A stretch of DNA of 64,000 nt from Dehalococcoidia bacterium (lineage in GTDB: Bacteria > Chloroflexota > Dehalococcoidia > Bin125): contig OZ247431.1 of assembly GCA_965232875.1 (NCBI GenBank), positions 2,102,828 to 2,166,827 on the forward strand. The letters are read 5' to 3'. The notes under the pieces were generated by a model, which did not search any database, had not been told where the DNA came from, and saw nothing but the letters and a program-made list of their open reading frames with translations. How positions within the stretch are numbered: the first letter of the stretch is position 1; the number at the start of each line of letters is the position of its first letter. The position numbers and the translations under genes are program-made. Positions 1-64,000 of the stretch are shown here, one piece after another.

Positions 1-580
1 ATGCCGGCTCGTCGCCGCCCAGAAATCGCTTCCAGATAGCCTCCGCCCGGATGCCATCCGCTGCCGTGACGAGTTGGCCGGACCTATGTGTCGGATCAAC
101 GTACAGGGGAACCTCTGTTCCCGCCGGGTAGAACCGATGGGCCCAACCTTCGCTGACTCCGGTGAACGTTAGCAATGAGACGGTCTCAGTGATGAATCCC
201 TCGAGCGTGGTCTGTGCAGCACGCTCGCCGACATCGACGAACAACGGTCCGTCGGGCTCCTCGTCTGTGGCTGATTCAAACTCGTACAAGATGCTGGCGC
301 CGTCAGTGCGAAACACGTCTGACGCGAATGGGAAGTCAATCCCGAGCCTGTCTTGCGCAAATGACCTTGCGGCTCGGATTCGCCTCAAAGAAATGCCCAG
401 CTCCCGTGTTGCGCGAATCACGACTCCTTCGGCAAGTGCGAGAAAGCTTACTTCCAAAGGAGAAGGAGAAGCAGCTTGCGTCACGACAGGATTATGCCTC
501 CTGCCGGCACTGCCATAGCCGCGATACCAGCGCCAAACCCTCCGACTCGGAATTTGCAACAAGGCCGCGGTTTCGGACAT
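1..580 (-). CDS. Partial CDS (C-terminus outside window): HTH + DUF433-type antitoxin-like DNA-binding protein (VapB45-like architecture)
   Basis: Not in the ORF track because no stop lies inside the window. I checked every minus-strand codon from the ATG (comp. 578-580) down to nt 2 and found no stop. The product reads MSETAALLQIPSRRVWRWYRGY...SFLALAEGVVIRATRELGISLRRIRAARSF...PLYVDPTHRSGQLVTAADGIRAEAIW. It has an HTH-like N-terminus and a DUF433-like C-terminal segment. An in-frame TGA lies 15 codons upstream of the ATG. Confidence 0.5.
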   Translation of the reverse strand, partial: MSETAALLQIPSRRVWRWYRGYGSAGRRHNPVVTQAASPSPLEVSFLALAEGVVIRATRELGISLRRIRAARSFAQDRLGIDFPFASDVFRTDGASILYEFESATDEEPDGPLFVDVGERAAQTTLEGFITETVSLLTFTGVSEGWAHRFYPAGTEVPLYVDPTHRSGQLVTAADGIRAEAIWKRFLGGDEPA

Positions 581-657
581 GGTGTAAACGGGTGTGGTCC
601 AGCGGGCATCGGAAGGCGTTTTCATGCCTCGACGATAGACGCAGCCAGGCGGCAGCG

Positions 658-1890
658 CTAGCTCAGCGCTCCAGACGCTGCCAGGTCCTCGATCTCGGCG
701 TCGTTGAGTCCGAGGACATCCTTGAGGATTTGCTCATTGTGTTCGCCGTATTGAGGCGCAGGTCGGGTGGGTGCGCCCGGCGTTTCGGAGTGTAGGTAAC
801 GAGGTCCCTCAAGCACTGTTTCACCGTGTAGTGAGTGTGGAAGTCGTTGGAAGTGGTTGCGATGCGCCAGTTGGGGATCGTTGGCTGCATCTTCGGTCGT
901 CGCAAGCCGATGCGCAGAGATTCCCTGTGATTGAAGCATCATTTCCACCTCGTCAGCGGATCGCTGAGCTGTCCAGGCGATCAGCGCGTCTTCAATCTCG
1001 GCCTGCTGCTGTCTTCGTTCGTCGAACGACAGCGATTCATCCATTTCAATCAGTCCAGCGAGGGATCGCCACTGCTCGTCCGACGCCACGGCGATGGCGA
1101 TCCACGACTCCGCGCGGCCATCGGTCGGCGAGCAGGGATAGACGCCGTGCGGGCACATCTGCGGATCGTCGTTGCCTCGAGCCTCGAGCGCCGGTCCTCC
1201 GTTCAGATAGTCCATCACGGCTGGAGCGAGGAGTTGCAACGTGCCTTCCGCCTGCGCCTGGTCAATGAACACGCCTTCGCTCGTGCGATTGCGATGGTCC
1301 AGTGCGGCCAGCAGGGCGGTCAATGCGAAGCGCGGGGCTGGGTAGTCGGTGTAGGGACCAAACGGTCCGGCTGGTGCGCGATCGGGCCAGCCGGTCAGGT
1401 GTTGCACGCCCGACATGCCCGCCCCCTGACTGCCGAAGCCGCTGACCTGGTTATAGGGGCCGGTTTGCCCAAGCAAGGTGCTGCTCAACATGATGAGATC
1501 AGGCTTCAACTCGCGCAGATGCCGGTAGGCAAGGCCCCAGCGAGCCAGGATCCCGGCAGTGAACGACTCGCTCACGATGTCGGCCCACTGGACCAGTTGC
1601 TTGAAGATGTCCTGCGCCTCTGGAACATTGAGGCTGAGCGTCAGCCCCCATTTGCCGGCATTGACGTTTCCATAGAGGCCCGAGTTCTCCACGCCGGGCA
1701 GATCGCCGTGGAATGGACCCACGACGCGAGCCGTATCGACGCGAATTGGCGACTCGACTCGAATCACCGTCGCGCCATAGTCGGCCAACGCGCGACCGAC
1801 CGTAGGTCCCGCGACGATCCAGCTCAGATCGAGTACTTTCACCCCGGCCAGCGGCCCGTTGCCGTTGGGCAGTCCCTGAACGGTCGTCAT
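658..1890 (-). CDS. Family III CoA-transferase (CaiB/BaiF type)
   Basis: 410-aa ORF. The opening LAGVKVLDLSWIVAGPTVGRALADYGATVIRVE is the typical family III CoA-transferase N-terminus. The start overlaps the stop of the upstream paralog by 4 nt. Confidence 0.85.
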   Translation of the reverse strand: MTTVQGLPNGNGPLAGVKVLDLSWIVAGPTVGRALADYGATVIRVESPIRVDTARVVGPFHGDLPGVENSGLYGNVNAGKWGLTLSLNVPEAQDIFKQLVQWADIVSESFTAGILARWGLAYRHLRELKPDLIMLSSTLLGQTGPYNQVSGFGSQGAGMSGVQHLTGWPDRAPAGPFGPYTDYPAPRFALTALLAALDHRNRTSEGVFIDQAQAEGTLQLLAPAVMDYLNGGPALEARGNDDPQMCPHGVYPCSPTDGRAESWIAIAVASDEQWRSLAGLIEMDESLSFDERRQQQAEIEDALIAWTAQRSADEVEMMLQSQGISAHRLATTEDAANDPQLAHRNHFQRLPHSLHGETVLEGPRYLHSETPGAPTRPAPQYGEHNEQILKDVLGLNDAEIEDLAASGALS

Positions 1891-3125
1891 ATGACACCAT
1901 CCGACCGCAGCGCCGATAGCTCTTCGTGGGTTAGGCCGAGTTCCCCATAGATCTCATCGTTGTGCTGTCCAAGTCGGGGCGGAGGACGCAGGTTGTTGGC
2001 CTTGGGTGCTCCGTCGAGGAAGATCTTCAGCGGTGGTCCCGGATACGTCACTCGCCGTCCCTCGTCGTCTTCCATCTCGCGCCAGAACTCGCGCGCATCG
2101 AGCTGTCTGCTTTCGGCGAGGTCAACGATCGTCAGGACGGGAACGAGTAGGAGGTCGTACTTGATCGATATCTCCAGCATCTCTTCCTTGGTCCGCTTCG
2201 CGACCTCGTTGGTCATGATCTGCTGGATCTGCGGGAAGATCTCAGGGTCTGCGTCCCCAGTCGCAACGCGGTCGGCGTACGTCCTGAAATTCTCGTGGAG
2301 CAGCTCCGGCTCCGCTGCGGCGATGTCGACCAGCCATTGCACCGCGTGGTTGGCGAAGTGGCCGACGGCGGGCCCAGGCGCCATGTTGAGCACGATGTGC
2401 CCGTTCTTGACCTCAGCCGAGACGCGAAAGCCAATTCCTCGCTGCTTCACGCCGCCGGCGTAGCGTTCAGGTTCCGACGCGCCCAGTTGATAAGCAAGCA
2501 CCTGACCAAGCGTCGCCTGGGCGACGGAGACCTGACCCGACACATCCACATGCTGTCCACGCCCGCTCCGATGCCGAGCGTGCAGCGCCAGCATTGAGCC
2601 GCCCGCAGCATCGCCCGAGGCATGTCCCCAGGACTGCGGCTGCGACACGCGAATCGGCGCGCGGTCGTCGTCGCCCGTCATCAGCAAGGGAGTTCCCGAG
2701 GCCCAGATCGCCAGATCCGAGCCGACATAATCTGCCTTCGGCCCAGTCTGTCCGAAGGCGGAGATCGACGTATAGATCAGGCCGGGAAACCGCTCGTGGA
2801 GTGTTGCGTAGTCAAGACCGAGCTGGGCCATTCTGCCAACGTCCGACGACTCGATCAGGAAGTCGGCAGTCTCCAGCAGACGTAGTAGCACGTCGCGGCC
2901 GCGTGGGTCTTCAAGGTCGCACGTGATTCCGCGTTTGCCTCGGGTGTAGGCCGCCCAATAGATCGACTCGTCCGGATGCTCGGCAAAGAATGGCGCGACG
3001 CCGCGACCTGATGACCCGCTCGGAGGCTCGACCTGGATCACATCCGAGCCAAGATCGGCCAGCATCTGTCCGGCGAGCACACCACGCTCGTCGGTCAGGT
3101 CTATGACGCGATAAGGAGAGAGCAT
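1887..3125 (-). CDS. Family III CoA-transferase (CaiB/BaiF type), paralog
   Basis: 412-aa ORF. YRVIDLTDERGVLAGQMLADLGSDVIQVEPP is the same family hallmark. It sits in tandem with 658-1890. Confidence 0.85.
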   Translation of the reverse strand: MLSPYRVIDLTDERGVLAGQMLADLGSDVIQVEPPSGSSGRGVAPFFAEHPDESIYWAAYTRGKRGITCDLEDPRGRDVLLRLLETADFLIESSDVGRMAQLGLDYATLHERFPGLIYTSISAFGQTGPKADYVGSDLAIWASGTPLLMTGDDDRAPIRVSQPQSWGHASGDAAGGSMLALHARHRSGRGQHVDVSGQVSVAQATLGQVLAYQLGASEPERYAGGVKQRGIGFRVSAEVKNGHIVLNMAPGPAVGHFANHAVQWLVDIAAAEPELLHENFRTYADRVATGDADPEIFPQIQQIMTNEVAKRTKEEMLEISIKYDLLLVPVLTIVDLAESRQLDAREFWREMEDDEGRRVTYPGPPLKIFLDGAPKANNLRPPPRLGQHNDEIYGELGLTHEELSALRSDGVI

Positions 3126-3149
3126 GAACGGCAGGGTAACGCGAGATCG

Positions 3150-3932
3150 TCAGTCGCTCTGCTGCGGCCGACCCTCGCCGGGCGGACCGGCGAACGCTTG
3201 CGCCACCTGGAGAAACTCCTCGGCGGGTCCCGGCGTGTAGCTGAGGTCGGTGTCCATGTAGTGAATGCGCTGTGTGACGACCCGACAAAAGTCGGAGGCG
3301 GCGCCGGAAACGACATGCGGTGCGTCGTCGTCCCCTCCGGACCAGGAAGTTCCTGAGGGCAGGGTCAGCTCAACCTTGAGCGGTTCCTGATTGGGCTCCA
3401 TTCCACGTGTCTGATACGCGAATCCGCGTGTGATGAAGCCCAGATGCGCGATGTGCCCCAACCGGTCCGAGTGAACCGGCTCGATTCCGGCGCCATCGAG
3501 TGCGTCCAGCCCGTGCGACCAGCACTCCATCAACCGCGCCGTCGCGAACGATCGAGCGCTCATCGGCGGCCCGGCCCAAGGCAGCCGATCGCGCCCGTCG
3601 TGGGCGCGAAGCGCGACTTCCATCCGATTCCGTGCGGCTCTCCACCAATCGACGAGCTGAGTCCGCGTCATATGTCGAGAGCTGTCCTGCAGCCCCGATC
3701 GAGTGCCATCTTCGGAGCGCTCGCCACTCGACATGGTCTGCGCAGCGCCAGTCGCCACAGCGGTCGCCGACTCATCGACCTCGGCCAGGTGCGAGATCAC
3801 ATCACGCACCATCCAGCCACGGCAGGGCGTGTCATTCTGCCAGAGTTCGTCAGGCAGGTCTGCGAGTTGGGCGTCCAGATAGCGCTGTTCGGCGACGAGA
3901 TCGTCGATCAGTTGTTGGTAGGGATCGGACAT
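3150..3932 (-). CDS. DinB / maleylpyruvate-isomerase-N-terminal-like metal-binding protein (TIGR03084-like)
   Basis: 260-aa ORF. The N-terminal segment LWQNDTPCRGWMVRDVISHLAEVDE matches the MDMPI/DinB-type four-helix domain pattern. Same strand as the flanking CoA-transferase and LLM genes. Confidence 0.55.
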   Translation of the reverse strand: MSDPYQQLIDDLVAEQRYLDAQLADLPDELWQNDTPCRGWMVRDVISHLAEVDESATAVATGAAQTMSSGERSEDGTRSGLQDSSRHMTRTQLVDWWRAARNRMEVALRAHDGRDRLPWAGPPMSARSFATARLMECWSHGLDALDGAGIEPVHSDRLGHIAHLGFITRGFAYQTRGMEPNQEPLKVELTLPSGTSWSGGDDDAPHVVSGAASDFCRVVTQRIHYMDTDLSYTPGPAEEFLQVAQAFAGPPGEGRPQQSD

Positions 3933-3974
3933 GGGCTCTACCTAAGGCCTGTACTCATGGGTGCGAGCCAATCC

Positions 3975-4006
3975 CGTCATTGCCGCGCTTCGTCGCGGCA
4001 ATCTCG
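3975..4006. repeat. REP-like hairpin (family B): CGTCATTGCCGCG-N6-CGCGGCAATCTCG
   Basis: cgtcattgccgcgcttcgtcgcggcaatctcg lies in the intergenic gap. The same unit recurs at 7625-7915, 18101-18131, 36339-36580, 37504-37600, 44742-44769 and 53748-53779. Confidence 0.75.
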
Positions 4007-4086
4007 CTGCGTACCGCACCAACGGACGTGCTCGATGCGGCGAGACTCCCGCTATCAGCGCAAGTATGACGAAGCTTGGGTCGTGA

Positions 4087-5184
4087 CTAATCAACCACCG
4101 GAGTTGCACCGAGCGGCCGGAGTTCATCCATCAACCAGGTCAAGCGTTCCTCGCTCAGCGATGCCGACTTCTGGCCGTCTCGGGAACCCGGGTAGCCGAA
4201 GCTGCTGCGGCCCTCGTTCTGCTGTCGGACGTACTGACCCAAACCGATCCGGCTGGCGTAGCTCAGGTTGTTGCGCACGTACTTGGGCAGGTCGTCCCAC
4301 GTGGTCGCGTGCGCCATTTCGGCTGCGACCTCGAAGTTGACCGCGTCGGCCATCTTGTCCCACTCGCCCTTGAGCGAGAGTTCATGCAACTGCATGCCCA
4401 GCGATTCCATACCGTGAGCACGGAACACGTGGTGGTAGGAGCGGGTCGAACCGTAGAACGAGATTGCGCGGCGCAGGCCGTCGATCGACTGCTCGACCTC
4501 GGACTCGTTCTCGCCGAAGGCCATGAAACCGCCAACGCCGAGGTCGATGTCCTCGAAGTTGCGGCCGGCGCGCTCGGCGCCCTTCTTCACGTTGGGAATG
4601 ACGGTGTCCATCATCACCTTGTGAGTCATGAACCCATGCGGGCGCAGACCATCGGCGCAAGCGCCGGCGACCTGCGCCATCAGCGGACCGACGTTGGCCA
4701 ACGAGATCTTGGGCGGGTCGTACGGAATCGGGCCCGGGTCGAACATCGGCGTCATCAGCGTGTAGGTGTAGTTGTCGGAGATGAACTCAGGACGCTCGCC
4801 AGTCTGCCAGGAGTGCCAGACGGCGCGCATCATGTTGATGTAGTCCTCCATGCGCTTGGCCGGAGGCGACCAGGTACCGCCGAAGCGGCGCACATTGTGG
4901 CCTTTGACCTGGCTGCCGAGACCGAGGTTGATCCGACCCTTGGACAGTTCCTGCATATCCCAGGCGGCCTGCGCCATGATCATCGGCGTGCGCGGGAAGG
5001 CAATGGTCACGGACGAGGAAATCTCGACGCGCTCGGTGTGCTCCGCCGCGATCATCATCTGGAAGAGCGAGTTGTGCTTGGTCTCGGGCACGACGATCGA
5101 GTCGAAGCCGCGCGCCTCAAGCGCTTTCACCTGATCAGCAATGCCGCCCAGCCAGCCGCCGCCAAATCCTGTTTCAATCTTCAT
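4087..5184 (-). CDS. LLM-class (luciferase-like) F420-dependent oxidoreductase
   Basis: The ORF track gives 4087-5217. I prefer the ATG at 5184 (MKIETGFGGGW...) because GGAAAGGG lies 8 nt upstream. FDSIVVPETKHNSLFQMMIAAEHTERVEISSSVTIAFPRTPM...GRINLGLGSQVKGHNVRRFG is typical of LLM-family TIM barrels. Confidence 0.75.
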   Translation of the reverse strand: MKIETGFGGGWLGGIADQVKALEARGFDSIVVPETKHNSLFQMMIAAEHTERVEISSSVTIAFPRTPMIMAQAAWDMQELSKGRINLGLGSQVKGHNVRRFGGTWSPPAKRMEDYINMMRAVWHSWQTGERPEFISDNYTYTLMTPMFDPGPIPYDPPKISLANVGPLMAQVAGACADGLRPHGFMTHKVMMDTVIPNVKKGAERAGRNFEDIDLGVGGFMAFGENESEVEQSIDGLRRAISFYGSTRSYHHVFRAHGMESLGMQLHELSLKGEWDKMADAVNFEVAAEMAHATTWDDLPKYVRNNLSYASRIGLGQYVRQQNEGRSSFGYPGSRDGQKSASLSEERLTWLMDELRPLGATPVVD

Positions 5185-5319
5185 GGTTGCGCCCTTTCCG
5201 ACGACTTCCTCTGCCAATGTTGTTTGATTAGCCGCATACTAGGACGGACATGGTCGCTGGCGATAGCACTACTCCATGCTCGCGAAGCTCAGTAATCTGT
5301 CGATGAAGCAGGATGGGAG

Positions 5320-5607
5320 TTGATCATGGTTGCGGAACGGGTCGGGAAGCAGTCGTTCCTGAAGATTTCGGAGGCGAAAGAGCTTTTCGACGAGATCATG
5401 GTCCGAGTCGAGAACGGCGAAACCGTCCGCATCATGCGCGAGGGCCGCGTCGTCGCCGAGTTGTCACCAGGTTCTGAATCACCGTTCGACTGTGAGGATG
5501 CCGAGCGAGCGGTTGCCGATTTCCGGAAGGAACGGGCGACATGGCCAAAAGTGAATGTCACGCGAGATGAGATTCTGGCATGGCGTCATGAAGGCCATCG
5601 CATGTGA
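5320..5607 (+). CDS. Phd/YefM-type antitoxin (VapB-like partner of the PIN toxin)
   Basis: 95-aa ORF. ISEAKELFDEIMVRVENGETVRIMREGRVVAELSP matches the Phd/YefM N-terminal pattern. Its stop overlaps the start of the PIN gene (ATGTGA junction). Confidence 0.65.
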   Translation: MIMVAERVGKQSFLKISEAKELFDEIMVRVENGETVRIMREGRVVAELSPGSESPFDCEDAERAVADFRKERATWPKVNVTRDEILAWRHEGHRM

Positions 5608-6011
5608 GCAGTCCGATTGTCGACGCTTCTGTCGTTTTGTCCTGGTTGTTCGATGACGAGGAGAGCGCAACGGCGGAAGCTGCGATGGAGCTAGTCTCTC
5701 GCGACGGCGGCGTGATTCCACAACATTGGTGCTACGAGGTCGGCAACGGGTTGGTAACAGGAGTGAGGCGGCAACGCTTGACAGCGGAAGACGCGCTGAA
5801 GAGGCTACGATCGCTGAACAGATTCCACTGGACCACGGACACCTCAACTGACCTTGAGACGGCGCTGCAATTGGCGATCGAGCATGAGCTGACACTCTAC
5901 GACGCCCTGTACCTCGAAATTGCGATTCGGCGTCAGCTCTATCTGGTGACGCTGGATGGCGATTTGGTCCGCGCCTCCCGGACAGTCGGCCTGGAAGCCC
6001 CTCTTGTTTAG
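5604..6011 (+). CDS. vapC: PIN-domain toxin (VapC family)
   Basis: 135-aa ORF. It shows the N-terminal VDASVVLSW acidic motif, an internal E, LTLYDALYLEIA and a C-terminal LVTLDGDL, which together make the PIN acidic quartet pattern. Confidence 0.8.
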   Translation: MSSPIVDASVVLSWLFDDEESATAEAAMELVSRDGGVIPQHWCYEVGNGLVTGVRRQRLTAEDALKRLRSLNRFHWTTDTSTDLETALQLAIEHELTLYDALYLEIAIRRQLYLVTLDGDLVRASRTVGLEAPLV

Positions 6012-7540
6012 CCGCCGACTCTTGACAGCTCTCGCGGCGCCAGCGATGCCCAGAAGTCTCGCTCTTCGTCGCCGGGAGCGTTGACGATCTCACAGTCGTG
6101 ATTGAGCGTCATCACGGCTCGGTCGACCGGGCTATAGGTCGGCCACTCAGGTAGATGCTCATTGCTCGGATTGCCAGTCTTGGCGAACGCGAGATACGTC
6201 TGCATCATCGTCTTGGAAAGCGACTCCAGTTCCGGCGATGCGTCGCCGCAGAACTGCTTCATGTTCTCAGCCTCGTACGTGCCCCAGATGAAGGGAATAT
6301 CGAGTGAGTGGCAACTATCCAGCTTGCCCTCGTACGCCGGAGACGGGTAATCGAAGCGATAGCTCCAGACGCTCTTAGTGTGGCGGCCATGTGCCTCAGC
6401 GGTCTTGATGGCAGGGATGCGGAACATCGAGTCAGTCATGATCGCATTCCAGACCGATGTATTGTCTGTCGGCTCGCCGCGAGCGTCCCGCGACCGCTGA
6501 TAGCGGTCAACGCCTTCAGCGGCGCGCATGCCACCGAACGGTGCAGTCGCAGCAGCGAGCAAATCGTTGTCCGACATCACCACTGTGCCAGTGCTGGACG
6601 GATTGAAGAGATTGAACTCGTCCTTCGTATGGCCGATCAAGAGCGGCATGCCCTTGGTCTGGATGCCCGCGCCTATGCGTGCCTCGGCGTCGAGACCCAG
6701 CGAGTATCCGTCGGCAACTGGGCCGAAACGCGCGCCGCCGAATCCGCCGCCAGTCAGCTCCACCTGGTAGTCGAGAATGTCGCCAGCGTCGACTCGGCGC
6801 ATCCGCTCCGGATCGTCCCAGCCGCCGAACCGAAGCAGGAACTTCTCCGCGACGGCCCGCGCCTCGACCTTGGTGATTGTGGGAATCAGCGAACCGCTCA
6901 TCGGAATCGCTTTGTCGAATGCTCCGGTCGCAGCCGGCATGGCCATCAGGTGGGCGATATCGAATCCGCCGGCCGACTGTCCGAAGACAGTGACGTTGTT
7001 GGCGTCGCCGCCGAACGCTTCGATCTCGCGACGCACCCAGAACAGTGCCGCTGTTTGGTCGAGCAACCCCTCATTGCCGTAGGCGCCCAGAATCGGGGCA
7101 TGCATCCAGCCGAACACGCCGAGGCGATAGTTCAAGGTGACCACAACTACGTTGCCGGTCATCGCCAGATGTTTGCCGTCGATCCGCGGCTGCGTGCCCG
7201 AACCAACGGTGTTGCCGCCGCCGTGGATCCAGACCATCACCGGACGCTTGCGGTCGTCGCAGGCCGGTGTCCAGACGTTGAGGTAGAGACAGTCCTCGGA
7301 TTGGGTCTGGGCGGGAATTCCGATCAGGTCGCCAATGCCTCCGGGAAGCTGGCGCTGCACTGCCGAGGCCGAGAACTGAGTCGCGTCGTAAACGCCGTCC
7401 CAGGGCTGCATCGGCTCGGGCGGGCGCCACCGGAGATCGCCGACCGGCGGCTGAGCAAAGGGAACGCCGCGAAACACAACGCAACCGTCGTCTTCTGCGC
7501 CCTGCAGTCTGCCCAACGATGTATTGGTTTGAGTTGGCAT
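6008..7540 (-). CDS. Type-B carboxylesterase / lipase family (para-nitrobenzyl-esterase-like)
   Basis: The ORF track gives 6008-7639. I prefer the ATG at 7540 (MPTQTNTSLGRLQG) because the longer version runs into the repeat cluster. VMVWIHGGGNTVGSG forms the oxyanion hole and FGQSAGG is the nucleophile elbow. The stop overlaps the vapC stop by 4 nt, in convergent orientation. Confidence 0.85.
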   Translation of the reverse strand: MPTQTNTSLGRLQGAEDDGCVVFRGVPFAQPPVGDLRWRPPEPMQPWDGVYDATQFSASAVQRQLPGGIGDLIGIPAQTQSEDCLYLNVWTPACDDRKRPVMVWIHGGGNTVGSGTQPRIDGKHLAMTGNVVVVTLNYRLGVFGWMHAPILGAYGNEGLLDQTAALFWVRREIEAFGGDANNVTVFGQSAGGFDIAHLMAMPAATGAFDKAIPMSGSLIPTITKVEARAVAEKFLLRFGGWDDPERMRRVDAGDILDYQVELTGGGFGGARFGPVADGYSLGLDAEARIGAGIQTKGMPLLIGHTKDEFNLFNPSSTGTVVMSDNDLLAAATAPFGGMRAAEGVDRYQRSRDARGEPTDNTSVWNAIMTDSMFRIPAIKTAEAHGRHTKSVWSYRFDYPSPAYEGKLDSCHSLDIPFIWGTYEAENMKQFCGDASPELESLSKTMMQTYLAFAKTGNPSNEHLPEWPTYSPVDRAVMTLNHDCEIVNAPGDEERDFWASLAPRELSRVGG

Positions 7541-7624
7541 GGTCGTTGCTCGTGCTAAGTGTTGCGAGATGGGTCGATGGTAACGGGGCTGGTGTTCCGC
7601 TCCGCAAGGTGACCCTCGCAGAAC

Positions 7625-7915
7625 CCTCCATTCCGTCATTGCCGCGGCAAGCGCGGGTATGAGAGGGTGTCTCAGAAGCCCAATCTCCCAGTCCCCGCTT
7701 CACACAGACCACTGAAAATCCCCTATTCCGTCATTGCCGCGCTCCGTCGCGGCAATCTCGCTGTGTCCAGCACAGACGTCGGTGCTCAAATCAGCGAGAT
7801 ACCCGCGGCAAGCGCGGGTATGACGAGACTGTTCCCGCAAATCGGACAGTTTTGCAAGGGTCTCCTTCACGCGGAGACTGTTTCATCCAACCAAAGTGAC
7901 TTCTGAGACACCCTC
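7625..7915. repeat. Composite REP-like cluster (family B), nested palindromes
   Basis: It contains ccgtcattgccgcggcaagcgcgggtatgag, ccgtcattgccgcgctccgtcgcggcaatctcg and gagatacccgcggcaagcgcgggtatgacg. The whole block is bracketed by the inverted pair gagggtgtctcagaag (about 7662) and cttctgagacaccctc (about 7896). Confidence 0.75.
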
Positions 7916-7926
7916 ATGACCGAGCT

Positions 7927-8568
7927 TCAACAGCCAATGCAGAGGATGGTGCGTCCGTTTCGATCCTGGAGCGGACGCGCGTTGGGACCCCCCGTGAGCT
8001 CCTGTAGTTGCTCGACCTGCCGCTGCGAAACAGTACCGGGCGATTGGACCAGGTACCACTGCACCGGCTCGCTGAACGGCGCGGCGGTCAGGGACCCCAC
8101 GTAGTGATAGAACGCCTCGGAGTGAGGCGCTAACTCAGCGGACGACAGCGCTGGCACGACGCCTGCTTCCTCGCCCTCTGGCGGCGATTCATCGATGATC
8201 CGTTGCAGGCCGTCGTCCGGTTGGCCGAGGCGGTGGATCACGCCGACGACCAGCAACTCATCGCTCTCATTGACGTGGACGAAGTGCACTTCCGCGTCAA
8301 ACTCCTCGCCGTCAACGGTGTGCTCGGCCGGTGTGTGCCAGTGCAGTTGTAGCAGGCGGTACGACTCGTCGCCGACTTGCAGCTCGCTACCACGAGAGAA
8401 ATGGATCATGACAAAGCCCTGGGAGCGCTCAACGCGCGCGGCCTCGCTGGCGTATGTCAGGTTCGGCGCCGTTGCATCCGATTGCACCCAATCGCTGATA
8501 TCGATCGGTGACTGGCCCTGTCCAAGCTTGTCTGGCGTCATCGTTGCGCCCCGTTCCTGCGCTGCCAT
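7927..8568 (-). CDS. Alpha-class carbonic anhydrase (short, no signal peptide visible)
   Basis: 213-aa ORF. GQSPIDI, LQLHWHTPAEH and EVHFVH supply the three alpha-CA zinc histidines in canonical context. Confidence 0.85.
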   Translation of the reverse strand: MAAQERGATMTPDKLGQGQSPIDISDWVQSDATAPNLTYASEAARVERSQGFVMIHFSRGSELQVGDESYRLLQLHWHTPAEHTVDGEEFDAEVHFVHVNESDELLVVGVIHRLGQPDDGLQRIIDESPPEGEEAGVVPALSSAELAPHSEAFYHYVGSLTAAPFSEPVQWYLVQSPGTVSQRQVEQLQELTGGPNARPLQDRNGRTILCIGC

Positions 8569-8656
8569 CGTGATATGAGCGGTAGATTATCGTGCGACTG
8601 CTGAGTGTTACCGCACAGGCGAACACAGAATTCGACAACCTCGCGAGGACGGAACG

Positions 8657-9529
8657 ATGGCCGAGCAACAATACGAAACGTATGACCCGGCAGTCCACAA
8701 CCGATCGACGCCACAGGAGATCTTTGGTCCGGTGGTCAAGGTGGACAAGCTCGAGGACGGCGGGATCTACCTGATCACGCTGAACCGACCGCACCGACTG
8801 AACTCGATCGGCGACGGATTGAGCGACGCTCTGTACGACGCGTTTGTCGAGTATCGCGACGATCCCAATGCTCGCTGCGCCGTGCTCACCGGCGCCGGTC
8901 GCGCCTTCTGCGCCGGAGCCGACCTGATCAACACTGCTGAGACCCGCGAAGCCGAACGCGATGGTGGGACGGGAAATGCGCCAATCATCAGTCGGCGCAA
9001 GAATCCGGTGCCGCTCTCGGAGACGCTCGGCCTGTGGAAGCCAACGATCGCAGCGATCAATGGCTGGGCCGTCGCCGGCGGATTCATGTACGCGATGCAG
9101 TGCGATATTCGGATCATGTCGGAAGAAGCCAAAATCGGGATCGCCGAGACGCGCTGGAACATGGGCGGAGCCGGCTGGATGGCGCCGCTGACGAGGCAGA
9201 TCGGCCTGGGATCGGCGATGGAGCTGACGCTCTGGGGCGACACGCAATACGACGCCGAACGCTGTTACCAACTCGGATGGGTGCAGCGGGTCGTGCCACG
9301 CGAGATGTTGCTGGAAACTGCGCTGCAGTACGCCCGTCGCATGTTGTACCTGGCGCCTCGCGAAGTGCGAAACATCAAGCAGGCGTTGTATCGCGGCTAC
9401 CACATGGAGCCGATCATGGCGCAGCAGTTCGGCTCCGCGATCGAGCAGAATCTGCAAGGCATGAACGACTCCATCGAAGGTCCTAAGGCATTCTCCGAGA
9501 AGCGCCGCCCAAAGTTCACGGATACCTAG
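8657..9529 (+). CDS. Enoyl-CoA hydratase/isomerase (crotonase) family
   Basis: 290-aa ORF. VLTGAGRAFCAGADL and INGWAVAGGFMYAMQCDIRI are crotonase oxyanion-hole motifs. Confidence 0.85.
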   Translation: MAEQQYETYDPAVHNRSTPQEIFGPVVKVDKLEDGGIYLITLNRPHRLNSIGDGLSDALYDAFVEYRDDPNARCAVLTGAGRAFCAGADLINTAETREAERDGGTGNAPIISRRKNPVPLSETLGLWKPTIAAINGWAVAGGFMYAMQCDIRIMSEEAKIGIAETRWNMGGAGWMAPLTRQIGLGSAMELTLWGDTQYDAERCYQLGWVQRVVPREMLLETALQYARRMLYLAPREVRNIKQALYRGYHMEPIMAQQFGSAIEQNLQGMNDSIEGPKAFSEKRRPKFTDT

Positions 9530-9532
9530 GCC

Positions 9533-9853
9533 ATGACGACGATCACAACACTACGCATCGTCTGGCACGAACAGACATCGGACTTCGGCGAACCGATGCC
9601 CTGGTTCGGCTCCTGGCTGGTGGGCGACGGTGAGTCCGAGGGCGACTGGTTCCACTCCGGTCGCGGAGCGGCTGATACCTCACACGAACCGCCCGATGAC
9701 GCGGTCGGCGTACGGCTGCGCTTCTGGCCGTCGGAAGGACTCGATCCGGAGTACATCGACCTGCCGCTGCCTGAAAGCGGGCTGATCGAGACGATCGCGC
9801 TGGATTACGACCATCCAGGCCCGCACTCGCGGTTGGACCGGTCGCTGCTCTAA
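9533..9853 (+). CDS. Hypothetical protein
   Basis: 106-aa ORF starting 4 nt after the crotonase stop, on the same strand. I recognise no motif. It is followed directly by family A repeat copy 1. Confidence 0.35.
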   Translation: MTTITTLRIVWHEQTSDFGEPMPWFGSWLVGDGESEGDWFHSGRGAADTSHEPPDDAVGVRLRFWPSEGLDPEYIDLPLPESGLIETIALDYDHPGPHSRLDRSLL

Positions 9854-9920
9854 GGCCTGTTCACATGGATGCTGAGATCCCATACATGGCGCACCTGGAT
9901 TCCCAGCTCCCCCTTGCAGA

Positions 9921-10135
9921 GATTGATGCATAACTCCCCTTCTCCCCCCCCCTTTGCGAGGGAGATGCCGAAGGCAGAGGGGGGGTCCCTGCCTGTTGGC
10001 ACTATCTGGTCGTCGCCTGCCGACCCCCTCTGTCACTCCGTGACATCTCCCCCCGCAAGGGGGGGAGAGGGGACTCGAAGGATATGCATCAGTCTCTCGC
10101 AGGGGGAGCTGCCGAAGGCTGAGGGGGTCCCGCTC
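9921..10135. repeat. Family A palindromic MITE-like element, copy 1 (about 1.5 units)
   Basis: Left arm ctccccttctccc...gcgagggagatgccgaaggcagaggggg; right arm ccccctctgtcactccgtgacatctccccccgcaaggggggga. It is flanked by the inverted pair tgatgcata / tatgcatca. An extra partial left arm (gcagggggagctgccgaaggctgaggggg) lies at about 10100-10128. Confidence 0.75.
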
Positions 10136-10293
10136 CCGATCCGCAGCCTTGTGTAACCTCCGTCCGTCGTTCCACACTCCATGTGAACAGACCCTAGCTC
10201 GTTGCCAAGGAACTCGCGGCCCTCCGGTGCCGCCCCAAAGCTGGATACACTGGGTGTTGCAGTAGGACGGTATCGGCTCCGAAGGAGACAAGC

Positions 10294-10524
10294 ATGCAGC
10301 CAATGGACCGGATCACTATGGACCCAGCCGTCATGGGTGGCAAGGCTTGCATCCGTGGGATGCGGGTTACCGTTGGTACGGTGGTAGGCCTCTTGGCGGC
10401 TGGTCGCTCACGTTCTGAAATCCTCGAGTCCTATCCCTACATCGAGTCAGAGGATATCGATCAATCCTTGACCTACGCTGCCTGGCGGTTGGAGGAACGC
10501 GAAGTTCCCCTCCCGTCGACATGA
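10294..10524 (+). CDS. DUF433-domain antitoxin-like protein
   Basis: 76-aa ORF. ITMDPAVMGGKACIRGMRVTVGTVVGLLAAGRSRSEILESYPYIESEDI is the DUF433 signature pattern. Confidence 0.75.
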   Translation: MQPMDRITMDPAVMGGKACIRGMRVTVGTVVGLLAAGRSRSEILESYPYIESEDIDQSLTYAAWRLEEREVPLPST

Positions 10525-10664
10525 GACCAAAGCTGCTCGTCGATATGAACCTCTCGCCCCAATGGATTCCAGTGCTGCAGCATGGCTGGCCGGCGGTGCA
10601 CTGGTCCGACGTAGGCGATCTTCCCTTGCTCAGGAGCTCGATGCCTCCGCTAGACTCTCACTAA
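10521..10664 (+). pseudogene. Truncated DUF5615 (PIN-like) toxin partner of DUF433
   Basis: The ATG overlaps the DUF433 stop (ATGA). It translates to MRPKLLVDMNLSPQWIPVLQHGWPAVHWSDVGDLPLLRSSMPPLDSH*, only 47 aa. The first 33 or so residues match the DUF5615 N-terminus, but family members are roughly 110-120 aa. Confidence 0.5.
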
Positions 10665-10708
10665 CTATCGAGTGATGGCCTGCTCTGTCGGGTTTGGAAG
10701 GAATTTGC

Positions 10709-11929
10709 ATGGTTACCGCTGAACGTCCCGCAGCCGATCCGGTTGGATATGAGATCCCCGAGCATCGCACCCTGACCCCAGGCACCGAGGGCTGGACCCG
10801 CACGGCGCGACCGGAAGACCCGAAGAAGTACTTCATGGTCTCGGCCGACTGCCACGTGCATGAGCCGGTGGACCTCTGGGAGCGCCGAATCGACGAGAAG
10901 TACCGGCACCGGCTGCCTCGCATTGAGGTCGACGAGGATGGCGTCCGCTGGCAGGTGACCGAGGGTCACCGCCCGACCAAGATTCGCGACCTGAAGCTGG
11001 CCGGCGAGGACCTGGTCCGCGACAAGCACGGCAACGCCTTCCCTGAGGAGCGCTTCCGTGACATGGACCGTGATGGCGTTGACGCCGAGATCATCTTCCC
11101 CAACAAGGGTCTCTCGATGTGGGCGACCGACGACCCGGTCTTCGCCAACGCGATGTGCAGCGCCTGGAACGACTGGGCCTGGGAGACCTTCGGCGACACC
11201 TACGACCGTTCGTCGCCGCTGGCTTGCGTCGCGACCGGCGACATCCCCGGCGCGATTGCTGAAATCCAGCGCTCGGCCGAGCGCGGCTTCCGCGGTTTCT
11301 CCTTCCCGGCCAAGCCGGTCTGGGGGCCGACCGGTGAAGACTCTCGCAACTACAACCTGCCTGAGTTCGACCCGCTCTGGGCGGCGGTCGAAGAGACCGG
11401 CCTGCCGATCACGTTCCACGTCTCGACCGGACGCGACCCGCGCGGCGCGCGCGGCAATGGCGGCGCAGTCACCAACTACGTCTTCCACTCGCTGGCGATG
11501 ACGATGGAGCCAATCATCAACATGTGCGCGTCGGGAGTCTTCCAGCGCTTCCCGGACCTGCGCGCCGGCACGATCGAAGCAGGTATCGGCTGGATTCCCT
11601 GGGCGCTGACCGCCATGGACGAGGCCTACCACAAGCACCACATGTGGGCCTTCCCCAAGCTCGAAGGCCTGCCCTCGGACTACTACAGATCGCATTGCTT
11701 CGGCTCTTTCCAGGACGATGCACCGGGCATTGACCTGGCCAAGAAGTACGACTTGATCGACAATCTGCTCTGGGCCAACGACTACCCGCATCACGAGGGC
11801 TCCTGGCCGCATTCGGCGGCGGCGATCGAACGCACGATGGGCGACCTGACGGACGTGGAACGGGCCAAGATCCTTGGCCTGAATGCGGCCCGTCTGTTCA
11901 ACTTCGACGTGCCTGACTCGAAGCGGTAG
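10709..11929 (+). CDS. Amidohydrolase-2 family metal-dependent hydrolase/decarboxylase (ACMSD-like)
   Basis: The ORF track gives 10694-11929. The ATG at 10709 follows GGAAGGA. It has DCHVHEP near the N-terminus, and NDYPHHEGSWP with AKILGLNAARLF at the C-terminus. Confidence 0.8.
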   Translation: MVTAERPAADPVGYEIPEHRTLTPGTEGWTRTARPEDPKKYFMVSADCHVHEPVDLWERRIDEKYRHRLPRIEVDEDGVRWQVTEGHRPTKIRDLKLAGEDLVRDKHGNAFPEERFRDMDRDGVDAEIIFPNKGLSMWATDDPVFANAMCSAWNDWAWETFGDTYDRSSPLACVATGDIPGAIAEIQRSAERGFRGFSFPAKPVWGPTGEDSRNYNLPEFDPLWAAVEETGLPITFHVSTGRDPRGARGNGGAVTNYVFHSLAMTMEPIINMCASGVFQRFPDLRAGTIEAGIGWIPWALTAMDEAYHKHHMWAFPKLEGLPSDYYRSHCFGSFQDDAPGIDLAKKYDLIDNLLWANDYPHHEGSWPHSAAAIERTMGDLTDVERAKILGLNAARLFNFDVPDSKR

Positions 11930-12025
11930 CCTCTGGCTGTTCTGGATGGAGAGCCATGGCAGTCATGACATTCTGTGTATACTCCGCCATGAGCGGATTG
12001 GTCTTGCTCGCATAACGAGTGGACG

Positions 12026-13225
12026 ATGAAAGGACCTGGAACCATGAAATGGCCAAGTTTGAAGGGCCGCCGACTTGCCAGTGCACTGCTTTTTGCAGGA
12101 GCAGCACTCATCGCCGGCGCTGTCATCGGCGCTTGTACGTCTGATGAAGATCAGCAGCAGGCGCAGGCGGGCGACCAACAACAGGTGATGGAACAGCAGC
12201 AACAACAGGACCAGCCGCAGGCCCAGGTTTCCGGCGATCCTCGCGGCAACACGGTGCAGCTAGTCAAGGACCGTGGGATTCTCAAGTGCGGCGTCAAGCA
12301 GACGCAGCCACTGTTCGGTTTCCGCGAGCCAGATGGCGCCGTGGTTGGCTTTGATGTCGACTTCTGTAAGGCCATTGCTGAGGCCCTGGAGGTTGACCTC
12401 GAGCTGATCGACGCCTCCGACGCCTCGACACGATTCGAGTTGCTGGCTAACGGGAACATTGACGTCCTGATCCGGACGACCACCATCACCGCGTCGCGCG
12501 ACCGTGAACTCGGTGTCGACTTCGCGCAGACCACGTTCTACACCGGTCAGGGCTTCGCGGTGCACGCCGGTTCGGGCATCAACTCGACCGCCGACATGGG
12601 TGGTTCAACCATCTGCGTCCAGTCCGGTACCACGACCGAGCAGAACCTGGCCGACCACTTCACCGACCTCGGCCTGAGTTACACGCCGCTGGGCGGTTCC
12701 GACCAGGAAACGCAGGACGCGTTCCTCGCCGGTCGCTGTGACGTGTGGACTGCTGACCAGTCCAACCTCGCATCCCGCATCGGCGTCCTTGAGAACGCCA
12801 GCGACTTCGTCATTCTTGGTGAGCTGATCTCCAAGGAGCCGTTGGCTCCTGGCGTCCGCGACTACGACTCCGAGTTCAAAGACGTGGTCAACTGGGTCGT
12901 GCACGGCCTGATCGCTGCTGAGGAAATGGGCATCAACCAGGCCAACGTGGCCGCGATGGCCTCGAACCCGCCGAACACCGCCATCGCGCGTCTGTTGGGC
13001 GTTCCCTTCGAGGGCGGCGAAGTCTCGACCCTTGGCTTCGACTCAGTTGGTGCGCAGTTCATCCAGCGTGCGATCATCGCAGTCGGCAACTACGGCGAAA
13101 TCTACGAGAACAACGTCGGTGACGCGGTTCCGCGAGCCTGCTCGCTGAACGCCCTGGCATCTGAGGACAAGAGCAACTGTCCGCCAGGTACCGGTGGTAT
13201 CCAGTACGCACTGCCGTACCGCTAA
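12026..13225 (+). CDS. aapJ: Amino-acid ABC transporter substrate-binding lipoprotein (general L-amino-acid type)
   Basis: 399-aa ORF. A signal peptide and lipobox (AVIGAC) are followed by a Q-rich tether (DEDQQQAQAGDQQQVMEQQQQQDQPQAQ). The type-II periplasmic binding fold then begins (ILKCGVKQTQPLFGFREPDG...). Confidence 0.85.
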   Translation: MKGPGTMKWPSLKGRRLASALLFAGAALIAGAVIGACTSDEDQQQAQAGDQQQVMEQQQQQDQPQAQVSGDPRGNTVQLVKDRGILKCGVKQTQPLFGFREPDGAVVGFDVDFCKAIAEALEVDLELIDASDASTRFELLANGNIDVLIRTTTITASRDRELGVDFAQTTFYTGQGFAVHAGSGINSTADMGGSTICVQSGTTTEQNLADHFTDLGLSYTPLGGSDQETQDAFLAGRCDVWTADQSNLASRIGVLENASDFVILGELISKEPLAPGVRDYDSEFKDVVNWVVHGLIAAEEMGINQANVAAMASNPPNTAIARLLGVPFEGGEVSTLGFDSVGAQFIQRAIIAVGNYGEIYENNVGDAVPRACSLNALASEDKSNCPPGTGGIQYALPYR

Positions 13226-13247
13226 GCCGCAACTCGTCGGTTCAATC

Positions 13248-13277
13248 AAGGGGCCGCCCGCAGGGGCGGCCCCTTTT
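13248..13277 (+). terminator. Intrinsic terminator/attenuating hairpin after the binding-protein gene
   Basis: aaggggccgccc-gcag-gggcggcccctt is followed by ttgc. It is a perfect 12-bp GC stem lying 20 nt after the stop. Confidence 0.6.
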
Positions 13278-13337
13278 GCTATCCAAACCCATCCAATCAG
13301 TCTCCGTTAACCTGTTGCGCAACCGACGCGCCTTGAG

Positions 13338-14549
13338 TTGAACATCGAGCAGGACCGCATGTCCGTACAAGCCCAGCCTTCCGGTGACGTGCCGCTGTTC
13401 TATCGGCGTGGGTTCCGCAATCTCCTGCAGCAGGCCATCTACGTCGCTGCGACGGCCATTGTTGCCTGGTACGTCTACACGTCGCTTGATCTGCGAGACT
13501 TTGGCTTCGGGTTCCTGAGCGAGCCGGCCGGGTTCGCGGTCGGCTCTCAGTGGCTCACTGAAGTCGACGGCGTGACCAGCTCGAGGCTTGAGATCTATCT
13601 CGTTGGTGTGTGGGCCTCGCTACGCGCCGTCATGGTGGCGATACTCCTGTCTACGGTAGTCGGCGTCTTTATCGGCGTCGCGCGCCTGTCTTCCAACTTC
13701 CTGGTCTCCAAGATGGCGACACTGTTTGTCGAAATCTTCCGCAACACGCCGCTGCTCGTCCAGGTAGTGCTCTGGTACGCGATCCTGCTGGTTGGTGCGC
13801 CGGTCATCCAGAACGTTGTGAATGTCGGCGATTTCTTCTTCCTCTCCAATCGCGGCATTGCCATCCCCTGGCCGGTGCCCTCGGGCGGCCTGTGGGGACT
13901 GCCCGACTGGTTCGTGGGCGTCTGGGTGCTCGCACTAATTGCGGCCGCGTTGGTCGCAATGAGAGTCCGCGCATCCCGAATCGAAGTTGAGCGAGAAACA
14001 GGACAGCCGCACTACCCGAATCGCTGGGCCTTCTCGATCTTCGCCAGCGCCGCGCTGATTTCATTCCTGCTGCTCGGCGTGGTCGTCTCAATCGACCGTC
14101 CGATTCTCGAAGGCACACAGTATGCCGAAGGCATGGTGATCAAACCTGAGTTCGCAGCGTTGGTGCTCGGACTGACTGCCTACACCGGAGCGTTCATCGC
14201 CGAAATCGTACGTGGCAGCATCCAGGCGTTGCCGCGTGGACAAACCGAGGCGGCAAACGCCATCGGCCTGTCCGGATATCAGCGCCTCACACTCATCATC
14301 CTGCCGCAGGCCTTGCGACAGATGATCCCCTCGGTCACCAATCAGTACTTGAACGTCAACAAAAACTCTTCGTTGGCGTATGCAGTCCTGTACGACGACC
14401 TGTTCCGTGTAGCCACGGTGATCCAGAACAAGGCCGGCCACGCGCTTGAAATGTTCTTTGTCATCATTGTGACCTACATGATCATCTCATTCGCCATATC
14501 CGCCGTGATGAACGTGTTCAACTCGCGTGTCACCGCGAACCGGTTGTAG
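13338..14549 (+). CDS. aapQ: Amino-acid ABC transporter permease (AapQ-like)
   Basis: 403-aa multi-TM ORF. The EAA-loop region is GSIQALPRGQTEAANAIGLSGYQRLTLIILPQALRQMIP. A more likely ATG lies at 13359. Confidence 0.85.
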   Translation: MNIEQDRMSVQAQPSGDVPLFYRRGFRNLLQQAIYVAATAIVAWYVYTSLDLRDFGFGFLSEPAGFAVGSQWLTEVDGVTSSRLEIYLVGVWASLRAVMVAILLSTVVGVFIGVARLSSNFLVSKMATLFVEIFRNTPLLVQVVLWYAILLVGAPVIQNVVNVGDFFFLSNRGIAIPWPVPSGGLWGLPDWFVGVWVLALIAAALVAMRVRASRIEVERETGQPHYPNRWAFSIFASAALISFLLLGVVVSIDRPILEGTQYAEGMVIKPEFAALVLGLTAYTGAFIAEIVRGSIQALPRGQTEAANAIGLSGYQRLTLIILPQALRQMIPSVTNQYLNVNKNSSLAYAVLYDDLFRVATVIQNKAGHALEMFFVIIVTYMIISFAISAVMNVFNSRVTANRL

Positions 14550-14558
14550 GGGGCGCTG

Positions 14559-15830
14559 ATGTCTGAGCTTCCCCCAATCCCACGCCCCGAGCAGGTTCCG
14601 TTGCCGCCCGCAGGCGGACCGCGCAAGATTGTCTTGCCGCCGCACCGTCAACGTGCGAGACGCCCGTGGTCGGTCCGGGCTCGCGAGTGGGTCAACCGCA
14701 ACCTCTTCCCCTCACTGACTGGCACGATTCTGACACTCGTGTCCGCTGGATTCCTGGGTGTCCTGTTCATTGGCGTCGTCTGGTTCGTGTTCTTCGACGC
14801 GAACTGGAACGTGATCACGGCCAATCGCTGGCTGCTCTTCGCTGGATCCTTCCCGCGCGAGGAGGCCTGGCGGCTGTGGACCAGCATCGCTGTCGTGATG
14901 TTCCTGATCGGTCTCGCCTACGGCACCTGGTCGAGTCTCGGACGTCGGGACTCGCTCTTCATCGTCCTGACCGGCGGGTTCGTCATCTTCCTGATGGCTC
15001 ACGGCGATGCAACGATCTGGTCATCGATTTGGTTCCTTGCCGCAATTGGATTCCTCTACTTCGGCTACTACCTGACCGTGTGGATGCCGCGCGAGACCTC
15101 CCCGCGACGCGTACTGCAACAGCGGGTCGTGGGAGGATTGCTGGCGATCTCGCTACCACTCGTCTTGGTGATTCTGATGGTCGCTGGCGGAGCGAACACT
15201 CGCCAGTTCGATGGCTTCGTGCTCAACCTGATTCTGGCACCGGTGGGCATCGTTGGTGGACTCGTCGTGGCAATCCCGCTGGCCCTTGGCCGCGCGTCCA
15301 ACATGAAGACGATCAAGTGGACTTGTACGGCCTACATCGAGGTCGTGCGTGGAGCGCCATTGCTGGGCTGGCTGTTCGTCGCGCTATTCATCCTCGACGA
15401 CATCATGGGCGGCGACCTGATTATCCGCACGATGGTCGTCCTGGCCGTCTTCACAGGCGCCTACATGGCTGAGTACATCCGCGGTGGCCTACAGGCCCTG
15501 CCGCGAGGTCAATACGAGGCGGCGCAATCTGTGGGTCTGAACAAGTTGCAGTCGATGCAACTGATCATCCTGCCCCAGGCACTGAGAATCTCAATCCCAC
15601 CGATCGTCGGTCAGGCCATCGCGATCTGGAAGGACACGACCCTGGTCACGGTCATCCTGACCCTACGCGAACTCAAGGGCAACGCCGACTCGGCCATCGC
15701 CCAGTCAGAGTTCATTCCCGACCGGATCGAGGCCTACGTGTTCGTCGCCGTAGTGTTCTGGGTGGTCGCGTTCATGATGTCAAGAATCTCGCAGCGAGTA
15801 GAGCGGGCGCAAGGCATCGGAGAGCGATAG
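14559..15830 (+). CDS. aapM: Amino-acid ABC transporter permease (AapM-like)
   Basis: 423-aa multi-TM ORF. The EAA loop is GGLQALPRGQYEAAQSVGLNKLQSMQLIILPQALRISIP. Confidence 0.85.
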   Translation: MSELPPIPRPEQVPLPPAGGPRKIVLPPHRQRARRPWSVRAREWVNRNLFPSLTGTILTLVSAGFLGVLFIGVVWFVFFDANWNVITANRWLLFAGSFPREEAWRLWTSIAVVMFLIGLAYGTWSSLGRRDSLFIVLTGGFVIFLMAHGDATIWSSIWFLAAIGFLYFGYYLTVWMPRETSPRRVLQQRVVGGLLAISLPLVLVILMVAGGANTRQFDGFVLNLILAPVGIVGGLVVAIPLALGRASNMKTIKWTCTAYIEVVRGAPLLGWLFVALFILDDIMGGDLIIRTMVVLAVFTGAYMAEYIRGGLQALPRGQYEAAQSVGLNKLQSMQLIILPQALRISIPPIVGQAIAIWKDTTLVTVILTLRELKGNADSAIAQSEFIPDRIEAYVFVAVVFWVVAFMMSRISQRVERAQGIGER

Positions 15831-15834
15831 GCGC

Positions 15835-16131
15835 TCAGTCGGCGACCTCGGCCGCGTCGGTGTGCTCCTCCGGTTCCAAAAGGGGGTATTCTGGCTCAAT
15901 CCACTGGATGTCTTCTGGCACCTCAACATCGACGACAGCGGCTCCTACGGCTGACGGAATCTCAACTGGGTCGCCGTCAGAGACCATAAACTCAATGTGG
16001 TATTGGATTGCCTCTCGAATGAGTTCCTCTGTCTCCTCAAGTGTGTCGGCGAGCGCTACGCAGCCTGGAAGATCGGGGACGTATGCGCCGTAGTTGTTCG
16101 GAGCCTTCTCAAATATGACCACATACTTCAT
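15835..16131 (-). CDS. hicB: HicB-family antitoxin
   Basis: 98-aa ORF. MKYVVIFEKAPNNYGAYVPDLPGCVALADTLEETEELIREAI is the HicB N-terminal (UPF0150) pattern. It overlaps hicA by 4 nt. Confidence 0.85.
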   Translation of the reverse strand: MKYVVIFEKAPNNYGAYVPDLPGCVALADTLEETEELIREAIQYHIEFMVSDGDPVEIPSAVGAAVVDVEVPEDIQWIEPEYPLLEPEEHTDAAEVAD

Positions 16132-16367
16132 CTATTCGCCTTCCAGCTCAATCCTGCTTGGTTGAGAATACCTCGAAAGGTGCCGATCGGCAGGTCCTTG
16201 GACGCAGGCCCTGCAACGGTCACTTTGCCGAGCTTGGTTGGGTGCTTGAAGTGCCGATGGCTTCCTCGCTGGTACACGAAGTACCAACCATCGGCTTCGA
16301 CGATCTTGATGACTTGTCTGACTTTTGGCATCGAAGATGGAGCGTAGCCGAAGAATTGGAGTTTCAC
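16128..16367 (-). CDS. hicA: HicA-family mRNA-interferase toxin
   Basis: 79-aa ORF. VRQVIKIVEADGWYFVYQRGSHRHFKHPTKLGKVTVAGPASKDLPIGTFRGILNQAGL is the YcfA/HicA pattern. Confidence 0.85.
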   Translation of the reverse strand: MKLQFFGYAPSSMPKVRQVIKIVEADGWYFVYQRGSHRHFKHPTKLGKVTVAGPASKDLPIGTFRGILNQAGLSWKANR

Positions 16368-16441
16368 ATTCGTAACAGCCCTCGTCTGCGATCGCGTACC
16401 GCTAACATCGGATCATTGACTCTTCCGTTGAACAGGATGAG

Positions 16442-17302
16442 GTGAGCGCCATGGCAGACGACATTTCGCCAGCAAGCATCATCGCCGAGTCGGCCGGACC
16501 GAAGACTGCATCGGCGGCTGCGGTCGCACCCGATCCCGACGCCGAGGTGTTCTCGCCTCGTCTCGCCGGGTCCAGCGACATCATCATCACCGAGAACGTG
16601 GACAAATGGTTCGGCGACTTCCAGGCGCTCGACAATGTGTCGCTGCGGATCAAGGAGCATGAGATCGTCGTCATCCTGGGGCCGTCTGGTTCTGGCAAGT
16701 CCACGTACATTCGCTGCCTCAATCGGCTCGAAGAGCACGACGCAGGACGAATCGTGATCGATGGAATCGAGCTGAACGAGGACGTCCGCGCGATGGCGGC
16801 GATTCGCTCGGAAGTCGGGATGGTGTTCCAGCAGTTCAATCTGTTCCCGCACATCTCCGTGCTCAGCAACATCACGCTCGGGCCGCAAAAGGTGCGTCAC
16901 ATGCCGAAGCTTGAAGCCGAGGCGCTGGCCATGCAACTGCTTGAGCGTGTCGGCATCCCAGAGCAGGCCGACAAATTCCCCTCGCAGCTCTCCGGCGGTC
17001 AGCAACAGCGCGTTGCCATCGCGCGAGCCTTGGCCATGCAACCGAAGATCATGCTGTTCGACGAGCCGACCTCGGCGCTCGACCCTGAGATGATCAAGGA
17101 AGTGCTCGATGTCATGCAGGAGCTCGCCGAGTCGGGCATGACAATGATCGTGGTCACGCACGAGATGGGCTTCGCCCGCGAGGTCGCCGACCGACTCGTC
17201 TTCTTCGACGAGGGCGCGTTGGTCGAACAGGGAACGCCGGAGCACTTCTTCACTAACCCGCGCGAGGAACGAACCAAGCTGTTCCTCAGCCAGATTCTGT
17301 AG
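16442..17302 (+). CDS. aapP: Amino-acid ABC transporter ATP-binding protein
   Basis: 286-aa ORF with Walker [10 protein letters not shown], signature [15 protein letters not shown] and Walker [13 protein letters not shown]. The N-terminal extension of about 45 aa is unusual, so the true start is uncertain. Confidence 0.9.
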
Positions 17303-17311
17303 GCACGCCCA

Positions 17312-18031
17312 ATGGCCGCAGATCTCAGTCAGGTACGTGCACTCACATTCGATGTCTTCGGCACCGTGGTCGACTGGCGCTCGTCCGTCTCGGCCGAGGT
17401 GGCGTCGTTCCTGAACCGGCACGGCGTCGAGGCCGATGCCGGCATGTTCACCGACCGTTGGCGTCGCGAGGGCTACGCGGGCGGGATGCGGCTCGTCCGC
17501 AACGGCGAGCTGCCGTTCCAGACGGCTGATGGGTTGCATCTGCGGATGCTGCGCATGCTGCTGGCGGAGCTCGGCATTGATGCTGAGGAATCCGAAGTCC
17601 TCGAACTCAATCGAGCTTGGCATCGTCTGCATCCGTGGGTCGACTCTCCAGGTGGACTGCAACGTCTGCGCTCGCGATTCGTGGTCTCCACTCTGTCGAA
17701 TGGCAATATCGAATTGCTGGTCAATATGGCCAAGTTCGGTGGACTGCCTTGGGACTGTGTCCTATCGGCAGAAGTAACCGATGCATTCAAGCCCCAACCA
17801 CAGTGCTACCGGCGAGCGGCCGAGTTGCTCGGATGTGAGTCGCATGAGGTGATGATGGTTGCCGCGCACCAGGGAGACCTCCTCGCTGCCGCCCAAACCG
17901 GCATGAGAACCGCTTTCGTGCCAAGACCGCATGAGTCAGGGCCAAACTTCCCAGTCGATCTCACGCCCGACCCCTCGTTCGACATCGTCGCAACCGACTT
18001 CCACGACCTCGCCGCACATCTCGACTGCTGA
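17312..18031 (+). CDS. HAD-superfamily hydrolase, type II haloacid-dehalogenase-like
   Basis: 239-aa ORF. LTFDVFGTVVDW is HAD motif I. STLSNGN, the FKPQPQCY region and the later MVAAHQGDL fit the 2-haloacid dehalogenase subfamily. Confidence 0.7.
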   Translation: MAADLSQVRALTFDVFGTVVDWRSSVSAEVASFLNRHGVEADAGMFTDRWRREGYAGGMRLVRNGELPFQTADGLHLRMLRMLLAELGIDAEESEVLELNRAWHRLHPWVDSPGGLQRLRSRFVVSTLSNGNIELLVNMAKFGGLPWDCVLSAEVTDAFKPQPQCYRRAAELLGCESHEVMMVAAHQGDLLAAAQTGMRTAFVPRPHESGPNFPVDLTPDPSFDIVATDFHDLAAHLDC

Positions 18032-18041
18032 CCCCTCAATC

Positions 18042-18131
18042 CCCTCTCCCTCTGGGAGAGGGCTAGGGTGAGGGTCCCTCCGACGCCTCGACCACCTCCT
18101 CGTCATTCCCGCGCTCGACGCGGGAATCTCG
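18042..18131. repeat. Two terminator-like repeat hairpins (a PLPEGEG-type hairpin plus a family B unit)
   Basis: ccctctccctctgggagagggctagggtgaggg spans 18042-18075 and cgtcattcccgcgctcgacgcgggaatctcg spans 18101-18131. Both lie between convergent genes. Confidence 0.6.
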
Positions 18132-18189
18132 CCCCGTTCTGCACGAACTTCGCGCAAGAGTGGCGAGAGTTGAGGAACCCACTTTGGCA

Positions 18190-19032
18190 TTACGACATTC
18201 CTTCAGGCGATACGACGACCTCTTGCCCACAGTAATCGATGCCCTCTTGGGCATGGGTTTTGAACAGGTTGCTGATGTCAAGTTTGGCCGTCCGCCAGGA
18301 GTTTTCGCCCCAGATCGTGACGTACAGGTTGTGCCCATCCCGTAGTTCCTCGATCATGCCGGAGGCAAAAGGAGCGTCAGCCGCAAAGAAGTCGTTGTTC
18401 TGGATGTCGCGACCGTTCCACTGCGCTGCGCGTGGTCGGTCGCCGTCGATCCACCATGCGATCTCATAACCATCCACGGTTGGAGGCACATCCGTGAGTA
18501 AAACAGCTTGCCGCAAAGAACTACTGCAAATCATGTAGAAACTCACAATGTTCTCGGTGTTGGACGTGGGAGACCTGCCGTCAATGAGCTTCATCCTCTT
18601 GCTGACTTGGGCATATCCATCCGCGGGGTCGTAGCTGTAGTCGAATCCCCACAACACACCGCTTCTCTCCTTCGGCCTCTCCCAGTCTGCGGGCATTTCG
18701 GGCGGCTCAAGCGTAGAGGCTGGCAAACCAAACTCGGGCAATGGTACAGCGACTATCAAGTCGAAAGACTCAGAAGTCCAAATCGGAAATTCGGCACCCA
18801 GATTAGGGACCGTGGCGTTCCATTGGGTGATCGGGGTTTCCAGCCACTCGCCGTTCAGAAACTGGTGAAACGCTAGTGAAGTCGTGCCGTCTTCATTGCT
18901 GCTGGCTTCGATCCTGACACTAACATCCTGCGTTGGATCTTCTGCTCCGGCGAGCATCAATGATCCCACTACGGCGAGCAAAGCCGCCAGAATCCCGACA
19001 AACAGATGATTCGTTCTGCGCAACATGTCCAA
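18190..19032 (-). CDS. Hypothetical secreted/anchored protein
   Basis: 280-aa ORF with an N-terminal hydrophobic signal (LFVGILAALLAVVGSLMLAGA|ED). I recognise no motif. By eye the composition is lower in G+C than the neighbouring genes. Confidence 0.5.
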   Translation of the reverse strand: MDMLRRTNHLFVGILAALLAVVGSLMLAGAEDPTQDVSVRIEASSNEDGTTSLAFHQFLNGEWLETPITQWNATVPNLGAEFPIWTSESFDLIVAVPLPEFGLPASTLEPPEMPADWERPKERSGVLWGFDYSYDPADGYAQVSKRMKLIDGRSPTSNTENIVSFYMICSSSLRQAVLLTDVPPTVDGYEIAWWIDGDRPRAAQWNGRDIQNNDFFAADAPFASGMIEELRDGHNLYVTIWGENSWRTAKLDISNLFKTHAQEGIDYCGQEVVVSPEGMS

Positions 19033-19039
19033 GGCCCAC

Positions 19040-19725
19040 TTCCAGGTACGGGATGGTCTGTTGAAACACAGCGCTCAGCCCGTCGGTTACGCAGAGAAGA
19101 AGGGAACACGGCCAGACCACTCCCTCTTGCTTCGATGCAATCAATTGGCGAGTTTGGCGCTGTGTGGCGGAGCCAGTCTACCCGAGCCAAACCCTGACAC
19201 CGCATCCCCATGGCGTTACAATGAGAATATGTGTTCTCTCCTACCGAAAGGAGCCGACGACAATGTCCGTCTCAGCCCGTCGCAACATCAGCACGCCGCA
19301 CAACCGCCCGCGAACGGAATCGAACAGAATCGAACAAGTCGCCATGTCTCCGCACCTGAAAAAACCTGGAAAATGCTGAAACTCCAAACTTCACGATCCC
19401 CCGTAAAACACTGGATATCGTGCCCCGTTTCCCTGTTTCTCCGCCAAGAAAAAAAGTTCACCGAAAACCTGAAACCCGCCAACCGTTCTACGCCCATCCC
19501 CGCCTCCGAGCGGGGACCCGCACCAGTTCTGGAATCAGTCGAGGCTCCCCAAGAGAAACACTGCGACCATCTGGATCAATCCAGCGAAATCTGGACGAAT
19601 CTGGACAAATCTGGACGTTTCCGAACACTCTTCGAGCCAATTCCCAGCCCAAAGCGCCACTTCCCGACAACTCAGTCGAAAACTCCCGCGCTCAAAGTCT
19701 CCCACTAGCCTGAACAGGTCAGAAC
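19040..19725 (+). repeat. Family D dispersed low-GC non-coding element, copy D1 (longest)
   Basis: It shares these modules with 31825-32090 (same orientation) and 56505-57150 (inverted): caatgagaatatg; cgaacagaatcgaacaa; cacctgaaaaaacctggaaaatgctgaaac; aaaaaaagttcaccgaaaacctgaaac; and three copies of aatctggac at 10-bp spacing (19587-19616). The 60-nt line at 19381-19440 is 50 % G+C. Confidence 0.55.
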
Positions 19726-19743
19726 AACACATTGGAGTCCCCC

Positions 19744-20541
19744 ATGTCCCTCAACCCCGACGCGTACACCACCATCGACATCGACAAGCGCTCCGACGGT
19801 GTAACCGTCGCCACCCTCAATCGTCCCGAGAAGCTCAACGCCGTCAACTCGGCGATGCATCGTGAGCTGTCCACCCTGCCTGTTGACGCCAATCGCGATC
19901 CTGAGGTGCGCGTCCTGGTGCTGACCGGCGCCGGTCGGGCATTTTGCGCCGGCGGCGACTTCTCGGCCGACCGTGATGAGCCGATGGGCGGGCACTATCT
20001 GAACCGGATGAACGAGGCGCGGCTGATCGTCGACAACTGGCTCGACTGCGAGAAGCCGGTGATCTGCGCGGTCAATGGCTATGCCCTCGGCCTGGGCGCG
20101 ACCGTCGCCTTGCTGGCCGATGTCGTCTACATCGGCCGCTCGGGAGTCCTCGGCGACACGCACGTCAACATGGGTATCGGCGCCGGCGACGGCGGCGGTG
20201 TCATCTGGCCGATGCTGGTCGGACCGTCTCGCGCCAAGTATTTCCTGATGACCGGCGAGCATGTCCGAGCAGAGCAAGCCAAGGACATGGGACTGGTCCA
20301 GGATGTGGTTGAGGACGACGAGTTGATGTCAACAACGCTGGCGCTGGCCGAGCGGCTGTCGAATGGTCCGCTGGGCGCGATTTCGGCGTCGAAAGTGCCG
20401 ATCAACAAGTGGATCAAGCACGTCTCGAACATGGTCCTGCCACTGTCGCTCTCAATGGAAGAGAGGACGATGGCAGGCCCGGATGCGTCCGAGGCGCAAG
20501 CGGCGTTCCGCGAGAAGCGACAGCCAAGCTACCGCCGTTAA
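19744..20541 (+). CDS. Enoyl-CoA hydratase/isomerase (crotonase) family
   Basis: The ORF track gives 19732 (TTG). The ATG at 19744 follows GGAG. VLTGAGRAFCAGGDF and VNGYALGLGATVALLADV are crotonase motifs. Confidence 0.85.
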   Translation: MSLNPDAYTTIDIDKRSDGVTVATLNRPEKLNAVNSAMHRELSTLPVDANRDPEVRVLVLTGAGRAFCAGGDFSADRDEPMGGHYLNRMNEARLIVDNWLDCEKPVICAVNGYALGLGATVALLADVVYIGRSGVLGDTHVNMGIGAGDGGGVIWPMLVGPSRAKYFLMTGEHVRAEQAKDMGLVQDVVEDDELMSTTLALAERLSNGPLGAISASKVPINKWIKHVSNMVLPLSLSMEERTMAGPDASEAQAAFREKRQPSYRR

Positions 20542-20629
20542 CCCTGAATCGCGAATCATCGATAGGCTGACCTGTAGTGCGGGGTGCGTCGCGTCGCTTG
20601 GGCATTGACGTGGCCGGGCATGGACATCG

Positions 20630-22297
20630 TTGATTGGCAGGGCTGTTCATATGCTGCTTCGTCCGATGCTGTCCCCGCACGGGGGGTTGACGACCGGGGG
20701 GTTCACGACGTTCGTCGCGTTGCTGGCGCTCCTGGCATTTGCTGGACTTGCCGCTTGCAGCGACTCGATCGAGCAGTCGGATGGCCTTCCGGCGCAGGCC
20801 GAAGATGCCGGCGACCAGCAAGCACAAGTAGAGCAGGAATCGGCAACGCAGGCCGCGACGACAGCGGAGGTCGAAGCAGAAGAACCGCAGCCTGATGCTC
20901 AAGTCGCGCAACAGTCTCAGGACGCTGATGATTCTGCGGCCCAGGCAATGAGTCGAGAGGGCCAGGAGCAACAACAGCAGGATCAGGGATACGATTCGTC
21001 CGATCCGTACGGCTCCGCTGAGGATCAGGCCGCAGACCAGCAGTCCGAGCCTCCTGTCGCCCCCATTCGCAAGTGGCTCGCTGACGGGACTCCCCTCACG
21101 CCCAGTGTGCCTGCCGTACGCGACGAGTACGGCTGGTCGGCAGTGGTAGAGGGCGACGTGATCGCCGTTGGAGCGCCGTATCACGACGTCCTGGGTGTAG
21201 ACACGGGCGCGGTGTTCATCTTCGAGCGAGTCGACGGCGAGTGGTTAGAAACCGCGTACATCCTGCCACCCTTCCCCGATCCGCTGGGCTGGTTCGGCCG
21301 ATGGTTGGCGATCGACGACGGACGCATCGTGATCGGCGCGCCCTATGAAGACGGACGAGGTCTCAACGGCCAACGGATCGATGACTCCGGAGTGGCATAC
21401 GTCTATGAAAAGGTCAATGAGGTCTGGCAACGAACAGGCACGCTGTTGCCGCAAGTTCCGACCGCAGGTGCATCGTTTGGTTGGAGTGTGGCAATCTCCG
21501 GCGACAGGATCGCCGTCTCGGCCTGGGAAGACCCGCTCGCCGGTGCGCAGACCGGTTCGGTGACCACCTTCAAGCTGTACAAGGGACTCTGGCAGGCCGA
21601 GGCCGTACTCCAGCCCTCAGAGGCCAGCGAGCGCATGATGTTCGGTCGAGACATCGACTTGCACAACAACGTCCTGGTCATCGGGGCGCCGGGCGATGAC
21701 ACGATCGCCGAAGACGCCGGCGCAGTCTATGTCTGGCACTTCTACAACAACGAATGGAACTTCGCCGGCAAGCTGGTGGCCTCCGACGGCATCGCCAACG
21801 ACAGGCTGGGATCGCAAGTGGCGTTGCACATGCCCTGGCTGGCTTCGGGCGCGTATGACCATGACGACCCGATGTGGAGTGCCGGTGCGACCTATGTGTG
21901 GAAGCTCGACACGCTCTGGAATCTCCATGCCAAGCTCGAGGCGTCGGATATGCAGCCGGGAGACTGGTTCGGCTATTCAGTCGACATCAAGGACGAGCGA
22001 ATGGTAGTCGGCGCACCGCATCGAGCCCATCCTGAGTCTGGCACCTACCGAAGCGGCGCAGCCTATGCCTTTGAGTTGATCGATGACGAGTGGGTTGAGG
22101 TCGGCGTGCTCGGTCCGGTCGACGCCATCGAAGCCGGCGAGCGAGCAGAGTTCGGCTGGGTCGCCGAGATCGACGGAACGACCGCCGTTGTTGGAGCCTG
22201 GCTCGCCGACACGGAAGCTGGCGAGGACGCCGGCGCGGCCGCCGTCTACGAACTACCGACCGATGCGACGGATGCAACGGACGAAGCGACCGAGTAG
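20630..22297 (+). CDS. Lipoprotein with acidic/Q-rich tether and FG-GAP-like beta-propeller repeats
   Basis: 555-aa ORF. A lipobox (GLAAC) is followed by a tether of about 100 aa rich in Q/E/D/A. Repeated blades of the form 'xIAVGAPYHD..GAVFIFE', 'IVIGAPYEDG...GVAYVYE', 'LVIGAPGDD...GAVYVW' and 'MVVGAPHRA...GAAYAFE' follow. Confidence 0.55.
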   Translation: MIGRAVHMLLRPMLSPHGGLTTGGFTTFVALLALLAFAGLAACSDSIEQSDGLPAQAEDAGDQQAQVEQESATQAATTAEVEAEEPQPDAQVAQQSQDADDSAAQAMSREGQEQQQQDQGYDSSDPYGSAEDQAADQQSEPPVAPIRKWLADGTPLTPSVPAVRDEYGWSAVVEGDVIAVGAPYHDVLGVDTGAVFIFERVDGEWLETAYILPPFPDPLGWFGRWLAIDDGRIVIGAPYEDGRGLNGQRIDDSGVAYVYEKVNEVWQRTGTLLPQVPTAGASFGWSVAISGDRIAVSAWEDPLAGAQTGSVTTFKLYKGLWQAEAVLQPSEASERMMFGRDIDLHNNVLVIGAPGDDTIAEDAGAVYVWHFYNNEWNFAGKLVASDGIANDRLGSQVALHMPWLASGAYDHDDPMWSAGATYVWKLDTLWNLHAKLEASDMQPGDWFGYSVDIKDERMVVGAPHRAHPESGTYRSGAAYAFELIDDEWVEVGVLGPVDAIEAGERAEFGWVAEIDGTTAVVGAWLADTEAGEDAGAAAVYELPTDATDATDEATE

Positions 22298-23077
22298 CTA
22301 GCGGTCCGGGCCACGCACGGTGACGCCGCCGTCGATCGGCAAGATCACGCCGGTCACGTACTTGGCCTCGTCGCTGGCCAAGTAGACAGCGGCCCAGCCG
22401 ATGTCCCATGGCTCGCCCTCCTGCTTGAGCAGGCTGGCGTTCTTGCGACGCTCCCGTAGCTCGTCCGACATCCCGGCCGAGTAGACCATCGGCGTATAGA
22501 CCGGCCCCGGCATGATGCAATTGGCCCTGATCCGGTCGCGTCCGTGATCGACCGCCAGCGCCTGGGTCAGCGTCGCGACGGCCGCCTTGCTCACGCTGTA
22601 GGCCGTCAGCCCGCGAGGTCGCAGCGCGGCGATCGAGGACACGTTGGTGATTGCGCCCCTGCCGTTCTCGCGCATTGCCGGAACGGCGTGCTTGCAGGTC
22701 AGCATCATCGAGGTAACGTTGACCCTCTGCACATGGTCCCACTCGACCTCGGAGATCTGCTCCACCGTGCCGCGACCACCGATCCCGACATTGTTGTGCA
22801 GGATGTCGAGTTTGCCGTAACGGCTGACGGCGTCGGCGACAATGCGGGCGCAGTCTTCGGTAGCGGTGACATCGGCGACCGCAATGGCGGCGTCGTTGCC
22901 TTCGGCCCGAATCATGTCGAGCGTCGCCTGCACCGCTTCTTCATCGCGGTCGACGAGCAACACGTCGGCGCCCTCGCGAGCAAAGAGGATGGCAGTGGCG
23001 CGGCCATTGCCAATCCCCTCAGCGCGAGAGCCAGCGCCAGTAACGATGGCAGATTTGCCGGTAAGTCGGTCGGGCAT
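22298..23077 (-). CDS. Short-chain dehydrogenase/reductase (SDR)
   Basis: 259-aa ORF with TGAGSRAEGIGNG (cofactor motif), NNVG and the catalytic YSVSKAA. Confidence 0.9.
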   Translation of the reverse strand: MPDRLTGKSAIVTGAGSRAEGIGNGRATAILFAREGADVLLVDRDEEAVQATLDMIRAEGNDAAIAVADVTATEDCARIVADAVSRYGKLDILHNNVGIGGRGTVEQISEVEWDHVQRVNVTSMMLTCKHAVPAMRENGRGAITNVSSIAALRPRGLTAYSVSKAAVATLTQALAVDHGRDRIRANCIMPGPVYTPMVYSAGMSDELRERRKNASLLKQEGEPWDIGWAAVYLASDEAKYVTGVILPIDGGVTVRGPDR

Positions 23078-23097
23078 GAGCGCAGTCCTTTCGCTGT

Positions 23098-24432
23098 TTA
23101 GTCAAAGTGAACTGGGTGGGGAATCGGCTTGGAACGTCGTTGTGGCTTCCACAGCACCTCACGCAACAGTTGCGGAATCGCCGGCGGGAGACGGAAATTG
23201 CCTCGTTCATTGCGGTCGGCGCGGACCCAGAGGATCATCACGATCAGAAGCAGCGGACCGAAGAATGCAGCCAAGCCAAGGAAGACGTTGGGCAAAGGAT
23301 TTGCCTCGACAACGCGCCCGAAGATTGGCAGGAAGGGCAGCATGATCAGCGCCCAGCCCATGTGATTGAGTGACAATGCGGTCGCTCGAAGATGGGACGG
23401 GATGCGCCGATTGAGGTATCCCTCCATCAGCGGCATCTGCGCGCCCCGCGCCAGTCCGAGGATGATGAACAGCGCGACCACGCCGAGGTGATCGATGAGC
23501 CCAACGCCGACGTAGACCAGCACGACCCAGAACGGCATCGAGGCCAGCGTTCGCACGATGCCGAAGCGAATTGCCAGCCAAAACGCCAGGGCTGCGGCGA
23601 ATACCGTGGCAATCCGCGCCGGCGCTTGCAGCGCCGAGAAGAGCCAGCCGACTTCCACTCCTTGTTCCTTGAGGAATGGTTGCAGCAGGTAAAACTCAGG
23701 CACCATCGACGCGATCAGGATCGCGCTGAAGAGGAGCGAATAGCGGATCGTCGGCGTGCTTCCGGCCAGTCGCAGCGTCTCCTTGAGCAACTGCATGTAC
23801 GACGGTCCGCGTGAAGCGAGTTCGTTGTCGTGTCTGGGCGGCTCCCTGAACAACAGGGAAATCATCAGGGCGAGCCCCGTGGCCGTCGTCCCGGCCAATA
23901 GCGCTCCGCGACCGCCGATCTCGCCGGCGATGACTCCGCCGGTGAGTGTCGCCAGGACCAGCGCGACCGACCGCACCGCGAACGCTCGTCCCGCCTGGCG
24001 CTCGAAGTCGCGCTCTCGGCCCAACGCCTGTAGTGAGTCGTGTAGAAACGCGCTGTCGGTGCCGGTGATCGCCACCATCGCCAGTCCCCACAGCGACCAG
24101 GCCACCGCAATCATCCAGAACCCGTCCGAGAAGGCAAACCAGGCCGTGAAGACCATAAAGATGAACAGCGATGCTCGGATGGTCCGCACGCGGCCGAATC
24201 GATCGGCCAGCGCTCCGGCCAGCGGTTGCCCAAACGACGTGATCACATAGAACGCCGGACCGATGGCTCCGAGTTGGGCAAACGTAAGTCCGACCTCATC
24301 GGTCGCGAAAATGATCCAGACCGGCATCCAGAAGTGCAGGTCATGGAAGAAGTAGAAGATCGGGTAGAGACGCAAGTTGCGTCGCCACTTCGATCGCTGA
24401 TCAACTCCGTTGAGGTTGGGCGATGCACTCAC
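23098..24432 (-). CDS. MFS transporter
   Basis: 444-aa ORF with about 12 hydrophobic segments. GALADRFGRVRT is the MFS loop 2-3 motif. Confidence 0.8.
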   Translation of the reverse strand: MSASPNLNGVDQRSKWRRNLRLYPIFYFFHDLHFWMPVWIIFATDEVGLTFAQLGAIGPAFYVITSFGQPLAGALADRFGRVRTIRASLFIFMVFTAWFAFSDGFWMIAVAWSLWGLAMVAITGTDSAFLHDSLQALGRERDFERQAGRAFAVRSVALVLATLTGGVIAGEIGGRGALLAGTTATGLALMISLLFREPPRHDNELASRGPSYMQLLKETLRLAGSTPTIRYSLLFSAILIASMVPEFYLLQPFLKEQGVEVGWLFSALQAPARIATVFAAALAFWLAIRFGIVRTLASMPFWVVLVYVGVGLIDHLGVVALFIILGLARGAQMPLMEGYLNRRIPSHLRATALSLNHMGWALIMLPFLPIFGRVVEANPLPNVFLGLAAFFGPLLLIVMILWVRADRNERGNFRLPPAIPQLLREVLWKPQRRSKPIPHPVHFD

Positions 24433-24526
24433 TTGGGCAGGGTAGGCGCTTGCTGCTTCGAATACGTGGGGAAGCCGCCTATAGACTTGCCCTAATCCAA
24501 CCCAGACCAGTGGAGAGCGGAGTTCT

Positions 24527-25309
24527 ATGGCACACGAACAGATTCTGACCGAGACGATCGGACGCGTCGGAGTGATCCGGCTGAACCGGCCCGAGAAGCT
24601 GAATGCCTGGACCAGTCAGATGGCCGAAGAGATGACCGATCAGATCGAGGCCTGGAACAACGACGACGGCATCGGCGCGATCGTGCTCGCCGGCGAAGGT
24701 CGGGCCTTCTGCGCCGGCGCCGACTTGCAGGGATTCAATCAACGCCTGGCCGACGATCCCGAAGCCAGCGCCGGATCGGGACGCGAAGTCAACTGGACTC
24801 AGTTCATCCGAGAGTCAAAGCCCGTAATCGTCGCAATTCACGGTTACGCCGTCGGCGTCGGATTGACCCTCGCATTGCCGGCCGACGTCCGCTACGCGGC
24901 GGAGAACACGAAGCTTTCGATTCGCTTCGTCAAGGTCGGCCTGGTTCCGGAACTGGGCTCGACCCGTCTGCTGGCGCAACTGGTAGGACTCGGCCACGCA
25001 ACCGACATCTGTCTCTCCGGCCGGATGGTCCCGGCAGACGAGGCGGCGCGGATCGGTCTGGTCTCAGCAGTCGTGCCCAAGGAAGAGTTGTTCGACACCG
25101 CGATGGCCAAGGCCGAAGAGCTAGCCAACAATCCAACCGCTGTCGTGCGCAAGATCAAGACGCTGCTCAACGACAACGTGACCGAGCCCAACCTCATGAG
25201 AGTCATGGAGCGAGAAGGCGCCCGAGACCGGGAGTCGCGCCGCCTGCCATCCCACACCGAGGCCGTGACGGCGTTCCTTGAGAAGCGCGAGCCGGTCTTC
25301 AATCAGTAG
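24527..25309 (+). CDS. Enoyl-CoA hydratase/isomerase (crotonase) family
   Basis: 260-aa ORF with VLAGEGRAFCAGADL and IHGYAVGVGLTLALPADVRY. Confidence 0.85.
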   Translation: MAHEQILTETIGRVGVIRLNRPEKLNAWTSQMAEEMTDQIEAWNNDDGIGAIVLAGEGRAFCAGADLQGFNQRLADDPEASAGSGREVNWTQFIRESKPVIVAIHGYAVGVGLTLALPADVRYAAENTKLSIRFVKVGLVPELGSTRLLAQLVGLGHATDICLSGRMVPADEAARIGLVSAVVPKEELFDTAMAKAEELANNPTAVVRKIKTLLNDNVTEPNLMRVMEREGARDRESRRLPSHTEAVTAFLEKREPVFNQ

Positions 25310-25387
25310 GGAGTGCCTCCTAGTCGGGCAGTACGGGCAACCTGGAAACTCCTTCGAGTCCGCCAATAGGAGCGGAAAGCAGCCGAT

Positions 25388-25837
25388 GTGTCGCTGACTC
25401 AGGATGAGTTCGACGCAATCATGGCCGACGAGTCCAAACGGATCGCCGGTGATGTCGTGTGGTTTCCAGACTCTGACCGCACAGGGGCATATAAGTTACG
25501 AGCAAGCATCGAATGGGATGGAGATGGCGTGTTGGAAGTCTCCGGTTTTCAGAGAAGCGAGACTGAGCGCTTGACCTATACCTTGATTCACGATCGAGTG
25601 CGGATTGCCGGGCTCGATCTGGGCGACGTGTCCCACAACAACCTGGATGGGACAAGAGTTGAAGGCAGGCACTTCCACCGCTGGTCCGCTCGATACGGTA
25701 GCCCGGAGGCACGCCCCGCCACCTCAATCATCGGTCGCTACGACCAGCCAGGTATCGTGTGGGCGCAGTTCTGCCAAGAATTGCGTATCGTGCATCGAGG
25801 AGAACTTCGAGGAACCATTGTGGAAACGGAGCTGTGA
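25388..25837 (+). CDS. Hypothetical protein with His-rich HNNLDG...GRHFHRW motif
   Basis: 149-aa ORF with a GTG start in the track. I cannot assign a family with confidence. Its stop TGA (25835-25837) shares one nt with the ATG of the next gene. Confidence 0.5.
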   Translation: MSLTQDEFDAIMADESKRIAGDVVWFPDSDRTGAYKLRASIEWDGDGVLEVSGFQRSETERLTYTLIHDRVRIAGLDLGDVSHNNLDGTRVEGRHFHRWSARYGSPEARPATSIIGRYDQPGIVWAQFCQELRIVHRGELRGTIVETEL

Positions 25838-26253
25838 TGAGTGAAATCGAGCTCCTCGGCACTCTAGAAGGAGTGTTGCCGGCCGAGTCTGGCCAGCTTC
25901 GGATGCTGGACAGTGGATGGGTGCGCATTCGCACTGAGCTTGAGCTACCAGACGGCCACCCTATTGATGTCTATGTCGAGGCTTATGGCGAGCAATTCCG
26001 AATCTTCGACGGCGGCTCTGCGACATTGGCTCTTGAATGTGGCGACGCGGGAGAGGTCACTGCCAGGATGCGGAGACGGATCGAGAATATTGCTGATGTC
26101 TCTGGAATCGCAGTTGACGGACTCGACCTGTTTGTCGACGTCGTGGGAGTGGATGATCTAGTGGACGCTGTTGCGAGAATGTCGCGAACCGTTTACGAGA
26201 TCGCCAGAATGGGCGCATCAGCGGAGACAGCAGAGTTTGTGGCGAGCGACTAA
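25837..26253 (+). CDS. DUF1828-like protein
   Basis: This uses an internal ATG of track ORF 25759-26253, in the same frame, giving 138 aa. WVRIRTELELPDGHPIDVYVEAYGEQFRIFDGGSATLALECGD...RRIENIADVSGIAVDGLDLFVDV resembles the DUF1828 pattern, which I recall from memory. It is translationally coupled to 25388-25837. Confidence 0.5.
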   Translation: MSEIELLGTLEGVLPAESGQLRMLDSGWVRIRTELELPDGHPIDVYVEAYGEQFRIFDGGSATLALECGDAGEVTARMRRRIENIADVSGIAVDGLDLFVDVVGVDDLVDAVARMSRTVYEIARMGASAETAEFVASD

Positions 26254-26924
26254 CGGCTGAACAACAGCCCCTGCACCTCCGGCAGTCCTGTGGCCACTGC
26301 CGTAGCTCCTTGACTGATGAGAAATTCCGCATCCCGCACCCCGACGATGCCGATCACACCGGCGAAGTTGGCGTTCTTGCCCGCTCCCATGTCCGATTCC
26401 GTGTCTCCCACCATTGCCGATGTCTCTGGTACTCCCTTGAGAATGTCCAGAGCGTGCATGAGTGGAGCCGGATGCGGTTTTGGGTCGCTGGCGGTGTCGG
26501 CGCCGATGATGGTCTCGAAGCGATCGGTCCAGCCGAGCAACTCGACCGTCTTGCGACCCGCATCCTCACGCTTGTTCGTGACCACGGCCATCGGAACATC
26601 CGCCTCGCAGAGCGCGTCGAGTAGCGCCTCTGCACCGGGCAAGGGACGCGTGCGCGGCATGTACGTCTGTTCGTAGCGCCTCAAGTAGTCCATGTAGATC
26701 GGCTGCGCCTGTTCGGCGTTGAGACCGAGCATGTTGTGGAGCATCACCGGCAGCGGAGGTCCGATGTACTTGAGCAGCAACTCCTTGTCGACGGAATGGC
26801 CGTGCGCGTTGATCGTCTCGAGCATGCAACCGATGACCAGCGGCTCGGTGTCGGCGAGCGTGCCGTCGAGATCGAAGATCACCGAACGGTACCGCGCCGT
26901 TGCCACGCTGTTGGCTGCGCTCAT
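26250..26924 (-). CDS. HAD-superfamily phosphatase (phosphoglycolate-phosphatase-like)
   Basis: The ORF track gives 26250-27032. I prefer the ATG at 26924 (MSAANSVATARYRSVIFDLDGTLADT). It has HAD motif I DLDGT, then VTNK and a late GDTESDMGAGKNA. Confidence 0.8.
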   Translation of the reverse strand: MSAANSVATARYRSVIFDLDGTLADTEPLVIGCMLETINAHGHSVDKELLLKYIGPPLPVMLHNMLGLNAEQAQPIYMDYLRRYEQTYMPRTRPLPGAEALLDALCEADVPMAVVTNKREDAGRKTVELLGWTDRFETIIGADTASDPKPHPAPLMHALDILKGVPETSAMVGDTESDMGAGKNANFAGVIGIVGVRDAEFLISQGATAVATGLPEVQGLLFSR

Positions 26925-27249
26925 GGGAGCCTGACGCGCCAATCGTCCGAGCCGGGCTTGTCCCGTTCGCAGACTGCGAGCTTCCCGCCGAAGAAGACGC
27001 TCACACTGAGCGCCGGTCCGGGAATCGTTCAATCACGCGCCGAGGGTCGCTCGGCGGCGGCTGCGACGCTGCGAATCTCATCGAGCAGCGCATCGGAATC
27101 GACATTCAGGATGTCGGCTGCGTCTACAACGCTGAGGGTTTCTGTCGGTGTCACCATGTTCGAAGAGTAGCGTAGGGTTTCACAGCCCCTGCCTCGAACA
27201 GGGGACAGCTTCCCTCCGCTATGTGTCGGACGGGACAGGGAGTCGTTCC

Positions 27250-28542
27250 GTGATTGAGTATTTCGTCCTACTGGCGGCGCTGCTGGCGCTATCGGCATTC
27301 TTTTCCAGCGCTGAGACATCGTACCTCTCGATAGAAGGCGTGCGGCTTGAGCATGAGCGGCGACGTCAACTGCCCGGCGCCGACCGCGCAGCCGCATTGC
27401 TGCAGGAGCCGCGCCGCTTGCTCGCCTCGATCCTGGTTGGCAACAACCTCGTCAACACGGGCGCAGCGACCGTAGGCGCGGTGATTGCGCAGGAACTCTT
27501 CGGCGGCAGCGGCGGACTCAGCATTGTCGTGGCTACGGTTGCCGTGACCATTCTGCTCGTGATCTTCGGCGAGATCGGCCCCAAGTCGGTGGCGCTGCAT
27601 CACAACCTGGCCGTGGCTCGGTACTACTCAATCCCGCTCACCTGGTGGGCGCGATTGACACGTCCGGCGGTGATAGCGCTGGACTGGACCTCGCGCATCT
27701 GGCTCAGAGTGGTCGGTGGACAGGAAGAAGCCAGCACCGCGCTCTCGATGGGCGAGCTGCGCACGGCGATCGTGCAGGCGCGCGAAGAGGGCGAGCTCAA
27801 GGTGCAGGACACGTCCGTCCTGCTCGGCGCGCTGCGCTTGGGCGAGACGCAGGTCCGAAGGATTATGACCGGTCGGCCGCAGATCGCCTCGATCGACTCA
27901 GGCGCGACGCTGGAAGAGGCGGGCCGGGCCTTTGGCGCCGCTGGGTTCCTGCGACTGCCGGTCCGCTCGGGCACCGAGGACCACTACATCGGCTACTTGC
28001 ACGGCTCCGACGTGCTAGCCCAGTTGGGCCAGGGCAATCGCGAGCGGCATGTGCGCGACGTCATGCGTGAGGCTCCGTTTGAATCGGAGCGGGCTTCGGT
28101 GCAGCGCGTGCTGACACAGATGCAGACGACCGGGCATCACCTGATGCTGCTGATCGACGAGTTTGGCGCGACCTCTGGTCTTGTCACCCTAGAGGACATT
28201 CTCGAACTGGTCGTGGGCAACATCCGCAGCGAGACGCGTGAAGGCTCGGAGCCCGTTCCAGTGCGGATCGCCGGTGAGCAGTTCGTCGAGGGTCGCCGCG
28301 GCCTGACCGATCTCGGCGCGGAACTGGAAGTTGACTTCTCGGCAGAGGAAGCGGAAACGGTCGCAGGCATGCTGCTGCAGCGCTTCCGCCGCATTCCCAG
28401 CGCCGATGAGACAGTCGACCTCTACGGCTATCGCTGGACCGTGGTCGAGTCGGACAACCGCCGCATCCGTCTGGTGCGCTTCCGTAAGTTGGGTGTCAGA
28501 CGGTCTCGCCCGGACGTGGCGGACGCGCCTCGAGAGTCCTGA
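27250..28542 (+). CDS. CNNM/TlyC-family protein (DUF21 + CBS pair + CorC_HlyC)
   Basis: The ORF track gives 27148. The in-frame GTG at 27250 yields VIEYFVLLAALLALSAFFSSAETS, the typical DUF21 start. The CBS region includes IMTGRPQIASID, and the C-terminal part is CorC-like. Confidence 0.8.
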   Translation: MIEYFVLLAALLALSAFFSSAETSYLSIEGVRLEHERRRQLPGADRAAALLQEPRRLLASILVGNNLVNTGAATVGAVIAQELFGGSGGLSIVVATVAVTILLVIFGEIGPKSVALHHNLAVARYYSIPLTWWARLTRPAVIALDWTSRIWLRVVGGQEEASTALSMGELRTAIVQAREEGELKVQDTSVLLGALRLGETQVRRIMTGRPQIASIDSGATLEEAGRAFGAAGFLRLPVRSGTEDHYIGYLHGSDVLAQLGQGNRERHVRDVMREAPFESERASVQRVLTQMQTTGHHLMLLIDEFGATSGLVTLEDILELVVGNIRSETREGSEPVPVRIAGEQFVEGRRGLTDLGAELEVDFSAEEAETVAGMLLQRFRRIPSADETVDLYGYRWTVVESDNRRIRLVRFRKLGVRRSRPDVADAPRES

Positions 28543-28558
28543 TAAGCTAGGAGGGCAT

Positions 28559-28645
28559 GCCGAGGTGGCGGAATGGTAGACGCGATGGTCTCAAAAACCA
28601 TTGGGCGTAAAGCCCGTGCCGGTTCGAGTCCGGCCCTCGGTACCA
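28559..28645 (+). tRNA. tRNA-Leu (anticodon CAA)
   Basis: GCCGAGGTGGCGGAATGGTAGACGCGATGGTCTCAAAAACCATTGGGCGTAAAGCCCGTGCCGGTTCGAGTCCGGCCCTCGGTACCA. It has a 7-bp acceptor stem (G1-U72), anticodon loop CTCAAAA, a long variable arm, T-loop TTCGAGT and an encoded CCA. Confidence 0.85.
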
Positions 28646-28650
28646 GAGAT

Positions 28651-28724
28651 TGCCGAGTAGTGTAACGGTAGCACTAGGGACTTTGGATCCCTCAGTTCAG
28701 GTTCGAATCCTGGCTCGGCAGCCA
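28651..28724 (+). tRNA. tRNA-Gln (anticodon UUG)
   Basis: TGCCGAGTAGTGTAACGGTAGCACTAGGGACTTTGGATCCCTCAGTTCAGGTTCGAATCCTGGCTCGGCAGCCA. It has U1-A72, discriminator G, anticodon loop CTTTGGA and an encoded CCA. Confidence 0.85.
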
Positions 28725-28759
28725 CCGGCCAACAGGCGTTATAGTTTCCTAGTGCGTAG

Positions 28760-30484
28760 GTGATGATGGTGATAACACTTCCGCAGGATCCAGCTAGGCT
28801 AATCCTCAAGAACATATCCTTCCGTCTCCGGCCTCTCTTGACTGGCAACGAATTCGTGACCTACTGCAAGGCACGGAATCTGAACATAGATCGTGAACGA
28901 CTTCTGCGCCTCGAGAGACAGAGGCTCTTCATGCCCTTGGCCCGAGTATCGAGGCCCTACAAGGGCACGGGATCCATTTTCATCAGCAACGAGACGGCGG
29001 ATGCTTCACATTGGGAGGAGTTCGTTGTCGAGACCTATGCGGACGATGCCGATTACCCTGTTCTAAGCATTGAAGACTCAGGGAATGTGCCCTTCTACTC
29101 AGCGTTTCAGCTCTGGGATCTGGACGAGGTTCTCAGCTCTCTTAACTACAATATCGAACTCGATGCTGTCGCCGAGGGCGAGGGGCCTACGGACGGCGTG
29201 TCGATCGAGTTGCATACTGCGAGGGAACGACTTCGATATGCAGCCTCATGGCGGTCGGAGACGCGAAAAGCTGCAGCCGTGCTGGCGCAGTATGTGACCA
29301 ATGCCTACATGCCGAAAGCTCTGAGCAATAGGCGGACCGTTTCGATTACGAGATCTAACAGCTACGGAGGTGCGCTATCCTTCGAAAGTCGGAATTGGGA
29401 TTGGCACGAGTTCAAGCAGAAGTGGAATCCTAGTTCTGTGACATCCCACTTTCAACTAGACAAGAGCACGCTCGAAGGGATTTACCGCCTTTTGCTTATG
29501 TCGATTCAAGACTGCGATCCGCTCTATGAATGGTCAAACTTTGTTCAATTCGTATCGCATCACAAGAGGGCCCAGCTGAGGGGAGACGCACTTCGAGCAG
29601 ACCTGTACAAGCAAATGGCGTTGCTGATGAAGTCTCTCTATGAGGATCTTTACGAAGATCAGGTGGAGTCCGTCGAACGAGCGCTTGGGATTCGGGCCGA
29701 AACCATGCCTGAACCGGTAGTTCAGAAGGATCCTCGACGGCATCTTGAGTTCGTGGTCAATCAGTATGAAGTGAATCCGCAGCCCAAAGTGGTGTTAATC
29801 TTGGAAGGAGAGAGCGAATCGACGTTCGTGGAGAAGTTGTGCCCGGCCCTCCTTGGCTATGGACTAGGCACGGCTGGAATCGAGATAGTAAATGTGAAAG
29901 GAGTCGGCAATGCCACGGGAAACAGGCAGCACGATAGGTACGGGGCCATTCTTAGGCTTGTTGATTATCTGCATGACCATCAGGTAGTTGTCTTTGTCGT
30001 GCTCGATCGCGAGGGTGCAGCATCAAAGCTGAAGGAGGCAGCGAAGAAACGAAAGCCCTTGTCTGGTCTGAGGAAGAAGGTGATTCCGTCGGAGCGAGTC
30101 ACGGTGTGGAGGAGGAATTTCGAGTTCGACAACTTCAGTGACACGGATATCGCAAGGGCCTTGACTGAGGCCGGTGGCGGTCGCCACACCTTCTCGCGGC
30201 AGGAGGTGGCTGATGTCAGGGAGTCCTGGCCTGATTCTCAGATCGGTAAGGTGTTCTATGCCAGGACGGGCGAGGATTTGAACAAACCGGAGTTCGCGGG
30301 ACTTCTGGCTGACCTTGTAGTAAGCCCAACATCCCGAAAGTGGCCAGAAAACAGGCCAATGGTTCGAATCCTGTTACTGGCATCAGAAGCAGGGCTGGCC
30401 AATAGGCTACCGGTGACAGACAAAGTGCGACGGCAGAATCAGCGCGTATTGGACCGTCCGTATGTGCGGGTACATAAGGGATGA
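28760..30484 (+). CDS. Hypothetical 574-aa protein: unknown N-terminal ~340 aa + C-terminal Toprim-like (OLD/RloB-type) domain
   Basis: A long uninterrupted ORF in low-GC DNA. PKVVLILEGESESTFVEKL supplies the Toprim Glu motif and HQVVVFVVLDREGAAS the second acidic motif, about 60 aa apart. There is no Walker A motif. Confidence 0.6.
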   Translation: MMMVITLPQDPARLILKNISFRLRPLLTGNEFVTYCKARNLNIDRERLLRLERQRLFMPLARVSRPYKGTGSIFISNETADASHWEEFVVETYADDADYPVLSIEDSGNVPFYSAFQLWDLDEVLSSLNYNIELDAVAEGEGPTDGVSIELHTARERLRYAASWRSETRKAAAVLAQYVTNAYMPKALSNRRTVSITRSNSYGGALSFESRNWDWHEFKQKWNPSSVTSHFQLDKSTLEGIYRLLLMSIQDCDPLYEWSNFVQFVSHHKRAQLRGDALRADLYKQMALLMKSLYEDLYEDQVESVERALGIRAETMPEPVVQKDPRRHLEFVVNQYEVNPQPKVVLILEGESESTFVEKLCPALLGYGLGTAGIEIVNVKGVGNATGNRQHDRYGAILRLVDYLHDHQVVVFVVLDREGAASKLKEAAKKRKPLSGLRKKVIPSERVTVWRRNFEFDNFSDTDIARALTEAGGGRHTFSRQEVADVRESWPDSQIGKVFYARTGEDLNKPEFAGLLADLVVSPTSRKWPENRPMVRILLLASEAGLANRLPVTDKVRRQNQRVLDRPYVRVHKG

Positions 30485-30492
30485 CCTATGGT

Positions 30493-30540
30493 TGCCCGGG
30501 CAGGGACTTGAACCAGCAAAACTAGCGGTCAACAGCCGCC
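30493..30540 (-). repeat. tRNA-Asn 3'-half-derived direct repeat, copy c (most diverged)
   Basis: tgcccgggcagggacttgaaccagcaaaactagcggtcaacagccgcc aligns with the tRNA sequence tgcccgggcaggacttgaacccgcaacctagcggttaacagccgcc. Confidence 0.7.
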
Positions 30541-30752
30541 ACCTGAGGAGCAACCAACTCGCAAGCTGGGACTGGTGTCGGATGTCCGAACTCCTTCGCC
30601 GTATCGATCCAGGGAGATATCGCAACCTGCGCTTCGCGGAGCGCCTCTTCGTAGGTGTCGCCGAGAGCCGAACAGCCGGGAAGTTCAGGAACGGCAGCTA
30701 CGTACATACGGTCTTCGTCGCTCCAGAAGATCGTGATCGCGTACTTGTGCAT
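30522..30752 (-). CDS. HicB-family antitoxin (short, no DNA-binding domain), paralog 3
   Basis: MHKYAITIFWSDEDRMYVAAVPELPGCSALGDTYEEALREAQVAISPWIDTAKEFGHPTPVP. The last 6 codons and the stop lie inside repeat copy c. Confidence 0.8.
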   Translation of the reverse strand: MHKYAITIFWSDEDRMYVAAVPELPGCSALGDTYEEALREAQVAISPWIDTAKEFGHPTPVPACELVAPQVAAVDR

Positions 30753-30866
30753 CGGTTGTAGGAGTGCCTCAACAGTGGCAGCGCTGCTAAGTGCCGAGTG
30801 AATCGAGAAGACGTGGCAGACGGCCGGATCGATAAACGGGGCTTACCTTCGAGAGCGGCCGCACTT

Positions 30867-31082
30867 TCAATTGCTCAGCGCAACAAGTTCACCGGCGGGC
30901 TGCGGAATCGGCCGGCCGATCCTCTCGGCGCCTTCGAGCCAGTAGCCAATGGCGGCCTGAGCCTGAGCGAGCGCCTCTTCGTGGCTGTCCTCATGCGCCA
31001 TACAGCCCGGCAACTCAGGAATATCCGCCACGAACACGCCGTCCTCATCGCTCCAGTAGATGGTGATTTGGTACTTGTGCAT
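30867..31082 (-). CDS. HicB-family antitoxin (short), paralog 2
   Basis: MHKYQITIYWSDEDGVFVADIPELPGCMAHEDSHEEALAQAQAAIGYWLEGAERIGRPIPQP. Confidence 0.8.
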   Translation of the reverse strand: MHKYQITIYWSDEDGVFVADIPELPGCMAHEDSHEEALAQAQAAIGYWLEGAERIGRPIPQPAGELVALSN

Positions 31083-31104
31083 GGTGGGTCGGATTCGGCG
31101 ATGA

Positions 31105-31155
31105 TGGCTGCCCGGGCAGGACTTGAACCCGCAACCTAGCGGTCAACAGCCACCC
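31105..31155 (-). repeat. tRNA-Asn 3'-half-derived direct repeat, copy b
   Basis: tggctgcccgggcaggacttgaacccgcaacctagcggtcaacagccaccc includes the CCA end. It shares the gttaac-to-gtcaac change with copy c. Confidence 0.8.
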
Positions 31156-31367
31156 GCAGGAGCCGCCTCGAACTCACATGTTGGCGCAGGAATCGGATCT
31201 CCGAATTCCCTGGCGGTGTCGATCCAGAGAGCCATGGCGACCTGTGCTTCCCGAAGGGCTTCTTCGTAGGTGTCGCCGAGGGCCGAACAGCCGGGAAGCT
31301 CAGGGACGGCAGCCACGTACATACCGTCTTCGTTGCTCCAGAAGATGTTGATCTGATACTGCAGCAT
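31143..31367 (-). CDS. hicB: HicB-family antitoxin (short), paralog 1, partner of HicA
   Basis: The ATG at 31367 is preceded by GAGGAG. The product is MLQYQINIFWSNEDGMYVAAVPELPGCSALGDTYEEALREAQVAMALWIDTAREFGDPIPAP. The stop TGA lies in the anticodon-loop part of repeat copy b. Confidence 0.8.
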   Translation of the reverse strand: MLQYQINIFWSNEDGMYVAAVPELPGCSALGDTYEEALREAQVAMALWIDTAREFGDPIPAPTCEFEAAPAGGC

Positions 31368-31378
31368 AAGTCGGCTCC

Positions 31379-31630
31379 TCAAACGTCTCTCAGGTCGTAC
31401 TTTAGCAGTGTCTTGCGAAGCTCTCGGAGTTGGTACGGTTTCGCGTCGGCTCCGATCGGCTGTAGGTTCACCTTGTCTACGACGCCAGCCATTCTGTAGG
31501 AGTGGTGACTGCCACGAATACGCTCTACAAAGCCCATTCTACTGAGAAGCGAACGGACCTCGCTGAATGGAATATTGGCGAGATGCTTACCGTCGAGAAT
31601 GCGGTTGAGCAGTCGCTGGTGGCGATTCAG
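31379..31630 (-). CDS. hicA: HicA-family toxin (start codon uncertain)
   Basis: ...LNRHQRLLNRILDGKHLANIPFSEVRSLLSRMGFVERIRGSHHSYRMAGVVDKVNLQPIGADAKPYQLRELRKTLLKYDL fits the HicA pattern as I recall it. There is no ATG or GTG between the tRNA and the conserved N-terminus. I set the 5' end at the CTG at 31630. The frame stays open to a TTG at 31690 inside tRNA-Asn. Confidence 0.6.
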   Translation of the reverse strand: MNRHQRLLNRILDGKHLANIPFSEVRSLLSRMGFVERIRGSHHSYRMAGVVDKVNLQPIGADAKPYQLRELRKTLLKYDLRDV

Positions 31631-31660
31631 AGCGGATCTCCATCCTGCGGGGTGACTTGA

Positions 31661-31736
31661 TGGCTGCCCGGGCAGGACTTGAACCCGCAACCTAGCGGTT
31701 AACAGCCGCCCGCTCTACCAATTGAGCTACCGGGCA
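31661..31736 (-). tRNA. tRNA-Asn (anticodon GUU)
   Basis: The reverse complement is TGCCCGGTAGCTCAATTGGTAGAGCGGGCGGCTGTTAACCGCTAGGTTGCGGGTTCAAGTCCTGCCCGGGCAGCCA. It has U1-A72, discriminator G, anticodon loop CTGTTAA and an encoded CCA. Confidence 0.85.
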
Positions 31737-31824
31737 TCGCCTCAGTCATCTTAGCGCGGAGCACCGGGTTGATCACCCCTCGTCTGAGACCACCGACGCA
31801 CTGGCCAACCGGCCACATCCCCGC

Positions 31825-32090
31825 CACCGACCCTGTGTACCATGAGAACATATGAACGCACAAACCGAGAGGCCACCCAACATGCTCCACCGACATCCAG
31901 ACTCCCATCGAGAATTCTCCGGACTCACCCGGATCGGTCCAGACCGAATAGCTCAGAATCGAGCCGTTTCTAGACGAATCTGGACAAATCTGGACAAATC
32001 CGAACACCTGAATGCACGATCCCCAGCGCAGCACAAGAGATTCGGCCCGGACACGCGAAATCATCGCCCCGCGCAGGGCCGTCACCCGCC
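31825..32090 (+). repeat. Family D element, copy D2 (internally shortened)
   Basis: accatgagaacatatg matches acaatgagaatatg in D1. gacgaatctggacaaatctggacaaatccgaacac matches gacgaatctggacaaatctggacgtttccgaacac in D1. Confidence 0.45.
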
Positions 32091-32108
32091 GCGCACTGTG
32101 AATTGGCC

Positions 32109-33344
32109 TTAGCTCGGCAATCCCAGACCAGCGACGGCGAGGGGATTGGCGGAGAGTGGATCGCTGATGCTCAGGCTGATCCGGCCGTCCAGCGCGTCGA
32201 GCAGCGGTTGTCCGCAGACCTCGCCTCGCCAGCCGACGAGCAGCGGCGGCATGTCGTCAGATGGACGACCGTTTTCGTTCCATGAGACCAGCGCGCGCAA
32301 TTGCGAGCTGCTGCCCACGAGCTCCGAGTCGATCTGATGTCGGGCGCAGGCGGCGGCGAGCACGGACTCCAGGAAGAGCAGCACCATGCGCGACGGCTTA
32401 CCACGGTTGTGGCGGCTGACGGGGCTGGGTAGTGCATCTTCCGGCACTGCCAGCGCGGTCTCGACCGCATCGAGTACGTCCTGGTGATAGTTCTGTTTGA
32501 GCTGCCCAACTCCGCGCACGCTCGACAGCTCACCGCGCGATTCGGGCCGGCTGGCCGCGACGGCGACAAGCAGACCGTCGGAGGCAATCCTGCGGAACGG
32601 AACGTTGCGACGGCTGGCGACTTGCTCTCGCCAGCTCGACAACTCGCGCAAGGCAGCCAAAGAACGCGGCGACAGTTTGTTGGCTCCCGACAGTCGGCGC
32701 CAGCGGTCGGTCTCTCGACGGCCGAGCCGATTCAGTCGCGCATTCGTCTCTTCGCGCAGCCAGGACAACCGATCCTGAGCCGGGTCTTGCGACATGCGCT
32801 CGACGAAGCGATCGTGCAAACGGAACAGCCAGCGCACATCGTCGGCGGCATAGCGGCATTGGGCTTCCGTCAGGGGTCGCTGCAGCCAGTTGGTCCGCGA
32901 CTGCGAGGGTCCGACGCTACGGCGCAGCTCACGCCCGACGAGCTTGTCGTAGGCGATGGGAAAATAGTGGCCGCTAAACGCTGCTGCGAGCTGCACATCG
33001 AACAGGTCGCCCGGTGATTTGCCGGTTCGTTGCAGGCAAAACTGCGCCTCCTGGTCATGCGCGTGAACGATCGTGCGGATGCTCGGATCGGCCATCAGAT
33101 CCCAGATGGGCTGGTCTGGAGCTTCCTGGATGCGATCTGACAGCGGATCGATCAGGCAGATTTCGTCCGGCGTTGCCACCTGGAGCAGAGCGAGCTGGGG
33201 CTGGTAAGTGCGTTCGGAGACGAACTCGGTATCGAGTCCCATGATGCCCACGGCGCGAATGCGATCAGCGAGCGCTGCGACATCTTCGTGTCGCTCAAGC
33301 AGCCGAACGGCTGATTCGTAAGCGGTTGCGTTGCTCAACGGCAT
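32109..33344 (-). CDS. rnd: Ribonuclease D (DEDD 3'-5' exonuclease + HRDC)
   Basis: The ORF track gives 32109-33467. I prefer the ATG at 33344 (MPLSNATAYE). GLDTEF is Exo I, the IVHAHDQEAQF region is Exo II, and YAADDVRWL is Exo III. An HRDC-like helical region follows. Confidence 0.8.
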   Translation of the reverse strand: MPLSNATAYESAVRLLERHEDVAALADRIRAVGIMGLDTEFVSERTYQPQLALLQVATPDEICLIDPLSDRIQEAPDQPIWDLMADPSIRTIVHAHDQEAQFCLQRTGKSPGDLFDVQLAAAFSGHYFPIAYDKLVGRELRRSVGPSQSRTNWLQRPLTEAQCRYAADDVRWLFRLHDRFVERMSQDPAQDRLSWLREETNARLNRLGRRETDRWRRLSGANKLSPRSLAALRELSSWREQVASRRNVPFRRIASDGLLVAVAASRPESRGELSSVRGVGQLKQNYHQDVLDAVETALAVPEDALPSPVSRHNRGKPSRMVLLFLESVLAAACARHQIDSELVGSSSQLRALVSWNENGRPSDDMPPLLVGWRGEVCGQPLLDALDGRISLSISDPLSANPLAVAGLGLPS

Positions 33345-33477
33345 ACGCGGATGTAGTTTTCCGGAGACATCGATCTTATGATAGCGACCAGCGATGACGA
33401 GTTTGTCACAGAGCTGACAGGCCTGAATGAGCGGGCCTCGTGGTACGATTTCGGTTAGTATCAGCAATCGGAGCCCT

Positions 33478-33594
33478 CATGAAGGTCAGAGCCTCGGTCA
33501 AAAAGCGTTCCCGCGACGATCAAATCGTCCGCCGAAAGGGACGCATCTACATCATCAACAAGAAGAACCCGCGCAACAAGCAGCGACAGGGCTA
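33478..33594 (+). CDS. rpmJ: 50S ribosomal protein L36, Cys-less (zinc-independent) form
   Basis: At 38 aa it falls below the track cutoff, so it is absent from the ORF track. The product is [38 protein letters not shown]. It aligns position for position with E. coli L36 ([38 protein letters not shown], recalled from memory). Confidence 0.85.
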
Positions 33595-33686
33595 ACCGGC
33601 CGAGCGTTGCGGCTGGTCATTGCAGCCGGACGACGTGGCGCGGTGTGGGATAGGGCTGGCCGCCGGCTCGGGCTGCGGGCGCTGAT

Positions 33687-34649
33687 GTGAGCGATGTTCC
33701 GGAATCCCCGACAGTAGAAGTCGAACGAGTCCGACAAGCCTTGTCCGCGTGCGGCGTGGATGGCGTCGTCACCAACGTTGAGCGTCTCAAGGGCAGGTCG
33801 CACCTGAGCTGGCGAGTCGAGCGACTTGATGCCGCTCCGGTGGTGCTCAGAATGGAACCGCGGCGGGGAATCCTGCCTCCGTACGATCTGCCTTCCGAGG
33901 CGCGGTTGCTGCGTTGTCTGGCCGACGCGGGCATGCCAGTCCCGGCAGTGCTGGGTGTTTCCAACGACCTCGATCCGTCTGGCGAAGTGGGGCGAGGCTG
34001 CATGGCTGTCCAGTGGGTGGATGGCGAAGTGATGTTGAAACGTCAAGCGGAGGCAGAGGACGCTCGCGTCTACTGCCAGACGCTGCGCCAGATTCACACG
34101 CTCAACTGGCGAGAAGCAGGTCTCGACTGGCTACCGCTGCCTCCCGCGACTGGACCGGCAATGCACGAGCGTTCGCAAATCGCGGAGCGGCTGCAAGCAT
34201 TTGGCGTCTACGACCTGCCGCACATCAAGCGCTTGCGCGAAGGCCTGAACGGCCGCGTCCCCGATAGCCCGGAACCGATGCTCGTCCACGGAGACGTGAA
34301 CTTCGGTAACTTCATCCTCAGCCCGAAACACGGCGTAGGGGATTTCCCGGGCATCGCCGCGGTGCTCGATTGGGAGCAGACGCATCTGGGCGATCCGTTG
34401 TCTGACTGGGGACGTCTGGCGGCGGAAGACCTGCTCGGCAATCTCGACCTGTCAGAAGGCGCCCGGAGAGTGATGAGAGAAACCCTAGAGAGCTACAGCC
34501 GTAGCGACGACGATTTGCACTACTGGACGCTGCATCAGCTCTACAAGCACTCCTCGGCCACCGGGGCCCTCAGCGTCATCCACGACTGGGACATCAACTC
34601 GATCGCAGCGATGTACTCGGAGCCGACGGATCGGCTGCTGTCGGCGTAA
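33687..34649 (+). CDS. Phosphotransferase (APH/choline-kinase-like) family protein
   Basis: 320-aa ORF. LVHGDVNFGNFIL is the HxDxxxxN catalytic loop, and VLDWEQTHLGDPLSDW follows. Confidence 0.75.
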   Translation: MSDVPESPTVEVERVRQALSACGVDGVVTNVERLKGRSHLSWRVERLDAAPVVLRMEPRRGILPPYDLPSEARLLRCLADAGMPVPAVLGVSNDLDPSGEVGRGCMAVQWVDGEVMLKRQAEAEDARVYCQTLRQIHTLNWREAGLDWLPLPPATGPAMHERSQIAERLQAFGVYDLPHIKRLREGLNGRVPDSPEPMLVHGDVNFGNFILSPKHGVGDFPGIAAVLDWEQTHLGDPLSDWGRLAAEDLLGNLDLSEGARRVMRETLESYSRSDDDLHYWTLHQLYKHSSATGALSVIHDWDINSIAAMYSEPTDRLLSA

Positions 34650-34689
34650 ATGGACCTGAGGAGAGGCTGTCCAGACAGTCGAATTCCTA

Positions 34690-34892
34690 GTCTCCGCTTT
34701 ACGCTGGACCTCCAAAAGAACTCCCCTTCTCCCCCCTTGCGGGGGAGATGCCGAAGGCAGAGGGGGGCGCTGTTCGGGAGCCCTATCTAGTCATCATCCG
34801 CCGCCCCCCCTCTGTCACTCCGTGACATCTCCCCCCGCAAGGGGGGGAGAGCGAATTCGGAAGTTCTTCAGAGGTCTCCGTAAAGCGGGGAC
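34690..34892. repeat. Family A palindromic MITE-like element, copy 2 (about 200-bp hairpin)
   Basis: The core is as in copy 1. The palindrome extends outward: tctccgctttacg...aaaagaac pairs with gttcttc...cgtaaagcgggga. Confidence 0.75.
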
Positions 34893-34946
34893 TGGGTGAT
34901 TCAACATCACCGACGCCAAGGACGAGGCTGCCTCTACACTCCTGCT

Positions 34947-35372
34947 ATGGCCGACGAGATTCAGTATCTGGTTCCGCTTCCTGAGATTGAGTCTCGATAT
35001 GGGACCAACTCTCTGTTTGGGGAACAGTTCACCGAGATTTCCCGTGGCCGGACGGTGTTGGAGATGCCGATTACTCGGCACACGGCTGGCGGCGCTCGCG
35101 GTGGCGTGCATGGCGGCGTGCTGGCCTCGCTAGCCGATATTGGCGTGGTCGCGGCAGTGCTCTCGACCTGTCGGGTTGGCGAGGCGATGCAGGGGACGTC
35201 GGAGCTGAACATCTCTTACCTGCGGCCGGCGGTGGGCTCGAAGGTTCGAGTGGAATCGAACGTGATCAAGAAGGGCCGCACGCTGGCCGTTGGCGATGTC
35301 GACCTGCTCAGCGATCAGGGCAAGCTGATCGCCAAGGCGCGGGTCACCTACTCGATTACGCAAACGGGTTGA
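34947..35372 (+). CDS. PaaI-type hotdog-fold thioesterase
   Basis: The ORF track gives 34896. The ATG at 34947 avoids the repeat. GGVHGGVLASLADIGVVAAV is the PaaI/4HBT-II motif. Confidence 0.75.
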   Translation: MADEIQYLVPLPEIESRYGTNSLFGEQFTEISRGRTVLEMPITRHTAGGARGGVHGGVLASLADIGVVAAVLSTCRVGEAMQGTSELNISYLRPAVGSKVRVESNVIKKGRTLAVGDVDLLSDQGKLIAKARVTYSITQTG

Positions 35373-35376
35373 GCTG

Positions 35377-36312
35377 ATGGACATCGAGCTGACCCCGGCG
35401 CTCGCGACTGAGTCGCTGCTGGCCTGCGGCGTTGGGGGCCGCGTCGCCTCTGTTGAGCGGCTGGACGGCGGCGTCTCGAACCTGACCTGGCAGGTCCGAC
35501 GAGAAGGTGACGAGCCGGTCGTTCTACGGCTACAGCGCGATCAGGGCATCTTTCAGCCCTACGACGTTCTGCGCGAGGCGCGAGTGATTGAATGCCTGGC
35601 CGCGTCGCCAATTCCCGTGCCGAACGTGTTGGGCACAGCCGATGTCGTCTCGCCGCTCAAGTCGCCGTACGTGCTTCTTGAGTGGCTCGACTATCCGCAC
35701 ATGGGCATGGTGCCGATGACCTCGCAGGTCGTCGACAGCTATCGCTCGACGGTTGAGTCGATCCATGCGCTGGATTGGCAATCCTACGGACTCGATTTCC
35801 TCGATCCACCAACAGCGGGGTACGAGGCGGCGCTACGTGACCTCGACGCCGTTCGCGCGCGGGCAATCGCGTTCAACTGTCAAGACGATCACCTGATTGC
35901 CAAGATCGGCGCAGTCCTCACTCAACATCTGCCTGACAGTCCCGAGCCGCGCCTTTGTCACGGCGACATCAACGTCTTCAACTACCTCGTCGGTGAAGAC
36001 GGGATGATGGCCGGCGTGGTCGACTGGGAACAGGCGCAGCTCGGCGATCCATTGTCGGACTGGGGATTGATTACCGCGCTGGGATCGCTCAAGGGCATGG
36101 ACGCGCCGCCCGAGACTCACCCGCTGACCGCGCCGGCATTCGAGCGATCAGGCCGGGACGCGCGAGATCTGCGCTATTGGATGCTGCACCAGATGTACAA
36201 GCTGGCCGTGATACATCGCATCTGGTCGGAGATCGGCGATGCACCTCCGTGGTACTCGTGGTCGGATGTGGAGCGGGTCTCGGAGAACGCGTTGATGTAC
36301 CTGGGTGCATAA
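35377..36312 (+). CDS. Phosphotransferase (APH-like) family protein, paralog
   Basis: 311-aa ORF with LCHGDINVFNYLV and VVDWEQAQLGDPLSDW. Confidence 0.75.
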   Translation: MDIELTPALATESLLACGVGGRVASVERLDGGVSNLTWQVRREGDEPVVLRLQRDQGIFQPYDVLREARVIECLAASPIPVPNVLGTADVVSPLKSPYVLLEWLDYPHMGMVPMTSQVVDSYRSTVESIHALDWQSYGLDFLDPPTAGYEAALRDLDAVRARAIAFNCQDDHLIAKIGAVLTQHLPDSPEPRLCHGDINVFNYLVGEDGMMAGVVDWEQAQLGDPLSDWGLITALGSLKGMDAPPETHPLTAPAFERSGRDARDLRYWMLHQMYKLAVIHRIWSEIGDAPPWYSWSDVERVSENALMYLGA

Positions 36313-36338
36313 CCGCGCCAATTGCTACTCCCTCCACT

Positions 36339-36580
36339 CCGTCATTGCCGCGCTTGCCGCGGCAATCTCGCCGAGTGTTGAACCCACGTGAGACTGTCTC
36401 ACTTGTTCCTCATCCCCCGCTTCACGCCGTGGTCTGCTCGGCGTTCGCGTCCAGACCACCGTCATTCCCGCGCTCCTGCGCGGGAATCTCGCCGACTTTG
36501 GCATCAACTGTTGCGTGGGGAGGATCGAGATACCCTCGTTCAAGCCGGGGGCAGGCTCCGCGGCAAGCGCGGGTATCACG
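36339..36580. repeat. Composite REP-like cluster (family B)
   Basis: It contains ccgtcattgccgcgcttgccgcggcaatctcg, ccgtcattcccgcgctcctgcgcgggaatctcg and cgcggcaagcgcgggtatcacg. It also shares the cccccgcttcac module with 7625-7915. Confidence 0.7.
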
Positions 36581-36645
36581 GAAAAAGGGCGCGTGAGGTC
36601 CGGCGTTGCGACTATTGAGACACTCTCACGTGCAAGGTCTTGTAG

Positions 36646-37479
36646 TCATCTACTGAGCGACGCCAAGTGCTCGACACCATGCAACATGCTGCGTTCGTTT
36701 GGCGTGGCCAACGAGACGAGGCGGTGGGCGCCGGCTTCGGCGTATTGCTCGATGGCTTCGGCAGTGAGGCGGGCCGGAGGCGTGATTGTGATTTCCAGAT
36801 CGCCCAGTTCGTCTGGTCGGCCAGCTTGTTCTGACAGTTCGTTGAGCTGCTGCACGTAGTCGGCAGTCTGCTCGGGATCCTGCATCCACCCGTACCAACC
36901 TTGACCTCGCTGGGCGGCACGCCTGAGCGCAGCCTTGGAGTGACCGCCGATGTGAATCGGCACGCCGCCTGGGTTGGTCGGTCTTGGGTGAGCGTCGATG
37001 CCGCTGAACTGCCAGAATTCGCCATCGAATTCCGGGGCTTCCTCGTTCCAAAGCGCGCGCATGGCGTCGATTGATTCGTCGGTTCGGCGTCCGCGCTCTC
37101 GGAATGGTGCTCCGATGGCATCGAACTCCGGTTGCAAGTAGCCCGCTCCGATGCCGAGGATGACGCGTCCGTTGGAGAGCACGTCGGCCGAGGCGAACTC
37201 TTTGGCCAGAACGAGCGGGTTGCGCTGAGCAATCAGGACGATACCCGTGCCGAGCTTGACGGTCTCTGTGCAGGCAGCGAGGTAGGCGAGGACGACCGAT
37301 GGATGCAGAAAGTCGTGCTCCGGGTCAGCCGGCGACGGCGCGACGCGAGGCTTGGGCAGGACGACGTGCTCGCCGCACCAGAGCGACTCCAGGCCAGATG
37401 ATTCGGCGGCCTCTGCGATCGTTCGCAGTTCTCCGGGATCGGAGATGCCGGTGCCCATGTTGAAGATGCCGAGTTTCAT
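36646..37479 (-). CDS. LLM-class F420-dependent oxidoreductase
   Basis: 277-aa ORF. MKLGIFNMGTG...LESLWCGEHVVLP...GRVILGIGAGYLQPEFDAIG is typical of the small LLM/F420 family. Confidence 0.8.
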   Translation of the reverse strand: MKLGIFNMGTGISDPGELRTIAEAAESSGLESLWCGEHVVLPKPRVAPSPADPEHDFLHPSVVLAYLAACTETVKLGTGIVLIAQRNPLVLAKEFASADVLSNGRVILGIGAGYLQPEFDAIGAPFRERGRRTDESIDAMRALWNEEAPEFDGEFWQFSGIDAHPRPTNPGGVPIHIGGHSKAALRRAAQRGQGWYGWMQDPEQTADYVQQLNELSEQAGRPDELGDLEITITPPARLTAEAIEQYAEAGAHRLVSLATPNERSMLHGVEHLASLSR

Positions 37480-37503
37480 GTTTCCACACCTCTGAGAATC
37501 TCT

Positions 37504-37600
37504 CCGTCATTGCCGCGCCTGCCGCGGCAATCTCGTAGCGTTTCCTGCCAACGGTCGTGCCCAACTCAGCGAGATACCCGCGACAAGCGCGGGTATGACG
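37504..37600. repeat. Complete about 100-bp family B element (two hairpins)
   Basis: ccgtcattgccgcgcctgccgcggcaatctcg, then 34 nt, then cgagatacccgcgacaagcgcgggtatgacg. Confidence 0.75.
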
Positions 37601-37627
37601 ACATTGAAGGAGGAATCGAATCGCAGG

Positions 37628-38980
37628 TTACGACTTGAGCAGCCCGTCGGTCAGGGTGACGTCGTAGTTGCCGTCGATGAAGGGCTGAGTGTCGAGGACT
37701 CTCTGGAGGAAGGGGATGTTGTGTTTGAGGCCCTCAATGCGTGAGCCGTCCAGCGCCTGGCGCAGCCGGTCGAGTGCTTGCGGACGGTCGTCGCCGTAGA
37801 CGATCAGCTTGGCCATCAGCGGGTCGTAGAAGTGCGAGACTTCGTCGCCCGAGGCGACGCCGGCATCGAGGCGCAGCCACGGTTCGTCTGGCACTTCGAG
37901 TAGGTCGATCGAGCCGGGGCTGGGCAGCAAGGTTTCGGGATCCTCTGCGTAGATGCGCGTCTCGATGGCGTGCCCCGAGATTGGCGGCGGGTCTCCGTAG
38001 CCGGGCAGCTCCGTCAGTGGCTCACCAGCAGCGATGCGCAGTTGCCACTCGACCAGGTCGAGTCCGGTGACCATCTCAGTGACGGGATGCTCGACCTGGA
38101 GTCGGGTGTTCATTTCGAGGAAGAAGATCTCGCCTGAGGCGTCGAGCAAACACTCGACGGTCCCGGCATTCTGATAGTTCAGTCCCGCGACCGCATCGCG
38201 GACCTGGCCGTAGAACTGTTCACGCAGATCGCTGGTCAGGTGCGGGGCGGGCGCGGGCGCCTCTTCGATTACTTTCTGGTGTCGGCGTTGGACGCTGCAC
38301 TCGCGGTCGCCGAGGATCGCGGCGTTGCCGTGGCCGTCGCCGAAGACCTGGAGTTCGATGTGGTGCGGTTCGACCAGCAGTCGTTCGAGATAGACCTCGT
38401 CGGAGCCGAACGCGCGTTGAGCGGATGAGCGTGCGCGGCGTAGAGAGCGGGAGAACTGGTTGGGTCGCTTGACCGTCGCCATGCCGATCCCGCCGCCGCC
38501 ATATGAGGCTTTGATCAGCAGCGGATAGCCGACCTCTTCTGCGACCGCTTCAGCATCCTCGTCGTCGACCGTAGCCGCCGAGCCGGGAATCACCGGCATG
38601 CCCAGGTCGCGCATCGTCGCACGGGCCTGGTTTTTGTTGCCCATCAACTCCATGTGCGCTGCAGCGGGACCGATGAAGGTGATCCCGCGTTCATCGCAGG
38701 CCTGGGCGAAGTGGCCGTTCTCAGAGAGCAGACCGTAGCCGGGATGGACGGCGTCGCAGCCAGCATCGACTGCGGCGTCAAGCACGGCGTCGACGTTGAT
38801 GTACGACTCAGCGACCGGCGCAGCGCCGATATGCGTAGCGCCGTCCGCCTCACGGACATGCAAGGCGTCGGCGTCGGCGACGGAGTAAACAGCGTGCGAC
38901 TCGATGCCGAGCCGTCGGCAGGTGCGAGACACACGAGCGGCGATCTCGCCGCGATTGGCGATCAGAACGCGTTGAAACAT
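37628..38980 (-). CDS. accC: Biotin carboxylase (acetyl/acyl-CoA carboxylase subunit)
   Basis: 450-aa ORF. MFQRVLIANRGEIAARV opens the protein. The ATP-grasp region has YPLLIKASYGGGGIGM and EMNTRLQVEHPVTE. Confidence 0.9.
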   Translation of the reverse strand: MFQRVLIANRGEIAARVSRTCRRLGIESHAVYSVADADALHVREADGATHIGAAPVAESYINVDAVLDAAVDAGCDAVHPGYGLLSENGHFAQACDERGITFIGPAAAHMELMGNKNQARATMRDLGMPVIPGSAATVDDEDAEAVAEEVGYPLLIKASYGGGGIGMATVKRPNQFSRSLRRARSSAQRAFGSDEVYLERLLVEPHHIELQVFGDGHGNAAILGDRECSVQRRHQKVIEEAPAPAPHLTSDLREQFYGQVRDAVAGLNYQNAGTVECLLDASGEIFFLEMNTRLQVEHPVTEMVTGLDLVEWQLRIAAGEPLTELPGYGDPPPISGHAIETRIYAEDPETLLPSPGSIDLLEVPDEPWLRLDAGVASGDEVSHFYDPLMAKLIVYGDDRPQALDRLRQALDGSRIEGLKHNIPFLQRVLDTQPFIDGNYDVTLTDGLLKS

Positions 38981-38996
38981 GGTTACGTCTGTTGAA

Positions 38997-39212
38997 CTAG
39001 TCGCTCAGCGTGACCAGCACGTCGCCTTCCTGGACCTGGTCGCCTTGGGCGATGTGGATTTCGGCGACCGTGCCGTCGCTGGGCGCTTCGACCGGGATTT
39101 CCATCTTCATTGACTCGAGGATGACGAGTTCGTCGCCCTCTTCAACGGCGTCGCCGACTGCGGCGATCAGCTCGAAAATGGTGCCGGCCATCGGCGACTT
39201 CACATCGGCCAT
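38997..39212 (-). CDS. Minimal biotinyl/lipoyl-domain carrier protein (71 aa)
   Basis: It has LESMKMEIPVEAP with the biotinylation motif (A/S)MKM. Only the carrier domain is present, with no N-terminal linker. Confidence 0.8.
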   Translation of the reverse strand: MADVKSPMAGTIFELIAAVGDAVEEGDELVILESMKMEIPVEAPSDGTVAEIHIAQGDQVQEGDVLVTLSD

Positions 39213-39362
39213 GGTTGTCTTCTCCGCTCTCTTCGTCTCTGGCTAAGCAGTGCGCGCTGCCGAAATCAATTCGTGCTGGCGTACAGTATTGCAGTATGGC
39301 CGCAGCGCTCGGTATATGCATCAGGTAAGAACGGCGAGCACGACGAGAACGCGAGAAGAACC

Positions 39363-39566
39363 ATGAGACGGGAACTAGTTGAGCAACTGGTCTGTCCGGT
39401 GACGCGCGATCCGCTGAAGCTGGAGGTCGCGCGGGAGGACGAGAACGGCGATGTGCTGGAAGGGGCGTTGGTTTCGGAACGGATCAACTTCCGTTATCCG
39501 ATCGAGGACGGAATCCCAAACCTGCTGCCCCCGGACATGCAGCGCCGGGCCGGTGAGTCGGTGTAG
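39363..39566 (+). CDS. Trm112-family small zinc-ribbon-like protein
   Basis: This uses an internal ATG of track ORF 39273-39566. The product is MRRELVEQLVCPVTRDPLKL...YPIEDGIPNLLPPD. Confidence 0.7.
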   Translation: MRRELVEQLVCPVTRDPLKLEVAREDENGDVLEGALVSERINFRYPIEDGIPNLLPPDMQRRAGESV

Positions 39567-39574
39567 GCGTTCGA

Positions 39575-39715
39575 AAGTCTCCCCTTCTCCCCCCTTGCGG
39601 GGGAGATGCCGAAGGCAGAGGGGGGGTCTGCTGTTCGGGAGCCCTATCTGTTCATCATCCGCCGACCCCCCCTCTGTCACTCCGTGACATCTCCCCCCGC
39701 AAGGGGGGAGATGGG
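39575..39715. repeat. Family A palindromic MITE-like element, copy 3
   Basis: gtctccccttctccccccttgcgggggagatgccgaaggcagaggggggg...cccccctctgtcactccgtgacatctccccccgcaaggggggagatggg. Confidence 0.75.
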
Positions 39716-39847
39716 ATTCGGGAGTGTTTCAAGGGCCTGCAAGGGCGGAGAAGGGAACGGGAACGGCAGCATCCACACGTTGCACACGGTGTCGCGATAG
39801 ACAGCGATCTCAGGTCGTGCGATGTAAACTCGCTTGAACAGCAGTTG

Positions 39848-39966
39848 GACTTTAATCCGGTCCCGTGAGGCCGGGAAGGTCAACGAGATGTATCTGAAGT
39901 ATCTGCTTCCCACCCCTGACGTACACGCGTATCAGCCGCACAACCAGCGCTTGTCGCTGGTTTTTT
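39848..39966 (+). promoter_or_regulatory. PyrR-binding leader + terminator hairpin (pyr attenuator)
   Basis: ctttaatccggtcccgtgaggccgggaaggtc (39848-39880) resembles the PyrR binding-loop consensus (UUUAA..CC.G.GAGGC...AAGG). accagcg-cttgt-cgctggt followed by tttttt (39942-39966) is a canonical intrinsic terminator lying 38 nt before pyrR. Confidence 0.55.
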
Positions 39967-40003
39967 CGTCTTCCGGTGCAGTGTTCCCTGTCGAGGTCAA
40001 ATC

Positions 40004-40546
40004 ATGATGACCTCCATGGAGGCTGCGGCGATGGACCGCGCAATCACGCGAATCGCGCACGAGATTGTCGAGCGACACCCCGACCCAGAACCGCTCATGC
40101 TGGTCGGGATGAGAACGCGCGGTGTCCCACTGGCCGAACGGTTGGCCTTGCGGATCGAAGGAATCGACAAGCGACGCGTTCCGGTCGGCGCGATTGACAT
40201 CTCTCTGTATCGGGACGACCTGGCACAACGGCCGCATGCGCGTATGCAGCCATCGAGAATCCCGGAAGACATTGACGGCGCAGTGATCGTGCTGGTCGAC
40301 GATGTGCTGTTCACCGGACGCTCGATTCGGGCGGCGCTGGACGCGCTGATTCATTACGGTCGCCCGGCTGCGATTGAACTGGCGGTCCTGATCGATCGCG
40401 GCCATCGCGAACTGCCGATCCGAGCCGACTACGTCGGCAAGAACATTCCCACGCAACGCGGCGACGACGTACGCGTGTCGCTGCTGGAATCAGACGGGCA
40501 GGATTGCGTCGGCGTGTACGAAGAGAGGATGTCGCGTGGTCGCTGA
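40004..40546 (+). CDS. pyrR: Bifunctional pyr operon regulator / uracil phosphoribosyltransferase
   Basis: 180-aa [15 protein letters not shown] is followed by the PRPP motif [19 protein letters not shown]. Confidence 0.9.
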
Positions 40547-41603
40547 ACAAGCCACTGAAATGGCGATGCCACCTACTTCAGGCGATGCGACCGATGCAAC
40601 CGAGCGGATTGCTCAGCCACCGCGAGCGCCGTTCGACGAGCCGGTCACCGACTGGCGGCAACGACACCTGCTGGACGTCGACACCTTGTCCAAGGATGAA
40701 ATTCTGCGCGTGTTATCGACGGCCAGTGCGATGGCCGAGGTTCTGGACCGTTCGGTCGCGCGTACACCGGCGCTGCGCGGTGTGACCATATTCAATCTGT
40801 TCTACGAAGCATCGACGCGGACACGATCCTCCTTCGAGCTGGCGGGCAAGATTCTTGGCGCTGACGTGATCAACGTTTCTGGTTCTGGATCCTCCATCGA
40901 GAAAGGCGAATCACTGGTCGAGACGCTGAACACGCTCTCGGCCGTTGGCGCAGACGCGGTCGTGATGCGACACCACGCCTCGGGCGCGCCCTGGTTGGCG
41001 TCGCGCACGATTGACGGCCACATCATCAACGCCGGCGATGGTCAACATGCGCATCCGACGCAGGCGCTGCTGGACGCGTACATCCTGCTGCGGGAGTTTG
41101 GTGACCTTGCCGGACGCAAGGTCGTGATTGTCGGCGACATTCTCCACTCACGCGTGGCGCGATCGAATCTGTGGTCTCTGGCGACGTTGGGCGCTGAGGT
41201 AACCCTGGTCGCCCCTCGTCCACTACTCCCTGCGGCGCTGGCGCCAGGCGCAACTGAGCGCGAGCATCCGCTGTCGTTGCCCTCGGTTCAGATTGAATCG
41301 GACCTCGACCGGGCAATCGTGGGCGCCGACGCGGTGATGGCGCTGCGAATTCAGAATGAACGCCTGAAGGGCAAGTTGCTGCCCTCATCGGCTGAGTTTG
41401 CGCGTCGATATCAACTGACTGCAGAGCGGATCGCGAAAGCGTCGCCCGACGCCATCGTGATGCACCCTGGACCCATGAACGAGGGTGTGGAGATTGCCGT
41501 TGACGTGGCTCATGGCGCACAGAGCCGGATTGAGGCACAGGTCTCGGCCGGACTGGCAGTGCGGATGGCCGTGTTGTTCCTGCTGATTCGAGGCGGCGCA
41601 TGA
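40536..41603 (+). CDS. pyrB: Aspartate carbamoyltransferase catalytic subunit
   Basis: 355-aa ORF with [20 protein letters not shown] and HPGPMNEG. The N-terminal 40 aa are an unusual extension, so the start is uncertain. Confidence 0.9.
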
Positions 41604-42918
41604 CATCGCTTCTGATTCGTGGCGGCAGAGTGGTCGATCCGACGTCGGGTATCGACGAGATCTTGGACGTACGGATCGCCGATGGCCGAATTGCGGAAGT
41701 CGGCGCGCAACTACTGGCAACGGACGGTGTGGAAGTGGTGGAGGCGAATGGCCTGGTCGTTGCGCCGGGATTTGTCGATCTGCACACGCACCTCCGGGAG
41801 CCGGGACAGGAACACAAGGAAACGATCTCTTCGGGCGCGCGCGCCGCTGCTCGTGGCGGCTTCACCACCATTTGTGCGATGCCCAACACTGATCCGGCGA
41901 TGGACTCGGCGGCGATCATCGATGGCGTCCTGCAACGCGCCCGCGATGTTGATTGTCGGGTGCTGCCGATTGGGGCTGTCAGTAAGGGCCGCAAGGGTCG
42001 CGAGTTGACCGAGTTGGCGGCCTTGCGAGATGCCGGAGCTGTCGCAGTCTCGGACGATGGCGATGCTGTGGCAGACACATCGCTGGCTCGGCGCGCGTTT
42101 GAGTACTTGTCGGACATCGGCATTCCACTGGCCGAGCACTGCGAGGATCCGGCGATTTCGCAGGGCGGCGTGATGCACGACGGCGCGGTCTCGGCCAGAC
42201 TCGGCTTGCGCGGACAGCCGGCAGCCGCCGAGCTGTCGATCGTCCAACGCGACATCGCACTGGCCGAAGCGGCGGGCGCTCAACTGCATTGCTGTCATCT
42301 CTCGACCGAGCCGGCGCTGCAAGCCGTGGCTGATGCCAGAGCGCGCGGGCTGCATGTCACCGCCGAAGTGACGCCGCATCATCTCTGTCTGACGCATGAC
42401 GCGGTCGCGGGCAATGGCGACGATCTCTTGTACGACACCAACGCCAAGGTCAACCCACCACTTCGTACCGAAGCGGATGTGCAGGCGTGCATCGATGCGC
42501 TGGCCGCGGGCATTGTCGACGCTGTCGCCACCGACCACGCGCCTCACGCGGCGATTGACAAACAATGTGAATTCGATGCTGCCTCGTTCGGCATTTCAGC
42601 GCTCGAATCGGCCTGGGGAATTGTGAACTCGCTGGTCGACTCCGGACGCTTGACGCTGTCTGAGGCGATTGAGCGACTGACTATTGGTCCGGTGCGCGCC
42701 TGGAACCTTGACCGTGGCGATTTGACCGGACTGGGAACGTTGCAGGTCGGCGCGCCGGCAGACGTGACGTTGTTGTCGACCGACGCAGTGTCGCAAGTCG
42801 AGCCTGCGTCATGGGCCTCAATGGGCAAGAACACACCGCTCGCGGGTCACACGCTGGTCGGCGTGGTCGCGGCGACGATATCTCAGGGACGCATCGTATG
42901 GGACGGTCGGGAGGACTG

Positions 42919-42919
<1 letters not shown>
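41600..42919 (+). CDS. pyrC: Dihydroorotase
   Basis: 439-aa ORF with PGFVDLHTHLREPG and VATDHAPH. Confidence 0.9.
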
Positions 42920-44040
<1,121 letters not shown>

Positions 44041-44041
44041 C

Positions 44042-44521
44042 ATGACGCACTCAACCGGCCCGGGCGACGGAGCCGAACCTCAGTACCGATTGGCCACGGC
44101 CGACGACGCGGCAGCCATTGCCGACGTGATCCGCGATGTGGTTGAAGGGCCGAATCCGGTCGTCTTCGATCGGCCCTGGAGCGTCGAGGAAGTCTCGATG
44201 TGGCGGCGTCGTCTGGGCAACAGCGGCGCAATCTACGTCGCTGTGGAGGGCGACACGCTGATCGGATTCGGTTCGCTCGACTACAACACGCGCGAGCCCG
44301 AGACGGCGACGCTGGGCGTCTGGCTGCGTTCGGAGTGGCGACGGCGCGGAATCGGCACAGTGCTCGCGGAGTACCTGCTGTCGCACGCCCGCGAACAGAA
44401 CTTCGAGCGCGTCGTCGGATCAGTGCCGGACAACAATGAGGCTGCGCTCTCATTCCTCAGCGCCATCGGTGCACTCGCGCCGCTGATCAATCCAGACTCA
44501 CGATTCGAGCTGCCACTGTGA
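44042..44521 (+). CDS. GNAT-family N-acetyltransferase inserted between carA and carB
   Basis: 159-aa ORF with the acetyl-CoA motif WRRRGIGTVL. It starts 1 nt after the carA stop. Confidence 0.8.
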   Translation: MTHSTGPGDGAEPQYRLATADDAAAIADVIRDVVEGPNPVVFDRPWSVEEVSMWRRRLGNSGAIYVAVEGDTLIGFGSLDYNTREPETATLGVWLRSEWRRRGIGTVLAEYLLSHAREQNFERVVGSVPDNNEAALSFLSAIGALAPLINPDSRFELPL

Positions 44522-44533
44522 CGGGAACTTCGC

Positions 44534-44767
44534 TTGACGCTTCGAGGCTGGATGTTGGTCGGCGCCGCTCTGTGCGGGATTGCCGGCATCGCGAGCCTGA
44601 TGCTCGCGATGTGCTGCATCTTCGACATCATCGGCGGTCAATGCGAGCTGTGGCTGCTGGGACCGTTCGTGCTGTTGCCGTTCGGGCTTGGACTCGGACT
44701 CATTGGGCGCGCCTCAGGCCGGCCCGCAGATTGCCAAGAATCGAGATTCCCGCCTGCGCGGGAATGA
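44534..44767 (+). CDS. Possible small two-TM membrane protein
   Basis: WMLVGAALCGIAGIASLMLAMCCIF...LWLLGPFVLLPFGLGLGLIG. It has a non-ATG start and its 3' end runs into a family B repeat. Weak call. Confidence 0.3.
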   Translation: MTLRGWMLVGAALCGIAGIASLMLAMCCIFDIIGGQCELWLLGPFVLLPFGLGLGLIGRASGRPADCQESRFPPARE

Positions 44768-44769
44768 CG
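44742..44769. repeat. Family B hairpin unit
   Basis: cgagattcccgcctgcgcgggaatgacg lies immediately upstream of carB. Confidence 0.7.
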
Positions 44770-44779
44770 GAGGAGTGTT

Positions 44780-47700
44780 GTGGCTGAGGTGAACGTGAAG
44801 AAGCCTGAATCCGTCCTGATCATTGGCAGCGGCCCGATCGTGATCGGCCAGGCGGCCGAGTTCGACTACGCCGGCACGCAGGCATGCAAAGCCATGACTG
44901 AAGAGGGCGTGCGTTCGATCCTGGTCAATTCCAACCCGGCCACGATCATGACCGACGAGGGCGTCGCAGACGAGGTCTACATCGAACCATTGACCGTTCC
45001 GGTACTCAGGCGAATCATCGAGAGAGAGCGTCCCGAGGGCCTGCTGCCCACGCTCGGCGGACAGGTCGGCCTGAATCTCGCCGTCGATCTGCATGAAGCC
45101 GGCGTGCTGGATGAATTCAACGTCCGACTGCTCGGCACGCCGTTGGACGCGATTCGCCGCGCCGAGGATCGCGAGCTGTTTCGCCAGGCCATGCGCGATA
45201 TCGGCGAACCGACGCCTCCGTCGGCAGTCGTCACAACTGTCGACGAAGCTCGCGATGCATTAGAAGAAATCGGGCTGCCGGTCGCGATTCGCCCCGCATA
45301 CACGCTCGGCGGCACCGGAGGCGGGTTCGTCCGGACGATGGATGAGTTTGAGCGCGTCGTGCAGACCGGACTGGACGCGTCGCCGATTACGCAGATTCTG
45401 ATCGAGCGCTCACTGCTGGGCTGGAAAGAGGTCGAGTACGAGGTGATGCGCGACGGCGCCGACACGTGCATCACGATTTGCAACATGGAGAACCTCGACC
45501 CGATGGGCGTCCACACGGGCGATTCCATCGTGGTCGCTCCGTCGCAGACGCTGTCCGATAAGGACTATCAGATGTTGCGCTCTGCCTCGCTGAACATCAT
45601 TCGTTCGCTGGGCATCGAGGGCGGCTGCAACGTCCAGCTCGCGCTGGCGCCGCGACAGGATGTGGTTCCCTGGCCGCCGGAGTCGATGCGCGAAGGCGGC
45701 GGCGTTGGCGTCCCGCACGACGAGCCGTTGCCGTACTACGTAATTGAGGTGAACCCGCGCGTCAGCCGATCTTCTGCGCTGGCGTCGAAGGCGACCGGCT
45801 ATCCAATCGCTCGCGTGGCTGCGAAGATTGCCGCCGGCAAACGACTGGACGAGATCGCCAACCAGGTCACCGGTCGGACGCAGGCGGCATTCGAACCGGC
45901 GCTTGACTATTGCGTCGTCAAGATTCCGCGCTGGCCGTTTGACAAGTTCGAGGCCGGCGACCGCGTGCTCGGCACGCAGATGAAAGCCACTGGCGAGGTG
46001 ATGGCGATCGACCGCACCTTCGAGGCTGCGCTGCAGAAAGCGATCCGCTCGCTGGAAGTTGGTGGTAAGTCGGTGCTGTGGGAGGACTCAGAGGCCGAGG
46101 CGGAGCCGGTCAAGGCCGCCGAGACCCCGACCGACATACGCCTCTGGCACCTGCTCGCCGCGGTGCGGTCAGATGTGCCTCTGGACGAGATCGCCCAACG
46201 CTCAGGCGTTGATCCCTGGTTCCTGGAACGGCTCGAGACGATCGTGCAGATGGAGCGTCGCTTGCTCGCGGAACCACTGACGCCAACGTTGATGGGTCGC
46301 GCCAAGCGGTTGGGCTTTGCCGACGAGCAGATCGCCAACCTGGCTGGCAGCGTCGGTGAACGCATCCGAGAGCAACGTGTTGGATGGGGCATCAAGCCGG
46401 TCTACAAGATGGTCGACACTTGCGCGGCCGAGTTTGACGCGGTGACTCCCTATTTCTACTCGACCTATGAAGACGAGAACGAGGCTGAGCCGCAGCAAGG
46501 CAATCGCGCTCTCGTGGTTGGGTCGGGCCCGATCCGCATCGGACAGGGCATCGAGTTTGACTACGCGTCTGTCAAAGCCGCGCAAGCGCTGCGCGCTGCC
46601 GGTTGGGGCGCGGTGATGGCGAATAGCAATCCCGAGACCGTCTCGACCGACTTTGACACTTCAGATCGCCTGTATTTTGAACCGCTCGACGAAGAGGCCG
46701 TCCGCGACATCCTCGAGAACGAGGACGGATCGCAGAACGGCAACGGCGGAGTCTCATCGATCCTCCAGTTCGGTGGGCAGACGGCGATCAATCTCGCTGG
46801 CCCGCTGACCAGCGCTGCGCGTCCGATTCTCGGCTCCTCGGCCGATGTCATCGATCTGGCCGAAGACCGTCGGCGATTCGAGCGGTTCCTCGCCGACCTC
46901 GGCATTCCCCAACCCCCGGGCACGGCGGTCAGCAATGTCGATGAGGCCGTGCTGGCTGCGGATGCGATTGGCTATCCGGTGCTGGTGCGGCCGTCATACG
47001 TCCTCGGCGGACGCGCGATGGAGATCGTGCAGGGCGTCGGTGACTTGGCCCGCTACGTGGTGCAGGCGCAGGCCGCCGCACCCGGCAAGCCGATCTTGAT
47101 TGACAAGTATCTGGCTGGGATTGAGGTCGAGGTTGATGCGATCTGCGGTGGCCCCGGTGACGATGCTGTGTTGATTCCGGGAATCATGGAGCACATCGAA
47201 CGCGCTGGCGTGCATTCGGGCGACTCGATGGCTGTCTATCCGGCGCCGAATCTCCGTGCGAGTGAAGTCGCGAAGATCATCGATTACACCCGCGAGATCG
47301 GCATCGGACTCGGTGTGACCGGACTGATGAATATCCAGTACGTGATCATGCGCGAGTCGGATGATCATGACGGCGACGTGTTTGTCCTCGAGGTCAATCC
47401 ACGCGCCAGTCGTACCGTGCCCTTCCTGAGCAAGATCACCGGCGTGCCGATGGTCGAAGTCGCCGTGCGCGCCATGCTGGGCGAGAGGTTGGCCGAACAG
47501 GGCTATGCCGGTGGACTCTGGCCGGCGACACCGCTGGTTGCCGTCAAGGCGCCGGTCTTCTCGATGTCGAAGCTGTCTGGAGTTGACACGCACCTGGGGC
47601 CGGAAATGAAATCCACCGGCGAGGTCATGGGCGTCGATGTCGACTACGACAAGGCGCTGAGCAAGGCGTTGATCGCGGCCGGTATGGCTGTCCCGGCGAA

Positions 47701-48106
47701 GGGCAAAGCGCTGCTCAGCATCGCCGACCAGGACAAGCCGGCCGCACTCTCGTTGATTCGAGAATTGGGCGAAGCGGGCTACGAGTTCCATGCCACAATC
47801 GGCACGGCGAACCTGATTCGCGGTCTCGGGTATGAGGTCCACGACGCTCCCAAGCGCGAAGTCGGTGGCGATCCTGACGTGATCGACCTGATTCGCTCAG
47901 GACAAATCGACATGGTGATCAACACGCCTGAGCAGATCAGCAGCAACATCCGCGATGGTTTCCATATCCGTCGCGCCGCCGCCGAGCAACGGATCCCCTG
48001 CTTCACATCCATCGATACGGCGCATCATGCCGTCGGCGCGATGCTTGAAGGTGGCGCGGACTACAACATTGCACCGCTTCCCGACTATACCGGCGGCCGG
48101 ATTTAG
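44780..48106 (+). CDS. carB: Carbamoyl-phosphate synthase large subunit
   Basis: 1108-aa ORF with duplicated ATP-grasp halves: [21 protein letters not shown] and [16 protein letters not shown], and [21 protein letters not shown] and [20 protein letters not shown]. Confidence 0.95.
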
Positions 48107-48126
48107 GGAACCGGGGAGTCATTCAG

Positions 48127-48933
48127 GTGCGTCGCGCCGCTGCCCGGGTGATCGAGACTGAAGAAATCTATCCCGGCACGTTCGTCACCTGGTACGACGC
48201 GCCGTCGCTTTCGCAGCATGCGCAACCAGGCCAGTTTGTGATGGTTGATCCCGGCAGCGAGCACGGGACTTTCGATCCGCTGCTACCCCGAGCGTTCTCC
48301 TACTACCGATTCCGGTTCGCCTCGGCGAGAGACTCCGAGCGCCAGTTCGCGCTCCTCTACACCGTCATCGGACGCGTCACCGAGCAGATGGCGACCATGC
48401 AACCGGGAGATCGAGTCTGGATGACCGGTCCACTCGGGCGCGGCTTCGATGTGCGGCGCAGCGCCTCAAACCTGCTGCTCGTTGGCGGCGGCGTCGGGAT
48501 CGCGCCGCTGGTGGCATTGGCGGATGCAGAATCTGAGCGGTCGTCGCGTAGCCGCTCAATCGTGCTTTGCTTCGGCGCTCGCAGCGCCGAGGGCGTCTAT
48601 CCCGCCGAGCTGCTGCCGCCGCAGGTCGAGTACCAGGTCTCGACGGAGGACGGTTCGATGGGCACGCAAGGATTCGTCACGGATCTTTTTGCGGAGTATC
48701 TGACCTGGGCCGACCAATCGTTCGCTTGCGGTCCGGTTCCGATGTTCCGTGCCATGTCGCCAATCGTCCGGCGAGACGGGATGAATCGCCCAGTCCAAAT
48801 CCTGATGGAAACCGAAATGGCCTGCGGAACCGGCATCTGCTACGGCTGCGCCGTCTTCACCAAGCAAGGCGTGAAGCTCTGCTGCAAGGACGGTCCAAGG
48901 TTTGAGCTACTCGATGTCTATCCGAATGGCTAG
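48127..48933 (+). CDS. pyrK: Dihydroorotate dehydrogenase electron-transfer (FAD/2Fe-2S) subunit
   Basis: 268-aa ORF. RAFSYY is a flavin-binding motif, GGGVGIAPL is NAD/FAD-type, and C-x4-C-x2-C...C (MACGTGICYGCAV...LCCKDGP) is the Fe-S cluster motif. Confidence 0.85.
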   Translation: MRRAAARVIETEEIYPGTFVTWYDAPSLSQHAQPGQFVMVDPGSEHGTFDPLLPRAFSYYRFRFASARDSERQFALLYTVIGRVTEQMATMQPGDRVWMTGPLGRGFDVRRSASNLLLVGGGVGIAPLVALADAESERSSRSRSIVLCFGARSAEGVYPAELLPPQVEYQVSTEDGSMGTQGFVTDLFAEYLTWADQSFACGPVPMFRAMSPIVRRDGMNRPVQILMETEMACGTGICYGCAVFTKQGVKLCCKDGPRFELLDVYPNG

Positions 48934-48942
48934 CATTCAGAG

Positions 48943-51258
48943 ATGCGCAAATTGGTGCTGGCCATTGCCGTCTCGCTCGCCTTGCTCGTCGCGCTCACCG
49001 ACGCGTTGTCGGCGGAGGAACCGGCCCCGGACGCACGCGCTGTCATGCTGCAGCCTGGCGACAACCTCGTCGGCTGGGTTGCCGAGCCGATCGCGGTCGC
49101 GGACATCTTCAAAGCGATACCGCAGGCGGCGCTGATCTATCGCTGGGACGCCGACTCGCGGACGTATCAGTACGCGATCCGCGAGATTGGCGGCAATCTC
49201 GAAACGCTCCAGCCCGGCATGGCAGCCAAGATACGCATTAGCGGTAGCGAATCGGTCGAGTGGGAGCGTCCGCTGACCCCGGCCAAGTGCATGGTCACAC
49301 TCTATTCGGGCGTCAACTGGGTCGCCTGGAACGGCCGCGACGAGTGGTCGCTCGATCAGGTCGCGCGGGGCATCGGATCGTCTCTGATCAGTCTCGAGGT
49401 ACGCGGGATCGCCTATCAGCCCGACAGCGACGTCTCAGAAAAGATCGGGCCGCTCGACGGCGATACCACTATCCGTCGCGGCGACGCACTGCGTGTCACG
49501 GTCAACCGAGATCTGCGCTGGCTCCAACCAACCGGCATGATGCTGAAGATCGTCTGGAAAGGCGAGATTTCCGAGTCGGTACGGGAGGAGGTCACCACTG
49601 ACGTAAAGCGCACTTTCGATTTCTTCGCCGAGGAGTTTGCGATTGAGCCTGACTTCACTGAGACGACCCTGCTGCTGTTTGGCAGCATCGACGCTGCCGT
49701 TCAGCACGCGGAGTCAGGAGCGGAACCCAGGCCCCTGTATGCGCCGGATCATCTTCGCAGCACGTTGGAAACCGGCTGGCAGGCTGAAAAACAGCCCTGG
49801 GGTTTCTGGGCGTGGGTATGCGGTTGGCAGTCGCAACCTCCAGCAGCCTGCCATGGCCATAGGGCGGCAACTCTGGCTCACGAGTTGTTTCACGTACTGC
49901 AAGATCAACTGTCTACACGCCATCCGCATCTGTCACCGACTTGGATGAGCGAAGGGACCGCCACCTGGCTGAACTGGCGGCTGCCACCTGAGTTCGGTCA
50001 GGCGTCCTATGAGGATCAGCGTCAATGGACAATCGATCGCGTAGCGCAAACGAGTGAGCCGCTGAAGGCCGGAGAAAACGGCTTCTATCGCTGGGTCTAT
50101 GACCTCGGCTCTGTAGTAGCCGATCGTTTGGTTGAGGTGAGTGGCGTCGATGCGCTCCTCGACTTCGATCGCCTGTTGTATCCGCAGTCGATCGGCAAGG
50201 AACGACGATGGGTGCAGTTGCCTACATGGCACGAGGCGTTTGAGGCCGCGTTCGGCCTCACAGTCGCGGCGTTCTACGACGAGTTCGAGGTCTGGCGCAC
50301 TACGCTGCCTAAGACCGCGCACCAGAGAGGCAACAACCAGAACGACGTAAAGCTGTCGGGGACACTCCGCCTGAGCGATGGATCCCCGGCGGTTGGATTC
50401 ATCGCCTTCGCTCAAGAGTATGACGATGCGATTGCGATTGGGCTCGAACGAACTGCCGTTATTGAAGAAGGGGGAGCGTTCACACTCTATGTGGCCGCAA
50501 AGACGATCCAACACCTTCGACTCACGCGCGACGGCTGTACGCTCTGGCTCACCAATGATGGCCTGACAATGGCACTGCCTCAGTCAGGTCAGTACCGAGA
50601 CCTGGACACACGCGACTTGCCCAACTTGAACTTAACGCTGCCCGAGGGCGCGTGCGAGAACGAACTCAGGATTAACGTCAACAAGTTACGCGGTGACGAA
50701 CGGCAGCTTGAGCTGGACTTAGTCGCTCAGGAAACCGGGTCGAGCACATTGGCGACGCTTGGATCTTCCGGGACGTTCACGGCCTATGCGCCGAACTCAG
50801 GCGAGTACAGATTTCGCATAATAGTCGGCGGTTGTCTCCTGTGGTATCACGAAGATGGGCTGGCCGCGTCGATGCAGAGTGGACAACTGCTCTCACTCGG
50901 AGAGCAACCTGTGACAATCGATTTTCATGTTTCAGATGACCTATGCAGCCGAACGATCAGCGGTCGATTCTTCAGAGGGGAGGGTAACCCCTCCGGTGAT
51001 GGTTGGCTGGAGATAACTAGCGGTTATAGGTTTGGTAACGCTGCCTTGGCCGAAAATGGTGAGTTCACCATCGTAGTTCCGGAGTCAGAAGACTACGTGC
51101 TCAGTTACTGGACAGGCGATGAAGGATGTTGGGTTCACTACAGCCCTGCGGGCGCCACCATTGACTGGGACCAAGCCACCCCGATCACCGTCGCCGACGA
51201 GGATGTGACCGGCATCGAGTTTGTTGTGCCGAACGACCCCTCGATCCTCTGCAACTGA
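48943..51258 (+). CDS. Secreted putative gluzincin-type metalloprotease (HExxH + E) with three Cys-bracketed C-terminal modules, paralog 1
   Basis: 771-aa ORF with a signal peptide (...LTDALSA|EE). HELFH is at nt 49879-49893 and the downstream Glu (WMSEGTATW) lies 20 aa after the second His. It is collinear with 61195-63573. Confidence 0.7.
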   Translation: MRKLVLAIAVSLALLVALTDALSAEEPAPDARAVMLQPGDNLVGWVAEPIAVADIFKAIPQAALIYRWDADSRTYQYAIREIGGNLETLQPGMAAKIRISGSESVEWERPLTPAKCMVTLYSGVNWVAWNGRDEWSLDQVARGIGSSLISLEVRGIAYQPDSDVSEKIGPLDGDTTIRRGDALRVTVNRDLRWLQPTGMMLKIVWKGEISESVREEVTTDVKRTFDFFAEEFAIEPDFTETTLLLFGSIDAAVQHAESGAEPRPLYAPDHLRSTLETGWQAEKQPWGFWAWVCGWQSQPPAACHGHRAATLAHELFHVLQDQLSTRHPHLSPTWMSEGTATWLNWRLPPEFGQASYEDQRQWTIDRVAQTSEPLKAGENGFYRWVYDLGSVVADRLVEVSGVDALLDFDRLLYPQSIGKERRWVQLPTWHEAFEAAFGLTVAAFYDEFEVWRTTLPKTAHQRGNNQNDVKLSGTLRLSDGSPAVGFIAFAQEYDDAIAIGLERTAVIEEGGAFTLYVAAKTIQHLRLTRDGCTLWLTNDGLTMALPQSGQYRDLDTRDLPNLNLTLPEGACENELRINVNKLRGDERQLELDLVAQETGSSTLATLGSSGTFTAYAPNSGEYRFRIIVGGCLLWYHEDGLAASMQSGQLLSLGEQPVTIDFHVSDDLCSRTISGRFFRGEGNPSGDGWLEITSGYRFGNAALAENGEFTIVVPESEDYVLSYWTGDEGCWVHYSPAGATIDWDQATPITVADEDVTGIEFVVPNDPSILCN

Positions 51259-51312
51259 GGCTCTGCGTTACCCTGCCCGCGACTGAGGTGGATATTCGGC
51301 TCGGGGGTTTTC

Positions 51313-52170
51313 ATGGCGCGTGAAGGTCGGTTGGTCCTGGATGAGCTGGTGTTTCCCGAAGGTCCTCGCTGGTTTGAGGGCCGGCTCTGGTTCTCCGATA
51401 TGCATGCCCTTGAGGTCGTTGCTGTCACCCCCGACGGTGAACGCGAGACGATTGTCGAAGTGCCAAATCAGCCCTCCGGGCTTGGCTTCCTTCCCGATGG
51501 ACGCCTGCTGAGCGTCTCGATGACCGATCGCAAGCTGCTGCGACTCGATCCCGACGGCCTGTACGAGGTCGCCGACATCTCCGACAAGGCGCCTTATCAC
51601 TGCAACGATATGGTGGTTGACGCCGCCGGCAACGCGTACATCGGCAACTTCGGATTCGACATCACCGACGGCTCCCCGCCGCGTGCGACAATGATTGTCA
51701 AGGTCACGACCGATGGTGAATCGTCTATCGTGGCCGATGGCATCCAGTTTCCCAATGGCACGGTGATCACGCCTGATGGCGGCACGCTGATCGTTGGCGA
51801 GAGCTGGGGTCAGCGCTTGACCGCCTTCGATGTCGCGGAGGACGGTTCGCTGTCCAACCGGCGAGTCTGGGCCGACCTAGCCAAGAATGGCGTTGGGCCG
51901 CCCGACGGCATCTGTCTCGACGCTGATGGCGCGATCTGGGTCGCGGTTCCGACGAATCCTGGGGCATTGGCTCGTGTCGCCGAGGGCGGTGAAGTCCTGG
52001 AACGGATTGAGGTGCCGGACATGGGCGTCTACGCCTGCATGCTGGGCGGCGAGGAACGCAAGACGCTGTTCTCGCTTGAAGCGCCGACGTCGAATCCACA
52101 GCCGGGTGATCCGCGACTGGGACGCATTCGAGCCTTCGATGTTGAAGTCGGCGGCGCGGGACTGCCATAG
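51313..52170 (+). CDS. SMP-30/gluconolactonase/LRE-family beta-propeller protein
   Basis: 285-aa ORF. FPEGPRWFEGRLWFSDM, PSGLGFLPDGRLL, NDMVVDAAGNAYIG and PDGICLDADGAIWVA are typical repeats. Confidence 0.8.
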   Translation: MAREGRLVLDELVFPEGPRWFEGRLWFSDMHALEVVAVTPDGERETIVEVPNQPSGLGFLPDGRLLSVSMTDRKLLRLDPDGLYEVADISDKAPYHCNDMVVDAAGNAYIGNFGFDITDGSPPRATMIVKVTTDGESSIVADGIQFPNGTVITPDGGTLIVGESWGQRLTAFDVAEDGSLSNRRVWADLAKNGVGPPDGICLDADGAIWVAVPTNPGALARVAEGGEVLERIEVPDMGVYACMLGGEERKTLFSLEAPTSNPQPGDPRLGRIRAFDVEVGGAGLP

Positions 52171-52187
52171 GATCCGCGATTGAGGGC

Positions 52188-52751
52188 ATGAACAAGGCCG
52201 AATTGCGACGCATGCTCCGGGCGTCTCGGGCATCTCTACCAGAGGAACTTGTTGACGGTTGGTCGACAGCGATCTGTGCTCGACTGAATGCCCTGGAGCG
52301 CTGGCGCCAGGCCGGGATCGTGCATTGCTATGTTGGCGCGCTGCCTGGCGAAGTTCGCACTGAGCGCCTAATGCGACGCGCGTTGCGCGATCATAAGCGA
52401 GTCATCTGTCCCCGTGTTTGCCCGCACGGCCAGTTGGAGCACCGAGAGGTGACTGAACTGTCCCAGTTGACCGGCTCGGCGTTTGGGCTGCGAGAACCGG
52501 ATCCTGAGCTGTGCGCTCCAATGGACGCGACGCTGCCGGAGATTCTGGTCGTGCCGGGCGTTGCATTCAGCGCCGACGGGCATCGGCTGGGAATGGGCGG
52601 CGGCTACTACGATCGATTCCTCTCACAGACTGGAACTGCCAGAATCGGGCTGGCATTTGAGATGCAGTTGATCGATTCGCTGCCGCGAGCGGATCATGAC
52701 GAGCCCGTAGATCTGATTGTGACTGAGCTGCGAGTGATCAAGTGTCGATGA
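52188..52751 (+). CDS. 5-formyltetrahydrofolate cyclo-ligase
   Basis: 187-aa ORF with the K..LR N-terminus and LVVPGVAFSADGHRLGMGGGYYDRFL. Confidence 0.8.
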   Translation: MNKAELRRMLRASRASLPEELVDGWSTAICARLNALERWRQAGIVHCYVGALPGEVRTERLMRRALRDHKRVICPRVCPHGQLEHREVTELSQLTGSAFGLREPDPELCAPMDATLPEILVVPGVAFSADGHRLGMGGGYYDRFLSQTGTARIGLAFEMQLIDSLPRADHDEPVDLIVTELRVIKCR

Positions 52752-53200
52752 TCCAGTGGATGCCGCCGCGTCGCGCTGCCGTGTTTCATGCGGTTACGAC
52801 TCGAGAGGATCTGGTGACGGCCTTTGCCGAGATGTATCCGGCAGTCTGGGACGCTCTGCAGGAGCAAGGCGGAGCGGACTTGGGAGAAGTGGTCGCGGTC
52901 TACCACTCGATCGATGAGGATGAGCTGGTGTTGTCGGCGGGGATTGAGTTCCGGGGCGACTTCTCACCTCGGGAACCGTTGGCGCTGCTTGAGCTGGGCG
53001 GTTGCGAGGCCGGAATGATTGATCACTTTGGGCCGTATCTGTTTGCCGACTTCCGACAGACACAGGCTCAGTTGGAGGCGGAACTGGACTCGGTAGGTCG
53101 CACTCCGAGCGGCGTGGTGGTTGAGCGCTATCTCACGATGCCCGACGCCGAACCGGATCAATCCAAGTGGCATACCGAGATCTGGCTGCCGCTGTCGTAG
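52742..53200 (+). CDS. GyrI-like small-molecule-binding domain protein
   Basis: 152-aa ORF. It has the pattern of duplicated beta-alpha-beta-beta halves and the C-terminal WHTEIWLPL typical of GyrI-like/AraC-effector domains. Confidence 0.55.
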   Translation: MSMIQWMPPRRAAVFHAVTTREDLVTAFAEMYPAVWDALQEQGGADLGEVVAVYHSIDEDELVLSAGIEFRGDFSPREPLALLELGGCEAGMIDHFGPYLFADFRQTQAQLEAELDSVGRTPSGVVVERYLTMPDAEPDQSKWHTEIWLPLS

Positions 53201-53237
53201 TCTGCTCCAAACACGGAGTCGCAAGTGGAGGATCGAC

Positions 53238-53690
53238 ATGCCCGAGATTGTTCAACTAGCCGCCAGGCGAGTCGCTGTGATGCACGCCAACGCGTCGACC
53301 GAGGAGCTGCCGGCCACATTTGCGCGCATCTTCCCGGCGGTCCATGCCGCATTGACGGAGCAGGGTGTGGCCGAGATGGGTCACGTGATCGCCGTCTATC
53401 ACTCGATGGACGCAAATCAGATGTCGCTTTCGGCGGGCATCGAGATTGGCGACGATATCGAGCTCGCGGAACCGCTGGAGCTGCTTGAGATGCCGGCCTG
53501 CGACGCCGTCAAGGCCGACCACTACGGCCCATACGACCAGCTCGCGAAGACGCACGAGTCAATCTGGCCCTTCGTCGAGAAGCTCGGTCGGGCGCCGAGC
53601 AGCGGTCCGATCGAGCGCTACATCACCGACCCGGAGGCAGAGCCGGATCAGTCGAAGTGGCACACGGAGATACTGTTGCCGCTGCAGTAG
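53238..53690 (+). CDS. GyrI-like small-molecule-binding domain protein, tandem paralog
   Basis: This uses an internal ATG of track ORF 53121-53690 and is collinear with the preceding gene. Shared blocks are FARIFPAVHAALTEQGV / FAEMYPAVWDALQEQGG and PDQSKWHTEILLPL / PDQSKWHTEIWLPL. Confidence 0.55.
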   Translation: MPEIVQLAARRVAVMHANASTEELPATFARIFPAVHAALTEQGVAEMGHVIAVYHSMDANQMSLSAGIEIGDDIELAEPLELLEMPACDAVKADHYGPYDQLAKTHESIWPFVEKLGRAPSSGPIERYITDPEAEPDQSKWHTEILLPLQ

Positions 53691-53747
53691 GTCTGGGCGA
53701 CGCGTGATCGTGACGTCGCCGCCACGCGAACCTTGTTGCGCGTGCAG

Positions 53748-53779
53748 CGAGATTGCCGAGCTGAACTCGGCAATGACGG
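53748..53779. repeat. Family B-like hairpin unit (diverged)
   Basis: cgagattgccgagctgaactcggcaatgacgg. Confidence 0.5.
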
Positions 53780-53805
53780 AGCGCTGAGTTTGGATACCGG
53801 GAGCA

Positions 53806-53880
53806 TGGAGCGGGGGACGGGATTCGAACCCGCGGCCACCTGCTTGGAAGGCAGGAGCTCTACCCCTGAGCTACCCCCGC
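53806..53880 (-). tRNA. tRNA-Gly (anticodon UCC)
   Basis: The reverse complement is GCGGGGGTAGCTCAGGGGTAGAGCTCCTGCCTTCCAAGCAGGTGGCCGCGGGTTCGAATCCCGTCCCCCGCTCCA. It has anticodon loop CTTCCAA, T-loop TTCGAAT and an encoded CCA. Confidence 0.85.
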
Positions 53881-53904
53881 GTTGGCCTTGTTGAGCGTAC
53901 CGGA

Positions 53905-53994
53905 TGGAGCGGGGGACGGGATTCACTGGTTAGCGCTTCTGGGGCGCGGCCACCTGCTTGGAAGGCAGGAGCTCTACCCCTGAGCTACCCCCGC
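53905..53994 (-). pseudogene. Degenerate duplicate of tRNA-Gly(UCC): T-arm replaced by a 21-nt segment
   Basis: It is identical to 53806-53880 except that plus-strand gaaccc is replaced by actggttagcgcttctggggc. This removes the 5' T-stem strand and the GTTC of the T-loop. Confidence 0.6.
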
Positions 53995-54054
53995 TGACTT
54001 TGCCTAGCTTAGCGGCCGTCCGCTCGGACTCAACGAGCCCGAGCGGTTGGTGAT

Positions 54055-55668
54055 TTACCGCTCTCTGAGCTGTCGTAACTCCGGATCCTTGCGCAGCTCG
54101 CGGTAGGCCTTGCTCTGGATCTGGCGAATTCGCTCTCGAGTTAGTCCGAAACGCTTGCCGACCTCTTCCAGGGTGTGCTCGTCGCCGTCCTGGAGGCCAA
54201 AGCGCATGGCTAGCACGGCAGCTTCACGCGGCTCCAGACGCCTGAGCGCTTCGTGCGTCATCCCCGTCAGCGCTCGTTGTAGGACTTCGTCCTCCGGAGA
54301 GAGTGCGTCCTCGTCGGCGAGGAAGCGTGTCAGGTCGGAGTCGTCGTCCTCGTCCGACACGCTCTTGTCGAGCGAGGCCGGCGTCATCGAGATGCGCCGC
54401 AACGCCCGAACGCGATCCTCAGTCTCGTCCAATTCCATGGCGAGTTCGGCGTCGGTCGGTTGCCCCTGGAACTCTTGCCGCAAGCGGCGCTCCGCACGCT
54501 TGAGCTTGTTGATTAGCTCCGAGGTGTGGACCGGTACGCGGATCAGGTTTGCGGTGTCGGCCAACGACCGTGTGACGGACTGTCGAATCCACCACGTCGC
54601 GTAGGTCGAGAACTTGTTGCCCTTGCGGTAGTCGAACTTCTCGACTGCACGGAAGAGACCGACGTTGCCCTCCTGGATCAGGTCCAGCAAGTGCAAGCCC
54701 TTCTTCTGGTACTTCTTCGAGACCGAGACGACTAGTCGCAGGTTGGAGATGTACATCGTCCGTTCAGCGTCGTAGCCGTCCCACTTGGCCTCGGTCAGTC
54801 GTCGTTCGGCTCGCCGGACCAGGCCCTCGTCCTGCGACAGCAGTGCTTCGGCGTCGGCCGGCAGGTCCTCAGGATTGGTGTCCCAGCCCAGCGCGACGGC
54901 CGAGCGCCGGTACAGGCGCGGCGTGACGATCGACGAGACGATCGACAGCGCGATCACCAGGTCAGCGACGTACTCCTGTTCCAGTCCGCATTCGGCGCTG
55001 AGCCGCGATGCAAACTGCGGTTCGAGTTTGCCATCGACGGCCTCACGGAAGCGTTCGTTCCCGATCAGCTCGTCAAACGACAACGTGTGCAGGTACAGCG
55101 TCCTCGCGGCGATCTCGGTGATGCGGTTCAGTTCACCGAGCTGTCGTAGCAGCTCAGCCCAGACCTGCATCGGCTTTGGCGCGTAGCCAAGCTCTTCGAC
55201 CAGTCCGAGTTCCAGGGCGTCAACCCAACGCGCCCGCTCGATTGCGGCGCCCAGCTCCTGCTCCTGCTCGGCAGTGAGCAGCGGCCGGCGGCCGATCTCG
55301 TTGAAGTAGGCGCGCGTGGCGTCGATGTCCGGGTCGGCATCCGGATTGGCAACTCGGCGGCGACGAGACTTGCGCTTGGGCGCCGCAGGTTCGGCTTCGT
55401 CCGGATCGCTGGCGAAGCTCCAGGTTGGAGTCAGTTCGCTGAACCGGACAGTTGGCCGCGGAGCGTCGCTCATTCGTCGCCGCCAGGCAGCGGCTACCTG
55501 CTTGGTCGGGGCTCGTGTGCCGCCGATGTCGAATCCGTCAAGCGGGATCAGGTTGTCTTTGGTTGCCTCCGATGCGGCGTACCGCTCATCGCTCATCACC
55601 TTGCTGTGCTCCTCGATCAGCGTCTCAACGTCAGTGCCATCGTGGTCGAGTCGTTGCTCTAACGTCAT
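54055..55668 (-). CDS. rpoD: Primary RNA polymerase sigma factor (sigma-70 group 1)
   Basis: The ORF track gives 54055-55782. I prefer the ATG at 55668 (MTLEQRL), preceded by AAAGGGGGA. Region 2 reads [38 protein letters not shown] and region 4 reads [22 protein letters not shown]. Confidence 0.9.
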
Positions 55669-55886
55669 CCGATCCCCCTTTCGTTCAGTGCTACCGGCTT
55701 CTCTCGCTGCTCCGAGCAGCAAGGTTCCAGCGCGCTCTCCAACAGTACGAAAATGGCTGCGAGTTTGTTCCCGAACCTGCAAGCAACTGCGTCGCGCTGT
55801 ACGCGAGAAGTGCGCCCGCCGTCACCGACGCGGCGTCAACGTCACATAGTGACAGTCGGGATGTGGCGAAGAGAACGGAGTCTTCG

Positions 55887-56498
55887 TCAGTCTGCGACCG
55901 CGGCGACCCGGTCCGCCGTCTTGTCCTCCGCTTTGCCCGGTGCGTGTCGCACATCGTCGGGCTGCATCGCGCGGGTCCAGGCGGCGAATTCCAGCATGAT
56001 CCCGTCGGGATCGTAGAAGTAGACGGAGCGCACGAAGACGCCGTGATGATTCTCGCGAGCGATGCCGCGCGCCGAATCGTCGTGGTTCAGAATCGGCGTA
56101 CAGCGCACGCCGGCTTCAATCAGTTTGTCACGCAGCGCCTCGATCTCGTCCGCGTCGACATTGAAGGCGACGTGGTTCATCGACGCCACCGCGGTCACCA
56201 GCTCCGCCGACGGATCGAAGAACGTGTTGGGATCGGGAGACGCAATTCCCGGCGCTGGCTCGGGCGCATTGGGGAAGTTGAAGAAGGCCAGACAGTCGCC
56301 GTTGCCGATGTCGAAAAAGAAGTGCTGTCCCATGTCGCCAGGCAGCTCAATGGTCTTGACGAGCGGGAATCCGAGCACGCCGGAGTAGAAGTCGACCGTG
56401 CGCTGCATGTCATGACAGACGAGAGCCAGGTGATTGATCCCGGAGACGTTGAAGTTACCGACCCGCGTCTTGGCCGACTGCTCATTCGTGTTGGTCAT
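55887..56498 (-). CDS. VOC-family (glyoxalase/bleomycin-resistance/extradiol-dioxygenase fold) protein
   Basis: 203-aa ORF. INHLALVCHDMQRTVDFYSGVLGFPLV and MNHVAFNVD are the paired beta-alpha-beta-beta-beta module motifs. Confidence 0.75.
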   Translation of the reverse strand: MTNTNEQSAKTRVGNFNVSGINHLALVCHDMQRTVDFYSGVLGFPLVKTIELPGDMGQHFFFDIGNGDCLAFFNFPNAPEPAPGIASPDPNTFFDPSAELVTAVASMNHVAFNVDADEIEALRDKLIEAGVRCTPILNHDDSARGIARENHHGVFVRSVYFYDPDGIMLEFAAWTRAMQPDDVRHAPGKAEDKTADRVAAVAD

Positions 56499-56504
56499 GT
56501 GTCC

Positions 56505-57150
56505 TGCTCCTCGTCGGTTGTGGGAATCTCAGGATACGCCCCTGACCGCGTCTCGTGGAGGCGTTCGGCGGCTAGACGAATTCTGCTGTTTCAGGTTTTC
56601 AGCCAACTTTTTTTCTGGGGCGCCAACCACAGGGATATGGGCACGATTTTCAGCGTATTGCTGAAGATCGTTGGTTTGAGGACTCTCAGATGTTTCAGCT
56701 TTTTTCAGCTTTTTCAGGTGTGTAGAGCTTCAACATCGTTCTGGTTTGTTCGATTCTGTTCGGATTTCTTCGAGTCCGAGCCAGCGCGCGCGCGCCGAGT
56801 TGGGAGGCACTGGCAGCACAGATGGGGTATGGGCCAATTGGTTGGGTGGGACATGACAGATGGAGCGGTCTGGACGACTGGCGGACAGTTTGCGGCGGAC
56901 AGATTGCGGCGGACAGTTTCCGGGCGGGCGAACTGAGGCGGAAGTCCAGTTTTTTTGGGGGAGATCATGCAATCCGAGTGGACAATTTTGGGAGATATCG
57001 TGGCGCTTTTCTCGGTTTGAGGCGAAGATTCGAGCGGAAACAGTTCGAGAATGGTCAATTCGCGACTCTGAGGAGCGAAGGCGCTCATGAGGGTGTCCGT
57101 TCGGCGCAAGCTCTTTGATAGGACAAACGTACTCAGTATTGCTGAGGCGG
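56505..57150 (-). repeat. Family D element, copy D3 (inverted relative to D1)
   Basis: The reverse complement of 56581-56780 aligns with D1 19310-19480. Matches are aatccgaacagaatcgaacaa, cacctgaaaaagctgaaaaaagctgaaac and ccagaaaaaaagttggctgaaaacctgaaac. It also carries tandem gcggcggacag(t/a)tt at 56880-56915. Confidence 0.5.
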
Positions 57151-57283
57151 TCAATAGGATGGACCGGTAGTGGGCTGAGGCAAGGGACGGGGCCGCATTG
57201 TGAACGCTCGCGGGCTGGAGGCCATTTCTATCGACTGGATTACTTGCGATATCAAAATCATCTATCGTGATTACCGCTAACTA

Positions 57284-57311
57284 TTGACGATACCCGCATC
57301 ATCCGTACCTT
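57284..57311 (+). promoter_or_regulatory. Possible sigma-70-type promoter for aceB-aceA
   Basis: TTGACG (57284-57289), a 16-nt spacer, then TACCTT (57306-57311). It lies in an AT-rich stretch about 120 nt upstream of aceB. Weak call from pattern only. Confidence 0.25.
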
Positions 57312-57430
57312 AATCAAACGTTCACAAAGGATACTCACCAACGGCTCCCACGATCGTCGTGCGAAGCCTGTCATAACCACTCATAACCACCATGCGGCAG
57401 AGAGACCGCGAGCAGGGACTGAGCACTCCG

Positions 57431-59026
57431 ATGACCCAGACCACCGAAATCAGTACTCCAGACGGCGTTGAAGTCGTCGGAGCCATACAGGACGGCTTCG
57501 ACGCGATTCTGACCGAGGACGCGTTGGCATTTGTCGCGGGTCTGCACCGGAAGTTCAACGCCCGCCGGCAGGAACTGCTGGAGCGCCGCATGGTGCGCCA
57601 GGCCGAGTTTGACCAGGGCGCGCTGCCCGACTTCCTCTCTGACACCGAGGAAGTCCGCTTCGGCTCCTGGCAGGTCGCACCGACACCTGAAGACCTGCAA
57701 CAGCGCTGGGCCGAAATCACCGGCCCGGTCGACCGCAAGATGATGATCGGCGCACTCAACTCGGGCGCCGATGCATTCATGGCCGACTTCGAAGACTCCT
57801 TGTCGCCGACCTGGGACAATGTCGTCAATGGGCAGATCAACGCCCGCGACGCTGTTCGCCGGGAAATCACATTTGAGAATCCCGATGGCTCGGTGCGCAC
57901 GCTCAACGAGCAGATCGCCACGCTGTTGATTCGGCCGCGGGGCTGGCACCTGGACGAGAAGCACGTGCTGGTCGACGGCGAACCGGTCGCCGCCTCGCTG
58001 TTCGACTTCGGCATGTACATGTTCCACAACGCCGCTGAGCGCGTCGCTCGTGGGACCGGCCCCTACTTCTATCTGCCCAAACTGGAATCGCATCTGGAAG
58101 CGCGCCTCTGGAATGACGCCTTCGTCAAGGCCCAGAACGACCTTGGCGTGCCCCAGGGCAGCATTCGCGCGACGGTGCTGATCGAGACGCTGCCGGCAGC
58201 ATTCGAGATGGAAGAAATCCTCTACGAGCTGCGCGATCACTCCGCCGGACTCAACGCCGGTCGCTGGGACTACATCTTCTCGGCGGTCAAGCGCTTCAAG
58301 TCGCAGCCGACCTTCACCCTGCCCGATCGCGTCCAGGTGACCATGACGACACCGTTCATGCGCGCCTACACCGAACTCCTCGTGCGCACCTGTCACAAGC
58401 GCGGCGCACACGCGATGGGCGGCATGGCGGCGTTTATCCCTTCTCGGCGCGACCCTGAGATCAACGAGATCGCTCTGACCGGCGTACGCGCCGACAAGGA
58501 GCGCGAGTCGACCGACGGCTTCGACGGCACCTGGGTCGCGCATCCCGACCTGGTGAACGTCGCCCGTGACATCTTCGAAACCAATCTCAACGGCGCCCGC
58601 AACCAACGCGAGCGGATGCGCGAGGACGTGAGCGTTGCCGCCGGCGACCTTGTTTCACTCGATCAGTCCGGCGGTTCGGTTTCGGAAGCCGGATTGCGAC
58701 TGAACATCTCTGTTGCGTTGCAGTACATCAATAGCTGGCTCAACGGAGTCGGCGCGGCTGCGATCAACAACCTCATGGAAGACGCAGCGACGGCGGAGAT
58801 CTCCCGCGGGCAGCTCTGGCAGTGGATTCAACACAATGCCGAGCTCGACGACGGCCGCTCGATCACGTCGGACCTGTACGAAACGCTGCGCGACGAGGAA
58901 CTGGCCTCGCTGGGCGGCTCAGAAGCATCCCGCTTTGGCGACGCGGTTGAGATTCTCGATCAACTCGTACTAACCGAGGAGTTCCCTGAGTTCCTCACGT
59001 TGCCCGCCTACGAATACCTCGACTAG
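57431..59026 (+). CDS. aceB: Malate synthase A
   Basis: The ORF track gives 57392. I prefer the ATG at 57431 (MTQTTEIS). [25 protein letters not shown] and WVAHPDLV are typical of malate synthase A (about 530 aa). Confidence 0.9.
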
Positions 59027-59164
59027 ACCATCCGGCTAGACCAAGAGGCGATAACAGGTCAAAGTAAGCGAGCACCCAACCACAGGCATAACGGCTAGAC
59101 CAAGCCGCTGAGAGACGTGAACCGACGCCAAGGTTCGGCCACGTACAGCCACGGAGGATCCCTG

Positions 59165-60493
59165 ATGACGACGAACGGCACGAACGGGACGGGTAACCCC
59201 CAGGACAGCGCCGCCGCCGCACTCGAACACGAGTGGGCGACGAACCCGCGCTGGGCGGGAGTACAGCGGAACTATACGGCCGCCGACGTACTCAAGCTGC
59301 GCCCCTCGCTGCTGCCCGAATCGGCCCTCGCCCGCAATGGGGCCGACCGACTCTGGAAGGCAATGCAGGACACCGACTTCGTTCGCACGTTTGGCGCTGT
59401 CACTGGCGCGCAGGCCGTGCAGATGGCCAAGGCTGGACTACAGGCCATCTACGTCTCCGGCTGGCAGGTCGCTGCCGACGCCAACACGTCGGGTCACACC
59501 TATCCCGACCAGTCGCTCTACCCGGTCAACAGCGTCCCCTCGCTGGTCAAGCGCCTCAACAACGCGCTGATGCGCGCCGACCAGGTCGACCGACTCGAGG
59601 GTCGCGCCAGCGTTGACTACTACCTGCCGGTCGTGGCCGACGCCGAAGCCGGTTTCGGCGGCCCGATCCACGCCTTCGAGCTGATGCGCAACATGATCGA
59701 GGCCGGCGCCGGTGGGGTCCACTACGAGGACCAGCTCGCAGCTGAGAAGAAGTGCGGCCACATGGGCGGCAAGGTGCTCGTCCCCACGGCCCAGCACGTT
59801 CGCACGCTGCAGGCGGCTCGCCTGGCAGCCGACGTGATGGACGTTCCCACCATCTTGATGGCGCGAACCGACGCCCTCTCGGCGACGTTGATGACGACCG
59901 ACATTGACGAGCGCGACCGCGAGTTCACCACTGGCGAACGCACAGCCGAGGGTTACTTCTCGGTCACCGGCGGGATCGACTCCGCGATCGCTCGTGGACT
60001 CGCCTTTGCTCCGCACGCTGACCTGATCTGGTGTGAGACCTCGGTGCCGGACATCGGCGAGGCCCGTGACTTCGCGCAGGCGGTGCAAGCCGAGTACCCG
60101 GGCAAGATGCTGGCTTACAACTGCTCACCCTCCTTCAACTGGAAGCGCCATCTCGACGACTCGACCATCGCGAACTTCCAGGAACAGTTGGCCGACATGG
60201 GCTACAGCTTCCAGTTCATCACGCTGGCCGGCTGGCACGGGATTAACTACCACACCTTCAATCTCGCCAGCGGCTACCGCGACCGCGGCATGGCCGCCTA
60301 CGTCGAGCTGCAGGAAGGTGAGTTCGAGGCTGAGGCCTATGGTTACACTGCGACCAAGCACCAGCGCGAAGCGGGTACATCCTACTTCGACGAGGTCCTG
60401 CTCACGGTCACCGGTGGAGACGCCGCAACAACGGCGTTGAGCGGCTCGACCGAGGCCGCCCAGTTCACCGAGGAAGCCGTCGCCGCGCACTAG
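59165..60493 (+). CDS. aceA: Isocitrate lyase
   Basis: The ORF track gives 59117. I prefer the ATG at 59165 (MTTNGTNG). It has the ICL signature [13 protein letters not shown]. Confidence 0.9.
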
Positions 60494-60518
60494 TCCCGAT
60501 GACCCAGCAACGCAATCA

Positions 60519-60545
60519 CGAAGCCCCGCTCCGGCGGGGCTTCGT
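60519..60545 (+). terminator. GC-rich hairpin after aceA (terminator-like, no clear U-tract)
   Basis: cgaagccccgc-tccg-gcggggcttcg lies 26 nt after the aceA stop. Confidence 0.45.
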
Positions 60546-60567
60546 CGTCACAGTGGTGTGATTCGAC

Positions 60568-60906
60568 ATGCCTGAAATCCCGTATCGCGGTGTCACTGGC
60601 AATGACGTGACCGTGGAAGAGTTGTGGGCTCATGGCCTCAGCATCGACGATGCCGATGACGTCTGGGAGGGCCCGGCAAAATACTTCAATCAGGTAGCGC
60701 GGGAGCAGGTTGACGTTGCTGGCATCCTCAGACGCCAGCCATCTCGTGTGGTAATGATTGGCCCCGATCGGACTGGCCGGATGCTTACCTTCATCCTTGA
60801 AGCACCTGGAGAGGACTCAGTTGCGCATGTGGTCACCGGTTGGCCGTCAGACCGTGACGAGAAAGTGCGCTACCAACGGCCAGGAGGTAGGATGAGGCAA
60901 CGATGA
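60568..60906 (+). CDS. BrnT-like (DUF497-type) toxin candidate
   Basis: 112-aa ORF. LWAHGLSIDDADDVWEGP resembles the KHGVSFEEA..VF.DP pattern. RVVMIGPDRTGRMLTFILE...AHVVTGWPSDRDEKVRY resembles the R..iG....GrlL.vv...irviTar.a...E...Y pattern. Confidence 0.5.
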   Translation: MPEIPYRGVTGNDVTVEELWAHGLSIDDADDVWEGPAKYFNQVAREQVDVAGILRRQPSRVVMIGPDRTGRMLTFILEAPGEDSVAHVVTGWPSDRDEKVRYQRPGGRMRQR

Positions 60907-61163
60907 CCGATTCTCAATCTCGCAGCCGTCTGCACATCATGAGTCCACCGATCTCCGAAGCGGAAGAGATTCCCTACGATCCCGCCAAGAAGGGTCCTGG
61001 GATCTTGCGTCTTGAGATCGAGTTCGAGCGGGACGAGATCAACCGACTCAAGGCGAGACATCCTCGCGGACCGCTTATTCGCTTTATCAAACAGGCTGCG
61101 CTCGAAGCCGCCGACGCCCAGGCCGCCCGCCAGTCCCAACCACCAATCGAGGCCGCCGACTGA
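60903..61163 (+). CDS. BrnA-like / ribbon-helix-helix antitoxin candidate
   Basis: 86-aa ORF whose ATG overlaps the upstream stop (ATGA). The C-terminal segment LRLEIEFERDEINRLKARHPRGPLIRFIKQAALE looks like a beta-strand followed by two helices. Confidence 0.4.
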   Translation: MTDSQSRSRLHIMSPPISEAEEIPYDPAKKGPGILRLEIEFERDEINRLKARHPRGPLIRFIKQAALEAADAQAARQSQPPIEAAD

Positions 61164-61194
61164 GTCGAACCAACCTTCCGCTACCCTGCCGCCG

Positions 61195-63573
61195 ATGCAA
61201 CGCTTCGACAGGATTGTCCGATGCCTCACCGCCCCGAGTGAGATGAGATCGTGCCCGCGTCTGCTGATATCGCTCCTAGCGCTCGGTGCGATCGTCGTCA
61301 CGATTCTGATCGCGACAACCACTGCCCAAGCCGCCGATGCGGACACCGAGACCATTGAACTTGAACCGGGCAACAACTTCGTCGGCTGGGTGGCCGAACC
61401 GATCGCCGTCGCCGACATCTTCGAGCAAGTCCCCGATGCCAAGCTGATTTACACATGGAGCGCCGACTCGAGCAGCTGGCGGTATGCGATCAGTGGAGTG
61501 GGCGGCAGCCTCGATACGCTCGATTCCGGTATGGCCGCGGTGATTTGGATCAGCGGAAGCGATCCCGTCGAATGGGAGCGTCCGCTGACGCCAGCGAAAG
61601 GTATGGTCACGCTCTACTCGGGCGAGAACTGGGTCACTTGGAATGGCCGCGACGAGTGGCCGCTCGACCAGGTCGCACGCGGCATCGGCAAGTCTCTCGT
61701 CAGCATTGAGGTGCGAGGCCTTGCCTACCAACCAAACAGCAACATCGCAGACGCGATCCGCCCGCTCAACGGAGACACCAAAATCCATCGCGGCGACGCC
61801 CTCCGAGTCACCGTCAACCGAGACCTCCGCTGGCTCCAACCGACCGGGATGATGCCAAACATCGTATGGGTTGGGGATATCTCCGAGTCGGTACGGGAAG
61901 AGATCACCGCCGACATTCGACGCGTCGTTGACCTCTTCGCCGAAGAGTTCGCTGTCGAGACCGATTTCTCCGATACAACCGTGATGCTGTATAACGGCAT
62001 CGATGCCGCCGTCGAACATGAGGGATCAATGGCGGAACCTTCGTTTGGCTATTCTCCGGACTGGCTTCGGGGCACGTTGCTATCGGGCCGGACTGGGCAA
62101 GCTCGGCCCTGGGGGTTCTTCATGTCTGCGTGTGGTTGGCTGACACCAAGTCCGCAGCCCTGTCACGGTCAGACGACCGAGACTATCGCTCATGAATGGT
62201 TCCATGTGTTCCAAATTCACTTGTCTGGAGGGCAAGATGTGCAGGTGTCACCGGTGTGGATGAATGAGGGAAGTGCTACTTGGGCGGAGTGGCAGTTGCC
62301 GAACGACTTGCGCAATAATTCCTCTGAGGGCGCACGTCGATGGAGGCTCGATCGAGTCATTCAAACAACTGAGCCACTTGAAAGTGCAGAAGATGGGTAC
62401 TACGGATGGGAGTATGACCTTGGTTCACTGGCCGCCGATCGTTTAGTCGAACGAAGCGGTGCCGATGCGCTCCTTGAATACAGTCGCCAGGTGTATCCGC
62501 AGCTGTTCGGCCAGGAGCGGCGTTGGATCCAGAGGTCTACATGGCAAGCAGCGTTCGAGGCTGCATTTGGACTCACAGCGGCCGCATTCTATCAAGAGTT
62601 TGAGGCGTGGCGTAAGACACTGCCGGAGCCTACAAAGCGGAAGAACTACGATCCCAACGATGTGATACTCACGGGGACACTGCACCATAGTGACAGCTCC
62701 CCGGCCACTGGATTCATCGTCATCGCTGAAGAGTATGAAGGGGAAATCACTGTCGGGGTCGAGCGATCCACGATCGTCGACGAAGAAGGAACGTTCACGC
62801 TCTTTCTGGCGCCAGAGACGATACAGCGGATCAGACTGAAGCGAGCTGGCTGCCAGCTGTGGCTCACCGACGATGGCCTGACAGTTGCACGGCTACAACC
62901 CGGGGAACATCTCGACCTCGACACTCGCAATCTAACTCCGTTGCACTTAACGTTGCCTGAAGGCACCTGCGAGAACGAGCTTCGCGCCCGCGCCATCAGC
63001 CTCCGCAACGACGAGCGCCCAGTTCAAGTCTTGCTGATCGACTCGGAAACCTACGAATGGACGCCGACGCGGCGAGGGTCGCCTGGGACGCTTATAGGTT
63101 TTGCGCCAAAACCAGGCAAGTACCGCGTTTGGATCAGACTCGCTAACTGTGGCCTGTGGTACTCCGAAGGCGGATTAGTCGCTTCAAGGCAAGACGGCGA
63201 TGTGTTTGAGTTGTCCGATCAACCGGTCTCAATCGAGTTCCGTATTCCTCACGACCTTTGTGTGCACCAAATCAGCGGGCGGCTGCTCTACGAAGACGGT
63301 ACTGCTGTCGAAGGAGTTTGGTTGACCGCTTATGACGGAGGCGCCCAGAGCAGTGGCCAAACATCGGCGTTTGGGGACTTCATGATCACCGTTCCCGTTT
63401 CAGGCGACTATGGACTCCATATTGCGACGAGTGTTGCAGACTGTTACGTCACATATTCTACTGCAGGAGCCACTACGGAGGGGCGGCAGGCCACGCCAAT
63501 CACCGTTGCCGACGAGGACGTGACCGGGATCCAGTTCGTCGTCCCTGATGACCCTGCCAGCCTCTGTCGCTGA
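61195..63573 (+). CDS. Secreted putative gluzincin-type metalloprotease (HExxH + E), paralog 2
   Basis: The ORF track gives 61012, which overlaps the preceding gene. I prefer the ATG at 61195 (MQRFDRIV...) or at 61243. It has a signal/anchor (LLISLLALGAIVVTILIATTTAQA|AD). HEWFH is at nt 62191-62205 and a Glu in WMNEGSATW follows. Its architecture matches 48943-51258. Confidence 0.7.
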   Translation: MQRFDRIVRCLTAPSEMRSCPRLLISLLALGAIVVTILIATTTAQAADADTETIELEPGNNFVGWVAEPIAVADIFEQVPDAKLIYTWSADSSSWRYAISGVGGSLDTLDSGMAAVIWISGSDPVEWERPLTPAKGMVTLYSGENWVTWNGRDEWPLDQVARGIGKSLVSIEVRGLAYQPNSNIADAIRPLNGDTKIHRGDALRVTVNRDLRWLQPTGMMPNIVWVGDISESVREEITADIRRVVDLFAEEFAVETDFSDTTVMLYNGIDAAVEHEGSMAEPSFGYSPDWLRGTLLSGRTGQARPWGFFMSACGWLTPSPQPCHGQTTETIAHEWFHVFQIHLSGGQDVQVSPVWMNEGSATWAEWQLPNDLRNNSSEGARRWRLDRVIQTTEPLESAEDGYYGWEYDLGSLAADRLVERSGADALLEYSRQVYPQLFGQERRWIQRSTWQAAFEAAFGLTAAAFYQEFEAWRKTLPEPTKRKNYDPNDVILTGTLHHSDSSPATGFIVIAEEYEGEITVGVERSTIVDEEGTFTLFLAPETIQRIRLKRAGCQLWLTDDGLTVARLQPGEHLDLDTRNLTPLHLTLPEGTCENELRARAISLRNDERPVQVLLIDSETYEWTPTRRGSPGTLIGFAPKPGKYRVWIRLANCGLWYSEGGLVASRQDGDVFELSDQPVSIEFRIPHDLCVHQISGRLLYEDGTAVEGVWLTAYDGGAQSSGQTSAFGDFMITVPVSGDYGLHIATSVADCYVTYSTAGATTEGRQATPITVADEDVTGIQFVVPDDPASLCR

Positions 63574-63578
63574 ATGGG

Positions 63579-63920
63579 CTAGAGCACGTCTCGTCCGCGC
63601 TCGCCGGTTCGGACTCGGACAGCTTCCTCGACGTCGGTGACGAAGATTTTGCCGTCTCCGGTTCGGTCGGATCGGGCGCCATCGATGATGGCATCGATGG
63701 CTGGCTCGACGTTGAAGTCCGAGATGACCGTAATGATCTTGACCTTGGGAATCATGTCGACGGTGTAGAACTGTCCACCGCGTCCGGCCTGGACCACGCC
63801 CCCCTGGTAGCCGTGTCCGGCAACCCGCTCGACGTGGAGGCCGGTGATGCCCGCCTCAATCAGCTTGCGCTTGACTGGTTCCAGCGACTCGGGCCGGACG
63901 ATTGCTTCGATCTTTTTCAT
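63579..63920 (-). CDS. glnB: P-II family nitrogen regulatory protein
   Basis: 113-aa ORF. MKKIEAIVRPESLEPVKRKLIEAGITGLHVERVAGHG...IPKVKIITVISD...TGDGKIFVTDVEEAVRVRTGE is collinear with canonical GlnB/GlnK. The T-loop is divergent (YQGGVVQAGRGGQFY). Confidence 0.85.
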   Translation of the reverse strand: MKKIEAIVRPESLEPVKRKLIEAGITGLHVERVAGHGYQGGVVQAGRGGQFYTVDMIPKVKIITVISDFNVEPAIDAIIDGARSDRTGDGKIFVTDVEEAVRVRTGERGRDVL

Positions 63921-64000
63921 GACAGCAACCTCTTCAGCGCTTCAGTTCCTGAGGGGATTTGCTCATCGATCGCATCGCTGGCATCCCAGCCGAAGCCGAT
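63917..64000 (-). CDS. 3' end of an unidentified CDS whose stop overlaps the P-II start (possibly an ammonium transporter, by context only)
   Basis: Minus-strand translation gives ...IGFGWDASDAIDEQIPSGTEALKRLLS*. The TGA overlaps the ATG of the P-II gene. There is too little sequence to identify it. Confidence 0.3.
   Translation of the reverse strand: MGFGWDASDAIDEQIPSGTEALKRLLS

Follow-up and report, generated by a model that had tools for sequence, protein, structure and literature searches.

Between a tRNA-Gln gene and the outermost, decayed copy of the tRNA-Asn 3' end, the window (64,000 nucleotides from a Dehalococcoidia bacterium, the whole stretch analysed here) carries exactly one gene, an intact open reading frame for a 574-aa protein (Table 1). 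The frame opens with a GTG codon 35 nt downstream of the tRNA-Gln end, with alternative ATG or GTG starts no more than 9 nt away, and its stop codon lies 3 nt from the repeat. The sequence-only reading of this DNA had already placed a single gene in this slot, and the ORF list bore it out; the repeat, which had been thought to begin at 30493, begins at 30488 according to our repeat search. The junction of the gene with the outermost repeat was also found in one further locus (L078).

Neither a promoter nor a terminator was predicted in the 35-nt interval between tRNA-Gln and the gene, and transcription probably occurs by read-through from the tRNA-Leu/tRNA-Gln operon. No flanking direct repeats or integrase belonging to the gene itself were found at the locus. 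A noncoding RNA or repeat array was likewise not found there, and an RNA partner was dismissed as a candidate. Remnants of hicAB adjoin the locus in the window.

Table 1. Positions of the genes, protein segments and repeats discussed in the text (numbering of the window)
Feature	Position	Strand	Remarks	Basis
tRNA-Leu	28559-28645			ARAGORN and Rfam
tRNA-Gln(UUG)	28651-28724	+	left edge of variable segment	ARAGORN and Rfam
Toprim-fusion ORF, 574 aa	28760-30484	+	stop codon included	ORF list
N-terminal domain, aa 1-340	28760-29779	+	mostly helical, no recognised family or fold
Predicted Toprim domain, aa 341-452	29780-30115	+		PF20469 match, AF2 secondary structure, Foldseek to 6njw, 6nk8, 6njv
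EGESE motif, aa 349-353	29804-29818	+	E349, E353	translation, conservation
D416-R-E418 (DRE), aa 416-418	30005-30013	+	putative DxD-equivalent metal A motif, as DxE	translation, conservation
Predicted C-terminal helical domain, aa 453-574	30116-30481	+	with N453-F-E455 and K509	translations, conservation, Foldseek
K509 codon	30284-30286	+		translation
Outermost decayed tRNA-Asn 3'-end copy	30488-30540		right edge of gene slot	repeat families D3, D5, D6
Second tRNA-Asn 3'-end copy	31102-31157
tRNA-Asn	31661-31736	-		ARAGORN and Rfam

Horizontal acquisition and purifying selection

Both G+C content and codon-position composition set the gene apart from the rest of the window. Its G+C of 53.5% is the lowest among the 36 long ORFs, the other 35 of at least 250 aa having 62.6 ± 2.0% (z = -4.5), and GC3 amounts to 61.3% compared with 74.8 ± 5.3% in the same 35 ORFs (z = -2.5). 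Near-identical relatives, whose flanking RNase D-like protein is 98% identical, are without the gene at the same site; in one such relative with an empty site (L080), homology stops on the tRNA-Gln side at the 3' end of the tRNA. The composition thus supports, and the empty sites prove, the horizontal acquisition that had been proposed for this low-GC segment. The gene is cargo that varies from strain to strain in a hot spot bounded by tRNA-Gln and tRNA-Asn.

The exact 574-aa protein was not on record in public assemblies. We found 116 homologs of about 575-600 aa; candidates for a shorter, Toprim-only architecture turned out to be products of contig-end cuts or of a split gene. When the gene was compared with two orthologs, dN/dS was 0.25 and 0.15, with both halves constrained, and the same arrangement is kept in a strain at dS = 0.2. 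The gene is under purifying selection.

A predicted Class 2 OLD-type nuclease module

Searched alone, the C-terminal half of the protein matched the Pfam model PF20469 (OLD-like_TOPRIM) with 24.6 bits, above the cut-off of 23.2, in an alignment spanning residues 344-385. The model also matched 37 of 37 homologs, with distant family members scoring 25.6-30.8 bits. In the full-length AF2 model (pLDDT 85.4, pTM 0.83), the Toprim region is predicted to form four strands (residues 344-348, 374-378, 410-415 and 447-449) alternating with helices, as in a Toprim sheet. All of the best five Foldseek matches were C-terminal regions of Class 2 OLD proteins (probability 1.0, E 4e-4 to 1.5e-3, TM 0.53-0.63 when normalised to the target), and the alignments of 229 columns spanned these regions (198-208 aa) in their entirety. 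Sequence profiles run against the PDB reached no OLD entry, and a fold search of BFVD returned no significant match, an RloB-like protein appearing only with E 0.4 and probability 0.47.

The OLD-type Toprim that the sequence-only reading had discerned in this half was therefore upheld by profile, fold and conserved acidic residues. Its suggestion of a resemblance to RloB/AbiL nucleases was not: the RloB Pfam family had no match in the window protein or in 37 members, DUF4435 (AriB) had none at E <= 1 in 37 members, and DUF4276 matched weakly and below threshold in 15 of 37, the window protein scoring 13.3 bits relative to a cut-off of 30.2. The PADLOC mad4 model met the window protein at E = 0.047.

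Two acidic motifs said to lie about 60 aa apart are indeed present and conserved, at a spacing of 67 aa. In the AF2 model, E349 of the EGESE motif comes directly after strand 344-348, and D416-x-E418 directly after strand 410-415. Residues G350, E353 and D416 proved invariant, and E349 and E418 at least 90% conserved, across 86 homologs; in the family alignment E455 and K509 are invariant as well, and position 453 is variable (S, T or N, with C in some members).

The active site of BpOLD comprises E400, E404, D455/D457, T506-x-E508 and K562 (PMC6755086). As proposed equivalents, E349 would correspond to E400, E353 to E404, D416/E418 to D455/D457 (the second acidic residue being Glu, not Asp), N453-F-E455 to the metal B motif T506-x-E508, and K509 to the catalytic K562, in a mapping made by motif order, spacing and fold match rather than by residue-level structural superposition. 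The spacing of four residues between the first two glutamates is the same as in BpOLD, and so are the 54 aa separating E455 from K509 (E508 to K562). Judged by motif order and spacing, every Class 2 OLD catalytic position other than 453 thereby falls on a residue that is invariant or reaches at least 90% conservation. The putative two-metal set would consist of E349 and D416-x-E418 for metal A, E353 and [S/T/N]453-x-E455 for metal B, and the lysine K509. Because active-site mutants of the isolated C-terminal region of BpOLD have been assayed for DNA cleavage in vitro (PMC6755086), the BpOLD module cuts DNA without its ATPase.

An unmatched N-terminal domain and no ATPase

In agreement with the earlier impression that the N-terminal domain resembles nothing recognised, structure prediction and Foldseek applied to both halves left this one without a match. 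Its 340 aa matched no Pfam, NCBIfam, PADLOC or PDB sequence profile, and PDB profile searches made with the complete protein, with its initial 110 aa and with the C-terminal half alone gave no match either. A stand-alone model of the domain, moderately confident (pLDDT 75.7), found nothing in the PDB better than E = 4.7. Polar residues E52, R62, S114, Q117, Q177, R192, D253, N334 and N339 are invariant, dN/dS of the domain is 0.18-0.29, and its profile retrieved 824 clusters, every checked one of which has the Toprim in the same architecture.

A possible winged helix lies at residues ~29-75, where the AF2 model shows a helix-helix-hairpin pattern compatible with the MerR type. Profile and fold searches of the PDB found no MerR-type match for this stretch, and hhalign of RLxRLERLGLFxP to CueR AIRFYEEKGLVTPP gave a probability of 0.9%, with a CueR sequence that did not come from a database; statistically, these searches do not support the lead. 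A degenerate ABC ATPase was ruled out, there being no sequence match and no ABC ATPase fold match of the N-domain model, even though TsOLD and GajA are in the PDB library. The motif GxxxxGK[ST] occurred in 0 of 86 family members, the window protein included. Nor did the window protein match Pfam AAA_15, AAA_21 or AAA_23, and no P-loop ORF lies within 4 kb of the gene in the window.

Bacterial immune systems have repeatedly drawn on OLD-type Toprim nucleases as effectors (P2 Old, Gabija, PARIS, retrons), and the literature consulted describes these as regulated by an ABC ATPase. The best structural match of the family is to Class 2 OLD/GajA (PDB 6NK8, 6NJW), with which it also shares the OLD-like_TOPRIM match, the order of a Toprim and then a helical domain as the presumed source of the metal B glutamate and the catalytic lysine, and a presence in defence islands. 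Unlike Class 2 OLD/GajA, the family has no N-terminal ABC ATPase and carries an N-domain of unrelated fold; DxE replaces DxD, no sequence profile links the two, and the UvrD-like GajB helicase that adjoins GajA in Gabija is missing. Class 1 OLD (phage P2 Old, Thermus scotoductus OLD, E. coli YbjD) resembles the family in being a single gene with an OLD-type Toprim effector, but its members are ATPase-Toprim fusions without the helical insert. P2 Old demonstrates that such a Toprim can serve as an abortive tRNase.

As in PARIS AriB, MADS Mad4 (DUF4276) and RloB/AbiLii, the nuclease polypeptide itself is devoid of an ATPase domain. Those small Toprim effectors are roughly 200-300 aa long, and they need an adjacent ABC ATPase (AriA, Mad3, AbiLi/RloA), whereas the present family has no conserved one. 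AriB has a mass of 35 kDa, and the DUF4276 Pfam model has 192 positions. Membership in MADS, to which PADLOC matches of mad2, mad3 and mad4 had pointed, was rejected: Mad4 is a small DUF4276 protein, and the mad2-like kinases, which flank five loci, are hipBA-like cargo inside ICEs, not a mad operon. The RT-Toprim fusion of Retron-Eco2 (PMC12405507) is the exception to ABC-ATPase regulation of Toprim effectors in that literature; like the present family, it combines a Toprim effector, within a single chain, with a sensing or regulatory module that is not an ATPase. Unlike Retron-Eco2, with its reverse transcriptase and msDNA, the gene described here has neither an RT nor an ncRNA.

Neighbourhoods, proposed function and alternatives

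Neighbours across the family are mostly restriction-modification (RM), toxin-antitoxin (TA) and conjugative-element genes, RM and other anti-phage genes being the most frequent. MmeI/Type IIG, Type I/III RM, DrmMI, Dsr2, PifA and SoFic are among the adjacent genes, together with HipA, PIN, Fic, TmtA, integrases and transposases, and, counting adjacent genes that encode 150 aa or more, about one in four matches RM, TA or PADLOC models. PADLOC models matched about 16 of 66 adjacent proteins versus about 3 of 54 in a distal control from the same loci, a semi-quantitative, lower-bound comparison in which the counts are family-level, models may overlap on one protein and the control is crude. Defence-type genes were thus commoner next to the homologs than in the distal control, as expected from the defence-type setting that had been postulated. 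The position next to tRNAs and stacked TA genes, which the sequence-only reading took as typical of defence islets, belongs to this hot spot and not to the family, of which neither hic adjacency nor tRNA association (tRNAs within 10 kb in 10 of 60 loci) is a feature.

We favour, with moderate confidence, an autonomous, ATPase-independent OLD-type nuclease that is gated by a new sensor domain and acts in defence or mobile-element conflict. The modelled fold, the candidate catalytic residues, the fixed architecture, the signature of purifying selection and the apparent lack of an ATPase or conserved partner point in this direction, alongside the accessory and mobile status of the gene and its defence-type neighbourhoods. 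From these we infer nuclease activity with its substrate, gating by the N-domain, a trigger and a defence phenotype. The N-domain sits where the ABC ATPase sits in OLD, Gabija and PARIS and presumably takes over its regulatory role. As long as a cell is uninfected, the N-domain would hold the nuclease inactive or away from its target and, on sensing an invader, would release or direct it; what triggers it could be a protein from a phage or plasmid, a structure in DNA or a modification state. The active Toprim site might then nick or degrade DNA, or cut tRNA like P2 OLD and PARIS AriB, and the cleavage would stop the invader or make the infection abortive. The gene itself travels alone, as a cassette of one gene, among defence islands and integrative conjugative elements. 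That the N-domain is a new infection sensor which gates an OLD-type Toprim nuclease directly, without nucleotide hydrolysis, we put forward only tentatively. Members of one clade share 4 bp with an overlapping HipA-like kinase gene, so autonomy may fail in some of the family.

Such overlaps bear on a rather unlikely alternative, in which the protein is not anti-phage and instead stabilises integrative elements and genomic islands selfishly or serves in competition between them. The nuclease would attack rival plasmids and ICEs, or kill cells that lose the element (addiction), and would work with, or be restrained by, adjacent TA-type genes such as HipBA. Indeed, ICE transfer modules at five loci contain an HTH-HipA-Toprim triad with 4-bp gene overlaps, the Parvularcula copy shares a genomic island with genes for an integrase, ArdA and a TraG-like protein, and TA genes are frequent neighbours, the hicAB remnants beside the window locus included. 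Searches of IMG/VR, INPHARED and PLSDB found no relatives of the family, unlike many defence genes; the lack of phage-borne copies in the first two suits a selfish factor, but the lack of plasmid copies in PLSDB does not. Moreover, most loci have no adjacent TA or ICE gene, partners are not conserved, the locus in the window leaves no space for an antitoxin gene or RNA, and anti-phage genes, RM included, are the most frequent neighbours. Mechanistically this alternative overlaps with the defence reading, from which it differs in the target alone.

It is improbable that the protein is inert alone and serves only as the effector of a bipartite system, in the style of AriB-AriA, with the gene for its sensor or ATPase at another place in the genome. 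OLD, GajA, AriB, Mad4/DUF4276 and RloB are all described as coupled to ABC ATPases, and ABC-ATPase-like neighbours (AAA_15/AAA_21, matching GajA/AriA models) do occur in 2 of 67 loci. Defence partners, however, are nearly always adjacent, and all-against-all clustering of ORFs from 76 loci revealed no neighbour family in more than 5 of them; no conserved ATPase neighbour emerged either, in keeping with the lack of an ATPase first remarked for the window protein and its surroundings. P-loop ORFs within 4 kb, present in 8 of 73 loci, are too rare and heterogeneous for an ATPase partner, helicase-type Pfam matches (ResIII) were limited to 2 of 66 upstream neighbours, and the downstream genes in Parvularcula and Pseudoxanthomonas, although similar in size, are unrelated. 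A large, conserved and co-evolving domain of 340 aa already fills the ATPase position, and the gene is transferred as a single cassette.

Toprim domains are also found in RNase M5, DnaG and RecR, and the gene stands directly 3' of two tRNA genes with which it is probably co-transcribed. A housekeeping nucleic-acid-processing enzyme that came to lie beside tRNAs by chance, for instance a repair nuclease or an rRNA/tRNA maturase of the RNase M5 kind, is nevertheless very improbable: the gene is missing from near-identical strains, has an atypical composition and is known from just 70 loci among 185,579 species genomes, spread over many phyla; its tRNA adjacency is confined to the minority of loci given above, its neighbourhoods vary and abound in defence and mobile-element genes, and about 10% of its genomic copies are truncated. 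Finally, a decaying, non-functional OLD/GajA remnant that has lost its ATPase, as the structural match to the Class 2 OLD C-terminal region and the decayed integration remnants filling the locus might suggest, already conflicts with what selection and conservation show, namely a full-length ORF with all catalytic residues intact, dN/dS of 0.15-0.25 in both halves, an arrangement preserved at dS = 0.2, and an N-domain that is conserved over the 824 clusters and is no degenerate ABC ATPase by sequence or fold.

In conclusion, the catalytic module of Class 2 OLD appears to be complete in this family, while a conserved domain of unrecognised fold takes the place of the ATPase. If the proposed gating by the N-domain is true, it would define a new single-gene immune family, and the ABC ATPase, regarded as the characteristic regulator of nucleases of the OLD, Gabija and PARIS types, would be replaceable in its entirety by an unrelated fold. 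If the protein is active, its gene would be a small, new addition to defence or conflict systems and would bring a new sensor domain to light; nature would also have supplied a test of how such a nuclease is restrained, and then triggered, without ATP. Defence-annotation libraries would gain a missing model, as there is none in PADLOC 2.0 and the N-domain is absent from Pfam and NCBIfam. Furthermore, the presence or absence of the gene between strains at a two-tRNA hot spot provides a natural comparison for ecological tests.

The tRNA-Gln/tRNA-Asn interval

The Toprim gene is one intact ORF of 574 aa whose start codon lies 35 nt past tRNA-Gln and whose stop codon lies 3 nt ahead of the outermost tRNA-Asn repeat; the slot between them has no space for any other gene. 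An Rfam search of the slot returned no RNA besides the tRNAs, and no tandem repeats occur there. The ORF list, the repeats and conservation in an 86-sequence alignment show that the coordinates and motifs of the sequence-only reading were right apart from small offsets.

Features of the tRNA-Gln/tRNA-Asn interval (window coordinates)
Feature	Position	Strand	Remark
tRNA-Leu/tRNA-Gln	28559-28724	+	left side of slot
Toprim-gene ORF	28760-30484	+	one intact ORF, 574 aa
Decayed copy, 3' ~53 nt of tRNA-Asn	30488-30540		outermost repeat
HicB-like gene 1	30522-30752	-
HicB-like gene 2	30867-31082	-
Decayed copy, 3' ~53 nt of tRNA-Asn	31102-31157		second repeat
HicB-like gene 3	31143-31382	-
tRNA-Asn	31661-31736	-	right side of interval

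Copies of the tRNA-Asn repeat bracket three paralogous HicB-like genes (DNA copies 64-79% alike) and a marginal HicA-like gene, which scores below the Pfam threshold (24.9 versus 27). Since its longest ORF would begin at 31690, inside the tRNA-Asn gene, its true start is probably internal. This segment (30488-31736), where hicB and hicA are interleaved with tRNA-Asn copies, looks like the stacked leftovers of serial integrations; no integrase is left in it. A weak Rfam match to group II intron domain D1-D4-4 at 31558-31690 (-) overlaps hicA and the 3' end of tRNA-Asn; at 19.8 bits (gathering score 49) and E 0.19, it is most likely a chance hit.

The exact 3' 40-mer of the window tRNA-Gln is present in three metagenome contigs. 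In two of them (L080 and L081) the interval measures just 230 nt, with one hicB-like gene as its sole content; beyond tRNA-Asn, the RNase D-like protein of L080 is 98% identical (441/452) to that of the window. The third, L079, carries a different 888-nt cargo consisting of another small ORF and hicB. In the window the interval (28725-31660) spans 2.9 kb, with the Toprim gene, three hicB and one hicA. A fourth contig, L078, encodes an ortholog 89% identical to the window protein in the same arrangement, sharing the junctions tRNA-Gln/Toprim gene/tRNA-Asn repeat/hicB and ending within hicB. Across these contigs and the window the interval thus occurs in at least four cargo states, which makes it a hypervariable hot spot; the 574-aa gene is acquired cargo, accessory and variable from strain to strain.

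The low G+C content reported earlier is real: at 53.5% versus 62.6±2.0% (z = -4.5), the Toprim gene is the lowest among 36 long ORFs in the window, with a GC3 z of -2.5. Horizontal acquisition, proposed on that ground, is further borne out by the gene-less site in L080 and L081. Neither direct repeats nor an integrase flank the Toprim gene itself in the window. Other 1-kb bins of low G+C (0.57-0.58 versus the window mean of 0.615) lie at 18001-20000, 50001-51000, 56001-57000 and 62001-63000, and an ORF at 18190-19032 (-) has 55% G+C; these bins may be further acquired segments.

Prediction found neither promoter nor terminator between tRNA-Gln and the start codon (28725-28759), and the spacing is equally tight in L078. 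We infer that read-through from the tRNA-Leu/tRNA-Gln operon is the simplest route of expression; tRNA 3' processing may then free the mRNA from the tRNA transcript.

An OLD-type Toprim module and its N-terminal domain

A word-indexed search recovered 116 homologs, almost all of them full-length proteins of 550-610 aa. The C-terminal half had been read as an OLD/RloB-like Toprim, of which the OLD part stood and the RloB part found no support. Pfam OLD-like_TOPRIM (PF20469) scores just short of its cut-off on the full protein (22.5 versus 23.2 bits), exceeds it on the C-terminal half alone (24.6 bits), reaches 25.6-30.8 bits in distant members and matches 37 of the 37 homologs tested. RloB and DUF4435 profiles matched none of these 37, and DUF4276 gave weak, sub-threshold matches in 15. 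Fold comparison agrees: the AlphaFold2 model of the full-length protein, computed from the alignment, has high confidence (pLDDT 85.4, pTM 0.83), and its five best PDB matches in Foldseek are C-terminal regions of Class 2 OLD proteins from Xanthomonas and Burkholderia (prob 1.0; TM 0.53-0.63 normalised to target; 229-242 columns), made of a Toprim and a helical domain.

Class 2 OLD catalytic residues are E400, E404, D455, D457, T506, E508 and K562 (PMC6755086; numbering of the Burkholderia protein, BpOLD). In the window family, E349 and E353 correspond to E400 and E404, D416-x-E418 to D455-x-D457, [S/T/N]453-x-E455 to T506-x-E508 and K509 to K562, with the same E-to-E (4) and E-to-K (54) spacings; since sequence profiles reached no OLD entry in the PDB, it is motif order, spacing and fold that support this mapping. 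Across the 86 sequences the acidic motifs are kept, with G350, E353, D416, E375, E455 and K509 invariant and E349 and E418 at least 90% conserved.

The unrecognised N-terminus and the absence of an ATPase from the protein were likewise correctly perceived. Residues 1-340 have no match in Pfam, NCBIfam, PADLOC or PDB sequences; modelled separately (pLDDT 75.7), the domain resembles no fold in the PDB (best E 4.7), ABC ATPases being absent among the hits, and a Walker A motif occurs in 0 of 86 members. Searched exhaustively with HMMER, the N-domain profile reached 824 clusters at E <= 1e-3. Among the ten most divergent or unusually long members scanned, nine have at least 535 aa, room for the same two modules, and seven match OLD-like Toprim (four above threshold, three below); the Pfam scan of the remaining three gave no hit. 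Apparent short, Toprim-only forms proved to be contig-end or split genes. Because divergent members are thus long enough or Toprim-bearing and the short forms artefactual, the two domains make up a single fixed architecture. A helix-helix-hairpin at aa 29-75 carrying RLxRLERLGLFxP resembles a MerR-type winged helix, and hhalign aligned the two as expected; at a probability of only 0.9%, the resemblance is only a lead.

Neighbourhoods, spread and selection

Clustering of all neighbouring ORFs at 76 loci found no family in more than five, and ABC-ATPase-like neighbours occur at 2 of 67 loci; dependence on an unlinked partner is one rival to an autonomous nuclease. The nearest substantial neighbours are mostly MmeI/Type IIG, Type I, Type III and Type ISP restriction-modification genes, along with DrmMI, Dsr2, PifA, SoFic, KAP NTPase, HipA, PIN, Fic, SocA, TmtA, integrases and transposases. 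PADLOC matched ~16/66 adjacent proteins versus ~3/54 ORFs 7-10 kb away at the same loci, a crude control from a lower-bound reading of family-level tables. The view of the gene as a typical defence islet beside tRNAs thus holds at the family level for its defence-type neighbours, and fails for tRNA adjacency, which is local to the window because tRNA genes lie within 10 kb at just 10 of 60 loci.

At five loci, all in one clade, the Toprim gene comes last in an HTH-HipA-Toprim triad whose reading frames abut or overlap (by 4 bp in L018 and L021). In L018, L021, L023 and L043 the triad, which opens with an HTH_31 gene, lies at ~8300-11750; in L063 the kinase gene and a truncated Toprim copy run from ~8660. 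The triad is cargo in the transfer module (TraD/TraG, DUF4400, RAQPRD, DUF2976 and TraC) of a conjugative element of ICEclc/PAPI-1 type, where it lies between DUF4400 and RAQPRD; the other surviving rival is a role in mobile-element stabilisation or competition. The arrangement hints at a functional link between the HipA-like kinase and the Toprim nuclease in this clade. The kinase matches the PADLOC mad2 model (E 1e-49); a MADS reading was rejected, as the mad2/mad3/mad4 matches stem from the HipA-like kinase and from a Toprim fold common to both families, and Mad4 is a small DUF4276 protein. On L001 (2727-5951), which carries the closest long-contig homolog (74% identity), the next gene is a candidate for a role in defence: it encodes a SACS/NOV_C protein of 1075 aa with matches to PADLOC TmtA models (E 3e-61).

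The family has 70 loci among 185,579 species genomes, in Chloroflexota, Actinomycetota, Alpha-, Gamma- and Deltaproteobacteria, Nitrospirota, Cyanobacteria, Acidobacteriota, Verrucomicrobiota and others, the rare, patchy spread expected of horizontally moving genes; searches of IMG/VR, INPHARED phages and PLSDB plasmids found no relatives. About 10% of genomic copies are shortened, interrupted or split: partial matches lie on long contigs L048, L059, L063, L068, L073, L074 and L075, the L016 copy has an in-frame stop and L077 has split ORFs (6001-7050 and 5292-5972). Such damage would fit a gene that is costly or toxic and hence often inactivated; errors in the assembly of long-read MAGs would explain it too. 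Against two orthologs dN/dS is 0.25 and 0.15, and both halves are constrained (N-terminal 0.18-0.29, C-terminal 0.12); this marks the gene as functional rather than decayed. Empty sites, patchy distribution and selection together contradict the idea that it is a housekeeping gene or a dead remnant.

A predicted ATPase-free nuclease

The best-supported reading is that of a predicted autonomous two-metal Toprim nuclease of Class 2 OLD type, in which a new domain replaces the ABC-ATPase regulator. In the literature on OLD, Gabija and PARIS, the ATPase is described as sensor and regulator. The window family lacks the ATPase that defines the OLD family; by all computational signs, it would nevertheless work like an OLD-type nuclease. 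DNA cleavage was assayed in vitro with the C-terminal region of BpOLD on its own (PMC6755086), so an ATPase-free Toprim and helical module can be catalytically competent. The N-domain, which packs with the nuclease into one predicted structure (pTM 0.83), would restrain or target it until an invader-derived cue shows up. The substrate could be DNA, as in BpOLD and GajA, or tRNA, as in P2 Old and AriB. Because a transcript downstream of tRNA genes is likely constitutive, autoinhibition or specificity of some form would be needed.

The Toprim assignment is not new, because homologs already bear the name 'TOPRIM nucleotidyl transferase/hydrolase domain-containing protein' in some database records. 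Searches of the accessible literature found no description of the combined architecture, PADLOC 2.0 has no model for the family, and Pfam and NCBIfam leave the N-domain uncovered. In conclusion, the window gene is a credible candidate for a defence or conflict system made up of a single gene, and one that lends itself to experiment.

What the first reader, a model, noticed from the sequence alone, without database searches (positions are those of the whole stretch)
30493..31736. Three direct copies of the 3' half of tRNA-Asn delimit 0.55-0.6 kb HicA/HicB modules, with no integrase
tRNA-Asn (31661-31736, minus strand) is followed by HicA and HicB1. Next comes a 51-nt copy of the tRNA 3' half including CCA (31105-31155). 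HicB2 and HicB3 follow, then a third, more diverged copy (30493-30540).

Both extra copies share the same change relative to the tRNA (plus-strand ggttaacagcc becomes ggtcaacagcc, an anticodon-loop A-to-G change). They therefore derive from each other or from an element-borne att copy, not independently from the resident tRNA.

HicB1 and HicB3 are near-identical over long stretches (VAAVPELPGCSALGDTYEEALREAQVA). Each reads through into the tRNA-derived repeat and takes its last codons and stop from it, in two different frames: TGA in the anticodon loop for HicB1 and TAG in ctagcgg for HicB3.

The arrangement looks like serial site-specific insertion or duplication of tiny cassettes at a tRNA 3' end. 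No recombinase is present anywhere in the window. Two HicB genes have no toxin partner.
Basis: seen in the sequence. Interest (0 to 1): 0.7.

Follow-up and report, generated by a model that had tools for sequence, protein, structure and literature searches.

The report
tRNA-Asn-linked tandem hicB antitoxin array
Behind a tRNA-Asn gene of an uncultured Dehalococcoidia bacterium sits an old, inherited tandem array of small HicB antitoxin genes, each fused to a leftover tRNA half; ordinary homologous recombination reshuffles it, and nothing suggests a new kind of mobile cassette.

Summary
An intact tRNA-Asn lies at 31661-31736 (-). Two direct copies of its positions 24-76 follow: one at 31105-31157 (51/53 identical) and a decayed one at about 30490-30541. 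They delimit hicA-hicB1 and hicB2-hicB3. HicB1 and HicB3 take their stop codons from the tRNA remnants. No recombinase family was detected among the window's large ORFs.

The interpretation as serial site-specific cassette insertion is not supported. In 21 related Dehalococcoidia loci, the gap between convergent tRNA-Asn and tRNA-Gln varies from 198 to about 2970 bp. It carries 0-3 hicB genes plus changing defence-like cargo, and none of the loci scanned showed an integrase. Every close HicB1/3 homologue examined sits at this same locus.

The hicB::tRNA(24-76) junction appears to have a single origin. Two relatives instead keep a full-length, decaying second tRNA-Asn. A relative with about 95% identical flanks has a positionally equivalent three-copy array. 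The window's HicB1 and HicB3 are mosaics with breakpoints inside the coding sequence. All hic genes are under purifying selection (dN/dS 0.06-0.2), while the tRNA remnants decay.

Best reading: an old tandem duplication, remodelled by unequal crossing-over and gene conversion, at a tRNA-anchored defence hotspot. This is an unusual variant of a known kind, of moderate to low interest.

The parts
31661..31736 (-). Intact tRNA-Asn (GTT). It heads the array, and its 3' end faces the hic genes.
   Evidence: ARAGORN; Rfam tRNA at 68.6 bits; 97-100% identical in all relatives.
31379..31630 (-). hicA toxin gene (83 codons). It has a conserved non-ATG (CTG) start 7 nt after a GGAG at 31638-31641. Its stop overlaps the ribosome-binding site of hicB1.
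   Evidence: Pfam HicA_toxin E = 2.2e-5. The start position is NTG in 8/8 relatives. dN/dS is 0.10-0.21. The coding sequence resembles L021/L006; by eye, the leader looks closer to L012 (not measured).
31143..31367 (-). hicB1, a short HicB with the N-terminal domain only. Its last 5 codons and TGA stop come from tRNA remnant c2. The gene is a mosaic.
   Evidence: Pfam HicB_lk_antitox 9e-11. The leader and first ~10 codons are 80-90% like L021/L020. The body is 93-97% like L022_c/L004_b.
31105..31157 (-). c2, a copy of tRNA-Asn positions 24-76 including CCA, with C29T and A37G.
   Evidence: The tRNA covariance model does not detect it.
31083..31104 (-). 22-nt leader (tcatcgccgaatccgacccacc) between c2 and hicB2. 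The same leader follows the intact tRNA in L022/L023, and a diverged version follows L004's remnant, so the repeat unit extends past the tRNA end.
30867..31082 (-). hicB2, an orphan antitoxin gene and the most widely conserved member of the array.
   Evidence: Pfam 2.5e-9. It is 82-94% identical in aa in L001, L002, L004, L005, L009, L010, L012 and L022. dN/dS is 0.06-0.18.
30522..30752 (-). hicB3, an orphan antitoxin gene. Its tail and TAG stop come from remnant c3. The gene is a mosaic.
   Evidence: Pfam 6e-11. The 5' half matches L022_c (94-97%), while the 3' half plus c3 match the L022_a type.
30490..30541 (-). c3, a decayed copy of tRNA-Asn positions ~24-76 with 3 substitutions and 2 one-base insertions in its last 36 nt. 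It shares G37 with c2.
28760..30484 (+). Variable cargo of the hotspot: a 574-aa ORF with a weak OLD-like TOPRIM match and low G+C (50-55% against 62-66% in the flanks). It fills the space between c3 and tRNA-Gln.
   Evidence: Relatives carry different cargo at this position.
28559..28724 (+). tRNA-Leu and tRNA-Gln. They converge on tRNA-Asn and form the conserved far boundary of the hotspot.

Best explanation
The region is an old, vertically inherited tandem array of short hicB antitoxin genes, one with a hicA partner. It lies directly downstream of tRNA-Asn and in the same orientation. It sits inside a gene-exchange hotspot bounded by convergent tRNA-Asn and tRNA-Gln/Leu.

**Origin of the tRNA halves (inferred).** They are probably remnants of a duplicated second tRNA-Asn gene. 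One deletion of about 130 nt fused the end of a hicB gene to tRNA position 24.

**Spread of the unit (shown).** The fused unit (tRNA 3' half, 22-nt leader, hicB) was then duplicated. It has been reshuffled ever since by unequal crossing-over and gene conversion, both between the repeats and between the hicB paralogues. Homologous replacement with DNA from related strains probably adds to this, with the invariant tRNA sequences serving as anchors.

**Recombinase.** None is needed, and none was found.

**Function (partly inferred).** Purifying selection maintains the hic genes. They are probably transcribed with tRNA-Asn, and they probably act as antitoxin or anti-addiction genes in a defence islet. 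The tRNA remnants themselves are decaying, and they supply stop codons only by accident.
For: **Variation among relatives**
- The tRNA-Asn to tRNA-Gln interval is 198-2970 bp in 13 genomes and carries 0-3 hicB genes.
- The closest relatives differ. L001/L037 have one truncated hicB2. L022/L023 have three hicB and two remnants.

**Fixed location**
- Close HicB homologues (70% identity or more) were at this same RNase D / tRNA-Asn / CNNM locus in every contig examined.

**Origin of the remnants**
- L005 and L006 have full-length second tRNA-Asn copies about 105 nt after a hicB ending in ...APST*.
- In L012 the copy is cut to positions ~26-70.
- The window, L004, L008, L020 and L022 share one identical hicB::tRNA24 junction.

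**Homologous recombination**
- The window array aligns colinearly over 869 nt with the L022 array. The middle (leader, hicB2, the hicB2-hicB3 spacer) is 92-95% identical, like the flanks. The outer hicB 3' halves with their remnants are exchanged, with breakpoints inside the coding sequence.
- HicB1 is a chimera of an L021/L020-type 5' end and an L022_c/L004_b-type body.

**Selection**
- dN/dS is 0.06-0.2 in ortholog comparisons of HicA and HicB1-3 (up to 0.4 against the L004_b/L022_c paralogues).
- The remnants carry indels and uncompensated stem changes.

**No recombinase or element detected**
- No recombinase family was found in the window.
- No viral contig carries the tRNA-Asn 3' 32-mer.
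- No promoter-like site lies between the tRNA and the hic genes.
Against: - The direction of change (full tRNA copy to fused half) is inferred from a few lineages. The similarity between the upstream regions of L006's two tRNA copies is only marginal: 8 of 500 shuffles reach the score.
- The very first duplication of the tRNA could itself have been made by an integrase long ago.
- Only 21-kb pieces of the relatives' genomes could be read, so a tRNA-Asn-specific integrase encoded elsewhere cannot be excluded.
- Copy c2 is 100% identical to the tRNA from position 38 to the end. Both a homologous and a site-specific crossover at that point would give this result.
- Co-transcription with the tRNA and antitoxin function are untested.
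Confidence: 0.62

Rival explanations
1. CIME-like accretion. Each module would be the decayed remnant of a tRNA-Asn-targeting integrative element (or a tiny cis-mobilizable element) inserted by a tyrosine integrase encoded elsewhere. The tRNA halves would be attR sites. New elements would enter at the intact tRNA and push older ones outwards.
For: - The direct repeats consist of the tRNA 3' part including CCA, with the intact tRNA at one end and increasing decay with distance.
- The first module of 556 bp is bounded exactly by the repeats. The region from c2 onwards aligns with L004 and L001 starting at position 24 of their intact tRNA.
- Integrase-less tandem islands bounded by repeats of a small-RNA gene are described in Dehalococcoides at ssrA, and as CIMEs in streptococci (PMC3146451, PMC5704250).
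Against: - None of the 21 related loci shows an integrase at this site. None has more than 3 kb between the tRNAs.
- Every close homologue examined is at this one locus.
- The left boundary at position 24 is one inherited junction, not a recurrent one.
- L005 and L006 carry full tRNA copies.
- Breakpoints lie inside hicB.
- The remnants decay, including in the anticodon and T arms.
- The 3' 32-mer of the tRNA is absent from 2.9 million viral contigs.
Confidence: 0.2
2. The tRNA halves are retained for a function in RNA. In a tRNA-Asn-hic polycistronic transcript they would act as processing or stabilising signals or as terminators (tRNA punctuation). Selection would then keep one after each hicB.
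For: - The genes follow the tRNA closely (30 nt before hicA here; 22-24 nt before hicB in relatives), and no promoter-like site lies between them.
- The 3'-most ~25 nt (T loop to CCA) look like the best-kept part of all remnants (by eye).
- The anticodon stem of c3 followed by GTTTTG scores as terminator-like.
Against: - The remnants lack the 5' acceptor strand, and the tRNA covariance model does not recognise them.
- Stem changes are not compensated (for example the T stems of L012 and L022_a).
- Several relatives (L002, L009, L021) have lost the remnant while keeping hicB.
- The count of terminator-like sites is below chance expectation.
- Good preservation of the 3' end can be explained by gene conversion from the resident tRNA.
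Confidence: 0.08
3. Integron-like capture. The tRNA halves would act as attC-like folded single-strand recombination sites for promoterless cassettes expressed from the tRNA promoter.
For: The units are small (0.3-0.6 kb), lack their own promoters, point the same way and carry toxin-antitoxin-type genes with a structured repeat at the 3' end. Superficially this resembles chromosomal integron arrays.
Against: - No IntI-like or other recombinase was found in the window or next to the array in any relative.
- The only 'cassette' content is hicB paralogues, plus hicA in the first unit.
- The variable cargo is not flanked by remnants on both sides.
- All the evidence for homologous exchange listed under the best explanation applies here too.
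Confidence: 0.03

Closest known systems
Tandem genomic islands and cis-mobilizable elements (CIMEs) bounded by repeats of a tRNA or tmRNA 3' end. Examples are the Dehalococcoides ssrA genomic islands (PMC3146451) and streptococcal CIME/IME accretion (PMC5704250).
   Same: An intact small-RNA gene is followed by direct copies of its 3' part that delimit successive modules. Some modules lack any integrase. The organism belongs to the same class (Dehalococcoidia).
   Different: - The modules here are 0.55-0.6 kb and contain only hic genes.
- No integrase-bearing version was seen in the 21 relatives.
- The repeat is 53 nt and is fused in frame to the preceding gene.
- The unit boundary is a single inherited junction.
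- Exchange points lie inside genes, which indicates homologous rather than site-specific recombination.
Integrase-free chromosomal hotspots (defence islets) between conserved core genes or tRNAs, turned over by homologous recombination of the flanks.
   Same: The position between RNase D/tRNA-Asn and tRNA-Gln/Leu/CNNM is fixed. The content differs in nearly every relative: OLD-family ATPase-nuclease, DUF3800, DUF5131+PDC-M30A, an AAA_15 ATPase, an ion channel, an IS5. No mobility genes are present.
   Different: The hotspot also holds an internal tandem array whose repeat unit includes a tRNA fragment. That fragment provides extra perfectly conserved homology anchors.
HicAB type II toxin-antitoxin systems and orphan short HicB/UPF0150 proteins
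   Same: The hicA-hicB order, the overlapping stop and ribosome-binding site, the HicB N-terminal domain and the GSHH motif in HicA all match.
   Different: - The HicB proteins here are 71-76 aa and lack the C-terminal DNA-binding domain.
- Three antitoxin genes accompany one toxin gene.
- The toxin uses a CTG start.
- Two antitoxins end in residues encoded by a tRNA remnant.
Tycheposons of Prochlorococcus: tRNA-associated elements leaving arrays of partial tRNA repeats (bioRxiv 10.1101/2020.12.28.424599). The paper appeared in the search and only its abstract was seen; the details come from memory.
   Same: Variable islands lie next to tRNA genes in a streamlined environmental bacterium.
   Different: Tycheposons encode their own integrase or transposase-type enzymes and carry kilobases of cargo. 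Nothing comparable is present here.

Membership tests
tRNA-targeting integrative element / genomic island | Integrase (tyrosine or serine recombinase) gene inside or next to the element | tested here: not met
   No recombinase Pfam family among about 50 large window ORFs. None of the interval ORFs scanned in relatives is a recombinase, and the intervals are at most 3 kb.
tRNA-targeting integrative element / genomic island | Direct repeats (attL/attR) made of the 3' part of the target tRNA | tested here: met
   c2 matches tRNA positions 24-76 at 51/53. c3 matches at about 90%.
tRNA-targeting integrative element / genomic island | The same element occurs in other hosts or sites, or occupied and empty sites differ precisely at the repeats | tested here: not met
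   Every close HicB homologue examined is at this one locus. Differences from the nearest relatives have breakpoints inside hicB. The one apparent extra repeat (L024) is a 100-N scaffold gap.
Cis-mobilizable element (CIME) | attL and attR sites kept functional and used by a related element's integrase; excision as a circle | not testable with these tools
   This needs PCR or long reads and whole genomes. Indirectly it is unlikely, because the remnants accumulate indels and substitutions.
Integron cassette array | IntI integrase with attI and a promoter at the head of the array; attC sites at cassette ends | tested here: not met
   No integrase was found (calls above). The repeats derive from a tRNA, and Rfam finds nothing but the tRNA itself.
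HicAB type II toxin-antitoxin | HicA toxin domain and HicB N-terminal antitoxin domain encoded side by side | tested here: met
   HicB_lk_antitox E = 2.5e-9 to 6e-11, above its cut-off. HicA_toxin scores 24.9 bits against a cut-off of 27, with the GSHH motif conserved in 8 relatives.
HicAB type II toxin-antitoxin | C-terminal DNA-binding (RHH/HTH) domain in HicB for autoregulation | tested here: not met
   The proteins are 71-76 aa and match only positions 1-59 of the 123-position Pfam model.
HicAB type II toxin-antitoxin | The toxin cleaves RNA and the antitoxin neutralises it | not testable with these tools
   This requires expression assays.
Tandem gene array evolving by unequal crossing-over / gene conversion | Head-to-tail homologous units, copy-number variation among relatives, and mosaic paralogues with breakpoints inside the units | tested here: met
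   Units are in register over 254 nt at 81.5% identity. Relatives carry 0-3 hicB genes. HicB1 and HicB3 are mosaics.

The most novel reading that the evidence does not exclude
The tRNA-Asn 3' halves are still active recombination sites. An unlinked tRNA-Asn-specific integrase, or a passing element's integrase, would move 0.3-0.6 kb promoterless hic units in and out behind the tRNA. That would be an integron-like cassette system using a tRNA half as its attachment site and the tRNA promoter for expression.
Probability: 0.05. Interest if true: 0.8.

Novelty: new variant of a known kind. Interest (0 to 1): 0.3.

Why it matters
- **A caution for island finders.** Direct repeats of a tRNA 3' half delimiting gene modules are usually read as integrase footprints. 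Here comparative evidence points to duplication, a gene-tRNA fusion and homologous recombination. Repeat-based calls of cassette accretion therefore need checking.
- **A documented hotspot.** In an uncultured Dehalococcoidia lineage, a compact hotspot bounded by tRNAs exchanges defence-type genes without any mobility gene.
- **Orphan antitoxins under selection.** The array of short HicB antitoxins is maintained by selection, which fits an anti-addiction or anti-toxin role. Two of these genes borrowed their stop codons from a dead tRNA.
- **Overall weight.** None of this changes current concepts.

Tried and rejected
- **Exact-sequence look-ups.** Look-ups of HicB1 and HicB3 found nothing on record.
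- **Viral contigs.** The tRNA-Asn 3' 32-mer was searched in viral contigs to find a phage or element attP. There were no hits.
- **Metagenome scan.** A scan with RNase D gave only two more syntenic loci, both of the minimal L001 type.
- **False lead.** L024 seemed to show a recent extra 100%-identical tRNA half among near-identical strains. It is an artefact of a 100-N scaffold gap.
- **Wider HicB family.** I checked whether the wider 70-aa HicB family is generally linked to tRNAs or integrases. It is not. It sits in restriction-modification, McrBC, Bil or Fic neighbourhoods with no tRNA or integrase among the called genes.
- **Promoter duplication in L006.** I tested whether L006's second tRNA copy also duplicated the promoter region. 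Support is only marginal.
- **HicA starting in the tRNA.** The long ORF from a TTG inside the tRNA is an artefact of ORF calling. A conserved GGAG followed by an NTG codon marks the real start.
- **Weak Rfam hit.** A group II intron D1-D4 match (E = 0.085) over the tRNA T arm and the hicA leader was dismissed as chance.
Full report
**1. What is in the window**

ARAGORN and Rfam find one intact tRNA-Asn(GTT) at 31661-31736 on the minus strand. The following features lie downstream on the same strand.

| Feature | Coordinates | Notes |
|---|---|---|
| hicA | 31379-31630 | toxin gene |
| hicB1 | 31143-31367 | stop codon lies in c2 |
| c2 | 31105-31157 | tRNA positions 24-76, 51/53 identical |
| leader | 31083-31104 | 22 nt |
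| hicB2 | 30867-31082 | no toxin partner |
| non-coding spacer | about 30753-30866 | 114 nt |
| hicB3 | 30522-30752 | stop codon lies in c3 |
| c3 | about 30490-30541 | decayed copy, one-base indels |

These coordinates rest.

- A 34-mer shared by the tRNA and c2 occurs twice in the window and never in 100 shuffles.
- Both c2 and c3 have G at tRNA position 37.
- HicB1 ends ...PAGGC-TGA, with the stop in the former anticodon loop.
- HicB3 ends ...VAAVDR-TAG, with the stop in the former variable region.
- The three HicB proteins pass Pfam's HicB_lk_antitox cut-off. HicA falls just below the HicA_toxin cut-off.
- Pfam scans of about 50 of the largest non-overlapping ORFs found no recombinase or transposase family. 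A dozen of those ORFs had no hit at all.

There is one correction. HicA does not begin inside the tRNA. It begins at a CTG (31628-31630), 7 nt after a GGAG. That position holds CTG in six of the eight aligned sequences, and GTG or TTG in the other two.

**2. Context**

- The organism is an uncultured member of the Dehalococcoidia (Chloroflexota). This follows from the RNase D gene next to the tRNA, which found 13 syntenic loci in genome assemblies at 72-97% aa identity.
- tRNA-Asn converges on tRNA-Gln and tRNA-Leu (28559-28724, + strand).
- Between c3 and tRNA-Gln lies a single 574-aa ORF (28760-30484). It has a weak OLD-like TOPRIM match and 50-55% G+C, against 62-66% in the flanks.

**3. 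The same site in relatives**

The distance from tRNA-Asn to tRNA-Gln ranges from 198 bp (L017) and 230 bp (L001) to about 2970 bp.

The far part of the interval holds different cargo in nearly every genome:

| Cargo | Loci |
|---|---|
| OLD-family ATPase-nuclease | L005 |
| DUF3800 | L003, L006, L009, L011, L021 |
| DUF5131 plus a PDC-M30A-type partner | L007, L022 |
| AAA_15 ATPase fragment | L020 |
| Ion channel | L002 |
| IS5-type transposase remnant (judged from the ORF sequence by eye; not scanned) | L004 |

The near part holds hic genes in most genomes. Here c is a tRNA remnant and psi marks a frameshifted copy.

| Locus | Arrangement |
|---|---|
| L001 / L037 | tRNA - truncated hicB2 |
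| L004 | tRNA - hicB2 - hicB - c - hicB(psi) |
| L022 / L023 | tRNA - hicB - c - hicB2 - hicB - c |
| L020 | tRNA - hicA - hicB - c |
| L021 | tRNA - hicA - hicB |
| L002 | tRNA - hicA - hicB2 - hicB |
| L012 | tRNA - hicA - hicB2 - hicB - c |
| L005 | tRNA - hicA - hicB2 - hicB - full tRNA-Asn |
| L006 | tRNA - hicA - hicB - full tRNA-Asn |
| L003, L007, L011, L017 | no hic genes |

None of these intervals has room for a typical integrase, and none was detected in the ORFs scanned. Two further metagenome loci are of the L001 type. Copy number therefore varies and empty sites exist. The variation is within one fixed chromosomal site of one lineage.

**4. Are the modules mobile?**

- A search of 5.8 billion proteins found about 37 proteins at 70% identity or more to HicB1.
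- Every contig I examined for them, and every genome locus, is this same RNase D / tRNA-Asn / CNNM site.
- More distant 70-aa HicB proteins (about 65% identity) occur in other bacteria inside restriction-modification, McrBC, Bil or Fic neighbourhoods. No tRNA or integrase appears among the genes called there.
- The tRNA-Asn 3' 32-mer is absent from 2.9 million viral contigs.
- One apparent recent gain of a 100%-identical tRNA half (L024 against L023) is an artefact of a 100-N scaffold gap.

**5. Origin of the tRNA halves**

- In the window, L004, L008, L020 and L022, the HicB1/3-type genes join the tRNA remnant at the same point and with homologous sequence (...GAGTTGG...CCT|GCGGGCGGCTGTT...). 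The boundary at tRNA position 24 is therefore one inherited junction, not a recurrent recombination point.
- In L005 and L006 the orthologous hicB ends with ...APST-stop. About 105 nt later comes a full-length second tRNA-Asn, which is decaying.
- L012 is nearly identical to L005 in hicB, yet keeps only positions ~26-70 of that copy.
- The simplest series is: a second tRNA-Asn copy, then a deletion of about 130 nt that fused hicB to position 24, then duplication of the fused unit. This polarity is an inference.
- Similarity between the regions upstream of L006's two tRNA copies would favour a segmental duplication. It is only marginal, with 8 of 500 shuffles reaching the score.
- The repeat unit also extends beyond the tRNA. 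The 22-nt leader after c2 is the same leader that follows the intact tRNA in L022/L023.

**6. How the array changes**

L022 has flanks 94-95% identical to the window. Its array aligns colinearly with the window's over 869 nt.

- The leader, hicB2 and the hicB2-hicB3 spacer are 92-95% identical, like the flanks.
- The 3' halves of the first and last hicB, together with their remnants, are exchanged between the two genomes.
- Informative sites show where the switch happens. The window's HicB3 follows L022's third hicB up to about codon 35. After that it follows L022's first hicB.
- HicB1 has a leader and first ~10 codons of the hicA-linked L021/L020 type. Its body is 93-97% identical to the L022_c/L004_b/L002_b type.

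Breakpoints inside coding sequence are the signature of homologous recombination or gene conversion among paralogues. They are not the signature of exchange at att sites. Unequal crossing-over between the tRNA and a downstream remnant yields duplications and precise deletions of whole units without any recombinase. This accounts for the 0-3 copies seen. The shared three-copy layout of the window and L022/L023 shows that the arrangement is inherited, not a recent accretion in this genome.

**7. Selection and likely function**

- In ortholog comparisons dN/dS is 0.06-0.18 for HicB2, 0.07-0.13 for HicB1 (0.35-0.40 against the L004_b/L022_c paralogues), 0.09-0.13 for HicB3 (0.22 against L004_b) and 0.10-0.21 for HicA. 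The orphan antitoxin genes are therefore functional.
- The remnants accumulate substitutions, indels and uncompensated stem changes. The tRNA covariance model does not recognise them. They are best seen as decaying pseudogene fragments, occasionally refreshed by conversion from the resident tRNA. For example, L008's copy is 100% identical over positions 24-74.
- The tails they add to HicB replace an ancestral ...APST end and differ in reading frame, so they are incidental.
- The hic genes start close behind the tRNA (30 nt before hicA here; 22-24 nt before hicB in relatives) or behind a remnant. No promoter-like site lies between them. I infer co-transcription with tRNA-Asn.
- I also infer a role as antitoxin or anti-addiction genes within a defence-gene hotspot. 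Neither inference is tested.

**8. Comparison with known systems**

- The layout resembles tandem islands and CIMEs bounded by repeats of a tRNA or tmRNA 3' end. These include the ssrA islands of Dehalococcoides, some of which lack integration modules (PMC3146451, PMC5704250).
- It fails the defining tests for such elements that could be run here. There is no integrase in any relative. The unit occurs nowhere else. The differences from the nearest relatives do not break at the repeats.
- It meets the criteria for a tandem array evolving by unequal crossing-over and gene conversion, inside an integrase-free hotspot anchored by tRNAs.
- It is an unusual variant: a gene fused to a tRNA remnant and duplicated as a unit, and several orphan HicB genes behind a tRNA. 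It is not a new kind of system.

**9. Verdict**

- Confidence in the homologous-recombination array model is about 0.6.
- A CIME-like origin, or an integrase acting in trans, keeps about 0.2, mainly for the very first duplication.
- An RNA-level function of the remnants gets about 0.08. An integron-like system gets about 0.03-0.05.
- Interest is 0.3.

Noticed in passing
window 15835-16367 (-): A second, more canonical hicAB pair. A HicA-like ORF of 79 aa (16128-16367, GSHRHFKHP motif) overlaps a HicB-like ORF of 98 aa (15835-16131...VPDLPGC...). It was identified by eye from the translations. My Pfam run used the wrong strand.
   Followed up: partly
window 31628-31641 (-); L002, L005, L006, L010, L012, L020, L021: hicA appears to use a CTG start codon 7-8 nt after a GGAG. 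CTG is conserved in 6 of 8 sequences, with GTG or TTG in the others. This may keep toxin translation low.
   Followed up: partly
window 34719-34894: An intergenic segment of about 170 bp matches three separate places in the 21-kb L002 locus and three in L005, at 79-86% identity. It looks like a dispersed short repeat, possibly MITE-like, of this lineage.
   Followed up: no
window 28760-30484 (+): The cargo ORF of 574 aa has low G+C and only a weak OLD-like TOPRIM match (E = 1.7e-4, below the cut-off). It has no ATPase domain and no PADLOC hit. L005 carries a full OLD-type ATPase-TOPRIM protein at the same position.
   Followed up: partly
window 30523-30541 (-): The former anticodon stem-loop of remnant c3 is followed by GTTTTGCTGG and is scored as terminator-like. 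It sits at the end of the hic array. The count of such sites in the region is not above chance.
   Followed up: no
L024 2775-2873: A 100-N scaffold gap with duplicated ends mimics an extra, perfect tRNA-Asn half next to the tRNA. Scaffolded metagenome assemblies need this check before repeats are counted.
   Followed up: yes
L004 interval (about 12370-13200); L022 220-1167: Insertion sequences lie in or near the hotspot in relatives. L004 has a frameshifted IS5-type transposase after a pseudo-hicB (identified from its sequence by eye). L022 has an IS110-family gene about 3 kb upstream of tRNA-Asn.
   Followed up: no
L006 12353-12428: The second tRNA-Asn copy in L006 has a compensated D-stem change (C11-G24 to A11-T24) but also a G53A change that breaks the T stem. 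It may have stayed functional for some time after duplication.
   Followed up: no
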